IMG/VR virus record: IMGVR_UViG_3300029009_000076
Reading direction: 5' to 3' (one strand)
Source of the DNA: a virus
Taxonomy: Duplodnaviria; Heunggongvirae; Uroviricota; Caudoviricetes
DNA length: 15,689 nucleotides
Shown: one piece after another, positions 1-15,689 of the stretch
Numbering within the stretch: the first letter of the stretch is position 1
Layout of the letters: each line of letters begins with the position of its first letter
Translations under genes and position numbers: made by a program
The notes under the pieces: generated by a model
The model's input: the letters and a program-made list of their open reading frames with translations, nothing else
Databases searched by the model: none
Told to the model about the DNA's origin: nothing

Positions 1-603
1 TCAATCAGGCTTTATTCTGTTTCGCTGTAATTTTTTTACTCCTTCAAATGGTTTAGTTGATATAAATCCCGACTGATACGCAAAACGCAACAGCGAACAG
101 AGCAGGGCGATATAGTTATCAACTGTGCGCACGGTTCTTCCTTTTTTGTTGGATCTTGGATTATCCAGGTAAAGCGTTTCTCCATGCAGCAGTTCATTCC
201 GGTAGTTTAAGATATCGCTATAACGAATATGTGATATCGGGGTACTTTCACAAATTATTATTCTGAGTGTTTTTAATTGTGATTTCGTTTTCTTCATTGT
301 GTTTGTTGTTAACTCTGTCTCTTTAATTTTTGTCCAGATATCACAAAGCTCTCCGAACGTTTTTATGACTCTCGTTGTCACCATTTTTGCCCCAGTGCTG
401 GACTGGGGAAAACGTCTTAAATACTCAAATTCACCGGAGTTTATTTCATGAACTATCAGCGATCTTAAATTTCCGGCCTTTTTAATATTACTGTTTGTAA
501 TCTCCCAGCCTTTTAATGTTTCCCGACATCGTTTTCCTCGAAACATGAACCAGATGCGAATGTATCTACCTCTAATCTCGACACCTGTTGGTAATTTAGA
601 CAT
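1..603 (-). CDS. intR: Prophage integrase, N-terminal 200 aa only (catalytic C-terminal part lies left of the window)
   Basis: ORF starts with ATG at 603-601 and runs off the left edge; N-terminus MSKLPTGVEIRGRYIRIWF... recognised as the Rac integrase arm-binding region; immediately followed by an excisionase-like gene. Confidence 0.8.
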   Translation of the reverse strand: MSKLPTGVEIRGRYIRIWFMFRGKRCRETLKGWEITNSNIKKAGNLRSLIVHEINSGEFEYLRRFPQSSTGAKMVTTRVIKTFGELCDIWTKIKETELTTNTMKKTKSQLKTLRIIICESTPISHIRYSDILNYRNELLHGETLYLDNPRSNKKGRTVRTVDNYIALLCSLLRFAYQSGFISTKPFEGVKKLQRNRIKPD

Positions 604-604
604 A

Positions 605-820
605 TCATGAGTCTTTGATAAACTGATTTATCTTTGGATAGTTGTACCAGATAATCCCTCGTTTGCTGTCTGGCTTACCTAAAGGAGATACTCGTTTGAA
701 GTGGAAGCCCTCCACCCAACAGTTCTGGCGGTATGCTTCAATTTGTCTGGCCCCCAGACCAGTGCGAAGCATCAGGCCGTATTCAACCATCCACTCTTCA
801 TTAAAGATTACTTGTGCCAT
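605..820 (-). CDS. xisR: Excisionase-like protein, 71 aa
   Basis: Protein [32 protein letters not shown]... recognised as Rac YdaQ/XisR; stop TGA (605-607) lies 1 nt from the int start codon. The ORF track extends the start to 844; the internal ATG at 820 matches the 71-aa form. Confidence 0.7.
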
Positions 821-898
821 CGCATCACCTCTGGCAGGCGCCAATGTTAGACTGAAATTGACGCCCGATGTTGATTATTAATAATCAGCTATGAAGTT

Positions 899-1108
899 TT
901 AATTTGAATACAATGCAATTCTCGAGGACTGAAGTTTCTCGCAATTAAAATTTATCAGTTTTACTTTCTGCTCTCTGGAAACGCCTGCTTCTTTTTTACC
1001 TGAGAGCATTTTTTCGCATTCTGATTTCGTTAGTTTAGATTTTGAATATCTTGTCCAGTTAGTAGGAGTGCCACCTTCCTTTTCAATAGTGGCGGTAATT
1101 TTATACAT
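899..1108 (-). CDS. ydaC: Small Rac protein YdaC-like, 69 aa
   Basis: MYKITATIEKEGGTPTNWTRYSKSKLTKSECEKMLSGKK... recognised as YdaC; start ATG at 1108-1106 overlaps the 3' end of ralR by 8 nt. Confidence 0.65.
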   Translation of the reverse strand: MYKITATIEKEGGTPTNWTRYSKSKLTKSECEKMLSGKKEAGVSREQKVKLINFNCEKLQSSRIALYSN

Positions 1109-1295
1109 GAACACCTCCATTATTATTTCCAGTGGTTCGTTTATTCCATCTTTCGAGTGCTTCTTTTTCACTTCCACCATAACCGGTTCGGGATTCGCAT
1201 CCGTTACACTTCGCTCGGTAATATCCTGAAATGGCTTTCACCGTTACTGATGGACAACCACAAAATGGACATGGTTTAACATTGTCATATCTCAT
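1101..1295 (-). CDS. ralR: Restriction-alleviation protein / type I toxin RalR (Lar family), 64 aa
   Basis: MRYDNVKPCPFCGCPSVTVKAISGYYRAKCNGCESRTGYGGSEKEALERWNKR... has the Cys-rich Lar-type motif; start ATG at 1295-1293. Confidence 0.8.
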   Translation of the reverse strand: MRYDNVKPCPFCGCPSVTVKAISGYYRAKCNGCESRTGYGGSEKEALERWNKRTTGNNNGGVHV

Positions 1296-1351
1296 AATTT
1301 TTCTCATAAAAAATATTTCAAGTTGGCGGTGCATTACACCGCCAGGCTGAA

Positions 1352-2161
1352 TTATTCCTCTGAATTATCGATTACACTGTATTCCCCGGTTAATACAGAG
1401 GAATCTGCAGGATCGATTGTCAGTGGTTCCTTTTCATCCATTGATACTGCACGCTGGATCTCAATTGATACGGGCAGATATTTGAACAGGCGACGAATAG
1501 CCGTTTTCTTTGCCATTTCTTCCCAGTGAGTTACCCACGGCCCGTTATTACCAGCTTTACTCAGGCTGCGCACCAGCTCAATCTGTTTGCGCGTCATAAC
1601 TTCAAACTGAGTACCTCCGTCTTTCAGTCTTGCGACAGCATAGACGTGGGTAACCGGGGCATCTTCGTTTTCTCCCGGGCGGTGTATTAACTTTTCATCA
1701 AGGCCAAATTCGAAGCTAAACTCGTCACCTTCACGGACAACACGGGCTGACAGGCTGGCGATTTGACCAGAACGGCGAGCCAGATCAATCATGCCGCGAT
1801 AGCCAATGATTAGCTGAACGTTCTTTTTACCGCTCTTTTCGTTTTTATTACCAAAAGGCAGTAAATATGCATGACCGAGGGCGCTACCTGGCTCAAGTCC
1901 GAGCTGTGAACACTGTACGATCGCACTGACAAAACTCATAGTGTCACAGTTTCCTAACGCCGGAACTTTACGAATTTCTGTGGTGGCGATACGGATCATA
2001 CGTTCAGCCGTCATATGGCGTGGAAGAGCTGCTGCCAGTTGCTCTTTCATTGATGGCTGGTTAATAAAACTAATCACGTCGCTATTTTTAACTGCTGCTG
2101 GTGCACGGTTTCCCTGAGTTTTTTGCAGATCGGCTTTTGCGATTGGTGGTTGCTTAGTCAT
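1352..2161 (-). CDS. recT: Recombinase RecT (single-strand annealing protein), 269 aa
   Basis: Protein from [24 protein letters not shown]... recognised as RecT; start ATG at 2161-2159 overlaps the recE stop by 8 nt. The ORF track's upstream extension to 2218 is not used. Confidence 0.9.
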
Positions 2162-4754
2162 TTGCATATTCCTTAGCCCAGCGGGGCAGTGATAATGTCT
2201 TAATAGCTGGCCATTCATCGGTATTCAGGCAGTCAGACAGGGTTCGCAGATTGCGGTGATATTCCTGTTGACCTGCCAGTTTTGCTTCTTCGCCCATCAT
2301 GAAAATTTCAACCGGATAACGTCCGCATTCAATAGTTGTGCTGGCAACCAGAAAAACGAAAGTTGGCTGCACTCCAAACTGTGCTTCATAACCGTCACTG
2401 TAGAATGCATCCTGAACGTGATAGCGGTAGTCGTAATAAGCGGTTTTGAATCGTTGAATATCCGCCGTAGTTTTCACGTCCATGATCCAGTGAAATTCAG
2501 GGATAATTTTGTCCGGACGGCACCGACACAAAATTCCTGTTTCAGGATCTTCCCAGTAAATTGATGATTCAGCGTGTCCGGCGCTTTCAACAAGCCATTG
2601 CCCCAGCGGCAAAGCCATAACGCTTTGATACATGAGTTCAATTTTCCGGCCTTCTTCCGCAGTGATAACCGTTTTTCCTGTGCTTGCGCATTCCATCAGA
2701 AACGCTTTCTCTTCTTCTTTTCCGGCGTTTGTACGGCGGTTAAATTCAGGTGCTACGATAAAGCGGTTACTGAATTCTTCCGGTTCAAGTACCCGGCAGT
2801 GGAAAGCAGTTCCTAAATCGAGCGTTTTTGTCTTTGTGGTGTCCACGGGGGCATTTTTACGCCACAAATATAGTGCCGGAGTATCAGCAATGTCATCGAG
2901 CTGAGACTTACTGATACCGGGACCCGCGTGGTAATTCTCATTCGAAATTCCGTAATAAATACCTGGCTCTATGTCTTCTACGATTACGGGATCTGCGACT
3001 TCGCCAGTTTCATCACTGCAATCGCGATGCGGATCGCTGCCAGCATTCTCATTGTGCGGATGTTCAGCGCCTTCCATTTCCTCCGGATCATTTTCCTTAG
3101 CTTCAACCTGACTCTCTTCATCGAATGTTTCCTGGTATGTTGCGTCGCCCATCACCGCACCACAGTCAGGGCAGTTATCCCCGCCAGTCTGGCCGCAGGC
3201 ATTGCAGGCTATTTCCGGTTCCTGTTGCACTACTGGCTCAGGTTGATTCATATCTGGGCTGGTTTTTTCCGTTTCTGGCTGGTTCTGGTACACACAATCG
3301 CGAGTCTGGATCCCCTTTACCCATTTCGGATCGTTCGGGTCGCTAATTCCGTCAACAAATTCACCACGTGATGCAGCAAGCAATTTATCGGCATCGACAG
3401 GATTTTTTGATGGAATGTTTTTCCGGGCTTCATGGAGTTCTGCCCGCAGTTCCTGATATTTCGCATCAACAGAATTTACCTGTGACTGAGCATCCAGCGG
3501 CTGCGTGTCCTGATGATGTTCAGTTGCGTCCGGTTCCATTGTTTCAGCCTCTCCCTGTTCAACTGCCGTTGTTCCAGATGGTTGCGGTTTTTCTTCATCA
3601 TCCTGTTTTCCTTCTTCTGTTACTCGCTGCGGCATCGGGGCAGAGGAGCGACCGCAGGCAATATCCACGATTTCCGGATCAGGGTTGGCATGATCGGTTT
3701 CAGTCAGTACTTTGTTCAGATATTCAGTGACGTGCGCGGGGATGACCTCGATCCCAATTGGTGCTTCTTTTACGGACGCAACCACGATGGCGCGGGAATA
3801 ATCCAGCCCGCCAGGCATGGTGATGAATTTGTCGCGGAAAACAGAAAAGGGCGGTTTATTTTCAGCGATAATTTCCTCAATGCGTTTAGCGTGTGCCGGA
3901 TGAAGGTTATAGATGTCCAGATCCATTGAACGGGCCAGTACGCCAGTGGCTACGTCGCGCGCCAGTGACGTCAGATCGTGTACGAAACCTTCGCCGCGAT
4001 CGGTGAGGTTTCCGCCGCCAGCATTAGCACCGGAAGCCGTGCGAGTGATGTGTGAAACACGATTACCCTTCATCCACTCTTTTGTCAGCAGTCCTCGATC
4101 GGTGTAGTCAGCGTTCAGGTATGCTTCGAAAAAAGCAGTTATCAGTCCCAGGTTTGAATTACCAGGATTAGGGAAAACTTTGTCAGTGTCACGAACCAGT
4201 TTGTGGAGTTCGCGAATTTCCAGCGGGTCGAGCAGGCTGGTTTTGTGGGAAACAGCCAGGGCAGTAACAGCCGGTAGTTCTTCAGCCCGAGCAATGTGTA
4301 ATGCCTGGAGTCCGTCGCGTGAAACGTGCGTTACCGGTTTTTCGCTGCCGTGTTGAGCAAGCCAACGAATGGGCAGTTCCTGGCCAGAAATTGGGAGTAG
4401 CATATTCTCCTCAATCTCAGTCATGTCTTCGCCGTTGACGTTGGTATTGCCTTGATAGTGAGCGTTGTCTGGTGCTGCTCCCGGTTTTAGTTCCCATGTC
4501 ATGGAGTCTTTGCTGAGTTGATAGCGTTCACTCCAGGTAAAATCGATCTCACCTTCAGCGGGCAGGTCATTAACGACAGGAAAATTCGTGGCAACAGCTT
4601 TAAAATAGCTGCTCAGTTTTTTACCTGACTTAACGATCAGGTAGTCCAGAGTGGCACAGGTCGATTCAAAATCGTTGCTTGCCCACAGGACGACGTCAGG
4701 TTCACCGGATGATTTTTTCGCTTTCCGTAACAGGAAGAGTGGTTTTGTGCTCAT
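2154..4754 (-). CDS. recE: Exodeoxyribonuclease VIII RecE, 866 aa
   Basis: Full 866-aa [32 protein letters not shown]...; acidic central region and C-terminal nuclease domain as in RecE; sits directly upstream of recT in one operon. Confidence 0.9.
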
Positions 4755-4825
4755 TGTTTTTTAACCTCAACTCAGATTAAAATTCGTTTTGTTCAGTGAA
4801 TGATCTTGCCGGATACACACTGTTC

Positions 4826-4857
4826 ATAGCCTGCGCCATACGCAGGCTATTTCTTTC
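4826..4857 (+). terminator. Intrinsic-terminator-like hairpin oriented on the plus strand, between recE and racC
   Basis: Perfect 10-bp stem ATAGCCTGCG / CGCAGGCTAT with 5-nt loop (4826-4850) followed by TTCTTTC; the T-tract is only on the plus-strand side. Confidence 0.4.
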
Positions 4858-5131
4858 AGATTTCACCTTTTAATTTCATTGCAATTAGAGTTGCCAGAAA
4901 TTCGGCTTTTTTTTCTGCGGGCAGATTCTTTCCGATATGCACCAGGCACATTTTTTTGACACCTTCATCAAGTGTTTTTACGTTGCCTGATGGACCATCG
5001 ATATCAACCACAGTGAATGGGGTTTCTTTATTTTCTGTTTTAATTACGTAGCCAATGCGCTTTCCTTCCAGATTCACCTCGTGAACAATGTCATCGGTAG
5101 TTACAACAGTGGCTTCATAATTGGTAATCAT
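4856..5131 (-). CDS. racC: RacC, 91 aa
   Basis: MITNYEATVVTTDDIVHEVNLEGKRIGYVIKTENKETPF... recognised as RacC; ATG at 5131-5129 is preceded (on the minus strand) by AAGGAG. The ORF track's longer start at 5179 is not used. Confidence 0.75.
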   Translation of the reverse strand: MITNYEATVVTTDDIVHEVNLEGKRIGYVIKTENKETPFTVVDIDGPSGNVKTLDEGVKKMCLVHIGKNLPAEKKAEFLATLIAMKLKGEI

Positions 5132-5205
5132 GTTTTTCTCCTTAATTAAGGTTGAGCGAATACCTGCCATTTCTGGCATAAATTCAGTTTCGAATAGTCA
5201 ATTAA

Positions 5206-5376
5206 TTAAAGTTCATGTGCCATCTGGTCTTTTTCGGCACAAGCTTCACTGCAATATTTTCTCGGTTCGTCTTTTGATAAAATCCCGTGCATGAAGTGAA
5301 GCATTCTTTCAATAGCTTTGCTTTCTTCAACGTCTTTTTTGCAAAGGTGGTAAGCACATTTTATTTTCTTAGTCAT
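5206..5376 (-). CDS. ydaE: Small Cys-rich (probable zinc-binding) protein YdaE, 56 aa
   Basis: Not in the ORF track (too short). Reverse-strand translation [56 protein letters not shown]; start ATG at 5376-5374 shares 1 nt with the kilR stop. Confidence 0.7.
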   Translation of the reverse strand: MTKKIKCAYHLCKKDVEESKAIERMLHFMHGILSKDEPRKYCSEACAEKDQMAHEL

Positions 5377-5597
5377 CACCATGACTCCGCCTTTACAGGT
5401 AAACCATCACGACCGAGGAAGACTTTAATCATGCGGTCAGTAATGCATGTTTTTGTGGTCAGGTTACGAATATATAGTTTTCGCTTTTTAATATTGTTTG
5501 CCGAGGCAATATATGTCCGGCCTTCATGAAGAACATAATCGCCAGGAGTCACACACTGACGTGGTATTTCATCAGTTCCGAAGTGATGTGCAATCAT
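5376..5597 (-). CDS. kilR: KilR, cell-division (FtsZ) inhibitor toxin, 73 aa
   Basis: [46 protein letters not shown]... recognised as KilR; GGAGA Shine-Dalgarno upstream of ATG 5597-5595. Confidence 0.8.
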
Positions 5598-6038
5598 AAT
5601 TATCTCCATTTTTACAAATGAACTTTGTTGATGCGGTGCCTGGTGCCTCCAGGTGACTGCAACCAGTTAACAATTACAGTCGGCTTTCCCACCCAAACCA
5701 ATAAGGACTAACATGACTTTTAACTGTGCCACGTGCGCTTAGCCGCATTCACCGCATCACAAAATTCACTTTAAAAAGGGCGGACATCAGCCGAACTTCA
5801 AGAAAAAAACTGATGCCGCCAGGACTACACACAGCAATGTCGTTATTTACAACCGGAGGCGCACTCCCACCATTTAAATTTAACAGACAAGACCGACTCT
5901 TTATGGATATCGGAAATGCGCCTTCGTGTTGTGCCCGGTTTTATTTCACCACCTCCGGGCTTCGGTGGTCTCGGCTATACCCCTACAGCGAGAGCTTGTG
6001 TTAACATTTCAATACCCTTACAGTTGAGAGTTATTGAT

Positions 6039-6527
6039 ATGTTGGATGTATTTACTCCATTGTTGAAACTTTTTGCTAACGAGCCACTCGAAAGACTTAT
6101 GTATACGATTATCATTTTTGGTCTCACTCTCTGGCTGATACCGAAAGAGTTTACTGTCGCATTCAATGCTTATACTGAAATACCTTGGCTCTTTCAGATT
6201 ATCGTTTTTGCCTTTTCTTTCGTGGTCGCCATTTCCTTCTCAAGATTGCGAGCGCATATTCAAAAGCATTATTCATTACTACCAGAGCAACGAGTATTGC
6301 TTCGTTTATCTGAGAAAGAAATCGCTGTATTTAAAGATTTCCTTAAAACAGGAAATCTTATTATCACTTCTCCTTGCCGTAACCCGGTTATGAAAAAATT
6401 AGAACGGAAGGGCATCATTCAACATCAGAGTGATAGCGCAAACTGTTCTTATTATCTCGTCACCGAAAAATACTCCCATTTTATGAAGTTATTCTGGAAC
6501 AGCAGGAGTAGACGTTTTAATCGTTAG
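6039..6527 (+). CDS. sieB: Superinfection exclusion protein SieB, 162 aa
   Basis: MLDVFTPLLKLFANEPLERLMYTIIIFGLTLWLIPKEF... with hydrophobic N-terminal helices; ATG at 6039. The ORF track's upstream extension from 5916 is not used. Confidence 0.8.
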   Translation: MLDVFTPLLKLFANEPLERLMYTIIIFGLTLWLIPKEFTVAFNAYTEIPWLFQIIVFAFSFVVAISFSRLRAHIQKHYSLLPEQRVLLRLSEKEIAVFKDFLKTGNLIITSPCRNPVMKKLERKGIIQHQSDSANCSYYLVTEKYSHFMKLFWNSRSRRFNR

Positions 6528-6679
6528 CTTACTGTGTGCTTCTCCAACCATCGGCGCGCACCAGTTTCGGTTTTAAATGTTTTGCTTTTGGTATACGTCA
6601 TGGCAGTGAACGTTCCATCCTGGTTGGGGAACACGCCGCACACCAGGGATTCGTTGTTGCCGAGGTCGATTTTTTGCAT
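6524..6679 (-). CDS. ydaF: Small Rac protein YdaF-like, 51 aa
   Basis: Not in the ORF track. Reverse translation MQKIDLGNNESLVCGVFPNQDGTFTAMTYTKSKTFKTETGARRWLEKHTVS; GAGGTG Shine-Dalgarno before ATG 6679-6677; 3' end overlaps the sieB stop convergently. Confidence 0.6.
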   Translation of the reverse strand: MQKIDLGNNESLVCGVFPNQDGTFTAMTYTKSKTFKTETGARRWLEKHTVS

Positions 6680-6689
6680 TTTTCGCACC

Positions 6690-6824
6690 TCACATCTTGT
6701 TGTTGCGGATAGAGGCTTCTGCTTGCCAGAGATCCCAGTCGTTGCTACGTAAAGCCTGCACAGCCGGGCTGTAAGTGATACCGCAACAATCCATCAAATA
6801 CTGAACTACTTCGTAATGCACCAT
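6690..6824 (-). CDS. ydaG: Small Rac protein YdaG-like, 44 aa
   Basis: C-terminal 44 aa of ORF 6690..6983: MVHYEVVQYLMDCCGITYSPAVQALRSNDWDLWQAEASIRNNKM; GGGGAGAGA Shine-Dalgarno before ATG 6824-6822. Confidence 0.6.
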   Translation of the reverse strand: MVHYEVVQYLMDCCGITYSPAVQALRSNDWDLWQAEASIRNNKM

Positions 6825-6840
6825 CTTATCTCTCCCCTTA

Positions 6841-7242
6841 ACGCCGGGTATATGGACCATCTGTCGTGGTGCCACAATGGTGGATGGTAAGCCCGTCATA
6901 CCGGGAATGAGGCTGTCGAAGGAAAAATGCGACCAGGTTAACGCTATTGAACGTGATAAGGCGCTGGCATGGGTGGAGCGCAATATTAAAGTACCACTGA
7001 CCGAACCACAGAAAGCGGGTATAGCGTCATTTTGTCCCTATAACATTGGCCCCGGTAAGTGTTTCCCGTCGACGTTTTATAAGCGGCTGAATGCCGGTGA
7101 TCGTAAGGGTGCATGCGAGGCGATTCGCTGGTGGATAAAAGATGGTGGGCGCGATTGCCGCATACGTTCAAATAACTGCTATGGACAGGTTATTCGTCGT
7201 GACCAGGAAAGCGCATTAGCCTGTTGGGGGATAGATCAGTGA
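6841..7242 (+). pseudogene. 5'-truncated phage lysozyme-type endolysin (R-like); roughly the N-terminal 40 aa, including the likely catalytic/SAR region, are missing
   Basis: Frame is open from 6817; the part ...PGIWTICRGATMVDGKPVIPGMRLSKEKCDQVNAIERDKALAWVERNIKVPLTEPQKAGIASFCPYNIGPGKCF...ACWGIDQ aligns by eye to lambdoid prophage lysozymes (RrrD-like), but no N-terminal region or plausible start is present; stop TGA 7240-7242 overlaps the Rz start. Confidence 0.65.
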
Positions 7243-7703
7243 GCAGAGTCGCCGCGATTATTTATGCTCTGGTTATCTGCATCATCGTCTGCCTGTCATG
7301 GGCTGTTAATCATTACCGTGATAACGCCACCGCCTACAAAGAGCAGCGCGACAAAAATGCCAGAGAACTGAAGCTGGCGAACGCGGCAATTACTGACATG
7401 CAGATGCGTCAGCGTGATGTTGCTGCGCTCGATGCAAAATACACGAAGGAGTTAGCTGATGCGAAAGCTGAAAATGATGCTCTGCGTGATGATGTTGCCG
7501 CTGGTCGTCGTCGGTTGCACATCAAAGCAGTCTGTCAGTCAGTGCGTGAAGCCACCACCGCCTCCGGCGTGGATAATGCAGCCTCCCCCCGACTGGCAGA
7601 CACCGCTGAACGGGATTATTTCACCCTCCGGGAACGACTGGTAATGATGCAGGCCCAACTTGAAGGTGCTCAGCAATACATAACCGAACAGTGTTTAAAG
7701 TAA
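7239..7703 (+). CDS. rzpR: Rz-type i-spanin (inner-membrane spanin), about 154 aa, apparently intact
   Basis: [60 protein letters not shown]... is near-identical in pattern to lambda Rz; likely GTG start at 7239 overlapping the endolysin stop (the track offers TTG at 7224). Confidence 0.8.
7459..7644 (+). CDS. rzoR: Rz1-type o-spanin lipoprotein, 61 aa, embedded in the +1 frame of Rz
   Basis: [52 protein letters not shown]...: signal peptide with lipobox ...VVGC and a proline-rich mature part; AAGGAG Shine-Dalgarno at 7446-7451. Confidence 0.8.
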
Positions 7704-7840
7704 AATCTTAACTACAATATGATTCATTTTGATGATTGTTTCATAAGGAACAGTGAAGTAAGATCTAAGAGGAGTTAAATTTTATACAGTATAATCATAA
7801 TATTGCAGCAAGGTGGTTATAATTGAAAGAATATTTAGAT

Positions 7841-9298
7841 ATGAATACATCTCATGTAAGAGTTGTTACTCATATGTGTGGGTTCCTGGTTTGGCTCTAT
7901 AGTCTTTCAATGTTGCCACCAATGGTTGTAGCATTGTTTTATAAAGAAAAAAGCCTATTCGTTTTCTTTATAACTTTCGTTATATTTTTTTGCATTGGTG
8001 GCGGAGCGTGGTATACAACTAAGAAATCTGGCATTCAATTACGTACCCGTGATGGGTTTATTATAATTGTAATGTTTTGGATTTTGTTTTCTGTTATTAG
8101 TGCATTCCCTTTATGGATTGACTCAGAACTTAATTTAACGTTCATTGATGCTCTGTTTGAAGGGGTTTCTGGAATAACAACAACAGGAGCAACTGTAATT
8201 GATGATGTTAGTTCATTACCTCGGGCATATTTGTACTATCGGTCACAGTTAAATTTTATAGGTGGTTTAGGAGTTATTGTTCTGGCGGTTGCTGTATTGC
8301 CATTATTGGGTATTGGTGGTGCAAAGCTTTATCAGTCAGAAATGCCGGGGCCATTTAAGGATGACAAACTCACTCCCCGCCTGGCCGATACGTCACGGAC
8401 ACTGTGGATAACTTATTCTTTATTAGGTATTGCTTGTATTGTCTGTTATAGACTTGCAGGAATGCCTTTGTTTGATGCTATTTGTCACGGGATTTCCACA
8501 GTTTCGCTTGGTGGTTTCTCAACTCATAGCGAGAGTATCGGATATTTTAATAACTATTTGGTTGAGCTGGTGGCTGGTTCTTTTTCCCTGCTATCGGCTT
8601 TCAACTTCACTCTTTGGTATATTGTTATTAGCAGGAAAACGATAAAACCTTTAATCAGAGATATTGAACTTCGTTTCTTTCTGTTAATAGCCTTAGGGGT
8701 GATCATTGTTACCTCTTTCCAGGTCTGGCATATAGGTATGTATGACTTGCATGGAAGTTTTATTCATTCGTTTTTTCTTGCCAGCTCCATGCTCACTGAT
8801 AATGGTTTAGCTACGCAGGATTATGCAAGCTGGCCCACGCACACGATAGTGTTTTTGCTGTCGTCAAGTTTCTTTGGGGGATGTATAGGTTCAACTTGTG
8901 GTGGAATTAAGTCACTTCGATTTCTTATACTTTTCAAACAAAGCAAACACGAGATAAATCAGCTTTCTCATCCCAGAGCGTTGTTGAGTGTAAATGTAGG
9001 AGGGAAGATAGTTACAGATCGTGTAATGAGGTCTGTATGGAGTTTCTTTTTTCTTTATACTCTCTTCACGGTGTTTTTTATACTGGTGTTAAATGGTATG
9101 GGATATGATTTTCTTACATCATTTGCAACAGTGGCTGCATGTATTAATAATATGGGATTAGGTTTTGGGGCTACTGCATCGTCATTCGGAGTGCTTAATG
9201 ACATTGCAAAATATTTAATGTGCATAGCTATGATTCTTGGTCGCCTTGAAATTTATCCTGTTATTATATTGTTTTCAGGTTTTTTTTGGCGCTCCTAA
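7841..9298 (+). CDS. trkG: Potassium uptake protein TrkG (TrkH/TrkG family), 485 aa; prophage moron
   Basis: MNTSHVRVVTHMCGFLVWLYSLSMLPP... is a polytopic membrane protein recognised as TrkG; gene and flanks are visibly AT-rich compared with neighbouring phage genes. The track's TTG start at 7823 is an alternative (see findings). Confidence 0.85.
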   Translation: MNTSHVRVVTHMCGFLVWLYSLSMLPPMVVALFYKEKSLFVFFITFVIFFCIGGGAWYTTKKSGIQLRTRDGFIIIVMFWILFSVISAFPLWIDSELNLTFIDALFEGVSGITTTGATVIDDVSSLPRAYLYYRSQLNFIGGLGVIVLAVAVLPLLGIGGAKLYQSEMPGPFKDDKLTPRLADTSRTLWITYSLLGIACIVCYRLAGMPLFDAICHGISTVSLGGFSTHSESIGYFNNYLVELVAGSFSLLSAFNFTLWYIVISRKTIKPLIRDIELRFFLLIALGVIIVTSFQVWHIGMYDLHGSFIHSFFLASSMLTDNGLATQDYASWPTHTIVFLLSSSFFGGCIGSTCGGIKSLRFLILFKQSKHEINQLSHPRALLSVNVGGKIVTDRVMRSVWSFFFLYTLFTVFFILVLNGMGYDFLTSFATVAACINNMGLGFGATASSFGVLNDIAKYLMCIAMILGRLEIYPVIILFSGFFWRS

Positions 9299-9384
9299 TA
9301 TATGGCTGATTTATAATTGTGAGTTTAATATTATATTGACTCACTCATTGATCCAATACCTAACTTTACCAGCAACACCTCCGC

Positions 9385-9420
9385 CCCCAGTAGCACTGGC
9401 TGCTGGGGTGCGTTTTATTC
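9385..9420 (+). terminator. Putative intrinsic terminator downstream of trkG
   Basis: 10-bp stem (9385-9394 / 9399-9408, one G-U pair) with 4-nt loop, followed by TGCGTTTTATTC. Confidence 0.45.
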
Positions 9421-9435
9421 ATAAAGCAAGGCTGT

Positions 9436-10224
9436 ATGAGCGAGAAATTAAAGATAGTCTATCGCCCATTACAAGAATTGTCACCGTATGCGCACAACGC
9501 CAGGACGCACAGTACTGAGCAGGTGGCACAACTGGTAGAAAGTATTAAGCAATTCGGCTGGACTAATCCGGTGCTGATTGACGAAAAGGGCGAAATTATT
9601 GCGGGTCACGGTCGTGTTATGGCGGCTGAAATGCTCAAAATGGATTCTGTTCCGGTCATTGTTCTGTCTGGCCTGACGGATGAGCAGAAAAAGGCGTACC
9701 GCCTGGCAGATAATCGCCTACCAATGAATGCTGGCTGGGATGAAGATCTGTTGCGGATGGAGCTGTCGGACCTAATCAATGCTGATTTTGATGTCTCCCT
9801 GACAGGCTTCGGCCCGACAGAAATTGATGAACTGTTGACGGATGTTTTGCCCGGTACAGGAAATAAGGAGGAGCCGTATACGACGAAAATTGATACGCCT
9901 GTTTATGAGCCGTCGGGCGGTAAACCGGATATCAGTGAACTGTACGACGATACGAAAACTCAGGAGCTGATCAGCCGGATACGTTCGGCGTCCCTTGATC
10001 CTGATATTGAGAAATTCCTCCTGTGTGCGGCAGAACGTCACACGGTGTTTAATTTCAGCAGAATTGCGGACTATTACGCTCATGCCCCCGCTGAAATTCA
10101 GTGCCTTTTCGAGGAGTCGGCGCTGGTGATCATTGATTATCAGCAGGCTATTGAAAATGGATTTGTCCGAATGACGCAGCGCATGGTGGCGATCATGCAT
10201 AGCGGGGAGGAGGAATATGCGTGA
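9436..10224 (+). CDS. ParB/Srx-like nuclease-domain protein, 262 aa (apparent full-length counterpart of the short K-12 Rac ynaK)
   Basis: N-terminal region IVYRPLQELSPYAHNARTHSTEQVAQLVESIKQFGWTNPVLIDEKGEIIAGHGRVMAAEMLKMDSVPVIVL has the ParB N-terminal domain pattern (GHGR in the position of the ParB arginine box); the C-terminal half is of unknown type; stop overlaps the next gene's start. Confidence 0.7.
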   Translation: MSEKLKIVYRPLQELSPYAHNARTHSTEQVAQLVESIKQFGWTNPVLIDEKGEIIAGHGRVMAAEMLKMDSVPVIVLSGLTDEQKKAYRLADNRLPMNAGWDEDLLRMELSDLINADFDVSLTGFGPTEIDELLTDVLPGTGNKEEPYTTKIDTPVYEPSGGKPDISELYDDTKTQELISRIRSASLDPDIEKFLLCAAERHTVFNFSRIADYYAHAPAEIQCLFEESALVIIDYQQAIENGFVRMTQRMVAIMHSGEEEYA

Positions 10225-11149
10225 TGATTTTTGCGCCTTTATTCTGACTCACGGGCGACCGGACAAAGTTCTGACTTACCGGACGTTGCGTCGTGCTGGC
10301 TATACCGGGAAAATTTTTATCGTTGTTGATGATGAAGATAAGACACGGCATCAGTACATGGCTGAATTTGGTGAACAGGTGCTGGTATTTTCCAAAGCCG
10401 ATATTGCCAGTCGTTTTGACGAAGCCGATAATTTTGGTGACCGCCGCTCAATTTTTTACGCCCGTAATGCCTGTTTCGACCTGGCAAAACTGGTCGGGTG
10501 TAAATACTTCATTCAGCTCGATGATGATTATCACGAGTTCCAGTTTCGGGTGGATCGCAACTATGACCAGGCCTATTTCCCGATAAGGAAACTGGATGCG
10601 ATCCTTTCTGAAATGCTGGCGTATTACGAATCAATACCCGCGCTTTCCATCGCTATGTCGCAGGGCGGGGATTTTCTTGGTGACAATGGCGGCCATGCTT
10701 CGTGGGTGAAACGCAAGGCAATGAACAGCTTTATCTGTTCGGTTGATCGACCGTTCTCATTCATGGGGCGCATTAACGAGGATGTGAATACGTACACGAA
10801 TCTCGGTCGCCGTGGTGAATTGTTTATGACGATCGGTGCTGTCCAGTTAGGGCAGAAACAGACGCAGAAAAACAGCGGCGGAATGACCGAGCTGTATCTG
10901 GATTCCGGGACCTACGTTAAAAGTTTTTATTCCGTCATGTATGCGCCGTCGTGCGTAAAAATCTCACTGATGGGCGCCAGCCATAAACGCATTCACCATC
11001 AGGTCACCTGGAACAACGCTGCAGTAAAAATCCTTCACGAAAAATACAGGAAGAAGACACCCTGCATATTAATGGGGGTGACAAATGATTCCGTATTCGA
11101 AAGTCGAGTCTCTGGCAGCGTGCCGGATGACTGCACAACAAATCGCTGA
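10217..11149 (+). CDS. Hypothetical protein, 310 aa, with GT-A-like glycosyltransferase motifs (tentative)
   Basis: Strong Shine-Dalgarno GGGGAGGAGG at 10204-10213; start ATGCGTGA overlaps the ParB-like stop. Motifs FCAFILTHGRPD ... GKIFIVVDDED ... KYFIQLDDDYHEF resemble the N-terminal strand, acidic strand and DxD motif of GT-A-fold nucleotide-sugar transferases. No methyltransferase or PP-loop motifs seen. Confidence 0.55.
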   Translation: MRDDFCAFILTHGRPDKVLTYRTLRRAGYTGKIFIVVDDEDKTRHQYMAEFGEQVLVFSKADIASRFDEADNFGDRRSIFYARNACFDLAKLVGCKYFIQLDDDYHEFQFRVDRNYDQAYFPIRKLDAILSEMLAYYESIPALSIAMSQGGDFLGDNGGHASWVKRKAMNSFICSVDRPFSFMGRINEDVNTYTNLGRRGELFMTIGAVQLGQKQTQKNSGGMTELYLDSGTYVKSFYSVMYAPSCVKISLMGASHKRIHHQVTWNNAAVKILHEKYRKKTPCILMGVTNDSVFESRVSGSVPDDCTTNR

Positions 11150-11336
11150 CGTTCTGGATGTTGATCTGAACCGACTGAAAGAAAATCGGGAAGCAATGAC
11201 AAATTTTTACGCGTCCATCCGTAAGGGCAGAGCGAAAGGTGAAGCCGAGCTACGGGCGGCATTGTTTAAGCTTGCCAGAAAAGGGGATGCCTTTGCCCTG
11301 CGCGAACTACTCAGGGTGGATAAAAATCAGGACTAA
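11085..11336 (+). CDS. Small helix-turn-helix-like protein, 83 aa (possibly DNA-packaging associated)
   Basis: GGGGGTG Shine-Dalgarno before ATG 11085; segment MTAQQIADVLDVDLNRLKENR looks like an HTH; overlaps the 3' end of the upstream gene; lies directly upstream of the terminase genes. Confidence 0.45.
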   Translation: MIPYSKVESLAACRMTAQQIADVLDVDLNRLKENREAMTNFYASIRKGRAKGEAELRAALFKLARKGDAFALRELLRVDKNQD

Positions 11337-11470
11337 CTGATGAGCAGACCGGACTGGGGGGCGTTGCAGCAGGAGTATATTGCTGAATACACCCGCTCCG
11401 GTATATCTCCGGTGGCATGGTGTGAAGCAATCAGTACCAGAAACGCTATACCGCAGACCTGGATTTACTG

Positions 11471-12049
11471 GTGAGTCAGTTGATGGCCATTGTCCAGGCC
11501 GACCCCAATCAGTTGGCACAATTTCGCCGTGTTAACTGCCGTTATTGCTGGGGCGAGAATCATCACTACCAGTGGCGCGATATAGCAGAATTCGATAAGG
11601 CAGCGGCGCAGGCCTCCAGAGATGGCAAACCCGAGCCGGAATATGGTGGCCTTGGCTTTGTTGATAACGCCATACCCAATCCGGACTGCCCGAAGTGCTG
11701 CGGTGAGGGAACGGGGCAGCTTTATATGGCTGATACCACTCTGCTTGATGGGGAAGCGCGGCAATTATATGCAGGGGCAAAGCTCGGAAAATTTGGTGTT
11801 GAGATCCTGCTGGAGGATAAGGCTGCCGCCCGGCGTGAATTGTTGCGTTTGCTTGCTGCTGGTGGGGCTTTATGTGCAGATAAGCGGCTACAGGAACTGG
11901 AAATTGAACGGCGCAGAATGGAAAACCAGAAGCTGCGCAAAGAGATCGAAACGGTGGAAGATAATGAACATCCCCAACCTGTGGCGATCAATATTAATGT
12001 GGTTGATGCCAGAGTAAGGAGTGATGAAGATGATCTCTCCGACGCTTAA
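11471..12049 (+). CDS. Putative terminase small subunit, 192 aa as given in the ORF track (possibly the 3' part of a frame-disrupted gene)
   Basis: Position immediately upstream of, and overlapping, the terminase large subunit; Cys4 cluster (CRYC ... CPKCC) and charged coiled-coil-like C-terminus (LQELEIERRRMENQKLRKEIE). The only start is GTG; the frame is open from 11426 and a 44-aa ATG ORF (11340-11474) overlaps in another frame. Confidence 0.5.
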   Translation: MSQLMAIVQADPNQLAQFRRVNCRYCWGENHHYQWRDIAEFDKAAAQASRDGKPEPEYGGLGFVDNAIPNPDCPKCCGEGTGQLYMADTTLLDGEARQLYAGAKLGKFGVEILLEDKAAARRELLRLLAAGGALCADKRLQELEIERRRMENQKLRKEIETVEDNEHPQPVAININVVDARVRSDEDDLSDA

Positions 12050-13049
12050 TGTGCCTCAGGCGCGATTTCTTTCAATGCCCCATAAATTTAAAGCCTATAT
12101 TGCTGGTTTTGGCTCGGGCAAAACATGGGTTGGGTGTGGCGGCATATGCAAGGGGATTTGGGAGCATCCAGGTATAAATCAGGGATATTTTGCGCCAACG
12201 TATCCCCAAATTCGCGATATTTTTTACCCTACAGTGGAAGAAGTTGCTGCTGACTGGGGATTGAACGTAAAAATTAATGAGGGAAATAAAGAGGTTCACT
12301 TTTATTACGGACGCCAGTATCGGGGAACCACTATCTGCAGATCGATGGAGAAGCCACAAACGATCGTCGGTTTCAAAATTGGTAATGCGTTGGTGGATGA
12401 ACTGGACATTTTGCCGAAGGAAAAAGCCAGAACGGCGTGGCGCAAGATAATTGCGCGTATGCGTTATAAGATTGATGGACTTCGCAACGGTATTGACGTT
12501 ACAACCACGCCGGAAGGATTCAAATTTGTCTACGAGCAGTTTGTTAAAGCCGTGCGTGAAAAAACAGAGCTGGCCTCACTGTATGGTCTGGTGCAGGCAT
12601 CTACTTTCGATAATGAAAAGAACCTGCCAGCAGATTACATTCCTTCGCTTCTTGAATCATACCCTCCAGAGCTGATTAAAGCCTATCTGCGAGGACAGTT
12701 TACTAACCTGACAAGTGGTACTGTTTACCATCAGTTTGACCGGAAACTGAATAATTGCGAAGAAGTGGAGCAGCCAGGGGAGCCGATTTATATTGGGATG
12801 GATTTTAACGTTGGAAAGATGGCGGGAATCGTCCATGTGCTGCGTTTGGGGCTTCCATGTGCGGTAACTGAAATCATCAATGCCTACGATACGCCGGATA
12901 TGATCCGCATCATTAAAGAACGCTTCTGGCCGTATGACGGGCATGATTACCGGAAAGTGAGGGAGATTTATATTTATCCAGATGCTTCCGGAGATTCCAG
13001 AAAATCAAGTAACGCAAGTACGACGGATATACCCGGATCGCAACAGTAA
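12030..13049 (+). pseudogene. Terminase large subunit, ATPase domain only; truncated at the start of the nuclease domain
   Basis: Walker A AGFGSGKT and Walker B-like ALVDELDIL; AAGGAG Shine-Dalgarno at 12016-12021; the ORF ends after IYIGMDFNVGK... at about 340 aa, whereas full-length large terminases have a C-terminal nuclease domain beyond this point. Confidence 0.7.
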
Positions 13050-13741
13050 GCGGTAATACATCCCTTATAACAGCCAAAGCTGAACAACAGGGCGAGTGGA
13101 CCTACTATGAGGCCACTTATACAGCTAATACGGACATTGATACCGTTAACTGTGCTTTTTATATGACAAATAAAATAAGTAATGAGCCATTCTATGATGA
13201 CTCAACATTAACCATGACGACGCCGCAAATTGAACTGGGCAATACGGCATCGTCATTTATTGTAACTACAATGCCAACAACACGCGCAAGTGATGTGGTT
13301 ACTATCCCCTCGGCGAATAACCTGTCAACACGGCCTTTTACAGTATTGTGCGAAGTAAGGAGGAACTGGAGTACACCGCCCAATGTTGCGCCAAGGATAT
13401 TTGATGTTGGAGGGCACAGTATTGATGATAATTATTTATCGCTGGGGTTTGTTTCAACAGGAAAGATAAGCGCCAACGTAGGAATGGTTCAGCCACAAAT
13501 TTCCTCAGATGGAGAAAGGTTCATTGTGGGTGTGAGAGCTAAATCTGATTTATCAGTAAATGCAATATGCAATGGTAATTATACAACAAACCTTAATGGT
13601 AAAATATTTGGAGTTACAGCAACATCGTACCGGTTTGGTGGGCAGACCGCAGCAGGAACGCGTCATTTGTTTGGACACATCAGAAATTTCAGAGTCTGGT
13701 TTAAAGAATTAAATGACAGGCAAATCAAGGAGGCAGTATGA
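13013..13741 (+). pseudogene. Phage tail / tail-fibre protein, 3' fragment
   Basis: Frame is open from 13013 with no plausible start (the track's ATG at 13163 is internal); Thr/Ser/Asn/Gly-rich beta-type sequence ...TYYEATYTANTDIDTVN ... GKIFGVTATSYRFGGQTAAGTRHLFGHIRNFRVWF...; position corresponds to the Rac tail-protein remnant. Family assignment is weak. Confidence 0.45.
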
Positions 13742-14016
13742 AAGATTTAACTTTGAAATTTCCTGGTAACAGAGAGTTTAAATCCTTCCTGTCATCTCTT
13801 GACTGGGAGGAAGATGAAGACCTCCAGAATAAACTGTTAGTCGATGAAATTGGTTTCACCTACACAGAAACAGGGGTAACTGAAGAGGGAGAACCTGTCT
13901 GTATCCGGAATAACGGTTATTTTGTCAACATTCGCATTCTTGATGACTTGTTTGATGTTTCTGTATTCTCTGATTATGTCGTGGAGCTGGAAACACCGCT
14001 TCGGGAATGGAGCTGA
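13738..14016 (+). CDS. Hypothetical acidic protein, 92 aa
   Basis: AAGGAGG Shine-Dalgarno at 13727-13733; ATGA overlap with the end of the tail-fragment frame; no recognisable motif. Confidence 0.5.
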   Translation: MKDLTLKFPGNREFKSFLSSLDWEEDEDLQNKLLVDEIGFTYTETGVTEEGEPVCIRNNGYFVNIRILDDLFDVSVFSDYVVELETPLREWS

Positions 14017-14028
14017 AAGGAGGAAATA

Positions 14029-14322
14029 ATGGATATAAGCCCCTTACTTCATGCACTTTGTGCTGTGGCTGCGCAGATACTGGTTGGTCTTTTTACCGGA
14101 AACTGGGCTTACGGAGCGATAGCCGGTTGTACGTTCTTCATTGCGCGTGAACATACCCAGGCAGAATATCGCTGGATTGAAATGTTCGGGCATGGCAAGC
14201 GAATGAATATGCCGTGGTGGGGCGGTTTTGATCCGCGCGCGTGGGATGTGGCAAGCCTGATGGATTTTGCTGTGCCGGTGGTGGCGTGTCTGCTGGTCTG
14301 GCTGTTGGTTAATCGTGGGTGA
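14029..14322 (+). CDS. Hypothetical small membrane protein, 97 aa, two or three predicted transmembrane segments
   Basis: Near-consensus Shine-Dalgarno AAAGGAGG at 14016-14023; hydrophobic stretches [34 protein letters not shown] and [18 protein letters not shown] with a Trp/Arg-rich loop between. Confidence 0.6.
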
Positions 14323-14329
14323 AAAAAGG

Positions 14330-14452
14330 TGGGCTGTATATGCAACGGAGGAAGAAACCTCGTTGCTGGAAGCATGGAAAAAGTATCGGGTATTGCTGAA
14401 CCGTGTTGATACGTCAACTGCACAGGATATTGAATGGCCAGCACTGCCGTAG
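14330..14452 (+). pseudogene. Tail fibre assembly protein (Tfa), 3' remnant of about 40 codons
   Basis: ...[39 protein letters not shown] matches the conserved C-terminus of lambdoid Tfa proteins as I recall it; no N-terminal part or start codon; begins immediately after the membrane-protein stop. Confidence 0.6.
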
Positions 14453-14548
14453 GGTAAAACATATAAATTCTATAATTAGATGTATCTTTCCATTTACGGC
14501 AAGGAAGGGGGCTTGGAAGACGTAAAGCATCTCACACCGAGATTATTT

Positions 14549-15139
14549 TTATATGTCAGGTGTCTGAAGTTTTGCTTTGGCTCTTAAAATGGTTTGCCGC
14601 GAGGTTTTGAATTCCCGGGCAATGGCACTTATACTTACACCTGACTTAATTCGTTCGAATACCACCTGTTTCTGTTCTTCATTTAACACAGGTGGTCGAC
14701 CAAAACGTTTCCCTGCGCCGCGGGCTCTTACTATCCCGGAATGAGTGCGTTCAAGTAAAAGGTCTCGTTCAAATTCAGCGACTGCTGAAATTACTTGCAT
14801 CATCATTTTTCCTGTTGGACTGGTCAGGTCAATGCCCCCCAATGCTAAGCAATGCACTCTGATACCTGTTTCGGTCAGTTGTTCCACTGTTTTCCTGATA
14901 TCCATTGCATTACAACCAAGGCGATCCAATTTTGTCACAATCAATTGATCACCACATTTCAGGCGAGCAAGCAACCGGTTAAAACCAGGACGCTCACTGG
15001 TTGCTGCTGAGCCACTAATGTGTTCTTCGATTATTTGCTGAGGTTTGATTTTAAAACCTGCACTTTCGATTTCCCGGCGTTGATTTTCGGTGGTCTGATC
15101 CAGCGTTGATATCCGACAGTAAGCAAAAATTTGAGACAT
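14549..15139 (-). CDS. pinR: Serine recombinase / DNA invertase Pin, 196 aa
   Basis: [29 protein letters not shown]... with catalytic Ser in the YCRIST motif and a C-terminal HTH; recognised as PinR. Confidence 0.9.
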
Positions 15140-15455
15140 AGTGAGACTCTATACGAAATTGGTGTTCATATCATAATGCATCTCAGAAAATAATTATGAT
15201 TATTTTTGTGCATATTTGTATGTACACGTTCGAAAATAAACGAATGCGTATGCAACCCCGTAATTTTGGTGAGACCCAAAATCGATTTTGTGAAAAATGG
15301 CTTTAACTCGGTTTGTTTTTCGAGTTCCGGGCGGACTCAAGGAAGAAGAATAGTGTTGCGTGTTATTTTAACCAGATTTCAAGTTGTTTGGTCGTGGAAA
15401 AGTGGAGCAAAATGTTGTTAAAGTGGAAAAATGATAAAAAAGTAAGTTTATTATA

Positions 15456-15689
15456 TTACATTTTACCATTTAAATTTTGGTTGTCTTTAAGAACTGATAT
15501 CGCTGTTTGTAATAATTCTTTGTTATCCAGCCATGATTTTTTCTTTATGTTTCCTTCAATGTAATCAAGCAATGTTCTGGTATTGATAGGTCTTCCCTGT
15601 TTTGCTACTTCCACTACAGCATCCCCTAGGATAATTCTTACTTCAGGAAGCTGCGCAGGGAACCACTTTAGGGTGTCTTTTGATTTCAT
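15456..15689 (-). CDS. ynaE: YnaE/YdfK-family small prophage protein, 77 aa; start codon at the window edge
   Basis: MKSKDTLKWFPAQLPEVRIILGDAVVEVAKQGRPINTRTLLDYIEGNIKK... recognised as YnaE/YdfK-like; ATG at 15689-15687. Confidence 0.65.
   Translation of the reverse strand: MKSKDTLKWFPAQLPEVRIILGDAVVEVAKQGRPINTRTLLDYIEGNIKKKSWLDNKELLQTAISVLKDNQNLNGKM

What the first reader, a model, noticed from the sequence alone, without database searches (positions are those of the whole stretch)
1101..1351. ralR toxin / anti-restriction gene with an upstream hairpin; expected antisense RalA sRNA not locatable by eye
RalR is recognised from K-12 work as a Lar-type restriction-alleviation protein and as the DNase toxin of a type I toxin-antitoxin pair with the small RNA RalA. 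A perfect 7-bp inverted repeat GGCGGTG/CACCGCC (1325-1343) lies between the recT stop and the ralR start and could act as a processing or attenuation element. I cannot place RalA from sequence alone.
Basis: partly seen in the sequence, partly recalled or inferred. Interest (0 to 1): 0.4.

Follow-up and report, generated by a model that had tools for sequence, protein, structure and literature searches.

The report
Known RalR/RalA toxin locus; conserved hairpin

Summary
ralR (64 aa, minus strand) is at 1101-1295. The inverted repeat is at 1325-1343; it is really an 8-bp perfect stem, TGGCGGTG/CACCGCCA (1324-1344), with dG about -16 kcal/mol, lying 7 nt after the recT stop codon.

RalA can be placed. 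It is at 924-1102 on the plus strand (Rfam RF02694, 225 bits, gathering score 170), the same position as K-12 gene b4714. It runs antisense to rcbA (ydaC), not to the ralR coding sequence, and overlaps only 2 nt of the ralR stop codon. Its nt 63-78 (986-1001) pair with ralR mRNA at 1158-1173. This is the 16-nt interaction published by Guo et al. 2014. Positions 850-1450 are 100% identical to K-12, so the locus is already known.

The hairpin is not a canonical terminator on either strand, because no U-tract follows the stem. Its stem is identical in every recT-linked ralR copy examined, including prophages with an unrelated recT, where homology to this window starts at the stem. Loops differ between copies and one is inverted. 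No compensatory changes were seen, so RNA structure and DNA motif cannot be told apart.

My best guess (about 0.35) is an intercistronic stem-loop that protects the recET mRNA 3' end and lets the toxin part decay. Interest is low.

The parts
1101..1295 (-). ralR (lar) coding sequence, 64 aa plus stop; DNase toxin / Lar-family protein
   Evidence: ORF list. NF007260 at 166 bits and PF14354 at 53.5 bits. K-12 annotation b1348. 100% identical protein in E. coli and Shigella.
924..1102 (+). RalA small RNA antitoxin (179 nt), antisense to rcbA; its 3' end overlaps 2 nt of the ralR stop codon
   Evidence: Rfam RF02694 at 225.1 bits, gathering score 170, full length 1-179. Same position as K-12 ncRNA ralA b4714. 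5' end mapped by primer extension in PMC4041452.
986..1001 (+). RalA nt 63-78, UGCUUCUUUUUUACCU: the segment that pairs with ralR mRNA
   Evidence: Direct repeat D2. Duplex drawn. Position 62 nt from the RalA 5' end, and mutagenesis, in PMC4041452.
1158..1173 (-). RalA target inside the ralR coding sequence (mRNA 5'-AAGUGAAAAAGAAGCA-3')
   Evidence: 11 contiguous pairs, one G.U, one mismatch. An exact 11-mer is reached in 17 of 1000 dinucleotide shuffles.
1069..1102 (+). RalA 3' stem-loop (UGCCAC / GUGGCG, 14-nt loop) and UUUU tail, the proposed terminator
   Evidence: Structure line of the Rfam alignment. Described in PMC4041452.
899..1108 (-). rcbA (ydaC), DUF1187; overlaps the ralR 3' end by 8 nt; fully covered by RalA on the other strand
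   Evidence: PF06688 at 131.7 bits. K-12 annotation b1347.
1324..1344 (-). Conserved GC-rich stem-loop, TGGCGGTG - TAATG - CACCGCCA, 7 nt after the recT stop and 28 nt before the ralR ATG
   Evidence: Stem identical in three or four lineages with loops TAATG, CATTA, TAGCCT and TAGTCC. No covariation.
1312..1356 (-). Imperfect extension of the hairpin (20-nt arms, 80%). It includes the recT stop codon and part of the U-run before ralR. Found only in the K-12-like lineage.
   Evidence: Not formed in subclass 1b or in class 2.
1352..1354 (-). recT stop codon (TAA)
1305..1307 (-). In-frame upstream ATG (would add MRKI); possible alternative ralR start
   Evidence: Retained where the annotated ATG is TTG (L222 type) or ACG (L177), and 5 codons upstream in class 2. 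Rac-SA53 annotates the long form.

Best explanation
The region is the RalR/RalA type I toxin-antitoxin locus of a Rac-type prophage, in a non-K-12 E. coli strain but identical to K-12 over 850-1450. ralR (1101-1295, minus strand) is the fourth-from-last gene of the early-left operon recE-recT-ralR-rcbA-xisR-intR.

The antitoxin RalA (924-1102, plus strand) is transcribed convergently from inside rcbA. It represses RalR synthesis by pairing its nt 63-78 with codons about 41-46 of ralR mRNA. These points are shown by sequence here and by published experiments.

The hairpin at 1324-1344 is a separate, conserved element at the upstream edge of the ralR-rcbA/RalA module. I infer (probability about 0.35) that it acts in the operon mRNA as a stable intercistronic stem-loop without a U-tract. 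When the mRNA is cut in the 68% A+U spacer downstream, or transcription stops within poorly translated ralR, 3'-5' exonucleases trim back to the stem. recET message is then kept while the toxin-encoding part decays. This would hold RalR output below that of RecET and within reach of RalA.
For: Identity: Rfam RalA at 225 bits. K-12 annotation of ralA, ralR, rcbA and recT at matching positions. 100% identity of 850-1450 to K-12 strains, and ralR annotated in 1923 of 5426 E. coli genomes. NF007260 and PF14354 matches. 16-nt pairing present and conserved in four other E. coli variants. Experiments in PMC4041452. Operon recET-lar-ydaCQ cited in PMC3141248.

Hairpin: stable, z about -5, and rare by chance when GC-rich. 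It starts 7 nt after the recT stop codon. The 16 stem nucleotides are identical between Rac-type and RM10740/Rac-SA53-type prophages. Their flanks are unalignable upstream and, by eye in the alignment, only roughly half identical downstream. Megablast homology ends at 1344, the stem edge. Loop sequence is free (four variants plus one inversion), which fits a structure rather than a loop-read motif.

A second hairpin of the same design (10 bp, no U-tract) lies 5 nt after the racC stop and before recE. Stable stem-loops without U-tracts just past genes are the steady-state 3' ends of many E. coli transcripts and protect them from PNPase/RNase II (PMC6061677).
Against: For identity: none.

For the hairpin mechanism: no compensatory base changes, so RNA pairing is not demonstrated. 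Several single-locus variants break a pair. The hairpin is inherited with ralR rather than with recT, which would fit a ralR 5'-leader role at least as well. There is no C-over-G bias downstream, as rut sites would show (C 13, G 19 in 100 nt). No 3' end near recT/ralR is listed in the K-12 Term-seq tables I could search, and no RNase III site was reported for ralR/ralA. The operon is nearly silent in K-12, so these negatives are weak. Citrobacter-type ralR homologues have no hairpin.
Confidence: 0.8

Rival explanations
1. The hairpin is a 5'-leader element of ralR. It stabilises a processed or separately initiated ralR-rcbA transcript, or it limits ribosome access or re-initiation after recT, so that toxin translation is set by the leader structure.
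For: Homology between prophages with unrelated recT genes begins exactly at the stem, so the hairpin travels with ralR. It always lies 28-33 nt before the ralR ATG. ralR has no good Shine-Dalgarno sequence and its start codon varies (ATG, TTG, ACG). In the K-12-like lineage the extended stem pairs the U-rich stretch before the upstream ATG with the last recT codons. A promoter-like site, TTAACC-18-GATAAT, would start RNA near 1357, at the foot of that extended stem. Citrobacter-type homologues instead overlap the upstream stop codon (ATGA), which is another way of coupling to the upstream ORF.
Against: The core stem ends 16-28 nt before the candidate start codons and does not itself cover them. 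The extended stem and the promoter-like site are not conserved in the other lineages. No mapped 5' end exists. No covariation.
Confidence: 0.25
2. The hairpin is a weak, non-canonical transcription terminator or attenuator between recT and ralR.
For: GC-rich 8-9 bp stem right after a stop codon. A run of 4-6 U is present 9-14 nt downstream in all lineages. Phage early operons commonly contain terminators that are read through.
Against: No U-tract within 0-2 nt of the stem on either strand. The terminator scan finds nothing here. The T-tail weight, from a formula recalled from memory, is 0.72 on the minus strand and 0.31 on the plus strand, against 1.22 for RalA's own weak terminator. The downstream U-run directly precedes the upstream ATG and may serve translation instead. 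lar/ralR is co-expressed with recET (PMC3141248).
Confidence: 0.12
3. The palindrome works at the DNA level. It is either a protein-binding site or a recombination joint at which lambdoid modules are exchanged, with no role in RNA.
For: The stem sequence, not merely the pairing, is invariant. It marks a mosaic boundary. One copy has the loop inverted between intact arms, a DNA-level hairpin or template-switch signature. Variants cluster in and just upstream of the 5' arm. From memory, each arm (CACCGCCA) resembles the consensus half of lambda operators (TATCACCGCCAG).
Against: Arm spacing differs between lineages (5 vs 6 bp), which a dimeric DNA binder would tolerate poorly. The half-sites are everted relative to lambda operators. 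GGCGGTG elsewhere in the window lies inside genes, not in control regions. No candidate binding protein is known.
Confidence: 0.1
4. The hairpin has no function. It is a short palindrome kept by recent common descent and by self-correcting palindrome mutation.
For: No covariation. Pair-breaking variants exist in sampled genomes. It is absent from the more distant Citrobacter-type ralR loci.
Against: 16 of 16 stem positions are identical where the neighbouring intergenic sequence is, by eye in the alignment, only roughly half identical. By hand, 0.55^16 is about 7e-5, which is not a tool result. The stem is also retained in a lineage whose RalR protein and hairpin loop have diverged (L221).
Confidence: 0.15

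Closest known systems
RalR/RalA type I toxin-antitoxin system of E. coli K-12 Rac prophage (Guo et al. 2014, PMC4041452; Rfam RF02694; NCBIfam NF007260)
   Same: Same genes, same order and strands. Identical sequence over 850-1450. Same 179-nt RalA and same 16-nt pairing segment.
   Different: Nothing in the TA pair itself differs. The host prophage is not K-12: 99.7% identity up to 6849, then rearranged. The published work cloned ralR from its start codon, so the upstream hairpin was never examined.
Protective 3' stem-loops of Rho-dependent or processed transcripts in E. coli (Dar and Sorek 2018, PMC6061677)
   Same: A stable stem-loop with terminator-like stem and loop size, just downstream of a gene, with no U-tract and no upstream A-tract.
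   Different: No 3' end has been mapped here. No C-over-G (rut-like) bias is seen downstream. The hairpin sits inside an operon, ahead of a toxin gene.
Intrinsic (Rho-independent) terminators
   Same: GC-rich 8-9 bp stem, 3-5 nt loop, position right after a stop codon.
   Different: The U-tract is missing next to the stem on both strands.
Divergent or trans-acting type I antitoxins with short complementarity (IstR-1/tisB, OhsC/shoB, OrzO/zorO)
   Same: The antitoxin RNA is encoded beside the toxin gene, not opposite it, and pairs over fewer than 20 nt.
   Different: RalA pairs inside the coding region. It is Hfq-dependent. It is at the same time perfectly antisense to the next gene of the toxin's operon (rcbA).

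Membership tests
RalR/RalA type I toxin-antitoxin system | Toxin ORF is a RalR orthologue (Lar family, about 64 aa, CxxC...CxxC) | tested here: met
   NF007260 equivalog at 166 bits (cut-off 113), TIGR03655 at 55 bits, PF14354 at 53.5 bits. 100% identical to K-12 RalR.
RalR/RalA type I toxin-antitoxin system | RalA sRNA gene adjacent, on the opposite strand | tested here: met
   RF02694 at 225.1 bits against a gathering score of 170, full length, at 924-1102 on the plus strand. Matches K-12 b4714.
RalR/RalA type I toxin-antitoxin system | 16-nt complementarity between RalA and the ralR coding region | tested here: met
   986-1001 against 1158-1173: 11 contiguous pairs, one G.U, three more pairs, one mismatch. 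The core is retained in L002-L005.
RalR/RalA type I toxin-antitoxin system | RalR toxicity (DNase), neutralisation by RalA, Hfq dependence | not testable with these tools
   Shown experimentally for the identical K-12 sequence in PMC4041452.
Intrinsic terminator (hairpin 1324-1344) | GC-rich stem-loop | tested here: met
   8-9 bp, dG -15.9 kcal/mol.
Intrinsic terminator (hairpin 1324-1344) | U-rich tract directly after the stem | tested here: not met
   The tail is AACUUGAA on the minus strand and AGGCUGAA on the plus strand. There is no hit in the terminator scan. T-tail weights are low.
Protective 3' stem-loop without U-tract (Dar and Sorek class) | Stable stem-loop just past a gene, low U content after it | tested here: met
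   It lies 7 nt after the recT stop codon.
Protective 3' stem-loop without U-tract (Dar and Sorek class) | Steady-state RNA 3' end at the foot of the stem, sensitive to PNPase/RNase II | not testable with these tools
   No entry for recT, ralR, rcbA or ralA in the Term-seq supplements that are held. The supplement of PMC6061677 is not held.
RNase III processing site | About 20 bp or more of duplex RNA | tested here: inconclusive
   The core stem is only 9 bp. A 20-nt imperfect duplex forms only in the K-12-like lineage. Published in vivo mapping found no RNase III site for ralR/ralA (PMC6212723).
boxB/nut-type antitermination hairpin | Conserved loop sequence read by the N protein | tested here: not met
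   Loops are TAATG, CATTA (inverted), TAGCCT, TAGTCC, TAATA and TAATT.
Structured RNA supported by covariation | Compensatory changes in paired positions | tested here: not met
   0 pairs with changes on both sides in 17 distinct haplotypes. The 8 core pairs (columns 8-15 with 22-29) either never vary or depart only by unpaired cells.

The most novel reading that the evidence does not exclude
The invariant GC stem-loop is a third, cis-acting part of the RalR/RalA module. It moves with ralR-rcbA/RalA between prophages that carry unrelated recT genes, and it sets how much toxin mRNA or protein is made from the early operon. In the native operon RalA would then act mainly as a full-length antisense RNA against rcbA and the ralR-rcbA message, with the published 16-nt contact as a secondary mode.
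Probability: 0.25. Interest if true: 0.4.

Novelty: already known. Interest (0 to 1): 0.15.

Why it matters
The finding adds nothing new about the toxin-antitoxin pair, which is annotated in RefSeq and has an Rfam family. Two small points may be useful. First, a strictly conserved stem-loop sits between recT and ralR, was outside all published constructs, and could explain how toxin expression is kept low when recET is switched on. Second, RalA is fully antisense to rcbA, now annotated as a real protein gene, so its natural target may be wider than ralR. Both are cheap to test but of specialist interest only.

Tried and rejected
- **Longer ORF:** the 77-aa ORF starting at the ATG inside the hairpin loop (1334) is rejected. 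That ATG is absent where the loop is TAGCCT or CATTA.
- **Terminator:** an intrinsic terminator on either strand is rejected for lack of a U-tract.
- **boxB-like element:** rejected because the loops are not conserved.
- **Lambda-operator likeness of CACCGCCA(G):** recalled from memory. The half-sites are everted and the spacing varies, so I treat it as coincidence.
- **RalA pairing with the hairpin:** only a 7-nt shared word (TGGCGGT, at 1090-1096 and 1324-1330). This is chance level, since 17 such families occur in 601 nt.
- **Covariation test:** uninformative, because the stems do not vary.
- **Whole-length RNAduplex of RalA against ralR mRNA:** gave meaningless global pairings. I replaced it with a column comparison.
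- **Citrobacter/MAG homologues:** RalA-like hits are far below threshold (29-35 bits). They lack the U-rich seed, the hairpin and any matching target, so the RalA-ralR pairing seems confined to the E. coli Rac clade.
- **Transcript ends in the literature:** the eLife Term-seq supplements have no entry for these genes. The Dar and Sorek supplement, the Thomason TSS paper and King and Murray 1995 are not held.
- **Pattern scan of viral contigs for the stem:** about 70 of 120 hits are ralR-linked. The remainder have unique loops and no ralR, consistent with chance in a very large collection.

Full report
**What the window is.** The first 6.8 kb match the left end of the cryptic prophage Rac of E. 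coli K-12 at 99.7% identity. After 6849 the window departs from K-12, so it comes from another E. coli strain. Positions 850-1450 are 100% identical to many K-12 derivatives. A homologous stretch is present in 1923 of 5426 complete E. coli genomes, annotated there as rcbA, ralR and recT. Placed on the K-12 annotation (window position + 1,412,632 = NC_000913.3 position), the minus-strand genes are intR (cut), xisR, rcbA/ydaC (899-1108), ralR (1101-1295), recT (1352-2161) and recE (2154-4754).

**Checking the observation.** The 64-aa product matches the RalR equivalog NF007260 (166 bits, cut-off 113) and the Lar family (PF14354, TIGR03655). The inverted repeat GGCGGTG/CACCGCC at 1325-1343 is exact. 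It is slightly larger than described:
- 8 perfect pairs (1324-1344) plus a closing U.G pair on the mRNA strand, dG -15.9 kcal/mol, z = -4.9.
- In this lineage, imperfect 20-nt arms (1312-1356) that take in the recT stop codon, dG -21.4, z = -5.2.

A 7-bp perfect hairpin as such is not remarkable: 13 occur in the window against 5.8 expected. GC-rich ones are remarkable: 2 against 0.13 expected.

**Placing RalA.** A scan of the whole window against Rfam gives one hit above threshold. It is RalA (RF02694) at 924-1102 on the plus strand, 225 bits, full length. These are the coordinates of K-12 ralR antitoxin gene b4714. It is antisense to rcbA, and its last two nucleotides overlap the ralR stop codon.

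Guo et al. (PMC4041452) mapped the 5' end by primer extension 62 nt upstream of a 16-nt repeat. They proposed the 3' stem-loop plus UUUU as terminator. They also showed by mutagenesis that the repeat mediates repression and that Hfq is needed. In the window the repeat is 986-1001 (RalA) and 1158-1173 (ralR). It comprises 11 contiguous pairs, one G.U, three further pairs and one mismatch. An exact 11-mer between the two genes is reached in 17 of 1000 dinucleotide shuffles. The sequence alone is thus only suggestive, and the experiments carry the claim. The 11-12-nt core is kept in four other E. coli variants, one of which has an A-to-G change that gives a wobble pair.

In Citrobacter braakii and related metagenomic homologues, the ralR-rcbA gene pair is conserved. 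However, the RalA match is far below threshold (29-35 bits) and the U-rich seed is absent.

**The hairpin in relatives.** Loci chosen by RalR protein similarity, and so unbiased with respect to the hairpin, give 34 junction haplotypes from well over 100 viral or prophage contigs. Every copy in which ralR follows a recT gene has the stem. Four points stand out.
1. In E. coli RM10740, in 2015C-4498 and in the inducible phage Rac-SA53, a different and unalignable RecT-family gene lies upstream, and some of these prophages sit at another attachment site. Similarity to the window begins exactly at the stem: megablast ends at 1344. The 16 stem nucleotides are identical, while the loop is TAGCCT instead of TAATG. 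The spacer down to ralR looks only roughly half identical in the alignment.
2. The most diverged RalR of the recT-linked group (L221) keeps the stem but has the loop inverted (CATTA).
3. There is no compensatory change at any of the 8 core pairs. They are either invariant or broken in single haplotypes. RNA pairing is therefore not demonstrated, and what is conserved is the sequence.
4. The extended lower stem of the window is not formed in the other lineages.

Citrobacter-type loci have no hairpin. There the ralR ATG overlaps the stop codon of a different upstream ORF (ATGA). A pattern scan of viral contigs for the stem found it 28-33 nt before a ralR start in about 70 cases. The other hits have unique loops and no ralR, as expected by chance in a collection of that size.

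**What the hairpin is not.**
- It is not a canonical intrinsic terminator on either strand. The eight bases after the stem are AACUUGAA on the minus strand and AGGCUGAA on the plus strand, and the consensus scan reports nothing here.
- It is not a boxB-like loop-read element, because the loops vary.
- The ATG in the loop, which opens the 77-aa mechanical ORF, is not conserved.
- The core stem is too short for RNase III. Published in vivo mapping saw no RNase III cut for ralR/ralA, although the locus is barely expressed in K-12.

**Most likely mechanism (inferred).** The anatomy is a terminator-sized, stable stem-loop without a U-tract, starting 7 nt after a stop codon. It matches the structures that mark and protect the steady-state 3' ends of Rho-dependent or processed transcripts in E. 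coli (PMC6061677). A second hairpin of the same design (10 bp, dG about -19) lies 5 nt after the racC stop and ahead of recE in the same operon. ralR is co-transcribed with recET (PMC3141248). The spacer and the start of ralR are 68% A+U and lack a convincing ribosome-binding site.

I therefore favour a stem-loop that keeps the recET part of the message after cleavage or termination downstream, so that the toxin part is short-lived. Three points count against this:
- The element is inherited with ralR, not with recT.
- There is no C-over-G bias downstream.
- No end-mapping data exist for it.

The main rival is a ralR leader function in stability or translation. A DNA-level role, or no role at all, cannot be excluded.

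**Comparison and verdict.** The toxin-antitoxin pair is a full member of the described RalR/RalA system, and every sequence-testable criterion is met. The hairpin works like, but is not shown to be, a protective 3' stem-loop. It fails the test for an intrinsic terminator. Nothing here is new in kind. The finding is sound, its open question (where is RalA?) is answered, and the remaining unknown is a small conserved hairpin of unproven function.

Noticed in passing
window 4826-4850 (minus strand): A second perfect GC-rich hairpin, AUAGCCUGCG-UAUGG-CGCAGGCUAU (10 bp, about -19 kcal/mol). It lies 5 nt after the racC stop codon and about 70 nt before the recE start, with no U-tract. It has the same design as the recT|ralR hairpin.
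   Followed up: partly
L172 = L221 (IMGVR_UViG_2731957942_000002), junction upstream of ralR: The 5-nt loop of the hairpin is inverted (CATTA instead of TAATG in the ralR sense) between unchanged arms. This is the signature of a DNA-level hairpin or template-switch event.
   Followed up: partly
window 1324-1351 in related loci (L006, L033, L052, L054, L062, L069, L075, L078, L081, L240, L271): Among near-identical K-12-like copies, single-locus changes pile up in the 5' flank, 5' arm and loop of the hairpin: about 12 of 19 events within the 122 nt aligned. This could be a real palindrome hotspot or a GGC/inverted-repeat sequencing artefact.
   Followed up: no
window 1293-1307 (minus strand): The annotated ralR ATG (1295) is TTG in a common variant (L222 type) and ACG in L177. 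An in-frame ATG four codons upstream (1307) is kept, and it lies five codons upstream in class 2 prophages. Rac-SA53 annotates the longer form. The true start may differ between lineages.
   Followed up: partly
window 924-1108: RalA is perfectly complementary to rcbA from just after its start codon to about codon 62, within the same operon mRNA as ralR. rcbA is now annotated as a real protein gene (double-strand break reduction), although Guo et al. 2014 argued that ydaC is not translated.
   Followed up: no
window 858-885 (plus strand): The best promoter-like site in the region is TTGACG-16-AATAAT (10 of 12 matches). It ends 39 nt before the mapped RalA 5' end at 924, too far away to give that start. 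A TACAAT at 909-914 is closer. RalA may be processed from a longer transcript.
   Followed up: no
window 6849-7266 and beyond 9689: Relative to K-12 Rac, the window lacks about 3.7 kb (K-12 ydaG to ydaW, including racR, ydaS and ydaT) and diverges again after 9689. The prophage is therefore a different Rac variant with another immunity region.
   Followed up: no
phage collection hit H45 (PP818812.1): A 97% identical RalR is encoded in a record named Actinobacillus phage vB_Apl-pPE4. This is an unexpected host for an E. coli Rac-type gene.
   Followed up: no

What the first reader, a model, noticed from the sequence alone, without database searches (positions are those of the whole stretch)
6811..6880. 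Deletion junction: ydaG start region fused to the middle of an endolysin gene
The ydaG start codon (6824-6822) and its Shine-Dalgarno lie within about 20 bp of the first residues of the lysozyme that still align (around 6841). Everything normally between them in a lambdoid prophage (immunity repressor, cro/cII-like genes, replication genes, nin region, Q, holin, endolysin N-terminus) is absent. The prophage therefore lacks its own repressor, yet kilR, ralR and sieB remain, which raises the question of how kilR toxicity is kept silent in this host. Rz and Rz1 are intact although the endolysin is broken and no holin is present.
Basis: partly seen in the sequence, partly recalled or inferred. Interest (0 to 1): 0.5.

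Follow-up and report, generated by a model that had tools for sequence, protein, structure and literature searches.

The report
Rac prophage internal deletion scar
This is a real but ordinary deletion scar in a decayed E. coli Rac prophage: it joins the DNA just upstream of ydaG to codon 47 of a phage lysozyme gene, and it removed the repressor together with the promoters and operators that the repressor controlled.

Summary
The ydaG start is at 6824-6822 on the minus strand, with its Shine-Dalgarno at 6830-6837. Identity to a full-length phage-21-type lysozyme gene begins at 6847-6850.

The window matches E. coli B (REL606) Rac almost base for base on both sides. It lacks 1,019 bp that B retains: a truncated holin, ydfR, a small ORF and lysozyme codons 1-46. 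Against the fuller Rac of ATCC 8739 it lacks 11,629 bp. One GGT (6847-6849) is shared by both parents, which is the mark of a microhomology deletion.

The remnant has lost the signal-anchor segment and catalytic E35 and D44. Rz and Rz1 are intact. The window holds no repressor ORF and no RacR-type operator.

The junction is absent from 5,426 complete E. coli genomes. It is identical in three independent metagenome assemblies, so it is an inherited allele and not an artefact.

The kilR question has a simple answer. The strong leftward promoter and its operators upstream of ydaG went with the deletion, so the ydaG-kilR operon has no promoter. ralR keeps its own RalA antitoxin.

One curiosity remains. 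The B-type deletion, this deletion and an IS1 insertion in other strains all map to the same 6 bp. Low interest.

The parts
6690..6824 (-). ydaG (44 aa), the first gene of the Rac leftward early operon; intact
   Evidence: Translation. Same position as REL606 WP_000233810.1.
6825..6849 (-). All that remains of the ydaG leader: 25 nt including the Shine-Dalgarno GGGGAGAG (6830-6837). K-12 has about 163 nt of leader plus the promoter and operators here.
   Evidence: Sequence. K-12 promoter and operator positions.
6847..6849 (.). The deletion junction: GGT is present at both parental sites and one copy is kept (3-bp microhomology)
   Evidence: The two REL606 alignments overlap by 3 nt.
6850..7242 (+). 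3' remnant of a phage-21-type (GH24) lysozyme gene: codons 48-177 plus the stop. It lacks the N-terminal signal-anchor segment and E35 and D44. The longest ATG ORF is 6877-7242 (121 aa).
   Evidence: Pfam PF00959, profile positions 27-125 of 125. The full-length protein matches the PDB lysozyme entries 3HDE/3HDF and RrrD (4ZPU).
7239..7703 (+). Rz (i-spanin), intact, 154 aa
   Evidence: Identical to the REL606 protein. Pfam Phage_lysis, E = 8.5e-53.
7459..7644 (+). Rz1 (o-spanin lipoprotein), embedded in Rz in another frame; intact, 61 aa
   Evidence: Identical to K-12 RzoR. It has the lipobox LVVVGC and a proline-rich C-terminal part.
5376..5597 (-). kilR (FtsZ/MreB inhibitor), intact, downstream of ydaG and ydaF on the same strand
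   Evidence: Annotation of the near-identical REL606 stretch.
6039..6527 (+). sieB (superinfection exclusion)
   Evidence: Pfam SieB, E = 3e-31. REL606 annotation.
1101..1295 (-). ralR, type I toxin
   Evidence: REL606 annotation. Pfam Lar_restr_allev.
924..1102 (+). RalA antitoxin sRNA, which neutralises ralR independently of any prophage repressor
   Evidence: Rfam RF02694, 225 bits against a gathering score of 170.

Best explanation
The junction is the scar of an illegitimate, short-homology deletion inside a Rac cryptic prophage of an E. coli lineage closely related to strain B.

The event. DNA 25 nt upstream of the ydaG start codon was joined to codon 47 of a phage-21-type endolysin gene at a shared GGT. 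The right breakpoint sits in the loop of a predicted hairpin, so replication slippage or break repair between short repeats is the likely mechanism (inferred).
- Against a fuller Rac (ATCC 8739 type) the loss is 11,629 bp. It covers the leader and promoter/operator region, the immunity repressor, the cro-like and ydaT genes, replication genes, the nin/Q region, tRNAs, holin, ydfR and lysozyme codons 1-46.
- Against the B-type Rac it is a further 1,019 bp.
- Either route needs two events. I slightly favour the two-step route (about 0.5 against 0.4).

The scar has no function.
- The lysozyme remnant lacks its signal-anchor segment and two of its three catalytic residues.
- There is no holin.
- Rz and Rz1 are undamaged passengers.

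kilR needs no repressor here. The same deletion removed what drives the leftward operon in K-12: the near-consensus promoter and its two operators upstream of ydaG, and the racR promoter with its three operators. The ydaG-ydaF-kilR-ydaE-racC operon is therefore promoterless (inferred from sequence). ralR is held by its own RalA sRNA.
For: Shown by tool results:
- Both flanks are identical or nearly so to REL606, with an abrupt switch and a 3-nt overlap.
- The right arm matches ATCC 8739 with 1 mismatch in 4,584 bp. That prophage has every gene between ydaG and the lysozyme.
- The parental lysis cassette (holin, ydfR, a small ORF, lysozyme, Rz) is also seen intact in CFT073 and BS15R-A.
- The B-type junction comes from an 11/13 homology, TTAAC[GC/AA]CGGGTG, between the Rac leader and full-length essD.
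- The right breakpoint lies in a hairpin, GATGGTtCC-ggtatat-GGACCATC: -15.3 kcal/mol, z = -2.8, and none of 200 shuffles folds as well.
- Two more deletions in the window carry 4-6 bp microhomologies, so the same mode of decay recurs.
- The junction is present in three independent assemblies. One is 99.91% identical over 13.66 kb and lies in the normal uspF-ompN context.
- In K-12 an 11/12 sigma-70 promoter reads leftward about 170 bp upstream of ydaG.
- The motif TAGG-N5-CCTAAT gives 8 matches in 25 kb of K-12 Rac, all in two clusters: two sites on that promoter and three in the racR-ydaS spacer. The expected number is 0.93, and none of 100 shuffles reaches 8.
- The window has no copy of that motif.
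- The region from 5300 to 7900 has only chance-level 9/12 promoter matches.
- RalA is present.

From the literature:
- Lowering RacR raises ydaG, ydaF, kilR, ydaE and racC 40- to 70-fold (PMC6765115; bioRxiv 10.64898/2026.09.06.749655).
- Transcription from the racR promoter is stopped by a Rho terminator inside racR, which suppresses kil (PMC4150792).
- Deletions of racR-ydaS that leave kilR are viable, and kilR is found in more genomes (48%) than ydaS, which always co-occurs with racR (33.7%) (PMC5700373).
Against: - There are no expression data for this allele, so promoterlessness is inferred from consensus scans and from comparison with K-12.
- Two weak promoter-like matches (9/12) lie on the minus strand at 7309-7281 and 7644-7615. 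They could give low read-in.
- The rest of the genome is unknown, so a cross-reacting repressor from another prophage cannot be excluded.
- The order of events (one step or two) is unresolved.
- This deletion, the B-type deletion and an IS1 insertion in other strains all fall within 1-4 bp of each other on the left. A plain random-deletion model does not explain that.
- A 3-bp microhomology alone is weak evidence of mechanism.
Confidence: 0.85

Rival explanations
1. An IS1-driven deletion. An IS1 inserted after ...AACGCCGGG upstream of ydaG produced adjacent deletions of different lengths in different lineages. It was then lost, leaving the B-type and window-type junctions.
For: IS1 sits exactly after G of ...CGCCGGG in a metagenome contig (L045) and in 3 complete genomes. 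In SCU-172 it has no 9-bp target duplication, and everything from racR to the tail genes is gone, as expected of an IS1 adjacent deletion or an IS1-IS1 recombination.
Against: The window junction holds no IS1 base. After an adjacent deletion no flanking direct repeats remain to allow clean excision, and this would have had to happen twice. The B-type junction is fully explained by an 11/13 homology with essD, without any IS. The ydaG allele of SCU-172 differs from the B and window allele.
Confidence: 0.07
2. An assembly or chimera artefact: two Rac fragments were misjoined at a short repeat.
For: None of 5,426 complete E. coli genomes has the junction, and none of the GTDB species representatives has it.
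Against: The identical junction occurs in separately assembled metagenome contigs from different samples. L005 and L006 are 100% identical to the window over more than 7.5 kb. L061 differs by 12 substitutions over 13.66 kb but has the same junction. A 3-bp repeat cannot mislead an assembler.
Confidence: 0.02
3. The junction created a functional gene or regulatory fusion: a truncated lysozyme, or a holin-leader/lysozyme fusion, expressed from the sieB side.
For: The frame is open from 6817 through the junction into the lysozyme frame. A 121-aa ATG ORF remains (6877-7242) and gene callers call it. sieB, the remnant, Rz and trkG are all on the plus strand.
Against: No start codon lies between the upstream stop and M at 6877. 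The product lacks the signal-anchor segment and E35 and D44 of the E-X8-D-X5-T triad. The Pfam match lacks the first 26 profile positions. No recognisable Shine-Dalgarno precedes 6877.
Confidence: 0.03
4. kilR is still transcribed and is kept harmless by other means: Rho/NusG termination, H-NS silencing, or the DicF-like KilS RNA region. Promoter loss would then not be the explanation.
For: In K-12, Rho and NusG are needed to keep kil silent (PMC4150792; PMC12482147). A DicF-like element lies upstream of kilR at 5778-5833. The intergenic region between sieB and kilR is intact.
Against: The Rho terminator described lies inside racR, which is deleted here, together with the promoter it acts on. 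No consensus-like minus-strand promoter was found between the junction and kilR.
Confidence: 0.2

Closest known systems
Rac cryptic prophage of E. coli B (REL606, BL21) and about 60 other complete genomes
   Same: The left arm (intR to ydaG) differs by 1 base in 6,846. The right arm (lysozyme codon 47 to ynaK) is identical over 2,820 bp. Both lack racR, ydaS/T, the replication genes and Q. The left breakpoints lie within 1-4 bp of each other.
   Different: B keeps a holin lacking its first 10 codons, ydfR, a small ORF and a complete lysozyme; the window has lost these 1,019 bp. B has a different late-region deletion (from ynaK' to upstream of the DUF6651 gene), whereas the window keeps ynaK, the TAGT gene and the terminase genes. 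Neither is therefore the ancestor of the other.
Rac prophage of E. coli K-12 MG1655
   Same: Same left-arm gene order and same trkG. It also has an internal deletion that destroyed the lysis cassette but left RzoR (Rz1).
   Different: K-12 keeps racR, its operators, ydaS/T/U/V/W and the ydaG leader. Its deletion runs from ydaW into Rz, so Rz is a pseudogene there, while Rz is intact here.
Near-complete Rac-like prophage of E. coli ATCC 8739
   Same: It carries the holin, ydfR, lysozyme, Rz, trkG, ynaK and terminase stretch at 99.9-100% identity to the window's right arm. It sits at the same ttcA site, so it serves as a model of the parental arrangement.
   Different: It holds the 11,629 bp that the window lacks. 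Its left arm is only 99.2% identical, and its immunity repressor is not racR.
Phage 21 lysis cassette (S21 pinholin, R21 signal-anchor-release endolysin, Rz/Rz1)
   Same: The full-length parental lysozyme matches the PDB lysozyme entries 3HDE/3HDF (E = 3e-16) and has E35, D44 and T50 with the same spacing. The holin is of the S21/EssD type, and Rz1 is embedded in Rz.
   Different: Here only lysozyme residues 48-177 and the spanins survive, so the cassette cannot work.
Qin prophage dicB operon (ydfA-ydfB-ydfC-dicF-dicB, repressed by DicA)
   Same: Both have a leftward early operon with a DUF1391 gene, a DicF-like RNA and a division inhibitor, all under an immunity repressor. The Qin organisation itself is stated from my own knowledge.
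   Different: In this window the controlling promoter and repressor have both been deleted.

Membership tests
Rac cryptic prophage | Left-arm gene order intR-xisR-rcbA-ralR/RalA-recT-recE-racC-ydaE-kilR-sieB-ydaF-ydaG | tested here: met
   99.7-99.99% nucleotide identity to K-12 and REL606 Rac over window 4-6849. Pfam and Rfam hits agree.
Rac cryptic prophage | Integration at ttcA, with uspF-ompN on the far side | tested here: inconclusive
   The window starts inside intR, which is cut by an IS, so ttcA is not seen. In L005 the left neighbour is an IS3-family element followed by type VI secretion genes. The right flank uspF-ompN-ydbK is seen in the near-identical contig L061.
Rac cryptic prophage | trkG cargo gene next to the lysis region | tested here: met
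   Window 7841-9298 is identical to REL606 trkG.
Rac cryptic prophage | RacR immunity module (racR, ydaS/T, TAGG-N5-CCTAAT operators) | tested here: not met
   Absent: no homologous DNA, no repressor domain and no operator motif. The window is therefore a Rac remnant without its immunity region.
GH24 phage-21-type signal-anchor-release endolysin | Phage_lysozyme (PF00959) fold | tested here: met
   E = 5.9e-16, but only profile positions 27-125 of 125 are covered.
GH24 phage-21-type signal-anchor-release endolysin | Catalytic triad E-X8-D-X5-T (E35, D44, T50) | tested here: not met
   The parental protein has E35, D44 and T50. The window keeps only residues from G47/I48 onward, so E35 and D44 are deleted.
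GH24 phage-21-type signal-anchor-release endolysin | N-terminal weakly hydrophobic Gly/Ala-rich signal-anchor segment | tested here: not met
   The parental residues around 8-24 (GLSAAVLALIAVGAPAP) are missing from the window.
Rz/Rz1 two-component spanin | Rz with an N-terminal membrane anchor and the Phage_lysis domain | tested here: met
   PF03245, E = 8.5e-53, 154 aa, identical to the REL606 protein.
Rz/Rz1 two-component spanin | Rz1 lipoprotein gene embedded in Rz in another frame, with a lipobox Cys and a Pro-rich mature part | tested here: met
   Window 7459-7644: [20 protein letters not shown]... with PPPPP, identical to K-12 RzoR.
Microhomology-flanked (illegitimate) deletion | A short identical sequence at both parental endpoints, with one copy kept at the junction and no inserted bases | tested here: met
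   GGT is at REL606 9844-9846 and 10863-10865, with one copy at window 6847-6849 and no filler. The homology is only 3 bp (CCGG-T if a 1-nt bulge is allowed).
IS1 adjacent deletion | An IS1 end retained at the breakpoint | tested here: not met
   No IS1 sequence lies at 6840-6860. IS1 is present at this site only in other lineages.

The most novel reading that the evidence does not exclude
The 6-bp stretch CGGGTG, 20-25 nt upstream of the ydaG start, is a true hotspot for DNA rearrangement in Rac-like prophages. At least three independent events map there: the B-type 10.6-kb deletion, this deletion, and an IS1 insertion with loss of the whole right arm. A natural mosaic boundary to a different immunity module lies 12 bp further on. 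The stretch also sits about 15 bp inside a roughly 155-bp leader that is conserved, unannotated, in about 2,000 E. coli genomes. If this reflects a structural or enzymatic cause, and not chance plus selection for losing the toxic immunity region, it would be a defined site where cryptic prophages repeatedly break as they are domesticated.
Probability: 0.25. Interest if true: 0.3.

Novelty: new member of a known kind. Interest (0 to 1): 0.12.

Why it matters
It matters little beyond record-keeping. It is one more allele in the well-known stepwise decay of Rac.

Two points are modestly useful.
1. It is a natural case in which repressor, operators and promoters were lost together. This shows how a prophage can shed its immunity module yet keep a lethal division inhibitor (kilR) safely. 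Strains with this allele or the B allele should need Rho less to tolerate Rac.
2. Several independent rearrangements cluster at one 6-bp site upstream of ydaG. This is a small lead, testable in principle, on where lambdoid prophages tend to break.

Tried and rejected
- An exact 30-nt junction word gave no hit in the GTDB species-representative genomes. No contiguous match across the junction was found in 5,426 complete E. coli genomes. The allele had to be found by exact look-up of the truncated 121-aa product and of the terL' fusion product.
- I looked for a DNA structure at the left breakpoint to explain the coincident endpoints. Folds of the K-12 and B-type sequences were no better than shuffles (z = +0.7 and +0.8). 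Only the right breakpoint has a significant hairpin.
- I tested the IS1 idea. IS1 is at the site in other lineages but left no trace here, and the B junction is explained by homology with essD. I kept it only as a low-probability rival.
- I tried to settle one step against two steps from relatives. No complete genome combines the B-type junction with the terminase region. Both routes need two events, so this stays unresolved.
- Rfam on the K-12 ydaG-racR leader found no known RNA family. A put- or nut-like role for the conserved leader remains only a thought.
- A mosaic-exchange reading, in which a module swap replaces a deletion, was rejected. The junction cuts the lysozyme domain in mid-fold, and both flanks are collinear with one parental prophage.

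Full report
WHAT IS IN THE SEQUENCE

Window 6690-6824 on the minus strand encodes a 44-aa protein. It lies where REL606 and BL21 annotate the ydaG-like gene WP_000233810.1. Its ATG is at 6824-6822, and GGGGAGAG (6837-6830, minus strand) lies 5 nt upstream.

Reading rightward on the plus strand, the frame gives ...ILSLPLTPG-IWTICRGATMVDGKPV... and runs to a stop at 7240-7242. From IWTICRG onward this is residues 48-177 of a 177-aa lysozyme.

The longest ATG ORF, 6877-7242, matches Pfam Phage_lysozyme only from profile position 27 of 125. The full-length parental protein matches the PDB lysozyme entries 3HDE/3HDF and RrrD (4ZPU). It has E35, D44 and T50, which is the E-X8-D-X5-T triad of that family; the triad's role is established knowledge and was not tested here. 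The window keeps only T50 and has lost the Gly/Ala-rich N-terminal segment.

Rz (7239-7703) is identical to the REL606 protein. Rz1 (7459-7644) is identical to K-12 RzoR.

WHERE THE WINDOW COMES FROM

The window is a Rac prophage remnant.
- Window 4-6849 equals REL606 Rac with one mismatch.
- Window 6847-9666 equals it with none.
- Window 13029-15689 matches it at 99.96%, with a single gap.
- K-12 Rac matches 4-6849 at 99.7% and resumes only at 7266, inside Rz.

THE JUNCTION

The two REL606 alignments overlap by GGT (6847-6849) and are 1,019 bp apart in REL606. That 1,019 bp holds a holin lacking its first 10 codons, ydfR, a small minus-strand ORF and lysozyme codons 1-46.

ATCC 8739 carries a far more complete Rac at ttcA. 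It has identical YdfR, lysozyme, Rz and TrkG proteins, and its right arm differs from the window by 1 base in 4,584. Against it the window lacks 11,629 bp. The missing stretch runs from the ydaG leader through the immunity repressor, the cro-like gene, ydaT, replication genes, a methyltransferase and nuclease pair, hok, the DUF1367/1364/1133 genes, two tRNAs, holin and ydfR, up to lysozyme codon 46.

The same lysis cassette is intact in prophages of CFT073 and BS15R-A.

IS IT REAL?

No complete E. coli genome out of 5,426 aligns across the junction. No GTDB representative holds the junction word.

Exact look-up of the truncated product found contigs L005 and L006, which are 100% identical to window 1-7585 and 1-7628. 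Look-up of the second fusion product found L061. It is collinear with window 2030-15689 at 99.91%, includes the junction, and is followed by uspF-ompN-ydbK.

The junction is therefore an inherited allele of a natural gut lineage.

MECHANISM OF FORMATION

The parental sites are ...AACGCCGGGT|G... on the left and ...GGTTCCGGT|ATATGG... in the lysozyme. They share GGT, or CCGG-T if one bulged base is allowed.

The right breakpoint lies in the loop of GATGGTtCC-ggtatat-GGACCATC. As single-stranded DNA this region folds at -15.3 kcal/mol, against a shuffle mean of -9.4 (z = -2.8, 0 of 200 shuffles as good). The left site has no significant fold.

The window holds two more internal deletions of the same style:
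- a roughly 382-bp loss in the small terminase gene at 11427-11430, with GCAA shared;
- a terL'|tail-fibre fusion at 13029-13034.

I infer replication slippage or end joining at short repeats. This is a mechanism class, and no specific event has been shown.

RELATION TO THE B-TYPE JUNCTION

In B, the Rac leader ...TTAACGCCGGGTG is joined to essD ...TTAACAACGGGTG|TCGCC. That is an 11/13 match with a perfect CGGGTG at the crossover. The left ends of the B deletion and of this one therefore fall within the same 6 bp.

Neither prophage descends from the other, because each keeps late-region DNA that the other lacks. Both the one-step route and the two-step route need two events. I could not decide between them.

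A THIRD EVENT AT THE SAME SITE

I scanned public contigs for the left anchor. The anchor was followed by one of five things:
- the wild-type continuation;
- the B type;
- the window type;
- a variant that switches to another immunity module 12 bp further on;
- in L045, the end of IS1.

Three complete genomes have this IS1. In SCU-172 it is a 768-bp IS1 without a target duplication, and everything from racR to the tail genes is gone.

The window has no IS1 bases, so I treat IS1 involvement as unlikely here. The clustering is recorded as unexplained.

WHY kilR IS NOT A PROBLEM

K-12 has a TTGACA-17-TATAGT promoter reading leftward about 170 bp upstream of ydaG. The palindrome TAGG-N5-CCTAAT gives 8 matches in 25 kb of K-12 Rac, all in two clusters:
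- two sites on that promoter;
- three sites in the racR-ydaS spacer.

The expected number is 0.93. This is a lambda-like OL/OR layout, which is an inference because binding has not been shown. The window has none of these sites. Only chance-level promoter matches lie to the right of the junction.

The literature agrees.
- Depleting RacR raises ydaG, ydaF, kilR, ydaE and racC 40- to 70-fold (PMC6765115; bioRxiv 10.64898/2026.09.06.749655).
- The racR-promoter transcript is stopped by a Rho terminator inside racR, which suppresses kil (PMC4150792).
- racR-ydaS deletions that keep kilR are viable, and kilR occurs in more genomes (48%) than ydaS, which always co-occurs with racR (33.7%) (PMC5700373).

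All known sources of kilR transcription are inside the deleted segment. ralR is covered by RalA at 924-1102. sieB is not toxic.

VERDICT

The feature is an ordinary prophage-decay scar, and it is a new allele of a well-known kind. Its only unusual aspect is that independent rearrangements recur at one 6-bp site.

Noticed in passing
window 1-603; L005 1860-3127: intR is cut after codon 200, so only the arm-binding and SAM-like N-terminal domains remain. Window bases 1-3 (TCA) are not Rac DNA. In contig L005 they continue into ...CCCGGGGCGGTTCA, the end of an IS3-family element (IS629/IS1203-like by my recollection of its inverted repeat), followed by type VI secretion genes. This prophage can no longer excise by its own integrase.
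   Followed up: partly
window 13029-13034: A second deletion junction. The N-terminal 339 aa of the large terminase subunit are fused to the distal part of a tail-fibre gene, with a short shared GGATA-like sequence. The fusion ORF is found identically in other assemblies (L061-L063).
   Followed up: partly
window 11427-11430: A third internal deletion, about 382 bp, inside the small terminase gene relative to ATCC 8739 and LR-64-2, with the 4-bp microhomology GCAA.
   Followed up: partly
window 9436-11149: A full-length ParB-like YnaK (262 aa; only a fragment survives in K-12 and B) is followed by a 310-aa protein that matches Pfam TAGT (TET-associated glycosyltransferase, E = 5.8e-36). Some NCBI records call it 'GREB1-related protein'. 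It may be a phage DNA-modification pair, and it sits just upstream of the terminase genes.
   Followed up: no
window 5778-5833 (minus strand); also 5590-5776: A DicF-like RNA element lies upstream of kilR (Rfam DicF, 39.1 bits, below the gathering score of 48, E = 1.7e-6). It corresponds to the K-12 sRNA KilS. Next to it is a sub-threshold STnc100 match. Together with the DUF1391 gene ydaF, this makes the Rac left operon a parallel of the Qin ydfABC-dicF-dicB operon.
   Followed up: partly
L004 (K-12) 8466-8621, mostly deleted in the window (only 8466-8482 remains, as window 6833-6849): The roughly 155-bp leader between the leftward promoter and ydaG is found at 86-89% identity, unannotated, as the best match in about 2,000 E. 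coli genome records, including O157:H7 prophages. No Rfam family matches it. It might be a nut- or put-like antitermination or regulatory RNA.
   Followed up: partly
L057 (SCU-172) 9146-9913; L045 14276-14330: IS1 is inserted exactly at the ydaG-proximal breakpoint in other lineages. It has no target duplication, and the whole right arm of Rac is lost.
   Followed up: yes
L002 (REL606) 9820-10032 and the same gene in BL21, E. coli C and others: RefSeq annotates the B-strain holin fragment as an intact 'phage lysis protein EssD' (WP_012775985.1). Its reading frame begins ILSLPLTPG..., that is with an ATC codon inside the ydaG leader. It is in fact a holin missing its first 10 codons, so this looks like an annotation artefact.
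   Followed up: partly
L004 (K-12) 8631-8670 and 9270-9337: The motif TAGG-N5-CCTAAT gives 8 matches in K-12 Rac, all in two clusters that flank racR (2 + 3 sites; 0.93 expected). This suggests OL and OR operators of RacR in a lambda-like layout.
   Followed up: partly

What the first reader, a model, noticed from the sequence alone, without database searches (positions are those of the whole stretch)
9436..11149. Translationally coupled ParB-like nuclease-domain protein plus glycosyltransferase-like protein between the lysis and packaging genes
Two overlapping genes (ATGCGTGA stop/start overlap, strong Shine-Dalgarno on the second) sit in the moron position between Rz/Rz1-trkG and the terminase genes. 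The first has a clear ParB/Srx N-terminal domain with a GHGR box. The second has the order of motifs expected for a GT-A-fold nucleotide-sugar transferase (FILTHGRPD, IFIVVDDED, QLDDDYHEF). From memory, K-12 Rac carries only short remnants here (ynaK, ydaY), so this would be the intact ancestral pair. ParB-like domains in phages are often attached to DNA-modifying enzymes; pairing with a putative sugar transferase suggests a DNA- or protein-modification, anti-restriction or exclusion function that I cannot match to a named system.
Basis: partly seen in the sequence, partly recalled or inferred. Interest (0 to 1): 0.7.

Follow-up and report, generated by a model that had tools for sequence, protein, structure and literature searches.

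The report
Terminase-linked phage glycosyltransferase gene pair
Two overlapping prophage genes encode a sugar-transferring enzyme and its constant partner protein, a pair found just upstream of the DNA-packaging genes in viruses of bacteria and archaea. It most likely puts sugars on phage DNA without the hydroxymethylated bases that every known DNA glycosylation needs, though what it modifies has not been shown.

Summary
ORF A (9436-10224, 262 aa) and ORF B (10217-11149, 310 aa) overlap by ATGCGTGA, and GGGGAGGAGG precedes ORF B.

- **ORF A:** a ParB/Srx N-module of the type fused to phage DNA methyltransferases, followed by a C-terminal domain that matches no Pfam family.
- **ORF B:** a GT-A glycosyltransferase of Pfam PF20691 (TAGT), with the catalytic motifs invariant.

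New findings:
- The GT's constant partner is ORF A's C-terminal domain, not the ParB domain. They co-occurred in every informative locus, searched from either gene.
- Stop/start overlaps of 4-11 nt occur in 43 of 48 clusters.
- A natural GT–ParB–C-domain fusion exists.
- More than 80% of 50 diverse clusters have a large terminase, of several families, within three genes downstream.
- No TET/JBP or thymidylate-synthase family recurred among 419 neighbouring proteins scanned.
- The complete genome of phage c5 annotates no such enzyme.

Best reading (0.45): a self-contained, late-expressed module that glycosylates phage DNA before packaging, independently of hydroxymethylcytosine. Main rival: glycosylation of the partner protein. 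The acceptor is unknown and this clade is uncharacterised. In this window the prophage is degraded, so the pair is probably silent.

The parts
9385..9408 (+). Terminator-like hairpin plus T-run just after trkG, 28 nt upstream of ORF A (context)
   Evidence: No significant promoter lies between it and 9436, so the pair would be expressed by read-through of late transcription.
9436..10224 (+). ORF A, the intact form of YnaK, 262 aa: ParB/Srx N-module, a linker with a conserved Tyr motif, and a C-terminal partner domain
   Evidence: PHROG 620 matches over the full length (E 3e-90). dN/dS is about 0.1. pI 4.6, no transmembrane segment.
9436..9849 (+). ParB/Srx N-module (aa 1-138), with the GHGR box at aa 57-60 and ADN at aa 91-93
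   Evidence: Pfam ParB_N E 9e-7. A PDB profile search finds Noc, ParB and Spo0J. AF2 pLDDT is 80-93, and the top Foldseek hits are Noc, ParB, KorB, PadC and sulfiredoxin. It matches the N-terminus of ParB-methyltransferase fusions: PADLOC MTase_II E 1e-38 and PHROG 498 E 4e-51.
9877..9915 (+). Conserved motif Y-T-T-K-I-D-T-P-V-Y-E-P-S (aa 148-160) in a segment predicted to be disordered
   Evidence: Y148, P155 and Y157 are invariant and P159 is usually P, across alignments at 40-65% identity. pLDDT is below 50 for aa 137-170.
9868..10200 (+). C-terminal partner domain (aa 145-255). It matches no Pfam family and always accompanies the GT
   Evidence: It hits 1184 representatives of 50%-identity clusters. 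The only Pfam signal is a sub-threshold match to PF23887.
10204..10213 (+). Shine-Dalgarno GGGGAGGAGG for ORF B, inside the 3' end of ORF A
   Evidence: Sequence.
10217..10224 (+). ATGCGTGA: the start of ORF B overlapping the stop of ORF A
   Evidence: Overlaps of 4, 8 or 11 nt occur in 43 of 48 cluster representatives.
10217..11149 (+). ORF B, 310 aa: soluble GT-A glycosyltransferase of the TAGT family (PF20691)
   Evidence: dN/dS is about 0.06. pI 8.4, no transmembrane segment.
10238..10882 (+). Pfam TAGT domain (aa 8-222)
   Evidence: E 5.8e-36, profile positions 4-205 of 205.
10328..10339 (+). D38-D39-E40-D41 at the end of strand 32-38
   Evidence: D38 and D41 are invariant. AF2 secondary structure.
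10520..10528 (+). D102-D103-D104, the DxD-type motif at the end of strand 97-102
   Evidence: Invariant. The pLDDT block for aa 101-110 averages 91. It corresponds to the DDD of the R...DDD...EDY/F motif of phage GT-A DNA glycosyltransferases (bioRxiv 10.1101/2023.12.21.572611).
11085..11336 (+). Next small ORF, whose 5' end is overlapped by the E. coli-specific 22-aa tail of ORF B; it leads into the terminase genes (context)
   Evidence: (phrog_309 terminase small subunit, E 2.5e-22).

Best explanation
The pair is a self-contained two-protein glycosylation module of tailed viruses, transcribed with the late (packaging) genes.

**Proposed mechanism.**
- ORF B is an active, metal-dependent GT-A enzyme of the TAGT family. 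It uses a host nucleotide-sugar as donor.
- ORF A is made in fixed ratio with ORF B through translational coupling and acts as its subunit. Its C-terminal domain binds, and perhaps completes, the transferase.
- Where present, ORF A's ParB/Srx N-module tethers the complex to DNA. This N-module is the same type that phages and plasmids fuse to DNA methyltransferases.
- The complex decorates replicated phage DNA with sugar shortly before or during packaging. The injected genome is then protected from nucleases in the next host.
- Unlike every characterised TAGT, it does not depend on 5-hydroxymethyl-pyrimidines made by TET/JBP or thymidylate-synthase-like enzymes. The acceptor atom would therefore be on canonical DNA.

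**Shown here.**
- Domain identities, the folds and conserved catalytic residues.
- Obligate co-occurrence and coupling of the two genes.
- Adjacency to terminase genes.
- No recurring hydroxymethylation gene in the neighbourhoods.

**Inferred.**
- Complex formation.
- DNA as the acceptor.
- The timing of action.
- The protective role.
For: **1. ORF B looks like an active enzyme.**
- TAGT scores 124.8 bits.
- AF2 gives a GT-A core with pLDDT above 90 in the N-terminal half. Foldseek hits are GT-A enzymes in the PDB and viral TAGT proteins in BFVD, down to E 5e-22.
- R14, D102-D104 and N187/D189 are invariant (E188 in at least 90% of sequences).
- dN/dS is 0.06.

**2. The partnership is obligate.**
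- In every locus searched from the GT that has upstream sequence, the upstream ORF carries ORF A's C-domain.
- Searching from the C-domain, 79 of 79 loci with room downstream have the GT. It is adjacent in 74. In the other 5 it follows an inserted SAM methyltransferase gene.
- 43 of 48 cluster representatives have stop/start overlaps of 4-11 nt.
- P0380 fuses GT, ParB-N and the C-domain in one 534-aa protein, seen on three contigs.

**3. The link to DNA.**
- ORF A aa 10-141 matches the N-terminus of ParB-DNA-methyltransferase fusions (PADLOC E 1e-38, PHROG 498 E 4e-51).
- In L122 a ParB-N6-methyltransferase fusion lies immediately upstream of the pair. In L094 a ParB-like gene plus a C5-methyltransferase lie just upstream of it. 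Both loci sit ahead of terminase genes.
- Burke et al. 2021 (PMC8256090) report the earlier proposal of Iyer et al. [quoted passage not shown]

**4. Timing.**
- A large terminase lies within three genes downstream in more than 80% of 50 clusters: Terminase_6N 21, Terminase_3 18, GpA 2.
- In phage c5 the pair is ORF1/ORF2, right after cos.

**5. The acceptor must be universal or encoded by the module.**
- The GT is 42-47% identical between an E. coli prophage, Lactobacillus and Nocardia phages and a haloarchaeal virus.
- Both proteins are soluble.

**6. Independence from hydroxymethylcytosine.**
- No TET/JBP or thymidylate-synthase family appears in the listed (top-25) families for the 419 neighbouring proteins scanned. 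This means none among the families matched by two or more members; a single hidden hit is not excluded.
- None is annotated in the intact Rac-like prophage or in the complete c5 genome.
Against: - No glycosylation of canonical DNA bases is known. A search of the held library found no report of one in phage DNA.
- All characterised relatives transfer to hydroxyl groups: 5hmC, 5hmU, a sugar, or Ser/Thr.
- A relative, GREB1, glycosylates a protein (PMC7968844).
- The ParB domain, which is the main argument for DNA, is dispensable. 63 of 65 loci with a stand-alone C-domain have no ParB-N ORF within 4 kb.
- ORF A is acidic (charge -21, pI 4.6), including its C-domain. That is not what a DNA-binding adaptor usually looks like.
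- No parS-like inverted repeat was found in 9200-11500.
- The C-domain was modelled with low confidence, so its role is unresolved.
- In this window the prophage has lost its regulatory region and its terminase genes are damaged, so the pair is probably not expressed here.
Confidence: 0.45

Rival explanations
1. Protein glycosylation. The GT glycosylates its own partner, for example on the invariant Tyr148 or Tyr157 (or the usually Thr/Ser residue 149) of the disordered YTxKIxxPxYxP motif, or another protein encoded by the module. Where a ParB domain is present, it attaches the glycoprotein to DNA so that it is packaged or acts at the genome.
For: - GREB1, a TAGT-related enzyme, O-GlcNAcylates ERα (PMC7968844).
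- The best PDB fold matches include the peptide glycosyltransferases SunS/ThuS and the self-glucosylating glycogenin.
- The motif is almost invariant yet predicted to be disordered, as expected for an acceptor or docking peptide.
- The partner is always present even without ParB.
- Variants with a second GT or a class-I SAM methyltransferase fit glycan elaboration on any acceptor.
Against: - Most partners carry a ParB module of the type fused to DNA methyltransferases.
- DNA methyltransferases sit beside the pair in L122 and L094.
- Residue 149 is Ala in P0308 and residue 151 is Asp in P0380, so only the two Tyr and the Pro residues are fixed.
- There is no known reason for such a glycoprotein to be tied to terminase genes of several families.
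Confidence: 0.25
2. Small-molecule or nucleotide target. The GT, with its partner, glycosylates a universal metabolite, nucleotide, RNA or defence signal late in infection. This would be an anti-defence or nucleotide-pool function and not a modification of DNA.
For: - The acceptor must be universal across bacteria and archaea.
- ParB/Srx folds include small-molecule kinases such as free serine kinase (hits 5x0k and others).
- No hydroxymethyl-base pathway is present.
Against: - Nothing in the neighbourhoods points to nucleotide metabolism or signalling.
- The partner's N-module is of the methyltransferase-fused, DNA-associated type.
- The strict position ahead of terminase genes would be left unexplained.
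Confidence: 0.1
3. Packaging accessory. The ParB-like protein recognises or cuts DNA at pac/cos for the terminase. The GT-fold protein has a structural or regulatory role in packaging.
For: - The position is constant, directly upstream of terS/terL and next to cos in phage c5.
- Some loci, such as Nocardia phage NTR1, have no annotated terS between the pair and terL.
Against: - The catalytic residues of the GT are invariant and under strong purifying selection.
- The module accompanies at least three unrelated terminase families. A specific protein contact is therefore unlikely.
- The ParB domain is optional.
- Only 38 of 50,697 deposited phage records carry the GT, so it is not a general packaging requirement.
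Confidence: 0.08
4. Classical TAGT function. The enzyme glycosylates 5hmC, 5hmU or glucosyl-hmC made by genes elsewhere in the phage or host, as in T2/T6 or TET-encoding phages.
For: - Membership of PF20691, and the PHROG 842 label 'beta-glucosyl-HMC-alpha-glucosyltransferase'.
- The TAGT enzyme of T2/T6 acts on glucosyl-hmC (PMC13216743).
- Phage TET-linked GT-A enzymes act on 5hmC.
Against: - No TET/JBP or thymidylate-synthase-like family recurs among the 419 neighbouring proteins.
- None is annotated in the intact Rac-like prophage or in the whole 31.8-kb c5 genome.
- E. coli makes no hydroxymethyl-pyrimidines (established knowledge).
- tblastn from ORF B listed no T2 or T6 record at E 1e-5.
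Confidence: 0.05
5. Lysogenic conversion or exclusion. The GT alters a cell-surface glycan of the lysogen to block superinfection.
For: Prophage-encoded GT-A enzymes such as TarP and the Gtr systems do this (discussed in 10.1101/2023.12.21.572611).
Against: - Both proteins are soluble, with no transmembrane segment.
- There is no flippase or bactoprenol-linked partner.
- The pair lies in the late operon behind a terminator.
- The same pair occurs in lytic phages and in viruses of hosts with unrelated envelopes, including haloarchaea.
Confidence: 0.02

Closest known systems
T2/T6 beta-glucosyl-HMC-alpha-glucosyltransferase (Pfam PF20691 TAGT; PMC13216743)
   Same: The same Pfam family, the GT-A fold, phage-encoded, and the label PHROG gives to ORF B.
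   Different: - The T-even enzyme extends glucose already attached to 5hmC and needs dCMP hydroxymethylase plus alpha-GT. It is not reported with a partner like ORF A.
- Here there is no hmC pathway. The C-domain partner is obligate and the genes sit ahead of the terminase genes.
- Sequence similarity is too low for tblastn to list any T2 or T6 record at E 1e-5.
TET/5mYOX-associated GT-A glycosyltransferases of metagenomic phages (PMC8256090; bioRxiv 10.1101/2023.12.21.572611)
   Same: - GT-A enzymes with the R...DDD...ED motif that act after replication on phage DNA.
- ParB genes are noted nearby, and packaging-linked targeting has been suggested.
   Different: - Those clusters contain a C5-methyltransferase and a TET-type dioxygenase that create the 5hmC acceptor. 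The present clade lacks both.
- The third motif here is E-D-V, not E-D-Y/F.
ParB-N-DNA methyltransferase fusions of phages and plasmids (PHROG 498; PADLOC MTase_II PDLC03229)
   Same: - The N-module of ORF A is homologous to their N-terminus (E 4e-51 and 1e-38).
- Such fusions can occupy the same position ahead of the terminase genes (L122).
   Different: The methyltransferase domain is replaced by a domain that matches no Pfam family, which pairs with a separate glycosyltransferase. The chemistry is different and the enzyme comes in two parts.
Base-J glucosyltransferase (JGT) and GREB1, eukaryotic TAGT relatives
   Same: A related GT-A catalytic domain. JGT glucosylates 5hmU in DNA and GREB1 O-GlcNAcylates a protein (PMC7968844).
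   Different: Large eukaryotic proteins without a ParB or C-domain partner. Their acceptors (hmU, or Ser/Thr of ERα) are not available or not relevant here.
DpdA/DpdB and IbrA/IbrB-type pairs: a ParB-like protein with a DNA-modifying enzyme (recalled from my own knowledge, not tested here)
   Same: The logic of a ParB/Srx-fold NTPase-like subunit working with a DNA-modifying catalytic subunit.
   Different: - The catalytic partners differ (tRNA-guanine-transglycosylase-like, PAPS-reductase-like).
- No C-domain, and no terminase linkage known to me.

Membership tests
Pfam PF20691 TAGT (TET-associated glycosyltransferase) | Profile match above the gathering score over the whole domain | tested here: met
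   124.8 bits against a cut-off of 27.5; aa 8-222 on profile positions 4-205 of 205.
Pfam PF20691 TAGT (TET-associated glycosyltransferase) | GT-A fold with conserved R ... DDD ... ED(Y/F) active-site motifs | tested here: met
   The AF2 model plus Foldseek finds GT-A enzymes and viral TAGT proteins. R14, D102-D104 and D189 are invariant, and E188 is present in at least 90% of sequences. The third motif reads E-D-V. Metal binding itself was not tested.
Pfam PF20691 TAGT (TET-associated glycosyltransferase) | Genomic association with TET/JBP dioxygenase, or with a thymidylate-synthase-like hydroxymethylase, that supplies a 5-hydroxymethyl-pyrimidine acceptor | tested here: not met
   Neither family appears in the listed families for the 419 neighbouring proteins of about 50 clusters. 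None is annotated in the intact prophage or in the complete phage c5 genome. Caveat: the lists show only the 25 commonest families, so a single hidden hit is possible.
Pfam PF20691 TAGT (TET-associated glycosyltransferase) | Transfer of a sugar to 5hmC/5hmU DNA or to a sugar on it | not testable with these tools
   Needs a biochemical assay.
T-even beta-glucosyl-HMC-alpha-glucosyltransferase (PHROG 842 label) | Co-occurrence with dCMP hydroxymethylase and alpha- or beta-GT in a Straboviridae-type genome | tested here: not met
   Temperate siphovirus-type prophage; no such genes are annotated. Solitary TAGTs are noted as uncharacterised in PMC13216743.
ParB/Srx superfamily (PF02195) | Profile match and ParB-N fold with a G-x-x-R nucleotide-binding box | tested here: met
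   29.3 bits against a cut-off of 26.3. The PDB profile search finds Noc and ParB. Foldseek finds Noc, ParB, KorB and sulfiredoxin. G57-H58-G59-R60 aligns with the GERR box of Noc.
Partition ParB (ParABS system) | ParA partner, parS site, central HTH and C-terminal dimerisation domain | tested here: not met
   No ParA is annotated nearby. No inverted repeats occur in 9200-11500. NCBIfam parB_part scores 38 bits against a cut-off of 58. The C-terminal half is a different domain.
ParB-N-DNA methyltransferase fusions | ParB-N module followed by an N6/N4 methyltransferase domain | tested here: not met
   Only the N-module matches (aa 10-141 on positions 13-148 of 436). No methyltransferase domain is present.
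Seroconverting prophage glycosyltransferases (Gtr/TarP type) | Membrane association or a bactoprenol/teichoic-acid acceptor, with expression from the lysogen | tested here: not met
   No transmembrane segments. The pair lies in the late operon behind a terminator and also occurs in lytic and archaeal viruses.

The most novel reading that the evidence does not exclude
The pair is the first enzyme system that glycosylates canonical, non-hydroxymethylated DNA. That would be a new chemical class of DNA modification, made by a GT-A enzyme plus a small partner domain that matches no Pfam family. It would be laid down as the genome is packaged. It would be present in prophages of about one in six sequenced E. 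coli strains and in viruses of bacteria and archaea.
Probability: 0.3. Interest if true: 0.9.

Novelty: new variant of a known kind. Interest (0 to 1): 0.68.

Why it matters
- **A blind spot in annotation.** The GT family is large: at least 8000 clusters at 90% identity. The partner domain hits 1184 representatives of 50%-identity clusters. The pair spans two domains of life and sits in 889 of 5426 complete E. coli genomes. Yet it is annotated as 'hypothetical', 'partition protein' or, misleadingly, 'beta-glucosyl-HMC-alpha-glucosyltransferase'.
- **Possible new chemistry.** If it glycosylates DNA without a hydroxymethyl base, it would add a new DNA modification. It would also add a new way for phages to evade restriction and possibly CRISPR. 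It could explain part of the 'solitary TAGT' puzzle raised in PMC13216743, and would matter for sequencing and cloning of such phage DNA.
- **If the partner is the target.** It would then be a rare case of a dedicated viral cytoplasmic glycoprotein system linked to genome packaging.
- **Testability.** Either outcome can be tested directly in E. coli with two small genes.

Tried and rejected
**Searches that gave nothing useful**
- Iyer et al. 2013 (PMC3763556), which defined TAGT, is not held. I relied on citations of it.
- A literature search for ynaK returned nothing relevant. Searches for TAGT plus ParB found no study of this pair.
- The Dhillonvirus anti-Tmn paper cites Iyer 2013 only for Nmad5 and is unrelated.
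- The HHTV-2 literature gave no information on DNA modification.
- No report of glycosylated canonical bases in phage DNA turned up.
- A PDB sequence search with the GT profile gave only chance hits to T4 gp54.
- NCBIfam and PADLOC have no model for the GT.
- Pfam has no family for the C-domain. The recurrent hits to PF23887 (E about 0.01) and single weak hits to ArdA and UPF0262 were treated as uninformative.
- The afdb50 fold library was unavailable.
- No inverted repeat or parS-like site lies in 9200-11500. Promoter-like hits there are at the chance level.

**Ideas considered and set aside**
- The C-domain as an HTH DNA binder: its putative recognition helix, and the domain as a whole, are acidic.
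- The C-domain as a docking site for terminase: the terminase families differ between loci.
- The apparent 'fusion' proteins in E. coli (TAGT with NlpC/P60, tail or Lom domains): I take these to be chimeras made by deletions in decaying prophages.
- My first count of loci 'without ParB': it was an artefact of over-extended GT start codons.
Full report
**1. The observation**

The window carries ORF A (9436-10224, 262 aa) and ORF B (10217-11149, 310 aa) on the + strand. The stop of A and the start of B share ATGCGTGA, and GGGGAGGAGG ends 3 nt before B's ATG.

The window is a Rac-like prophage of E. coli: recT/recE, trkG, then the pair, then the terminase genes.
- The 2-kb stretch 9300-11300 is 100% identical to strain FDAARGOS_497.
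- At least 80% of it is present in 889 of 5426 complete E. coli genomes.
- K-12 keeps only its first 390 nt, so ynaK is a truncated ORF A.
- ydaY is not a remnant of ORF B. In the intact prophage it lies about 10 kb downstream, beside the tail tube gene.

**2. What the two proteins are**

*ORF A, N-terminal part (aa 1-138).*
- It matches Pfam ParB_N.
- A PDB profile search finds Noc, ParB and Spo0J, with GHGR aligned to the GERR box.
- AF2 models it confidently as a ParB/Srx fold. The best structural matches are Noc, ParB-CDP, KorB, PadC and sulfiredoxin.
- More specifically, it is the ParB-N type found at the N-terminus of phage and plasmid DNA methyltransferases: PHROG 498 E 4e-51 and PADLOC MTase_II E 1e-38, covering aa 10-141.
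- It is not a partition ParB. There is no ParA and no parS-like repeat, and it falls below the NCBIfam cut-off.

*ORF A, C-terminal part (aa ~145-255).*
- It has no Pfam family.
- It opens with an almost invariant Y-[TS]-x-K-[IV]-x-x-P-x-Y-x-P motif in a stretch predicted to be disordered.
- A helical part follows, with conserved FL..AA.RH, IA.YY, E.SALVIID and AI..G.

*ORF B.*
- It matches Pfam PF20691 (TET-associated glycosyltransferase) over the full profile, E 6e-36.
- It matches PHROG 842 over its whole length. UniRef names it 'GREB1-related'.
- AF2 gives a GT-A core with pLDDT above 90 in the N-terminal half. D102-D104 sit at the end of a strand, where GT-A enzymes carry their DxD motif.
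- Foldseek finds the GT-A enzymes SunS/ThuS, LH3, SpsA and glycogenin in the PDB, and viral TAGT proteins in BFVD down to E 5e-22.
- R14, D38/D41, D102-D104, N187/D189 and a GGMT motif are invariant among homologues at 59-83% identity.

Both proteins are soluble. Both are under purifying selection, with dN/dS of 0.06-0.11.

**3. The pair is a conserved module, and its core is not the ParB domain**

tblastn against deposited phages finds the GT at 40-47% identity in:
- Lactobacillus phages (phi jlb1, c5 and relatives);
- Nocardia phage NTR1;
- Vibrio jumbo phages;
- the haloarchaeal virus HHTV-2.

Porphyromonas phages match more distantly, at 26.5% identity. Wherever annotation exists, a 'ParB-like' gene lies immediately upstream and overlaps the GT gene.

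I then fetched about 160 viral contigs with the GT and scored them with HMMs of the GT, of ORF A's N-module and of its C-domain.
- Every locus with upstream sequence has the C-domain in the ORF just upstream of the GT. The apparent exceptions were over-extended start codons in my ORF calls.
- The N-module is often divergent. In about ten clusters it is absent, and the partner is then a stand-alone protein of 134-156 aa, for example in the Vibrio jumbo phages.
- In the reverse test, starting from stand-alone C-domain proteins, 74 of 80 loci had the GT immediately downstream and one had no room.
- The other five had a 255-294 aa class-I SAM methyltransferase inserted between the two genes, again with overlapping stops and starts.
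- 63 of 65 stand-alone loci have no separate ParB-N ORF within 4 kb.
- Stop/start overlaps of 11, 8 or 4 nt occur in 43 of 48 cluster representatives.

An exhaustive search with the C-domain alone finds 1184 representatives of 50%-identity clusters. Of the best 150, 117 are 200-340 aa long, the length expected for ParB-N plus C-domain.

One representative, P0380 (534 aa, seen on three independent contigs), fuses a second TAGT-family GT, a ParB-N module and the C-domain. It is followed by the canonical GT, a large terminase and a portal gene. This fusion, the coupling and the strict co-occurrence argue that the C-domain and the GT work as one unit.

**4. Genomic position**

Among 50 cluster representatives, the three genes downstream of the GT include a large terminase in more than 80% of cases: Terminase_6N 21, Terminase_3 18, GpA 2. 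Portal genes and small terminase-like HTH proteins accompany them. Further terminase hits appear a little farther out.

The three genes upstream are heterogeneous replication, recombination or lysis genes. In the cos phage c5 the pair is ORF1/ORF2, directly after cos.

In the window, a terminator-like hairpin follows trkG at 9385-9408. No convincing promoter lies between it and ORF A. The pair therefore belongs to the late transcript and is not an independently expressed moron.

**5. No source of hydroxymethyl-pyrimidines**

- Tet_JBP and thymidylate-synthase families do not appear in the listed families for the 419 neighbouring proteins scanned. Only the 25 commonest families per scan are shown, so a single hidden hit remains possible.
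- The intact Rac-like prophage has none annotated.
- The complete 31.8-kb genome of phage c5 has no annotated hydroxymethylase, TET or DNA methyltransferase.

This clade therefore fails the contextual feature that gave TAGT its name. A 2026 NAR paper notes that 288 of 753 phages with such GTs have solitary TAGT homologues, without alpha- or beta-GT, and of undefined function (PMC13216743). A 2023 preprint notes that about 65% of GT-containing viral contigs lack 5mYOX or ThyS, and lists ParB among the neighbours (10.1101/2023.12.21.572611).

**6. How it most likely works**

The acceptor must be universal or supplied by the module itself. The GT keeps 42-47% identity between viruses of E. coli, Lactobacillus, Nocardia and Haloarcula, and both proteins are cytoplasmic. 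That leaves DNA, nucleotides, or the partner protein.

*Arguments for DNA.*
- The partner's N-module is of the type fused to DNA methyltransferases.
- In L122 a ParB-N6-methyltransferase fusion lies immediately upstream of the pair. In L094 a ParB-like gene plus a C5-methyltransferase lie just upstream. Both loci sit ahead of terminase genes, so methyltransferase and GT units with ParB modules occupy the same niche.

I therefore favour, at 0.45, a late-acting DNA glycosylation module. In it the C-domain is the GT's obligate subunit and ParB-N is an optional DNA tether.

*Arguments against DNA.*
- All characterised relatives transfer to hydroxyl groups, and canonical DNA offers none on its bases.
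- No glycosylation of a canonical base is reported in the held library.
- The ParB module is dispensable.
- ORF A is acidic.
- GREB1, a relative, glycosylates a protein (PMC7968844).

The main rival, at 0.25, is that the GT glycosylates its partner on the conserved Tyr-containing motif. The variants with a second GT or a SAM methyltransferase fit glycan elaboration under either model. Other readings rank lower: a packaging accessory, a small-molecule target, classical hmC dependence, or surface conversion (see the rival explanations).

**7. State of this particular copy**

Compared with the intact prophage (L001), the window shows three lesions:
- it lacks L001 7524-17941, the immunity, replication and adjacent genes;
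- it has a 382-bp deletion inside the small terminase gene, so ORFs 11340-11474 and 11471-12049 are in different frames;
- it diverges from the large terminase gene after 13034.

The left and right flanks are 100% identical to E. coli B strains, but those strains lack the GT. Both ORFs of the pair are intact here, yet they sit in a decaying prophage and are probably silent.

**8. Verdict**

- the conserved partner is the C-terminal domain, which matches no Pfam family, and not the ParB module;
- the location is a conserved position ahead of the terminase genes, not a Rac-specific moron slot;
- the family name and the common annotations misdescribe this clade, which is independent of hydroxymethylcytosine.

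It is a new variant of a known kind, the phage TAGT glycosyltransferases, with an unknown acceptor. It is widespread and can be tested in E. coli.

Noticed in passing
window 6849-7240, 11430 and 13034 (compared with L001): The prophage is heavily degraded relative to an intact Rac-like prophage. About 10.4 kb (L001 7524-17941: immunity, replication and adjacent genes) is missing. A 382-bp deletion breaks the small terminase gene, so ORFs 11340-11474 and 11471-12049 are in different frames. The large terminase gene (12021-13049) stops matching L001 after 13034. The pair itself is intact.
   Followed up: partly
L001 20137-20394 and L166 11452-11883: RefSeq/PGAP annotates the intact 262-aa ORF A of strain FDAARGOS_497 as a ynaK pseudogene 'missing C-terminus', although the sequence is 100% identical to the intact ORF here. 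The likely cause is that the naming model derives from the truncated K-12 YnaK. E. coli B strains carry only two ynaK/ParB fragments and no GT.
   Followed up: partly
L094 3036-8500: One viral contig has an operon of overlapping genes: a stand-alone ParB-like protein, a C5 cytosine DNA methyltransferase, a CmoA/YecO-like carboxy-SAM synthase homologue (PDB 1im8, E 4.5e-25), the ParB-C partner, the GT, terS and terL. A C5-methyltransferase next to a carboxy-SAM synthase hints at natural 5-carboxymethylcytosine.
   Followed up: no
P0380; L167 214-1818; L168 26-1630: A 534-aa protein fuses a second, divergent TAGT-family GT to ParB-N and the C-domain. On a 16.6-kb JGI contig it is followed by the canonical GT, a large terminase and a portal gene. 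Two GTs suggest a disaccharide product.
   Followed up: partly
L196/L201 4380-5147, L221 1428-2216, L231 4374-5258, L247 4334-5185: A class-I SAM methyltransferase (Methyltransf_23/11/12/25 type, E about 1e-5) is inserted between the stand-alone C-domain gene and the GT gene. In L196/L201, L231 and L247 both junctions are overlapping stops and starts. This is a three-gene variant of the module, perhaps for sugar methylation.
   Followed up: partly
window 11083-11149 (ORF B aa 289-310) and 11085-11336: The E. coli version of the GT has a 22-aa C-terminal tail that homologues of other genera lack. It overlaps the start of the next small ORF, which matches part of a small-terminase PHROG (phrog_309).
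   Followed up: no
window 7823-9298 and 9385-9408: trkG, a potassium transporter gene and the moron in this region, sits between the lysis genes and the pair. It is followed by a hairpin of 10 pairs with a T-run.
   Followed up: no
P0007, P0024, P0043, P0195, P0197, P0238: Many E. coli database proteins join part of ORF A or ORF B to NlpC/P60, tail-fibre or Ail/Lom domains. They look like chimeras made by different deletions in decaying Rac prophages, which suggests this locus is a frequent deletion end-point.
   Followed up: no
L126 3385-4233: A radical-SAM protein gene lies directly upstream of a stand-alone C-domain gene (4247-4699) and the GT.
   Followed up: no
L001 11797-13866: The intact Rac-like prophage carries a Sll1717-family P-loop ATPase gene and a Hok/Gef remnant between the replication genes and the DUF1367/DUF1364/DUF1133 genes. 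Neither is in the window.
   Followed up: no

What the first reader, a model, noticed from the sequence alone, without database searches (positions are those of the whole stretch)
11340..11480. Terminase small subunit appears split across two reading frames
A 44-aa ATG-initiated ORF (11340-11474, MSRPDWGALQQEYIAEYTRSGISPVAWCEAISTRNAIPQTWIYW) with an HTH-like pattern ends inside the start of the 192-aa ORF, which has only a GTG start and whose frame is already open from 11426. This looks like one terminase small subunit gene (N-terminal HTH plus oligomerisation domain) disrupted by a single-base frameshift. No obvious slippery heptamer is present, so a programmed shift is unlikely.
Basis: seen in the sequence. 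Interest (0 to 1): 0.4.

Follow-up and report, generated by a model that had tools for sequence, protein, structure and literature searches.

The report
Deletion-broken terminase gene in Rac prophage
The two overlapping reading frames are the two ends of one phage DNA-packaging gene (small terminase) that lost 385 bases from its middle, an ordinary dead gene in a decaying Rac-type prophage of E. coli.

Summary
A 44-aa ATG ORF (11340-11474) overlaps a 192-aa GTG ORF (11471-12049) in the -1/+2 frame, and both are pieces of one terminase small subunit gene (terS). The proposed cause, a single-base frameshift, is wrong.

Intact Rac-type prophages and phages carry a 1095-nt, 364-aa terS as one ORF (852 of 5,426 complete E. 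coli genomes). Against these, the window lacks 385 bp (128 codons + 1 nt). The junction is a 4-nt microhomology, GCAA, at 11427-11430. Codons 1-30 survive in the first ORF and codons 159-364 in the second. Residues 31-158 are gone; from family knowledge these hold the rest of the N-terminal HTH, a basic linker and the Terminase_2-type DNA-binding helix-turn-helix.

The same junction occurs in five independent metagenome or read-archive assemblies, so it is a natural allele and not a sequencing error. The surrounding element is a degraded Rac prophage. Its terL is cut after the ATPase domain and fused to the inside of a tail-fibre gene, and portal, capsid and tail genes are absent.

There is no slippery heptamer and no conservation of the split. 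This is ordinary prophage decay: low interest, already-known kind.

The parts
11340..11430 (+). 5' remnant of terS: codons 1-30 of the 364-aa terminase small subunit (first half of the N-terminal HTH-like region)
   Evidence: 100% identical to L001 12341-12431. Protein alignment. PHROG 51 profile positions 1-33.
11427..11430 (.). Deletion junction: GCAA microhomology. It is present at both ends of the 385-bp segment in intact relatives, and one copy is retained here.
   Evidence: The two BLAST segments overlap by 4 nt. Three-way display of left flank, window and right flank. Chance of 4 nt or more of microhomology at a random junction is about 0.016.
11340..11474 (+). 44-aa ORF: 30 native terS residues plus a 14-residue out-of-frame tail, ending at TGA 11472-11474
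11431..12049 (+). 3' remnant of terS: codons 159-364, in the -1/+2 frame relative to the 5' remnant. It holds CxxC (11537-11548) and CxxCC (11687-11701) motifs and a C-terminal charged helical tail. The ORF-finder start GTG 11471 and gene-caller start ATG 11483 are internal codons of the intact gene.
   Evidence: 100% identical at protein level to residues 159-364 of the intact protein. PHROG 51 profile positions 157-261 and PHROG 29114. Cys positions.
12021..13049 (+). Truncated terL (Terminase_6N ATPase domain only). Homology to intact terL ends near 13031, and the sequence then continues into the interior of a tail-fibre gene.
   Evidence: Pfam Terminase_6N only; the intact relative is 433 aa, and in the relatives L004-L006 that form also carries Terminase_6C. 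Junction shown.
11085..11336 (+). Small upstream ORF (83 aa; annotated as 69 aa in relatives) that immediately precedes terS in all relatives. It marks the native terS start at 11340.

Best explanation
The window carries a terS pseudogene. An ancestral 1095-nt terminase small subunit gene of a Rac-type lambdoid prophage lost 385 bp between two GCAA tetranucleotides. The likely route is microhomology-mediated illegitimate recombination or replication slippage; this step is inferred. The deletion removes residues 31-158. From family knowledge these are the second half of the N-terminal HTH, the Lys/Ala/Gln-rich linker and the Terminase_2-type helix-turn-helix that recognises the packaging site. 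Because 385 is not a multiple of 3, the remaining 206 codons fall into the -1 frame. The first frame therefore stops after 44 codons, and ORF finders pick an internal GTG or ATG for the rest. No functional small terminase can be made. The loss has no consequence here, because the prophage has also lost the nuclease half of terL and all portal, head and tail genes. The allele is inherited in a natural E. coli lineage.
For: (1) The window aligns to an intact Rac-type prophage (E. coli 13P484A) as two collinear blocks, 7237-11430 and 11427-13034. They lie 385 bp further apart in the relative and overlap by 4 nt in the window; the sequences are shown.

(2) The intact gene is a single 364-aa CDS annotated as terminase small subunit. 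Residues 1-30 and 159-364 align at 100% to the two window frames, with nothing for 31-158.

(3) PHROG 51 covers the intact protein end to end (profile 1-261). In the window only profile positions 1-33 and 157-261 are present. Pfam Terminase_2 hits the intact protein (residues 123-321, 38.9 bits against a cutoff of 26.1) but neither fragment.

(4) 852 of 5,426 complete E. coli genomes hold at least 80% of the gene. In 34 of 40 sampled rows, at 92-100% identity, the match is one piece of exactly 1095 bp, and every sampled row covering at least 57% of the gene is annotated terS. Ten sequenced phages have the intact spacing.

(5) The identical junction is present in five independent assemblies, L003 and L007-L010. 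They are collinear with the window at 99.9-100%.

(6) L009 and L010 carry an additional TAC>TAG nonsense mutation in the terL remnant, which suggests continuing neutral decay.

(7) The context is Rac: recT, recE, kilR, sieB, trkG, pinR and ydfK. In L003 the flanking genes are uspF, ompN and ydbK.
Against: No complete E. coli genome, GTDB species representative or IMG/VR contig carries the junction, so the allele is rare. The polarity of the event (deletion, not insertion) rests on parsimony and on family profiles, not on a rooted phylogeny. The mechanism is inferred from a single 4-nt microhomology (chance about 0.016). Non-expression of the fragments was not tested.
Confidence: 0.95

Rival explanations
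1. One reading: a single-nucleotide indel, real or a sequencing error, splits an otherwise complete terS.
For: The two frames differ by one position. A true 1-nt deletion allele (A6 to A5 at gene position 355) does exist in another sample, L005, so such lesions occur in this gene.
Against: The window gene region is 710 nt against 1095 nt in relatives, and 128 codons are absent. The flanks are 100% identical to relatives, with no extra indel. The same junction is found in five independent assemblies.
Confidence: 0.01
2. A misassembly artefact, such as a collapse, produced the junction in this one assembly.
For: The junction is absent from 5,426 complete E. coli genomes. Two related scaffolds (L004, L006) do show assembly problems in this gene, each with a 100-N gap.
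Against: The identical junction appears in ENA and Logan assemblies from at least four separate projects, one of them a 32.6-kb contig at about 170x coverage, with no N. There are no long repeats at the endpoints that could cause a collapse.
Confidence: 0.02
3. Programmed -1 ribosomal frameshifting, or translational coupling, makes a functional shortened TerS (30 + 206 aa) or two cooperating polypeptides.
For: The ORFs overlap (GTGA at 11471-11474), and the downstream frame is -1 relative to the first.
Against: There is no XXXYYYZ heptamer in the overlap. The split is not conserved, because relatives have one ORF. The Terminase_2 DNA-binding region is missing. The element has no complete terL and no portal or capsid genes to serve.
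Confidence: 0.01
4. The window form is ancestral, and the 385 bp in other genomes is an insertion.
For: None beyond formal symmetry of an indel.
Against: The extra segment is in frame and completes family profiles: PHROG 51 positions 34-156 and the Terminase_2 N-terminal part. It is present in hundreds of genomes at 92-100% identity and in phages. Without it the gene is frame-broken.
Confidence: 0.01
5. The C-terminal fragment (188-192 aa: presumed oligomerisation core, Cys motifs and helical tail) is expressed from the internal ATG 11483 and retains a function, for example as a dominant-negative decoy that poisons the terminase of superinfecting Rac-like phages.
For: Gene callers predict the 188-aa product in several assemblies. 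A GGTGAG Shine-Dalgarno-like motif lies 8 nt upstream of ATG 11483. The fragment is 100% conserved relative to intact proteins.
Against: No promoter-like site lies nearby. Identity to intact genes is expected for a recent deletion and says nothing about selection. A sublineage is accumulating further inactivating mutations next door. The allele is rare.
Confidence: 0.03

Closest known systems
Terminase small subunit of Rac-type E. coli prophages and phages (e.g. WP_053287081.1 in E. coli 13P484A; phages vB_EcoS-666R9 and related; PHROG 51; Pfam Terminase_2 PF03592)
   Same: Same gene at the same position: after the ParB_N-family gene (ynaK-like), the TAGT-family gene and a small ORF, and overlapping the start of terL. 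The retained 30 + 206 codons are identical at protein level, and the retained DNA is 99.9-100% identical.
   Different: The window copy lacks 385 bp (residues 31-158, which from family knowledge include the Terminase_2 DNA-binding HTH) and is frame-shifted. It is a pseudogene, not a family member in the functional sense.
Cryptic prophage Rac of E. coli K-12 and B (recET, kilR, sieB, trkG, pinR; PMC4632033, PMC3105296)
   Same: Same element and same chromosomal locus. 79% of the window is about 100% identical to Rac of E. coli B REL606. It is defective in the same way, through loss of morphogenesis genes.
   Different: A different set of deletions. REL606 has lost terS and terL entirely and keeps a DUF6651-family gene (called a scaffold-like gene in the report; function inferred). 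The window keeps full-length ynaK, the TAGT-family gene, a broken terS and half of terL.
Programmed -1 frameshift genes of phages (e.g. lambda tail assembly chaperone G/GT) and IS1/IS3 transposases
   Same: Two overlapping ORFs in 0 and -1 frames.
   Different: No slippery heptamer, and the split is not conserved in homologues. It arose by a deletion of 3n+1 bases.

Membership tests
Terminase small subunit (Pfam Terminase_2 / PHROG 51) | Match to the family profile over its full length (N-terminal DNA-binding HTH plus oligomerisation core) | tested here: not met
   Neither fragment reaches Pfam Terminase_2. PHROG 51 profile positions 34-156 are missing. The intact relative meets both.
Terminase small subunit (Pfam Terminase_2 / PHROG 51) | Single uninterrupted ORF immediately upstream of, and overlapping, terL | tested here: not met
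   The position relative to terL is kept: terS ends at 12049 and terL starts at 12021/12030. The coding sequence is split over two frames, whereas relatives have one 1095-nt ORF.
Terminase small subunit (Pfam Terminase_2 / PHROG 51) | Binds the packaging site and activates TerL | not testable with these tools
   A biochemical property. It is expected to be lost because the HTH region is deleted (inference).
Programmed -1 ribosomal frameshift site | Slippery heptamer X XXY YYZ in the ORF overlap | tested here: not met
   No XXXYYYZ in 11400-11475.
Programmed -1 ribosomal frameshift site | The two-frame arrangement is conserved among homologues | tested here: not met
   852 genomes and 10 phages have a single-frame gene. 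Only the lineage with this deletion has the split.
Programmed -1 ribosomal frameshift site | Downstream stimulatory RNA structure | not tested
   Moot after the two failures above.
Defective (cryptic) Rac prophage | Rac gene set (intR, recT, recE, kilR, sieB, trkG, pinR, ydfK) at the ttcA/ompN chromosomal locus | tested here: met
   Window 4-9666 and 13029-15689 are 99.96-100% identical to REL606 Rac. L003 extends into uspF, ompN and ydbK.
Defective (cryptic) Rac prophage | Loss of genes needed to make virions | tested here: met
   terL is truncated and fused to a tail-fibre interior. There are no portal, capsid, tail tube or tape-measure genes, unlike the intact relative L001.
Microhomology-mediated deletion | A short direct repeat at both ends of the lost segment in the ancestral form, with one copy left at the junction | tested here: met
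   GCAA is at both ends in L001 and occurs once at window 11427-11430. No longer repeats at the endpoints.

The most novel reading that the evidence does not exclude
The retained C-terminal terS fragment (presumed oligomerisation core plus Cys motifs) might be expressed from the internal ATG 11483. It might then act as a dominant-negative subunit that interferes with packaging by superinfecting Rac-type phages, which would make it a domesticated anti-phage remnant and not junk.
Probability: 0.03. Interest if true: 0.5.

Novelty: already known. Interest (0 to 1): 0.08.

Why it matters
It matters mainly for annotation. The locus should be called a terS pseudogene with an internal deletion, not a frameshift or sequencing error, and not two hypothetical proteins. 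The 44-aa and 188/192-aa products that gene callers emit are artefacts. It is also a clean, datable marker (a unique GCAA junction) for one E. coli lineage carrying this Rac variant. Together with the terL::tail-fibre fusion and the different deletions in E. coli B, it shows how one prophage decays stepwise by short-homology deletions. It bears on no open biological question.

Tried and rejected
- Junction searches found nothing: a 40-mer in 5,426 complete E. coli genomes, 40-mer and 22-mer scans of GTDB species representatives, and a 22-mer scan of IMG/VR. The allele is rare, and the source genome is not in those sets.
- Exact-product look-ups of the 44-aa ORF and the GTG-started 192-aa ORF found nothing. 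Only the ATG-started 188-aa call is on record.
- L004 and L006 first looked like other deletion alleles of terS. They are 100-N scaffold gaps and were discarded.
- The 312-aa terS entries in the protein cluster are N-terminally shortened calls that start at internal Met53, not in-frame deletion variants.
- A PDB sequence search with the intact protein gave only chance-level hits.
- NCBIfam gave only a sub-threshold IS66 TnpA HTH match to residues 11-55. This is weak support for the N-terminal HTH and nothing more.
- The promoter and terminator scan was uninformative: no promoter-like site, and terminator-like sites at shuffle level.
- A repeat search found no long repeats at the deletion endpoints.
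- Two literature searches found nothing specific on this terS allele.
- Structure prediction was not run, because the intact relative is not an admissible input and a fold would not change the verdict.

Full report
**Observation**

An ATG ORF runs from 11340 to the TGA at 11472-11474 and encodes 44 aa. A 192-aa ORF starts at GTG 11471 and ends at 12049. Its frame is already open from 11426, directly after a TGA at 11423-11425. The second frame is -1 (+2) relative to the first. Both pieces carry significant similarity to terminase small subunits. Against PHROG 51, ORF44 matches profile positions 1-33 (E=1e-12) and ORF192 matches positions 157-261 (E=4e-13). The gap of about 120 profile positions between these two matches was the first sign that more than one base is missing.

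**What is really there**

A megablast of window 11000-12300 against 5,426 complete E. coli genomes found 906 genomes. The best hits were at 99.9% identity, but always as two pieces that span 1686 bp for a 1301-bp query. Ten sequenced Escherichia and Salmonella phages gave the same result.

I fetched the best hit, E. coli 13P484A, as locus L001. It is a complete Rac-type prophage late region. It carries trkG, a ynaK-like ParB_N-family gene, a 310-aa gene, a 69-aa gene, a 364-aa "terminase small subunit" (1095 nt), a 433-aa terL, and then (function inferred from family names) portal, head and tail genes.

Direct alignment shows two collinear blocks: window 7237-11430 = L001 8239-12431, and window 11427-13034 = L001 12813-14421. 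The window therefore lacks 385 bp of terS. The two blocks overlap by the four bases GCAA (11427-11430). These bases occur at both ends of the missing segment in L001.

At protein level, residues 1-30 of the intact protein equal the start of ORF44. Residues 159-364 equal the second frame at 100% identity. Residues 31-158 have no counterpart. Because 385 = 3x128 + 1, the deletion both removes 128 codons and shifts the frame. The last 14 residues of ORF44 are an out-of-frame reading of codons 159-172. GTG 11471 and ATG 11483 are internal codons of the native gene.

**What was lost**

Pfam Terminase_2 matches the intact protein at residues 123-321 (38.9 bits, cutoff 26.1) but matches neither window fragment. 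The deleted stretch has three parts:

- the second half of the N-terminal HTH-like region, where residues 11-55 weakly resemble the IS66 TnpA HTH, below threshold;
- a Lys/Ala/Gln-rich linker;
- the segment "VSDQQAKFAMLVAQGKKLVEAYRLAGYESEGNAAYVTASQLLRNPKVFRAI".

From established knowledge of the Terminase_2 family (SPP1/SF6 G1P-type small terminases), that last segment corresponds to the N-terminal DNA-binding helix-turn-helix.

What remains downstream is presumably the oligomerisation core, with CxxC...CxxCC motifs (11537-11548 and 11687-11701) and a charged helical tail. A functional small terminase cannot be produced from either fragment (inference).

**Deletion, not insertion, and not an artefact**

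The full 1095-nt gene is present in 852 complete E. coli genomes. In 34 of the 40 sampled rows, at 92-100% identity, it is one uninterrupted piece of exactly 1095 bp, and every sampled row covering at least 57% of the gene is annotated terS. The extra segment also completes two independent family profiles. The window form is therefore the derived one.

A 40-mer centred on the junction is absent from all 5,426 complete genomes. It is also absent from GTDB species representatives and from IMG/VR.

An exact look-up of the 188-aa product that starts at ATG 11483 found 12 contigs. Five of them (L003, L007, L008, L009, L010) carry exactly the same junction. They come from ENA and Logan assemblies of different runs, and one is a 32.6-kb contig at about 170x coverage. 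They are collinear with the window at 99.9-100% identity. The allele is therefore real and inherited in a natural lineage, and it is not a sequencing or assembly error.

Three other contigs looked different at first. L004 and L006 simply have 100-N scaffold gaps inside terS. L005 has a full-length terS with a 1-nt deletion in an A6 run.

**Context**

The window is a degraded Rac prophage. Positions 4-9666 and 13029-15689 are 99.96-100% identical to Rac of E. coli B REL606, covering intR, xisR, recT, recE, racC, kilR, sieB, trkG, pinR and ydfK. L003 continues into the chromosomal genes uspF, ompN and ydbK.

The terL remnant (12021-13049) keeps only the Terminase_6N ATPase domain. Homology to intact terL stops near 13031, where the sequence joins the interior of the tail-fibre gene with an ATA overlap. 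Portal, capsid, tail and tape-measure genes are absent.

REL606 has a different deletion pattern in the same region. Relative to REL606, the window also lacks about 1 kb of the lysis region, at 6847-6849. L009 and L010 have the same terS deletion plus a TAC>TAG nonsense codon in the terL remnant, which suggests that decay is continuing.

**Mechanism**

Three things are shown: a 385-bp loss bounded by a 4-nt direct repeat, the resulting frame shift, and loss of the Terminase_2 N-terminal region. One thing is inferred: that the deletion arose by microhomology-mediated illegitimate recombination or replication slippage. Four or more bases of junctional homology are expected by chance in only about 1.6% of random junctions, and no longer repeats exist at the endpoints. 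It is also inferred that the event is selectively neutral, because the element can no longer build virions.

**Rivals**

- A single-base frameshift or read error is excluded by the alignment and by the independent assemblies.
- Programmed -1 frameshifting is excluded in practice. There is no XXXYYYZ heptamer, the split is not conserved, and there is no packaging machinery to serve.
- An insertion in all other genomes is contradicted by the family profiles.
- One reading cannot be excluded. The C-terminal fragment might be expressed from ATG 11483, which has a GGTGAG motif 8 nt upstream, and might retain an activity such as poisoning the terminase of incoming relatives. Nothing supports this: there is no nearby promoter-like site, the allele is rare, and mutations continue to accumulate in the adjacent terL remnant.

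**Comparison with what is known, and verdict**

The locus works like any deletion-inactivated gene in a cryptic prophage. Rac is a long-known defective prophage of E. coli (PMC4632033, PMC3105296). Stepwise loss of morphogenesis genes is the expected fate of such elements (established knowledge). The gene is a remnant of a Terminase_2 / PHROG 51 small terminase, but it fails the membership tests for a functional member.

Its interpretation is partly right: one disrupted terS, and not a programmed shift. It is wrong on the lesion: a 385-bp deletion, not a 1-nt indel. Novelty: already known kind. Interest: low.

Noticed in passing
window 9436-11149: A full-length ParB_N-domain protein (ynaK-like, 262 aa) is followed, with overlapping stop and start, by a 310-aa TET-associated glycosyltransferase (Pfam TAGT, E=6e-36; PHROG 842). 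This looks like a DNA-modification pair just upstream of the terminase genes. No TET/JBP-family hit appeared among the few window ORFs that were scanned. ynaK is truncated in REL606 and 13P484A.
   Followed up: no
window 11085-11336: An 83-aa ORF (69 aa as annotated in relatives) directly upstream of terS matches PHROG 309 'terminase small subunit' over profile positions 145-218 of 319 (E=2.5e-22). It may be a second TerS-related small protein or a regulatory partner.
   Followed up: no
window 12021-13049 (junction about 13029-13031): terL is cut after its ATPase domain and fused to the interior of the tail-fibre gene, with a 3-nt ATA overlap. This large deletion removed the portal, head and tail genes.
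   Followed up: partly
window 6847-6849: Relative to Rac of E. coli B REL606, about 1 kb of the lysis region (essD, ydfR-like gene, start of lysozyme gene) is missing, with a GGT overlap at the junction. The lysozyme ORF here (6877-7242) is a remnant.
   Followed up: partly
L005 4029-5122 (Logan SRR15598624): A full-length terS with a 1-nt deletion in an A6 run (gene position 355) sits in an otherwise complete structural module. This is either a true frameshift allele or a homopolymer sequencing error.
   Followed up: partly
L009 about 3969 and L010 about 2143 (window-equivalent 12638): Contigs with the same 385-bp terS deletion also carry a TAC>TAG nonsense mutation in the terL remnant (Tyr203*). 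This suggests further decay within the lineage.
   Followed up: yes
window 11537-11701: The surviving C-terminal half of TerS has CxxC and CxxCC motifs about 47 residues apart. This looks like a zinc-ribbon, which I do not recall as a described feature of characterised Terminase_2 small terminases (the comparison is from my own knowledge and was not tested).
   Followed up: no
window 7244-7343: Ten of the 12 differences between the window and the otherwise identical contig L003 cluster in 100 bp of the Rz/lysis gene region. This suggests a small recombination patch.
   Followed up: no

What the first reader, a model, noticed from the sequence alone, without database searches (positions are those of the whole stretch)
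12980..13060. Second deletion junction: terminase large subunit truncated and abutted to a tail-protein 3' fragment
The large terminase reading frame stops at 13049 just after the start of its nuclease domain, while a different frame carrying tail-protein-like sequence opens at 13013. Portal, capsid, head-completion and most tail genes are missing, so the element cannot package DNA or build particles.
Basis: partly seen in the sequence, partly recalled or inferred. Interest (0 to 1): 0.4.

Follow-up and report, generated by a model that had tools for sequence, protein, structure and literature searches.

The report
Deletion scar in cryptic prophage Rac
This is an ordinary deletion scar in the defective Rac prophage of E. 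coli: about 20 kb of head and tail genes were lost, leaving three quarters of the DNA-packaging enzyme gene butted out of frame against the last third of a tail-fibre gene.

Summary
The window is a Rac-type cryptic prophage. The large terminase gene (12030-13049) matches full-length 433-aa homologues only through residue 334, at base 13031. It then reads five foreign codons (PGSQQ) and stops. From 13029 onward the DNA is identical to codons 439-674 of the 674-aa side tail fibre of E. coli B REL606, in a different frame that opens at 13013. The two homologies overlap by 3 nt (ATA, 13029-13031).

An intact relative (strain EC100) carries about 19.7 kb between these two points: portal, head, tail tube, tape measure, tip and J genes. 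All of them are absent here. The junction is not an assembly artefact, because independent metagenome assemblies carry it, two of them 100% identical to the window. None of 5,426 complete E. coli genomes has it.

One correction: the break lies mid-way through the nuclease domain, not just after its start. The small terminase gene is also broken, at 11427-11430.

One point is unexplained. BL21(DE3)'s own Rac deletion ends at the same base of the tail-fibre gene.

This is ordinary prophage decay and of low interest.

The parts
11340..11474 (+). terS' N-terminal remnant: 30 native codons, then a frameshift
   Evidence: The start corresponds to the ATCC 8739 terS start at L001 5529. Homology is lost at 11430.
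11427..11430 (.). terS deletion junction with a 4-nt overlap (GCAA). 385 bp are missing relative to ATCC 8739.
   Evidence: Window 11430 corresponds to L001 5619 and window 11427 to L001 6001. 385 is not a multiple of 3.
11471..12049 (+). terS' C-terminal frame (residues of about 160-364 of the 364-aa TerS)
   Evidence: It hits PHROG 51 and 29114, terminase small subunit C-terminal part. It is collinear with L001 up to 6623.
12030..13049 (+). terL': truncated large terminase, 334 native residues plus PGSQQ and a stop. The ATPase domain is intact and the nuclease domain is cut in half.
   Evidence: Pfam Terminase_6N at 24-238, E 2e-33, with no Terminase_6C hit. The full-length protein has Terminase_6C at 255-417.
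13029..13031 (.). Deletion junction. The 3-nt microhomology ATA is shared by terL (codon Ile334) and stf (nt 1313-1315).
   Evidence: Base-by-base comparison with ATCC 8739 terL and REL606 stf.
13029..13741 (+). stf': 3' fragment of the side tail-fibre gene (REL606 Stf residues 439-674). The frame is open from 13013 and the first ATG is at 13163.
   Evidence: 100% DNA identity to L004 from 13864 to 14576. 236/236 aa identical. Hits PHROG 1419 tail protein, plus GTA_spike_fiber and Laminin_G_3 partial domains. The 192-aa ORF equals BL21 ECD_01342.
13738..14016 (+). 92-aa ORF that accompanies this stf type
   Evidence: PHROG 1361, full length. Annotated as a hypothetical protein in REL606 and BL21.
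14029..14322 (+). 97-aa ORF that accompanies this stf type
   Evidence: PHROG 1443, full length. Annotated as a hypothetical protein in REL606 and BL21.
14342..14452 (+). Tail fibre assembly gene 3' fragment (tfa')
   Evidence: The REL606 pseudogene at L004 15177-15287 maps here. A Caudo_TAP hit falls on the equivalent called gene.
14549..15139 (-). pinR serine invertase gene, next to the tail-fibre remnant
   Evidence: REL606 and BL21 annotate it as pinR. Resolvase and HTH_7 hits on the identical gene in L006.

Best explanation
The site is the scar of an illegitimate, homology-independent deletion inside a Rac-type lambdoid prophage of E. coli. One event, or a few successive ones, removed about 19.7 kb. 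The lost DNA runs from codon 335 of the large terminase gene to codon 438 of the side tail-fibre gene. The ends were joined at a 3-nt microhomology (ATA).

The lost genes are the last 99 codons of terL (half of its RNase H-like nuclease domain), portal, minor head protein, scaffold, major capsid, head-tail connectors, tail terminator and tube, the chaperone region including ydaY, tape measure, M/L/K/I tip proteins, J, lom, and the first 437-438 codons of stf.

The two remnants are out of frame with each other. The only new coding is five codons (PGSQQ) before a stop. The stf remnant has no start codon of its own until an internal ATG at 13163.

This element also carries a frameshifted terS and a deleted holin and lysozyme 5' region. 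It therefore cannot cut, package or encapsidate DNA or build tails. It persists as a chromosomally inherited cryptic prophage that still carries intR/xisR, recET, ralR/RalA, kilR, sieB, trkG and pinR.

What is shown: both gene identities, the base-level breakpoint, the missing gene set, and the presence of the allele in independent samples. What is inferred: the joining mechanism (replication slippage or end-joining at microhomology), that it was a single event, and the loss of function, which was not assayed.
For: 1. The terL homology ends at 13031 and the stf homology starts at 13029, overlapping in ATA.
2. Full-length TerL is 433 aa with Terminase_6N and Terminase_6C. The window's copy loses the Terminase_6C hit and diverges after residue 334.
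3. The downstream frame is 236/236 identical to Stf 439-674 of REL606, whose N-terminus is phage_tail_N. It also hits a PHROG tail protein, C-terminal profile positions only.
4. The intact relative EC100 has 18,393 nt, with every gene in it annotated as head, tail or accessory (portal through lom), between the terL break and the stf start. Adding 1,312 nt of stf gives about 19.7 kb. Phage record ON470595 shows the same gene order.
5. The allele is real and inherited. The exact 339-aa product is recorded on 7 contigs. L007 and L008 are 100% identical to the window and L006 is 99.91% identical with 12 SNPs. NCBI assembly GCA_049554575.1 has the same layout.
6. The window's other two junctions also sit on short overlaps, GGT and GCAA. 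By my own calculation from the standard (k+1)(1/4)^k(3/4)^2 distribution, an overlap of 3 nt or more is expected at only about 5% of random joints. Three of three therefore points to microhomology use.
7. Reviews state that cryptic prophages decay mainly by deletion and preferentially lose capsid, lysin and terminase genes (PMC13492144).
Against: A 3-nt overlap alone is weak evidence for any particular joining mechanism. One deletion cannot be told apart from several nested ones, because no intermediate allele was found. The right endpoint coincides to the base with that of BL21(DE3)'s independent Rac deletion. A purely random illegitimate event does not predict that. Loss of function is inferred from gene content, not tested.
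Confidence: 0.9

Rival explanations
1. The deletion is real but not random. Its right end lies at a deletion-prone site in stf: the loop of the quasi-palindrome GATCTGG-ATAC-CCGGATC, or a site cut by some nuclease or recombinase. Independent deletions therefore end at the same dinucleotide.
For: BL21(DE3) has its own 2,542-bp Rac deletion (REL606 L004 11321 to 13864). Its right endpoint (overlap AT) is the same base as the window's right endpoint (overlap ATA). Both are compatible with a crossover in the same AT. The two left partners are unrelated, terL in one case and a minor-head-gene remnant in the other. The ancestral B strains (REL606, ATCC 11303) are intact at the site. With roughly 20 kb of possible endpoints, agreement within 3 nt by chance is of the order of 1e-4 by my own estimate, made post hoc. 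The site folds as a 7-bp hairpin with the endpoint in its loop. A second recurrent endpoint exists in Rac relatives, at a Chi site in the portal gene.
Against: There are only two events. The hairpin is weak: -4.4 kcal/mol, z -2.07, and 8 of 200 shuffles fold as well. No gix/hix/pix-like invertase site is present even with 3 mismatches allowed. No convincing inverted-repeat partner was found. No Chi site lies nearby. No third junction type was seen among 520 intact complete genomes, 26 metagenome copies and 11 IMG/VR copies.
Confidence: 0.2
2. The junction was not formed in this lineage. It arose elsewhere and was brought in as an allele by homologous recombination through the flanking Rac sequences, so the window is a mosaic of an ATCC 8739-like left part and an E. 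coli B-like right part.
For: Window 6847-13031 differs from ATCC 8739 by 2 SNPs. Window 4-9666 and 13029-15689 differ from REL606 by 1 SNP and 1 indel. Yet the three alleles differ by five or more large deletions that are not nested. L006 carries the same junction with 10 SNPs clustered around trkG, which looks like recombination around a conserved scar.
Against: This concerns only where the scar was made, not what it is. An illegitimate joining event is still required. The near-identity of all three alleles makes the direction of transfer undecidable.
Confidence: 0.35
3. Assembly artefact: the junction is a chimeric join of two Rac fragments.
For: No complete E. coli genome (0 of 5,426) and no GTDB species representative carries the junction. 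Two ENA contigs with this stf fragment are clearly chimeric.
Against: The same junction, with the same two other deletions, occurs in independent assemblies from different samples and assemblers: ENA ERZ1741988 (a 32.6-kb contig at 170x that continues into uspF-ompN-nifJ), Logan SRR33018503 and ERR525877, and NCBI GCA_049554575.1. The chimeric contigs have a different boundary (L004 13903) and a palindromic EcoRI linker, which is absent here.
Confidence: 0.02
4. The 339-aa protein is a naturally complete or exapted terminase-derived ATPase, or recoding produces a TerL-Stf fusion.
For: The ATPase domain is intact, with Walker A GFGSGKT, Walker B LVDELD and TTT (read directly; Terminase_6N at full length). 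The ORF is preserved identically in several samples.
Against: The homologues inspected here are 433 aa with a complete nuclease domain. The last five codons are tail-fibre DNA read out of frame. TerS upstream is frameshifted. I saw no X XXY YYZ slippery heptamer in 13013-13047 (read directly). Divergence is too low to detect selection.
Confidence: 0.03

Closest known systems
Cryptic prophage Rac of E. coli K-12 MG1655 (b1345-b1375)
   Same: The same element. The backbone intR-xisR-rcbA-ralR/RalA-recT-recE-racC-ydaE-kilR-sieB-ydaF-ydaG ... trkG-ynaK ... pinR-ynaE matches at about 99.3-99.7% identity. It is likewise unable to make particles because structural genes are deleted.
   Different: K-12 has no terS or terL at all. 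Its scars are ynaK'|ydaY and ynaA(tape measure)'|lomR, plus an IS5 in lomR. It keeps a complete 1,120-aa stfR and tfaR, and the racR-ydaW immunity and replication block. The window keeps full-length ynaK, the TAGT-like gene, terS' and terL', but lacks racR-ydaW, ydaY, the tape measure and lom. It carries only the last third of a different (B-type) stf.
Rac of E. coli B (REL606 / ATCC 11303) and of BL21(DE3)
   Same: The flanks are virtually identical to the window: 1 SNP and 1 indel over 12.3 kb. It has the same B-type stf C-terminal module, the same 92-aa and 97-aa ORFs, tfa' and pinR. BL21's stf is truncated at the very same base.
   Different: REL606 has an intact 674-aa stf but lacks terS and terL. 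Its scars are ynaK'|minor-head-gene and capsid-gene'|stf-start. BL21 joins the minor-head remnant, not terL, to stf nt 1313, and has a recE deletion that the window lacks.
Apparently intact Rac-type prophages (E. coli EC100; phage record vB_EcoS-683R6, ON470595)
   Same: The order trkG-parB(ynaK)-TAGT-like-terS-terL is the same, and terL is 98% identical.
   Different: They carry the full terS (364 aa), terL (433 aa) and the roughly 18.4-kb portal-to-lom morphogenesis block that is missing here. EC100's stf is the long K-12-like type.
T4-type large terminases (Pfam Terminase_6N and Terminase_6C)
   Same: The N-terminal packaging ATPase domain is complete.
   Different: The C-terminal RNase H-like nuclease domain is cut at residue 334, where the domain spans 255-417, so the protein is a fragment. 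From general knowledge of this fold, the third metal-binding acidic residue lies in the missing C-terminal part. This was not tested here.

Membership tests
Cryptic prophage Rac (E. coli) | Gene content and order of the Rac backbone: intR, xisR, ralR/RalA, recT, recE, kilR, sieB, trkG, pinR, ynaE | tested here: met
   Collinear matches at 99.3% identity or better to K-12, and essentially 100% identity to REL606 Rac. The RalA sRNA scores 225 bits at 924-1102.
Cryptic prophage Rac (E. coli) | Chromosomal position between ttcA and uspF/ompN | tested here: met
   The right side is shown by contig L006, which carries the same allele and continues into ynaE-uspF-ompN-nifJ. The left side (ttcA) lies outside the window. 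It is inferred from REL606 and BL21, which match the window from the fourth base of intR onward.
Large terminase, Terminase_6 (T4-like) family | N-terminal ATPase domain with Walker A and B motifs | tested here: met
   PF03237 at residues 24-238, E 2e-33. GFGSGKT and LVDELD are visible.
Large terminase, Terminase_6 (T4-like) family | Complete C-terminal RNase H-like nuclease domain | tested here: not met
   PF17289 spans 255-417 in the 433-aa homologue. There is no hit in the window's 339-aa product, whose native sequence ends at residue 334.
Lambdoid side tail fibre (Stf, phage_tail_N family) | N-terminal PF08400 tail-attachment domain | tested here: not met
   It is present at residues 3-132 of REL606 Stf. 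The window retains only residues 439-674.
Lambdoid side tail fibre (Stf, phage_tail_N family) | C-terminal distal region homologous to known tail fibres | tested here: met
   236/236 identity to REL606 Stf. PHROG 1419 tail protein, E 5.8e-74, profile positions 552-793 of 793.
Gin/Hin/Pin invertase-controlled tail-fibre switch | Serine invertase gene adjacent to the tail-fibre genes | tested here: met
   pinR at 14549-15139 on the minus strand, with Resolvase and HTH_7 domains.
Gin/Hin/Pin invertase-controlled tail-fibre switch | A pair of inverted 26-bp gix/hix-type crossover sites flanking the variable segment, one of them at the stf constant/variable boundary | tested here: not met
   The consensus TTNTCNNAAACCNNGGTTTNNGANAA has 0 matches in the window with up to 3 mismatches. 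The best inverted repeat near the breakpoint is 29 nt at 76%, offset from the site, with its partner arm inside the 3' end of pinR.

The most novel reading that the evidence does not exclude
Nucleotide 1313 of the B-type stf gene lies in the loop of the short quasi-palindrome GATCTGG-ATAC-CCGGATC. It may be a genuine hotspot for illegitimate deletion, used independently in a wild E. coli lineage (this window) and in the laboratory lineage leading to BL21(DE3). Together with the Chi-adjacent recurrent endpoint seen in the portal gene of other Rac relatives, this would mean that prophage decay proceeds through a small set of mechanistically determined break sites rather than random ones.
Probability: 0.15. 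Interest if true: 0.4.

Novelty: already known. Interest (0 to 1): 0.12.

Why it matters
It matters little for biology at large. The finding documents one more decay allele of Rac, a textbook cryptic prophage, and confirms that this copy cannot form particles.

It has practical value for annotation. The genes at 12030-13049 and 13163-13741 should be flagged as pseudogene fragments of terL and stf, not as 'terminase' and 'hypothetical protein'.

Two wider points are suggestive. Rac alleles that are nearly identical at the nucleotide level differ by many large deletions that are not nested. At least two deletion endpoints recur exactly in independent alleles. This would become interesting only if a population-scale survey showed true hotspots.

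Tried and rejected
1. I searched for the junction in complete E. coli genomes with a 3.2-kb and a 201-nt query. None of 5,426 has it. An exact 30-mer search of the GTDB species representatives also found none.
2. I tested whether the stf site is a general mosaic boundary. It is not: 520 of 554 genomes carrying this stf are contiguous across it, and only the BL21 family is broken there.
3. I looked for a third independent junction at the same site, using an exact 33-mer from the right flank. All 26 metagenome loci and all 11 IMG/VR loci are intact.
4. Contexts of the 192-aa remnant ORF gave two odd ENA contigs (L053, L058). These are linker-mediated chimeras (GAGTAGAATTCTACTC) with a different boundary, so I discarded them.
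5. PinR-mediated site-specific deletion: no gix/hix-like site and no credible inverted repeat.
6. Chi/RecBCD-defined endpoint: no Chi within kilobases of this junction on either partner. A Chi site does sit 4 nt from a different recurrent endpoint, in the portal gene of strains BKQWHE and LR-64-2.
7. Hairpin at the site: present but weak.
8. A PDB sequence search with the full TerL, meant to place catalytic residues, found no significant hit. Statements about catalytic residues therefore rest on Pfam domain limits and general knowledge.
9. Promoter and terminator scan around the junction: no + strand promoter-like site for the stf remnant, and counts are below the shuffle mean.
10. I searched the literature for a published description of the BL21 Rac deletion. 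The relevant J Mol Biol 2009 comparison of REL606 and BL21(DE3) is not in the searchable library.

Full report
**What the window is.** The 15.7-kb window is a Rac-type cryptic prophage of E. coli. It runs from inside intR (1-603, minus strand) through xisR, rcbA, ralR/RalA, recT, recE, racC, ydaE, kilR, sieB, ydaF and a ydaG-like gene. It continues through a lysis-gene remnant, trkG, a full-length ParB-like ynaK, a TAGT-like gene, terS', terL', a tail-fibre 3' fragment, two small ORFs, tfa' and pinR, and ends in ynaE/ydfK. This rests on collinear matches at 99-100% identity to annotated Rac loci of E. coli B REL606, BL21(DE3), ATCC 8739, LR-64-2 and K-12 and on an Rfam hit to RalA.

**Checking the observation.** The ORF list and translations confirm the two frames. 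The terminase frame ends with a TAA at 13047-13049. A second frame opens at 13013, after a TAA at 13010-13012, and runs to 13741.

BLAST and base-by-base comparison place the breakpoint. Identity to the intact terL of ATCC 8739 is perfect up to 13031 (...GAC GGA TAT A). The next base is C in the window and G in terL. BLAST's extension to 13034 needs a 1-nt gap. Identity to the REL606 tail-fibre gene begins at 13029, which corresponds to L004 13864. The two homologies therefore overlap in ATA at 13029-13031.

In protein terms, TerL is native through Ile334 and is followed by PGSQQ and a stop. The second frame is 236/236 identical to residues 439-674 of the 674-aa REL606 protein. The two frames differ by one base, so no fusion protein is encoded.

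**Identity of the two partners.** Full-length TerL is 433 aa in ATCC 8739, and EC100, BKQWHE, LR-64-2 and phage record ON470595 carry a terL CDS of the same 1,302-nt length. Pfam finds Terminase_6N at residues 24-238 and Terminase_6C, the RNase H-like nuclease, at 255-417. The window's 339-aa product keeps Terminase_6N and loses the Terminase_6C hit. The cut is therefore about half-way through the nuclease domain, not just after its start.

The right-hand partner is the C-terminal 35% of a side tail fibre. The full REL606 protein begins with PF08400 phage_tail_N (E 7.8e-67). It carries a GTA_spike_fiber domain at 330-524, which the breakpoint bisects, and a ConA-like lectin domain at the C-terminus. 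The fragment hits PHROG 1419 'tail protein' only over profile positions 552-793 of 793. Terminases of about 340 aa in this family are not naturally complete, and the downstream frame is tail-related.

**What is missing.** E. coli EC100 carries an apparently intact Rac-type morphogenesis region. Its order is terS, terL, portal (DUF4055), minor head protein, DUF6651 scaffold-like protein, P22-type major capsid protein, five small proteins, tail terminator, tail tube, ydaY, a small ORF, tape measure, M, L, K, I, J, Lom, stfR and tfaR. The phage record ON470595 shows the same order.

Mapping the window onto EC100 gives 18,393 nt between the terL breakpoint and the stf start codon. Adding the 1,312 nt of stf that are absent gives a loss of about 19.7 kb. 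None of these genes is anywhere else in the window.

The element has two further defects. terS carries a 385-bp frameshifting deletion at 11427-11430 with a GCAA overlap. A 1,019-bp deletion at 6847-6849, with a GGT overlap, removes the holin essD, ydfR and the 5' end of the lysozyme gene. The inference that the element cannot package DNA or build particles is therefore well founded, although it was not assayed.

**Is it real?** No complete E. coli genome (0 of 5,426) and no GTDB species representative contains the junction. However, the exact 339-aa junction-specific protein is present in the 15-billion-protein collection, on 7 contigs. Contigs from Logan runs SRR33018503 and ERR525877 are 100% identical to the window across the junction. 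A 32.6-kb ENA contig (ERZ1741988, 170x) carries all three deletions, differs by 12 SNPs, and continues into the chromosomal genes uspF-ompN-nifJ. NCBI assembly GCA_049554575.1 has the same layout. It is therefore a genuine allele, inherited in natural lineages.

**Mechanism.** All three deletion joints in the window sit on overlaps of 3-4 nt. By my own calculation from the standard distribution, an overlap of 3 nt or more is expected at about 5% of random joints. Three of three therefore points to microhomology-assisted illegitimate recombination, either replication slippage or end-joining. There is no long repeat, no IS element, no invertase site, no Chi site and no tRNA at the joint. Whether the 19.7 kb went in one step or several cannot be determined.

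The window differs from REL606 by 1 SNP and 1 indel over the 12.3 kb they share, and from ATCC 8739 by 2 SNPs over 6.2 kb. Yet the three alleles differ by five or more large deletions that are not nested. That fits either rapid deletional decay or shuffling of decay alleles by homologous recombination through the conserved flanks. Both are consistent with the literature on cryptic prophage erosion (PMC13492144) and on recombination involving Rac stf/tfa (PMC3945230).

**An unexplained coincidence.** BL21(DE3) differs from its sister strain REL606 by a 2,542-bp Rac deletion (L004 11321 to 13864) with an AT overlap. Its right endpoint is the same base of stf as the window's right endpoint, and both joints are compatible with a crossover in the same AT dinucleotide. 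The left partners are unrelated.

The site is the 4-nt loop of a quasi-palindrome (GATCTGG ATAC CCGGATC), but the hairpin is weak: -4.4 kcal/mol, z -2.07. The site is not a general mosaic boundary, since 520 of 554 genomes are intact across it. I found no third junction type there among 37 further metagenomic and viral copies. Two ENA contigs that looked like new contexts are linker chimeras. With two events, hotspot and coincidence cannot be separated.

A second exact recurrence exists in relatives. The portal gene is broken after ...GCTGGTGGACTA in both BKQWHE and LR-64-2, with different right partners. That point is 4 nt 3' of a correctly oriented Chi site. From general knowledge of RecBCD, this is where a Chi-attenuated end would be expected.

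**Comparison with known systems and verdict.** This is cryptic prophage Rac, with a decay pattern different from that of K-12 (no terminase genes; ynaK'|ydaY and ynaA'|lomR scars; full stfR). It also differs from E. coli B, which has no terminase genes and a full B-type stf. The kind of feature, a deletion scar that leaves terL and stf pseudogene fragments, is entirely familiar, and identical sequence is already in public assemblies. I rate it as already known and of low interest. The only thread worth a follow-up is the possible recurrence of deletion endpoints.

Noticed in passing
window 13029-13031; L004 (REL606) 13864-13866; L002 (BL21(DE3)) 14001-14002: BL21(DE3)'s own 2,542-bp Rac deletion has its right endpoint at exactly the same base of stf as the window's deletion, although the left partners are unrelated. 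The site is the loop of a weak quasi-palindrome, GATCTGG-ATAC-CCGGATC. No third independent junction was found there.
   Followed up: partly
window 11427-11430 (terS: 11340-11474 and 11471-12049): The small terminase gene is independently destroyed by a 385-bp frameshifting deletion relative to ATCC 8739, joined on a 4-nt overlap (GCAA). This is an additional deletion junction that the finding does not mention.
   Followed up: yes
window 6847-6849: A 1,019-bp deletion relative to REL606, joined on GGT, removes most of the holin gene essD, ydfR, a small ORF and the first 138 nt of the lysozyme gene. The racR-ydaW immunity and replication block of K-12 Rac is also absent, as it is in E. coli B.
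   Followed up: partly
L003 (BKQWHE) about 8284 and L005 (LR-64-2) about 30680; no counterpart in the window: In two other Rac-type prophages the portal gene is broken at the identical base, ...GCTGGTGGACTA|, 4 nt 3' of a correctly oriented Chi site. The right partners differ: a tail-fibre fragment in one and sitB in the other. This suggests RecBCD/Chi-defined deletion ends.
   Followed up: partly
window 9436-10224 and 10217-11149: A full-length 262-aa ParB_N/YnaK protein is followed, with a 4-codon overlap, by a 310-aa protein. The latter hits Pfam PF20691 (TAGT) and PHROG 842, annotated beta-glucosyl-HMC-alpha-glucosyltransferase. This could be a DNA-modification or anti-restriction pair, intact here and in ATCC 8739 but cut away in K-12 and E. 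coli B.
   Followed up: no
whole window compared with L004 (REL606) and L001 (ATCC 8739): The window differs from REL606 by 1 SNP (2187) and one 1-nt indel (14545/6) over 12.3 kb. It differs from ATCC 8739 by 2 SNPs (9834, 11936) over 6.2 kb. The alleles nevertheless differ by several large deletions that are not nested, so deletions far outnumber substitutions or decay alleles recombine.
   Followed up: partly
L053 (ENA ERZ761545) 1069-2060 and L058 (ENA ERZ761554) 336-1272: Two metagenome contigs carry an E. coli B stf fragment starting at L004 13903, flanked on both sides by the palindromic EcoRI-containing sequence GAGTAGAATTCTACTC and unrelated chromosomal genes. These are probably linker-mediated chimeras in public assemblies.
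   Followed up: partly
window 1-3: The first three bases of the window (TCA) do not match REL606 intR (CGG), although everything from base 4 on is identical.
   Followed up: no

What the first reader, a model, noticed from the sequence alone, without database searches (positions are those of the whole stretch)
13738..14452. Small acidic protein and small membrane protein wedged between a tail-fibre fragment and a Tfa remnant, next to Pin
Two short genes with near-consensus ribosome-binding sites (AAGGAGG, AAAGGAGG) occupy the place where a tail-fibre assembly gene would be expected; only the last ~40 codons of tfa survive, starting right after the membrane-protein stop. Small membrane proteins encoded beside receptor-binding tail genes are a known location for receptor-masking superinfection-exclusion factors (Cor and Llp are examples), so this pair could be an exclusion or host-modulating cargo.
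Basis: inference. Interest (0 to 1): 0.55.

Follow-up and report, generated by a model that had tools for sequence, protein, structure and literature searches.

The report
Fibre helper gene plus membrane cargo gene
Two real, conserved small genes sit at the end of a decayed Rac-type prophage tail-fibre operon, but they are not a pair: the acidic one always accompanies one type of sugar-binding tail fibre, while the other encodes a very common small inner-membrane protein of unknown function that temperate phages carry and that some bacteria keep as a core gene.

Summary
ORFs 13738-14016 (92 aa, pI 4.1) and 14029-14322 (97 aa, three predicted helices) have strong ribosome-binding sites. They lie between a truncated tail-fibre gene and the last 37 codons of tfaR, next to pinR. 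The same cassette, with an intact fibre gene, is in E. coli B (REL606, BL21) and in phage 21.

- **92-aa gene (PHROG 1361):** it overlaps the stop codon of a fibre gene with a LamG/ConA-like tip by 4 nt. This holds in temperate phages and in many virulent siphoviruses that lack the 97-aa gene. It is most likely a fibre assembly or joint protein, taking the place of Tfa.
- **97-aa gene (PHROG 1443, UniRef "Ybl63"):** it moves as a separate module. Homology to other loci starts exactly at its ribosome-binding site, and its GC content is 54% against 41% for its neighbours. It occurs in 35% of complete E. coli genomes, follows several kinds of receptor-binding gene, survives only as a decayed remnant in virulent phage HC6, and is a core chromosomal gene in Aeromonas.

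The 97-aa protein is not Cor/Llp-like: it is not a lipoprotein and shows no homology to them. An inner-membrane lysogen-protecting role is the best guess, and it is untested.

The parts
13029..13741 (+). C-terminal remnant (about 238 codons) of a Rac(B)/phage-21-type side tail fibre gene with a LamG/ConA-like tip. The N-terminal part has been deleted and the remnant abuts a truncated terminase gene.
   Evidence: Homology to the intact 675-aa REL606 fibre gene starts at 13029. It matches phrog_1419 'tail protein' positions 598-793 at 1e-64. The Pfam Laminin_G_3 match is weak (1e-4). The tip is 37-40% identical to the fibre tips of phage 21, KurtStettler and IrisVonRoten, and the last ~36 residues are conserved.
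13738..14016 (+). 92-aa acidic protein (PHROG 1361): a fibre-linked accessory gene, proposed to be an assembly chaperone or fibre-joint protein.
   Evidence: It has a 4-nt ATGA overlap with the fibre stop codon and an AAGGAGG ribosome-binding site. It matches phrog_1361 at 4e-39. It occupies the same position after LamG-tipped fibres in phage 21 and in virulent phages. pI is 4.08. The model is an alpha/beta fold with pLDDT 90.6 and no informative structural neighbour. dN/dS is 0.17-0.53.
14016..14322 (+). 97-aa three-helix inner-membrane protein (PHROG 1443, UniRef 'Ybl63') with its own ribosome-binding site: an independently mobile cargo gene.
   Evidence: It matches phrog_1443 at 2e-58. The AlphaFold2 model has pLDDT 94 with helices 4-23, 26-53 and 74-96. 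DNA homology to loci with a different upstream gene starts at 14016-14018. GC is about 54% against about 41% upstream. It is in 1,918 of 5,426 E. coli genomes and is a core chromosomal gene in Aeromonas. dN/dS is 0-0.23.
14341..14452 (+). 3' remnant of the tail-fibre assembly gene tfaR (last 37 codons with the stop): the scar left by the replacement.
   Evidence: K-12 homology resumes at 14341. Caudo_TAP positions 95-130 of 131 match at 3e-16. REL606 annotates it as a pseudogene. Phage 21 shares the junction through 14398.
14549..15139 (-). pinR, a serine DNA invertase (context only).
   Evidence: Resolvase and HTH_7 domains match. It is 99.4% identical to the K-12 pinR region.

Best explanation
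A recombination event replaced the distal part of stfR and most of tfaR in a Rac-type prophage with a foreign receptor-binding module, leaving 37 codons of tfa as a scar. The module holds two functionally separate small genes.

**The 92-aa acidic protein** is the dedicated partner of the LamG/ConA-like fibre tip. It is translationally coupled to the fibre gene. It most likely acts as that fibre's assembly chaperone, or as a joint protein that docks a second, distal fibre. In this role it fills the place of Tfa without being related to it. In this window its fibre partner is truncated, so it is probably idle.

**The 97-aa protein** is a separate cargo gene made of a ribosome-binding site plus an ORF. 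It has been appended to the 3' end of receptor-binding-protein operons. It encodes a three-helix inner-membrane protein with an invariant polar cluster (H8, R40, E41, Q44, E46, W72, D79) on one face of the membrane.

Its most likely role is inferred and not shown: it acts at the inner membrane of the lysogen or infected cell to change the envelope or to block entry of incoming phage DNA. That is protection of the lysogen, and it is not receptor masking at the outer membrane.
For: **Replacement.**
- K-12 homology stops upstream and resumes at 14341, inside tfaR.
- REL606 and BL21 carry the same cassette with an intact fibre gene.
- Phage 21 shares the fibre-end, 92-aa, 97-aa and tfa-scar junction at 93% DNA identity.

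**92-aa gene.**
- It has a 4-nt overlap with the fibre stop codon in the window, phage 21, KurtStettler and IrisVonRoten.
- Of 143 phage records with a homologue, 113 are below 60% identity. The below-60% records sampled are nearly all virulent siphoviruses. Most sampled rows list both the small protein and a tail or tail-fibre protein under the match.
- The preceding fibres share the same C-terminal domain, with a conserved last ~36 residues.
- The window/phage-21 recombination breakpoint (13630) keeps that fibre end together with the 92-aa gene.
- In other phages a second fibre gene follows. It has a Peptidase_S74 domain and a conserved N-terminal motif, M[AV]T[SK]T[VI]IPxDIT[TK]LK.

**97-aa gene is independent.**
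- Homology to L009, L010 and L011 starts at 14016-14018, which is its ribosome-binding site.
- There is a GC step from about 41% to about 54%.
- Only 4 of 50 loci have the 92-aa family nearby.
- It sits directly after diverse receptor-binding genes: LamG-tipped fibres, S74 fibres, a tailspike, a gpJ-type tip protein, and tfa in phiHAP-1.
- It occurs at 3,959 places in 1,918 E. coli genomes.

**97-aa gene is constrained.**
- Comamonas and Aeromonas homologues are 57-64% identical to it, with invariant polar residues.
- dN/dS is 0-0.23.

**Link to lysogeny and not to fibre assembly.**
- The phage records that cover most of the protein are almost all temperate.
- In virulent phage HC6 it is a decayed 51-codon remnant.
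- Virulent phages with the same fibre and 92-aa module lack it.
Against: - No function has been shown for either protein. Neither has a Pfam, NCBIfam, PADLOC or PDB relative, and the structural neighbours are uninformative.
- The 97-aa gene has no recognisable promoter or terminator of its own. The mobile unit begins at the ribosome-binding site. It is packed within -28 to +36 nt of the upstream late gene in about 20 loci. It therefore looks co-transcribed with late genes, which is not what a prophage-expressed exclusion gene usually looks like.
- Core chromosomal copies in Aeromonas (pirin-X synteny in 5 loci) and copies next to ligA in alphaproteobacterial genomes show a cell-autonomous function that need not involve phages.
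- Several Aeromonas phages of other types also carry full or partial homologues.
- Membrane topology is ambiguous. The N-tail is acidic and the C-tail basic, but the conserved loop carries about 5 K/R.
- In this window the upstream operon is broken, so expression is uncertain.
Confidence: 0.5

Rival explanations
1. One reading: the two genes together are an exclusion cargo that masks the outer-membrane receptor of the neighbouring fibre, in the manner of Cor or Llp.
For: The genes lie next to receptor-binding genes, which is a known location for cor and llp (established knowledge). The 97-aa gene recurs next to LamG-tipped fibres in distant taxa: Escherichia, Comamonas, Pantoea and Chelativorans.
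Against: - The 92-aa gene is present in virulent phages without the 97-aa gene and is coupled to the fibre gene.
- The 97-aa protein is a three-helix integral membrane protein with no basic N-terminal region. The lipobox-like Cys is a Cys in only 9 of 99 family representatives.
- There is no similarity to any annotated exclusion family.
- Chromosomal core copies exist outside prophages.
Confidence: 0.07
2. The 97-aa protein works in the lytic cycle. It would be a late membrane protein made together with the tail fibres, for example a holin-like or lysis-timing factor, or a factor that stops progeny or secondary phages from injecting into the dying cell.
For: - It is tightly packed behind late genes with its own strong ribosome-binding site and no promoter.
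- It has three helices and about 100 aa, as class I holins do.
- A lysozyme gene is the next sizeable gene in 3-4 of 48 loci.
- There are up to 7 copies per E. coli genome, roughly one per prophage, which suggests a benefit to the phage itself.
- Homologues occur in Aeromonas phages of other types, including one in the left-end cluster of small genes of a 43.8-kb phage.
Against: - Phage 21 and the other lambdoid carriers are expected to have a separate lysis cassette (established knowledge; not checked in these records). REL606 Rac has its own lysis genes.
- The protein lacks a charged C-terminal tail.
- 60% identity across genera and core chromosomal copies are not typical of holins.
- It has decayed in virulent phage HC6 and is absent from virulent phages that share the fibre module.
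Confidence: 0.2
3. The 97-aa protein is a general bacterial membrane-physiology factor, for example in ion, metal or lipid/LPS homeostasis. Phages carry it as a fitness gene with no role in phage resistance.
For: - It is a vertically inherited core gene in Aeromonas, with conserved synteny pirin -> X -> <- RIO1-like kinase <- two LpxM paralogues in 5 loci.
- It lies next to ligA in alphaproteobacterial genomes.
- All 439 representative clusters are stand-alone proteins of about 60-146 aa.
- The invariant H/R/E/Q/E/W/D cluster looks like a binding or catalytic site.
Against: In phages it is placed almost exclusively right after receptor-binding genes and not in the usual accessory regions. No fusion or conserved neighbour points to a pathway.
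Confidence: 0.2
4. In this particular window both genes are silent leftovers of a decayed prophage and do nothing.
For: - The fibre gene is truncated and fused to a broken terminase gene.
- No promoter-like site was found upstream on the plus strand.
- The 92-aa gene shows 8 nonsynonymous against 4 synonymous codon differences compared with phage 21.
Against: Both ORFs are intact and identical to the REL606 alleles. The 97-aa gene has 0 nonsynonymous and 3 synonymous differences compared with phage 21. The family as a whole is under purifying selection.
Confidence: 0.25

Closest known systems
Tail fibre assembly proteins (lambda Tfa, Mu U, P2 G; Pfam Caudo_TAP)
   Same: The 92-aa gene sits immediately downstream of the fibre gene and is translationally coupled to it. 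It co-varies with the fibre tip and occupies the position that tfaR holds in K-12.
   Different: There is no sequence similarity: no Caudo_TAP hit for the 92-aa protein, while the adjacent tfa scar does hit. It is half the size, very acidic, and has a different predicted alpha/beta fold with no known structural neighbour. In other phages it is followed by a second fibre gene, so it may be a joint protein and not a chaperone.
Cor (phi80, N15, HK022) and Llp (T5) receptor-masking exclusion proteins
   Same: They are small genes next to receptor-binding genes.
   Different: By established knowledge, Llp is an outer-membrane lipoprotein that blocks FhuA, and Cor also inactivates FhuA. The 97-aa protein is a three-helix integral membrane protein without a family-wide lipidation site, and it has no homology to them.
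Inner-membrane superinfection-exclusion proteins (T4 Imm, HK97 gp15, P22 SieA)
   Same: These are small integral inner-membrane proteins encoded by phages. HK97 gp15 is a moron inside the structural gene region (established knowledge). This is the closest functional analogy for the 97-aa protein.
   Different: No sequence relationship was detected. The 97-aa gene has no promoter or terminator of its own. It has core chromosomal orthologues in bacteria. No exclusion phenotype is known.
Cargo positions behind tail-fibre genes (P2 Z/fun position; exchangeable loci of lambdoid prophages; O-antigen conversion genes next to tailspike genes)
   Same: The 97-aa gene is present or absent between related phages, differs in GC from its neighbours, and sits at the end of the fibre operon. 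In phiHAP-1 it lies between tfa and the sheath gene, the position that Z/fun occupies in P2.
   Different: It is not an independent transcription unit by the tests available. Its function is unknown, and it has no similarity to Fun/Z, Gtr or Oac proteins.
Two-protein lateral tail fibres of T5-like and small siphoviruses (LtfA/LtfB of DT57C; BASEL phages)
   Same: The order is a proximal fibre followed by a distal fibre with a Peptidase_S74 chaperone domain. These fibres are thought to bind O-antigen glycans (PMC4728585, PMC8594841).
   Different: The DT57C papers do not mention a small intervening protein, and both DT57C fibres carry S74 domains. Here the proximal fibre ends in a LamG-like domain followed by the 92-aa gene. 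In this window and in phage 21 the distal fibre is missing.

Membership tests
PHROG 1361 (unknown function), for the 92-aa protein | Full-length profile match | tested here: met
   E = 4e-39, residues 1-91 against profile positions 1-91 of 92.
PHROG 1443 (unknown function), for the 97-aa protein | Full-length profile match | tested here: met
   E = 2.4e-58, residues 1-96 against profile positions 1-96 of 97. UniRef calls the exact sequence Ybl63.
Caudo_TAP / Tfa tail-fibre assembly proteins, for the 92-aa protein | Sequence match to Pfam PF02413 | tested here: not met
   The only Pfam hit at E <= 1 is a sub-threshold LUD_dom match. The adjacent tfa scar matches Caudo_TAP at 3e-16.
Caudo_TAP / Tfa tail-fibre assembly proteins, for the 92-aa protein | Gene immediately downstream of the fibre gene and co-inherited with the fibre tip | tested here: met
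   A 4-nt overlap is seen in four phage or prophage contexts, together with a shared LamG-like tip.
Caudo_TAP / Tfa tail-fibre assembly proteins, for the 92-aa protein | Required for folding or trimerisation of the fibre tip | not testable with these tools
   This needs a deletion mutant or a multimer structure prediction.
Cor/Llp receptor-masking proteins, for the 97-aa protein | Lipoprotein signal peptide: basic N-terminal region, hydrophobic region, lipobox Cys | tested here: not met
   The N-tail has a mean of 0.19 K/R and 1.1 D/E. 'IAGC' at residues 31-34 fits a lipobox only in the close subfamily, and position 34 is a Cys in 9 of 99 representatives. The model places it inside helix 26-53.
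Cor/Llp receptor-masking proteins, for the 97-aa protein | Sequence similarity to Cor or Llp families | tested here: not met
   All PHROG hits are families of unknown function, and there are no Pfam or PADLOC hits.
Cor/Llp receptor-masking proteins, for the 97-aa protein | Blocks adsorption through an outer-membrane receptor | not testable with these tools
   This needs adsorption and plating assays.
Moron (Hendrix/Juhala definition), for the 97-aa gene | Present or absent between otherwise related phages, with sharp boundaries | tested here: met
   Homology to L009-L011 begins at 14016-14018. The gene is absent from virulent phages that have the same fibre and 92-aa module.
Moron (Hendrix/Juhala definition), for the 97-aa gene | Base composition differs from that of its neighbours | tested here: met
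   GC is about 0.54 over 14050-14349, against 0.39-0.42 over 13300-14049.
Moron (Hendrix/Juhala definition), for the 97-aa gene | Own promoter and terminator | tested here: not met
   No plus-strand promoter-like or terminator-like site lies between 12900 and 14600. The mobile unit starts at the ribosome-binding site. The consensus scan is crude, so an internal promoter is not excluded.
Holins, for the 97-aa protein | Small protein with one or more transmembrane helices | tested here: met
   Three helices are predicted, with hydrophobic stretches at about 4-39 and 74-96.
Holins, for the 97-aa protein | Adjacent to an endolysin gene, with a charged C-terminal tail | tested here: not met
   In the E. 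coli loci the gene follows fibre genes. Lysozyme is the next sizeable downstream gene in only 3-4 of 48 loci. The C-tail is 0-6 residues in most members, with a mean of 0.7 K/R.
Invertible tail-fibre segment (Mu G, P1 C, e14 P) controlled by the adjacent invertase | Inverted crossover sites with an AAACCnnGGTTT-like core flanking the segment, and an alternative fibre tip on the other strand | tested here: not met
   Only a 76%-complementary 29-nt inverted repeat was found, at 13062-13090 and 14564-14592. No core-like site lies near the cassette. No fibre-like ORF is on the minus strand.

The most novel reading that the evidence does not exclude
The 97-aa protein (Ybl63, PHROG 1443) could define a new, very widespread class of phage-carried inner-membrane factor. 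Its invariant polar cluster (H8, R40, E41, Q44, E46, W72, D79) would form a small catalytic or binding site. Through that site it would remodel a lipid-linked glycan or lipid A/LPS intermediate, or block the inner-membrane step of DNA entry. Either way it would protect lysogens from phages that use glycan-binding (LamG-type) fibres. It would have been recruited from a bacterial housekeeping gene that is still core in Aeromonas, where it lies next to two LpxM paralogues.
Probability: 0.15. Interest if true: 0.7.

Novelty: new member of a known kind. Interest (0 to 1): 0.35.

Why it matters
The 97-aa gene is among the commoner prophage genes of E. coli. It is in 35% of complete genomes, with up to seven copies per genome, and it is present in the laboratory strains BL21 and REL606 and in phage 21. 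Even so, it has no Pfam family and no literature that I could find.

Showing what it does would explain a recurrent terminal gene of fibre operons in temperate phages. It could also add a new inner-membrane exclusion or envelope-modifying mechanism.

The 92-aa protein matters for engineering phage host range. LamG-tipped lateral fibres in lambdoid phages, T5-like phages, Queuovirinae and Dhillonvirus all appear to travel with it. Swapping such fibre tips will probably require moving the 92-aa gene along with them.

Tried and rejected
- **Family searches.** Pfam, NCBIfam and PADLOC gave nothing significant for either small protein. A profile search of PDB sequences also gave nothing.
- **Domain fusions.** All 439 representative clusters of the 97-aa family are stand-alone small proteins.
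- **Lipoprotein idea.** A lipobox-like 'IAGC' at residues 31-34 looked promising. I rejected it because the Cys is not conserved across the family and the N-terminal region is acidic.
- **Invertible-segment idea.** The only bracketing inverted repeat is weak, and no invertase crossover core is present.
- **Guilt by association.** Upstream and downstream neighbours across 50 loci show no consistent non-phage partner. The LpxM neighbourhood in Aeromonas is convergent and 1.2 kb away. The adjacent kinase is a PA4780-type RIO1 kinase and not a Kdo kinase. This is a lead only.
- **Literature.** Searches on the accession numbers, on 'Ybl63' and on phage 21 with sitABCD found nothing relevant. The DT57C and BASEL papers do not mention the 92-aa protein. 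The Tai tail-assembly-inhibition paper is unrelated.
- **RNA families.** Rfam found only RalA, far from the cassette.
Full report
**1. What is in the sequence**

The window is the right-hand part of a Rac-type prophage. It aligns at more than 99.9% identity with the Rac region of E. coli B REL606 over 4-9666 and 13029-15689, and with K-12 Rac over three shorter stretches.

The finding's coordinates hold two ORFs.
- ORF 13738..14016 encodes 92 aa. AAGGAGG lies 4 nt upstream of the ATG, and the ATG overlaps the stop codon of the preceding ORF.
- ORF 14029..14322 encodes 97 aa. AAAGGAGG lies 5 nt upstream of the ATG.

The 92-aa protein is strongly acidic, with pI 4.08, 21 D+E and 8 K+R. The 97-aa protein is hydrophobic, and its AlphaFold2 model is confident (pLDDT 94) with three helices at 4-23, 26-53 and 74-96.

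Downstream, homology to K-12 resumes at 14341, 19 nt after the 97-aa stop codon. That stretch is the last 112 nt of tfaR. Its translation matches Pfam Caudo_TAP positions 95-130 of 131 at 3e-16. pinR follows on the other strand.

Upstream, the fibre gene really is a fragment. Homology to the intact 675-aa REL606 fibre gene begins at 13029, about codon 438, directly after a truncated terminase large-subunit ORF.

**2. Both ORFs are genuine genes**

- Each matches a PHROG family of unknown function over its full length: phrog_1361 at 4e-39 and phrog_1443 at 2e-58.
- Both are annotated as CDS in REL606 (WP_000654171, WP_000355360) and in phage 21.
- Pairwise dN/dS is 0-0.23 for the 97-aa gene and 0.17-0.53 for the 92-aa gene.
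- The 97-aa ORF is not an alternative frame of stf or tfa. K-12 tfaR homology starts only after its stop codon.

**3. The replacement event**

K-12 has the order stfR, tfaR, pinR. Here, in E. coli B and in an Escherichia ruysiae prophage, the distal fibre and most of tfa are replaced. The replacement consists of a fibre tip with weak Laminin_G_3/ConA-like similarity (phrog_1419) plus the two small genes.

Phage 21 carries the same arrangement at 93% DNA identity from 13630 to 14398. That includes the 19-nt spacer and 58 nt of the tfa scar, before the sequence turns into sitDCBA. The junction between the 97-aa stop codon and the tfa scar is therefore old, and these elements share it.

**4. The 92-aa gene belongs to the fibre**

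- tblastn finds it in 143 phage records. Of these, 113 are below 60% identity. The below-60% records sampled are nearly all virulent siphoviruses: T5-like phages, Seuratvirus/Nonagvirus, Dhillonvirus and other small siphoviruses. Most sampled rows list both the small protein and a tail or tail-fibre protein under the match, which reflects the overlap of the two genes.
- In KurtStettler, IrisVonRoten and phage 21 the 4-nt overlap is the same as in the window.
- The preceding fibres share the same C-terminal domain at 37-40% identity. The extreme C-terminus is especially conserved: RFGGQT..G.RHLFGHIRNFR.WHKELTDRQ.KE.V.
- The window/phage-21 breakpoint at 13630 keeps exactly that fibre end linked to the 92-aa gene.
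- In the virulent phages and in some prophages (L009-L011) a second fibre gene follows. It has a Peptidase_S74 chaperone domain. These second fibres share an N-terminal motif, M[AV]T[SK]T[VI]IPxDIT[TK]LK, although the rest of each protein is different.

This modular pattern is a conserved end of fibre 1, then the 92-aa protein, then a conserved start of fibre 2. It is what one expects of a fibre joint or of a tip-specific chaperone.

The protein has no Caudo_TAP similarity and no informative structural neighbour. It is a positional substitute for Tfa and not a relative of it. The step from tight linkage to 'chaperone or adaptor' is inference.

**5. The 97-aa gene is a separate, mobile unit**

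- When the window is compared with loci where the upstream gene is a different (S74-type) fibre, DNA homology begins at 14016-14018. That is precisely the ribosome-binding site. In L009 the homology continues through the tfa scar into pinR.
- GC rises from about 41% in the fibre tip and 92-aa gene to about 54% across the 97-aa gene.
- Among 50 genomic loci recovered with family-specific peptide patterns, only 4 have a 92-aa homologue nearby.
- In phage contexts the gene sits within -28 to +36 nt of the last receptor-binding gene. That gene can be any of several kinds:
  - LamG-tipped fibres in Escherichia, Comamonas, Pantoea and Chelativorans;
  - S74 fibres;
  - a tailspike in Leclercia;
  - a gpJ-like tip protein in Comamonas;
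  - tfa in Halomonas phage phiHAP-1, where it lies between tfa and the sheath gene, the position of Z/fun in P2 (the P2 position is from established knowledge).
- In E. coli it is very common: 3,959 places in 1,918 of 5,426 complete genomes, with up to seven per genome. Close alleles of the 92-aa gene occur at 1,203 places.

**6. The 97-aa family also lives outside phages**

In five Aeromonas loci from four species the gene lies in conserved synteny. The order is pirin, then the gene, then on the opposite strand a PA4780-type RIO1 kinase and two MsbB/LpxM paralogues. The gene is 84-97% identical among these loci, and no phage genes lie within 6 kb in the one locus with gene calls.

In two alphaproteobacterial or unclassified proteobacterial metagenome-assembled genomes it follows ligA.

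A profile search of 1.8 billion representative proteins finds 439 clusters. All are stand-alone proteins of about 60-146 aa. Across 99 full-length representatives the nearly invariant residues are H8, R40, E41, Q44, A45, E46, R48, R58, W72, D79 and P83. In the model these lie at the same end of the helices. This looks like a binding or catalytic site, but no known family matches.

**7. What the 97-aa protein is not**

- **Not Cor/Llp-like.** There is no basic N-terminal region. The lipobox-like IAGC at 31-34 is confined to the close subfamily, where position 34 is a Cys in only 9 of 99 representatives, and it lies inside a predicted helix. No exclusion or defence family matches.
- **Not convincingly a holin.** It is not next to an endolysin gene in E. 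coli, it has no charged tail, it is far too conserved, and it has core chromosomal copies.
- **Not part of an invertible segment.** The only bracketing inverted repeat is weak, no crossover core is present, and there is no alternative fibre tip on the other strand.

**8. Most likely role of the 97-aa protein, and its weak points**

Three observations tie it to the temperate lifestyle and not to fibre assembly.
- The phage records that cover most of the protein are almost all temperate: phage 21, Lambda_ev phages, mEp460, ECOR prophages and phiHAP-1.
- Virulent phages that share the fibre and 92-aa module lack it.
- In virulent phage HC6 it is a decayed 51-codon remnant behind an S74 fibre gene. 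Three more records (ST1UNAM, PBM-2 and HC8A) give the same kind of partial, unannotated match, but I did not inspect them.

The position behind receptor-binding genes is a classical place for cargo that protects the lysogen.

I therefore favour an inner-membrane protective or envelope-modifying role. The nearest analogies are T4 Imm, HK97 gp15 and P22 SieA (PMC10883804 describes SieA as an inner-membrane exclusion protein).

Several observations count against this.
- The gene has no promoter or terminator of its own and looks co-transcribed with late genes.
- Aeromonas phages of other types carry full or partial homologues.
- The core chromosomal copies show a function that does not require a phage.
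- In this window the upstream operon is broken, so the gene may be silent.

My estimates for the 97-aa protein are about 0.35-0.4 for a lysogen-protective role, about 0.2 for a lytic-cycle role and about 0.2 for general membrane physiology.

**9. Verdict**

The two genes are ordinary in the sense that both belong to existing families of hypothetical phage proteins and are already annotated. Two points are new here.
- The supposed pair resolves into a fibre accessory gene and an independent cargo gene.
- The cargo gene is a strongly conserved and very common inner-membrane protein family. It has bacterial core members, and no paper on it turned up in the searches I ran.

Interest is moderate. 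The gene is easy to test, because it is present in BL21, REL606 and phage 21 and absent from K-12.

Noticed in passing
window 12021-13163 (junction near 13029-13049): A terminase large-subunit ORF (N-terminal 342 aa, Terminase_6N) ends where homology to the middle of the Rac(B) fibre gene begins. A deletion has therefore removed everything from the terminase C-terminus to fibre codon ~437. None of 5,426 complete E. coli genomes contains this junction: no match covers more than 52% of a 201-nt probe.
   Followed up: partly
window 924-1102 (+): The RalA antitoxin sRNA of the RalR/RalA system scores 225 bits against Rfam. This confirms the Rac identity of the left part of the window.
   Followed up: no
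window ~6847-6849: Compared with REL606, about 1 kb is missing between the sieB/ydaF side and the lysozyme gene. The missing stretch holds essD, a YdfR-family gene and a hypothetical gene. Compared with K-12, the block from racR to ydaW is absent, as it is in REL606.
   Followed up: no
window 13062-13090 and 14564-14592: A 29-nt inverted repeat, 76% complementary, brackets the fibre tip, both small genes and the tfa scar. One arm lies in the 3' end of pinR. No invertase crossover core (AAACCnnGGTTT) lies nearby, so it is probably chance.
   Followed up: yes
window 14050-14349: GC content is about 54% over the 97-aa gene, against 39-42% over the fibre tip and the 92-aa gene.
   Followed up: yes
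L007, L012, L014, L018, L019 (Aeromonas chromosomes), near position 5001-5303 or 6001-6309: The 97-aa family is a core gene in conserved synteny: pirin, then the gene, then on the opposite strand a PA4780-type RIO1 kinase and two MsbB/LpxM lipid A acyltransferase paralogues. This is a possible but weak link to lipid A or LPS.
   Followed up: partly
L058 (Escherichia phage HC6) 2965-3120: In a virulent phage, an unannotated 51-codon remnant of the 97-aa family (…NIPWWGGFDWRAWDLPSLLD) lies directly behind an 859-aa fibre-like protein that ends in an S74-type chaperone region. Partial matches of the same kind occur in ST1UNAM, PBM-2 and HC8A.
   Followed up: partly
L009:3918, L011:4286, L003:5289, L004:5289 (second fibre genes): Distal fibre proteins that follow the 92-aa gene share the N-terminal motif M[AV]T[SK]T[VI]IPxDIT[TK]LK in both temperate and virulent phages, although the rest of each protein is unrelated. 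This is a likely docking peptide.
   Followed up: partly
L002 (phage 21) 6295-6370 and 6386-9835: Phage 21 keeps 58 nt of the same tfa scar after the 97-aa gene. It then carries the sitDCBA iron/manganese transporter genes on the other strand.
   Followed up: no
L015 (Comamonas kerstersii) 3551-5300: The same three-gene order recurs at low identity: a phrog_5939 fibre (17% identical tip), a 95-aa ORF with a 4-nt overlap that is a weak possible homologue of the 92-aa protein (hhalign E = 0.009), and then a 97-aa homologue at 64% identity.
   Followed up: partly
window 14109-14462 (-): A 117-aa ORF on the opposite strand overlaps the 97-aa gene and the tfa scar. RefSeq annotates no gene on that strand at the corresponding place in REL606, and the ORF does not look like a fibre protein. 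It is presumably spurious.
   Followed up: no
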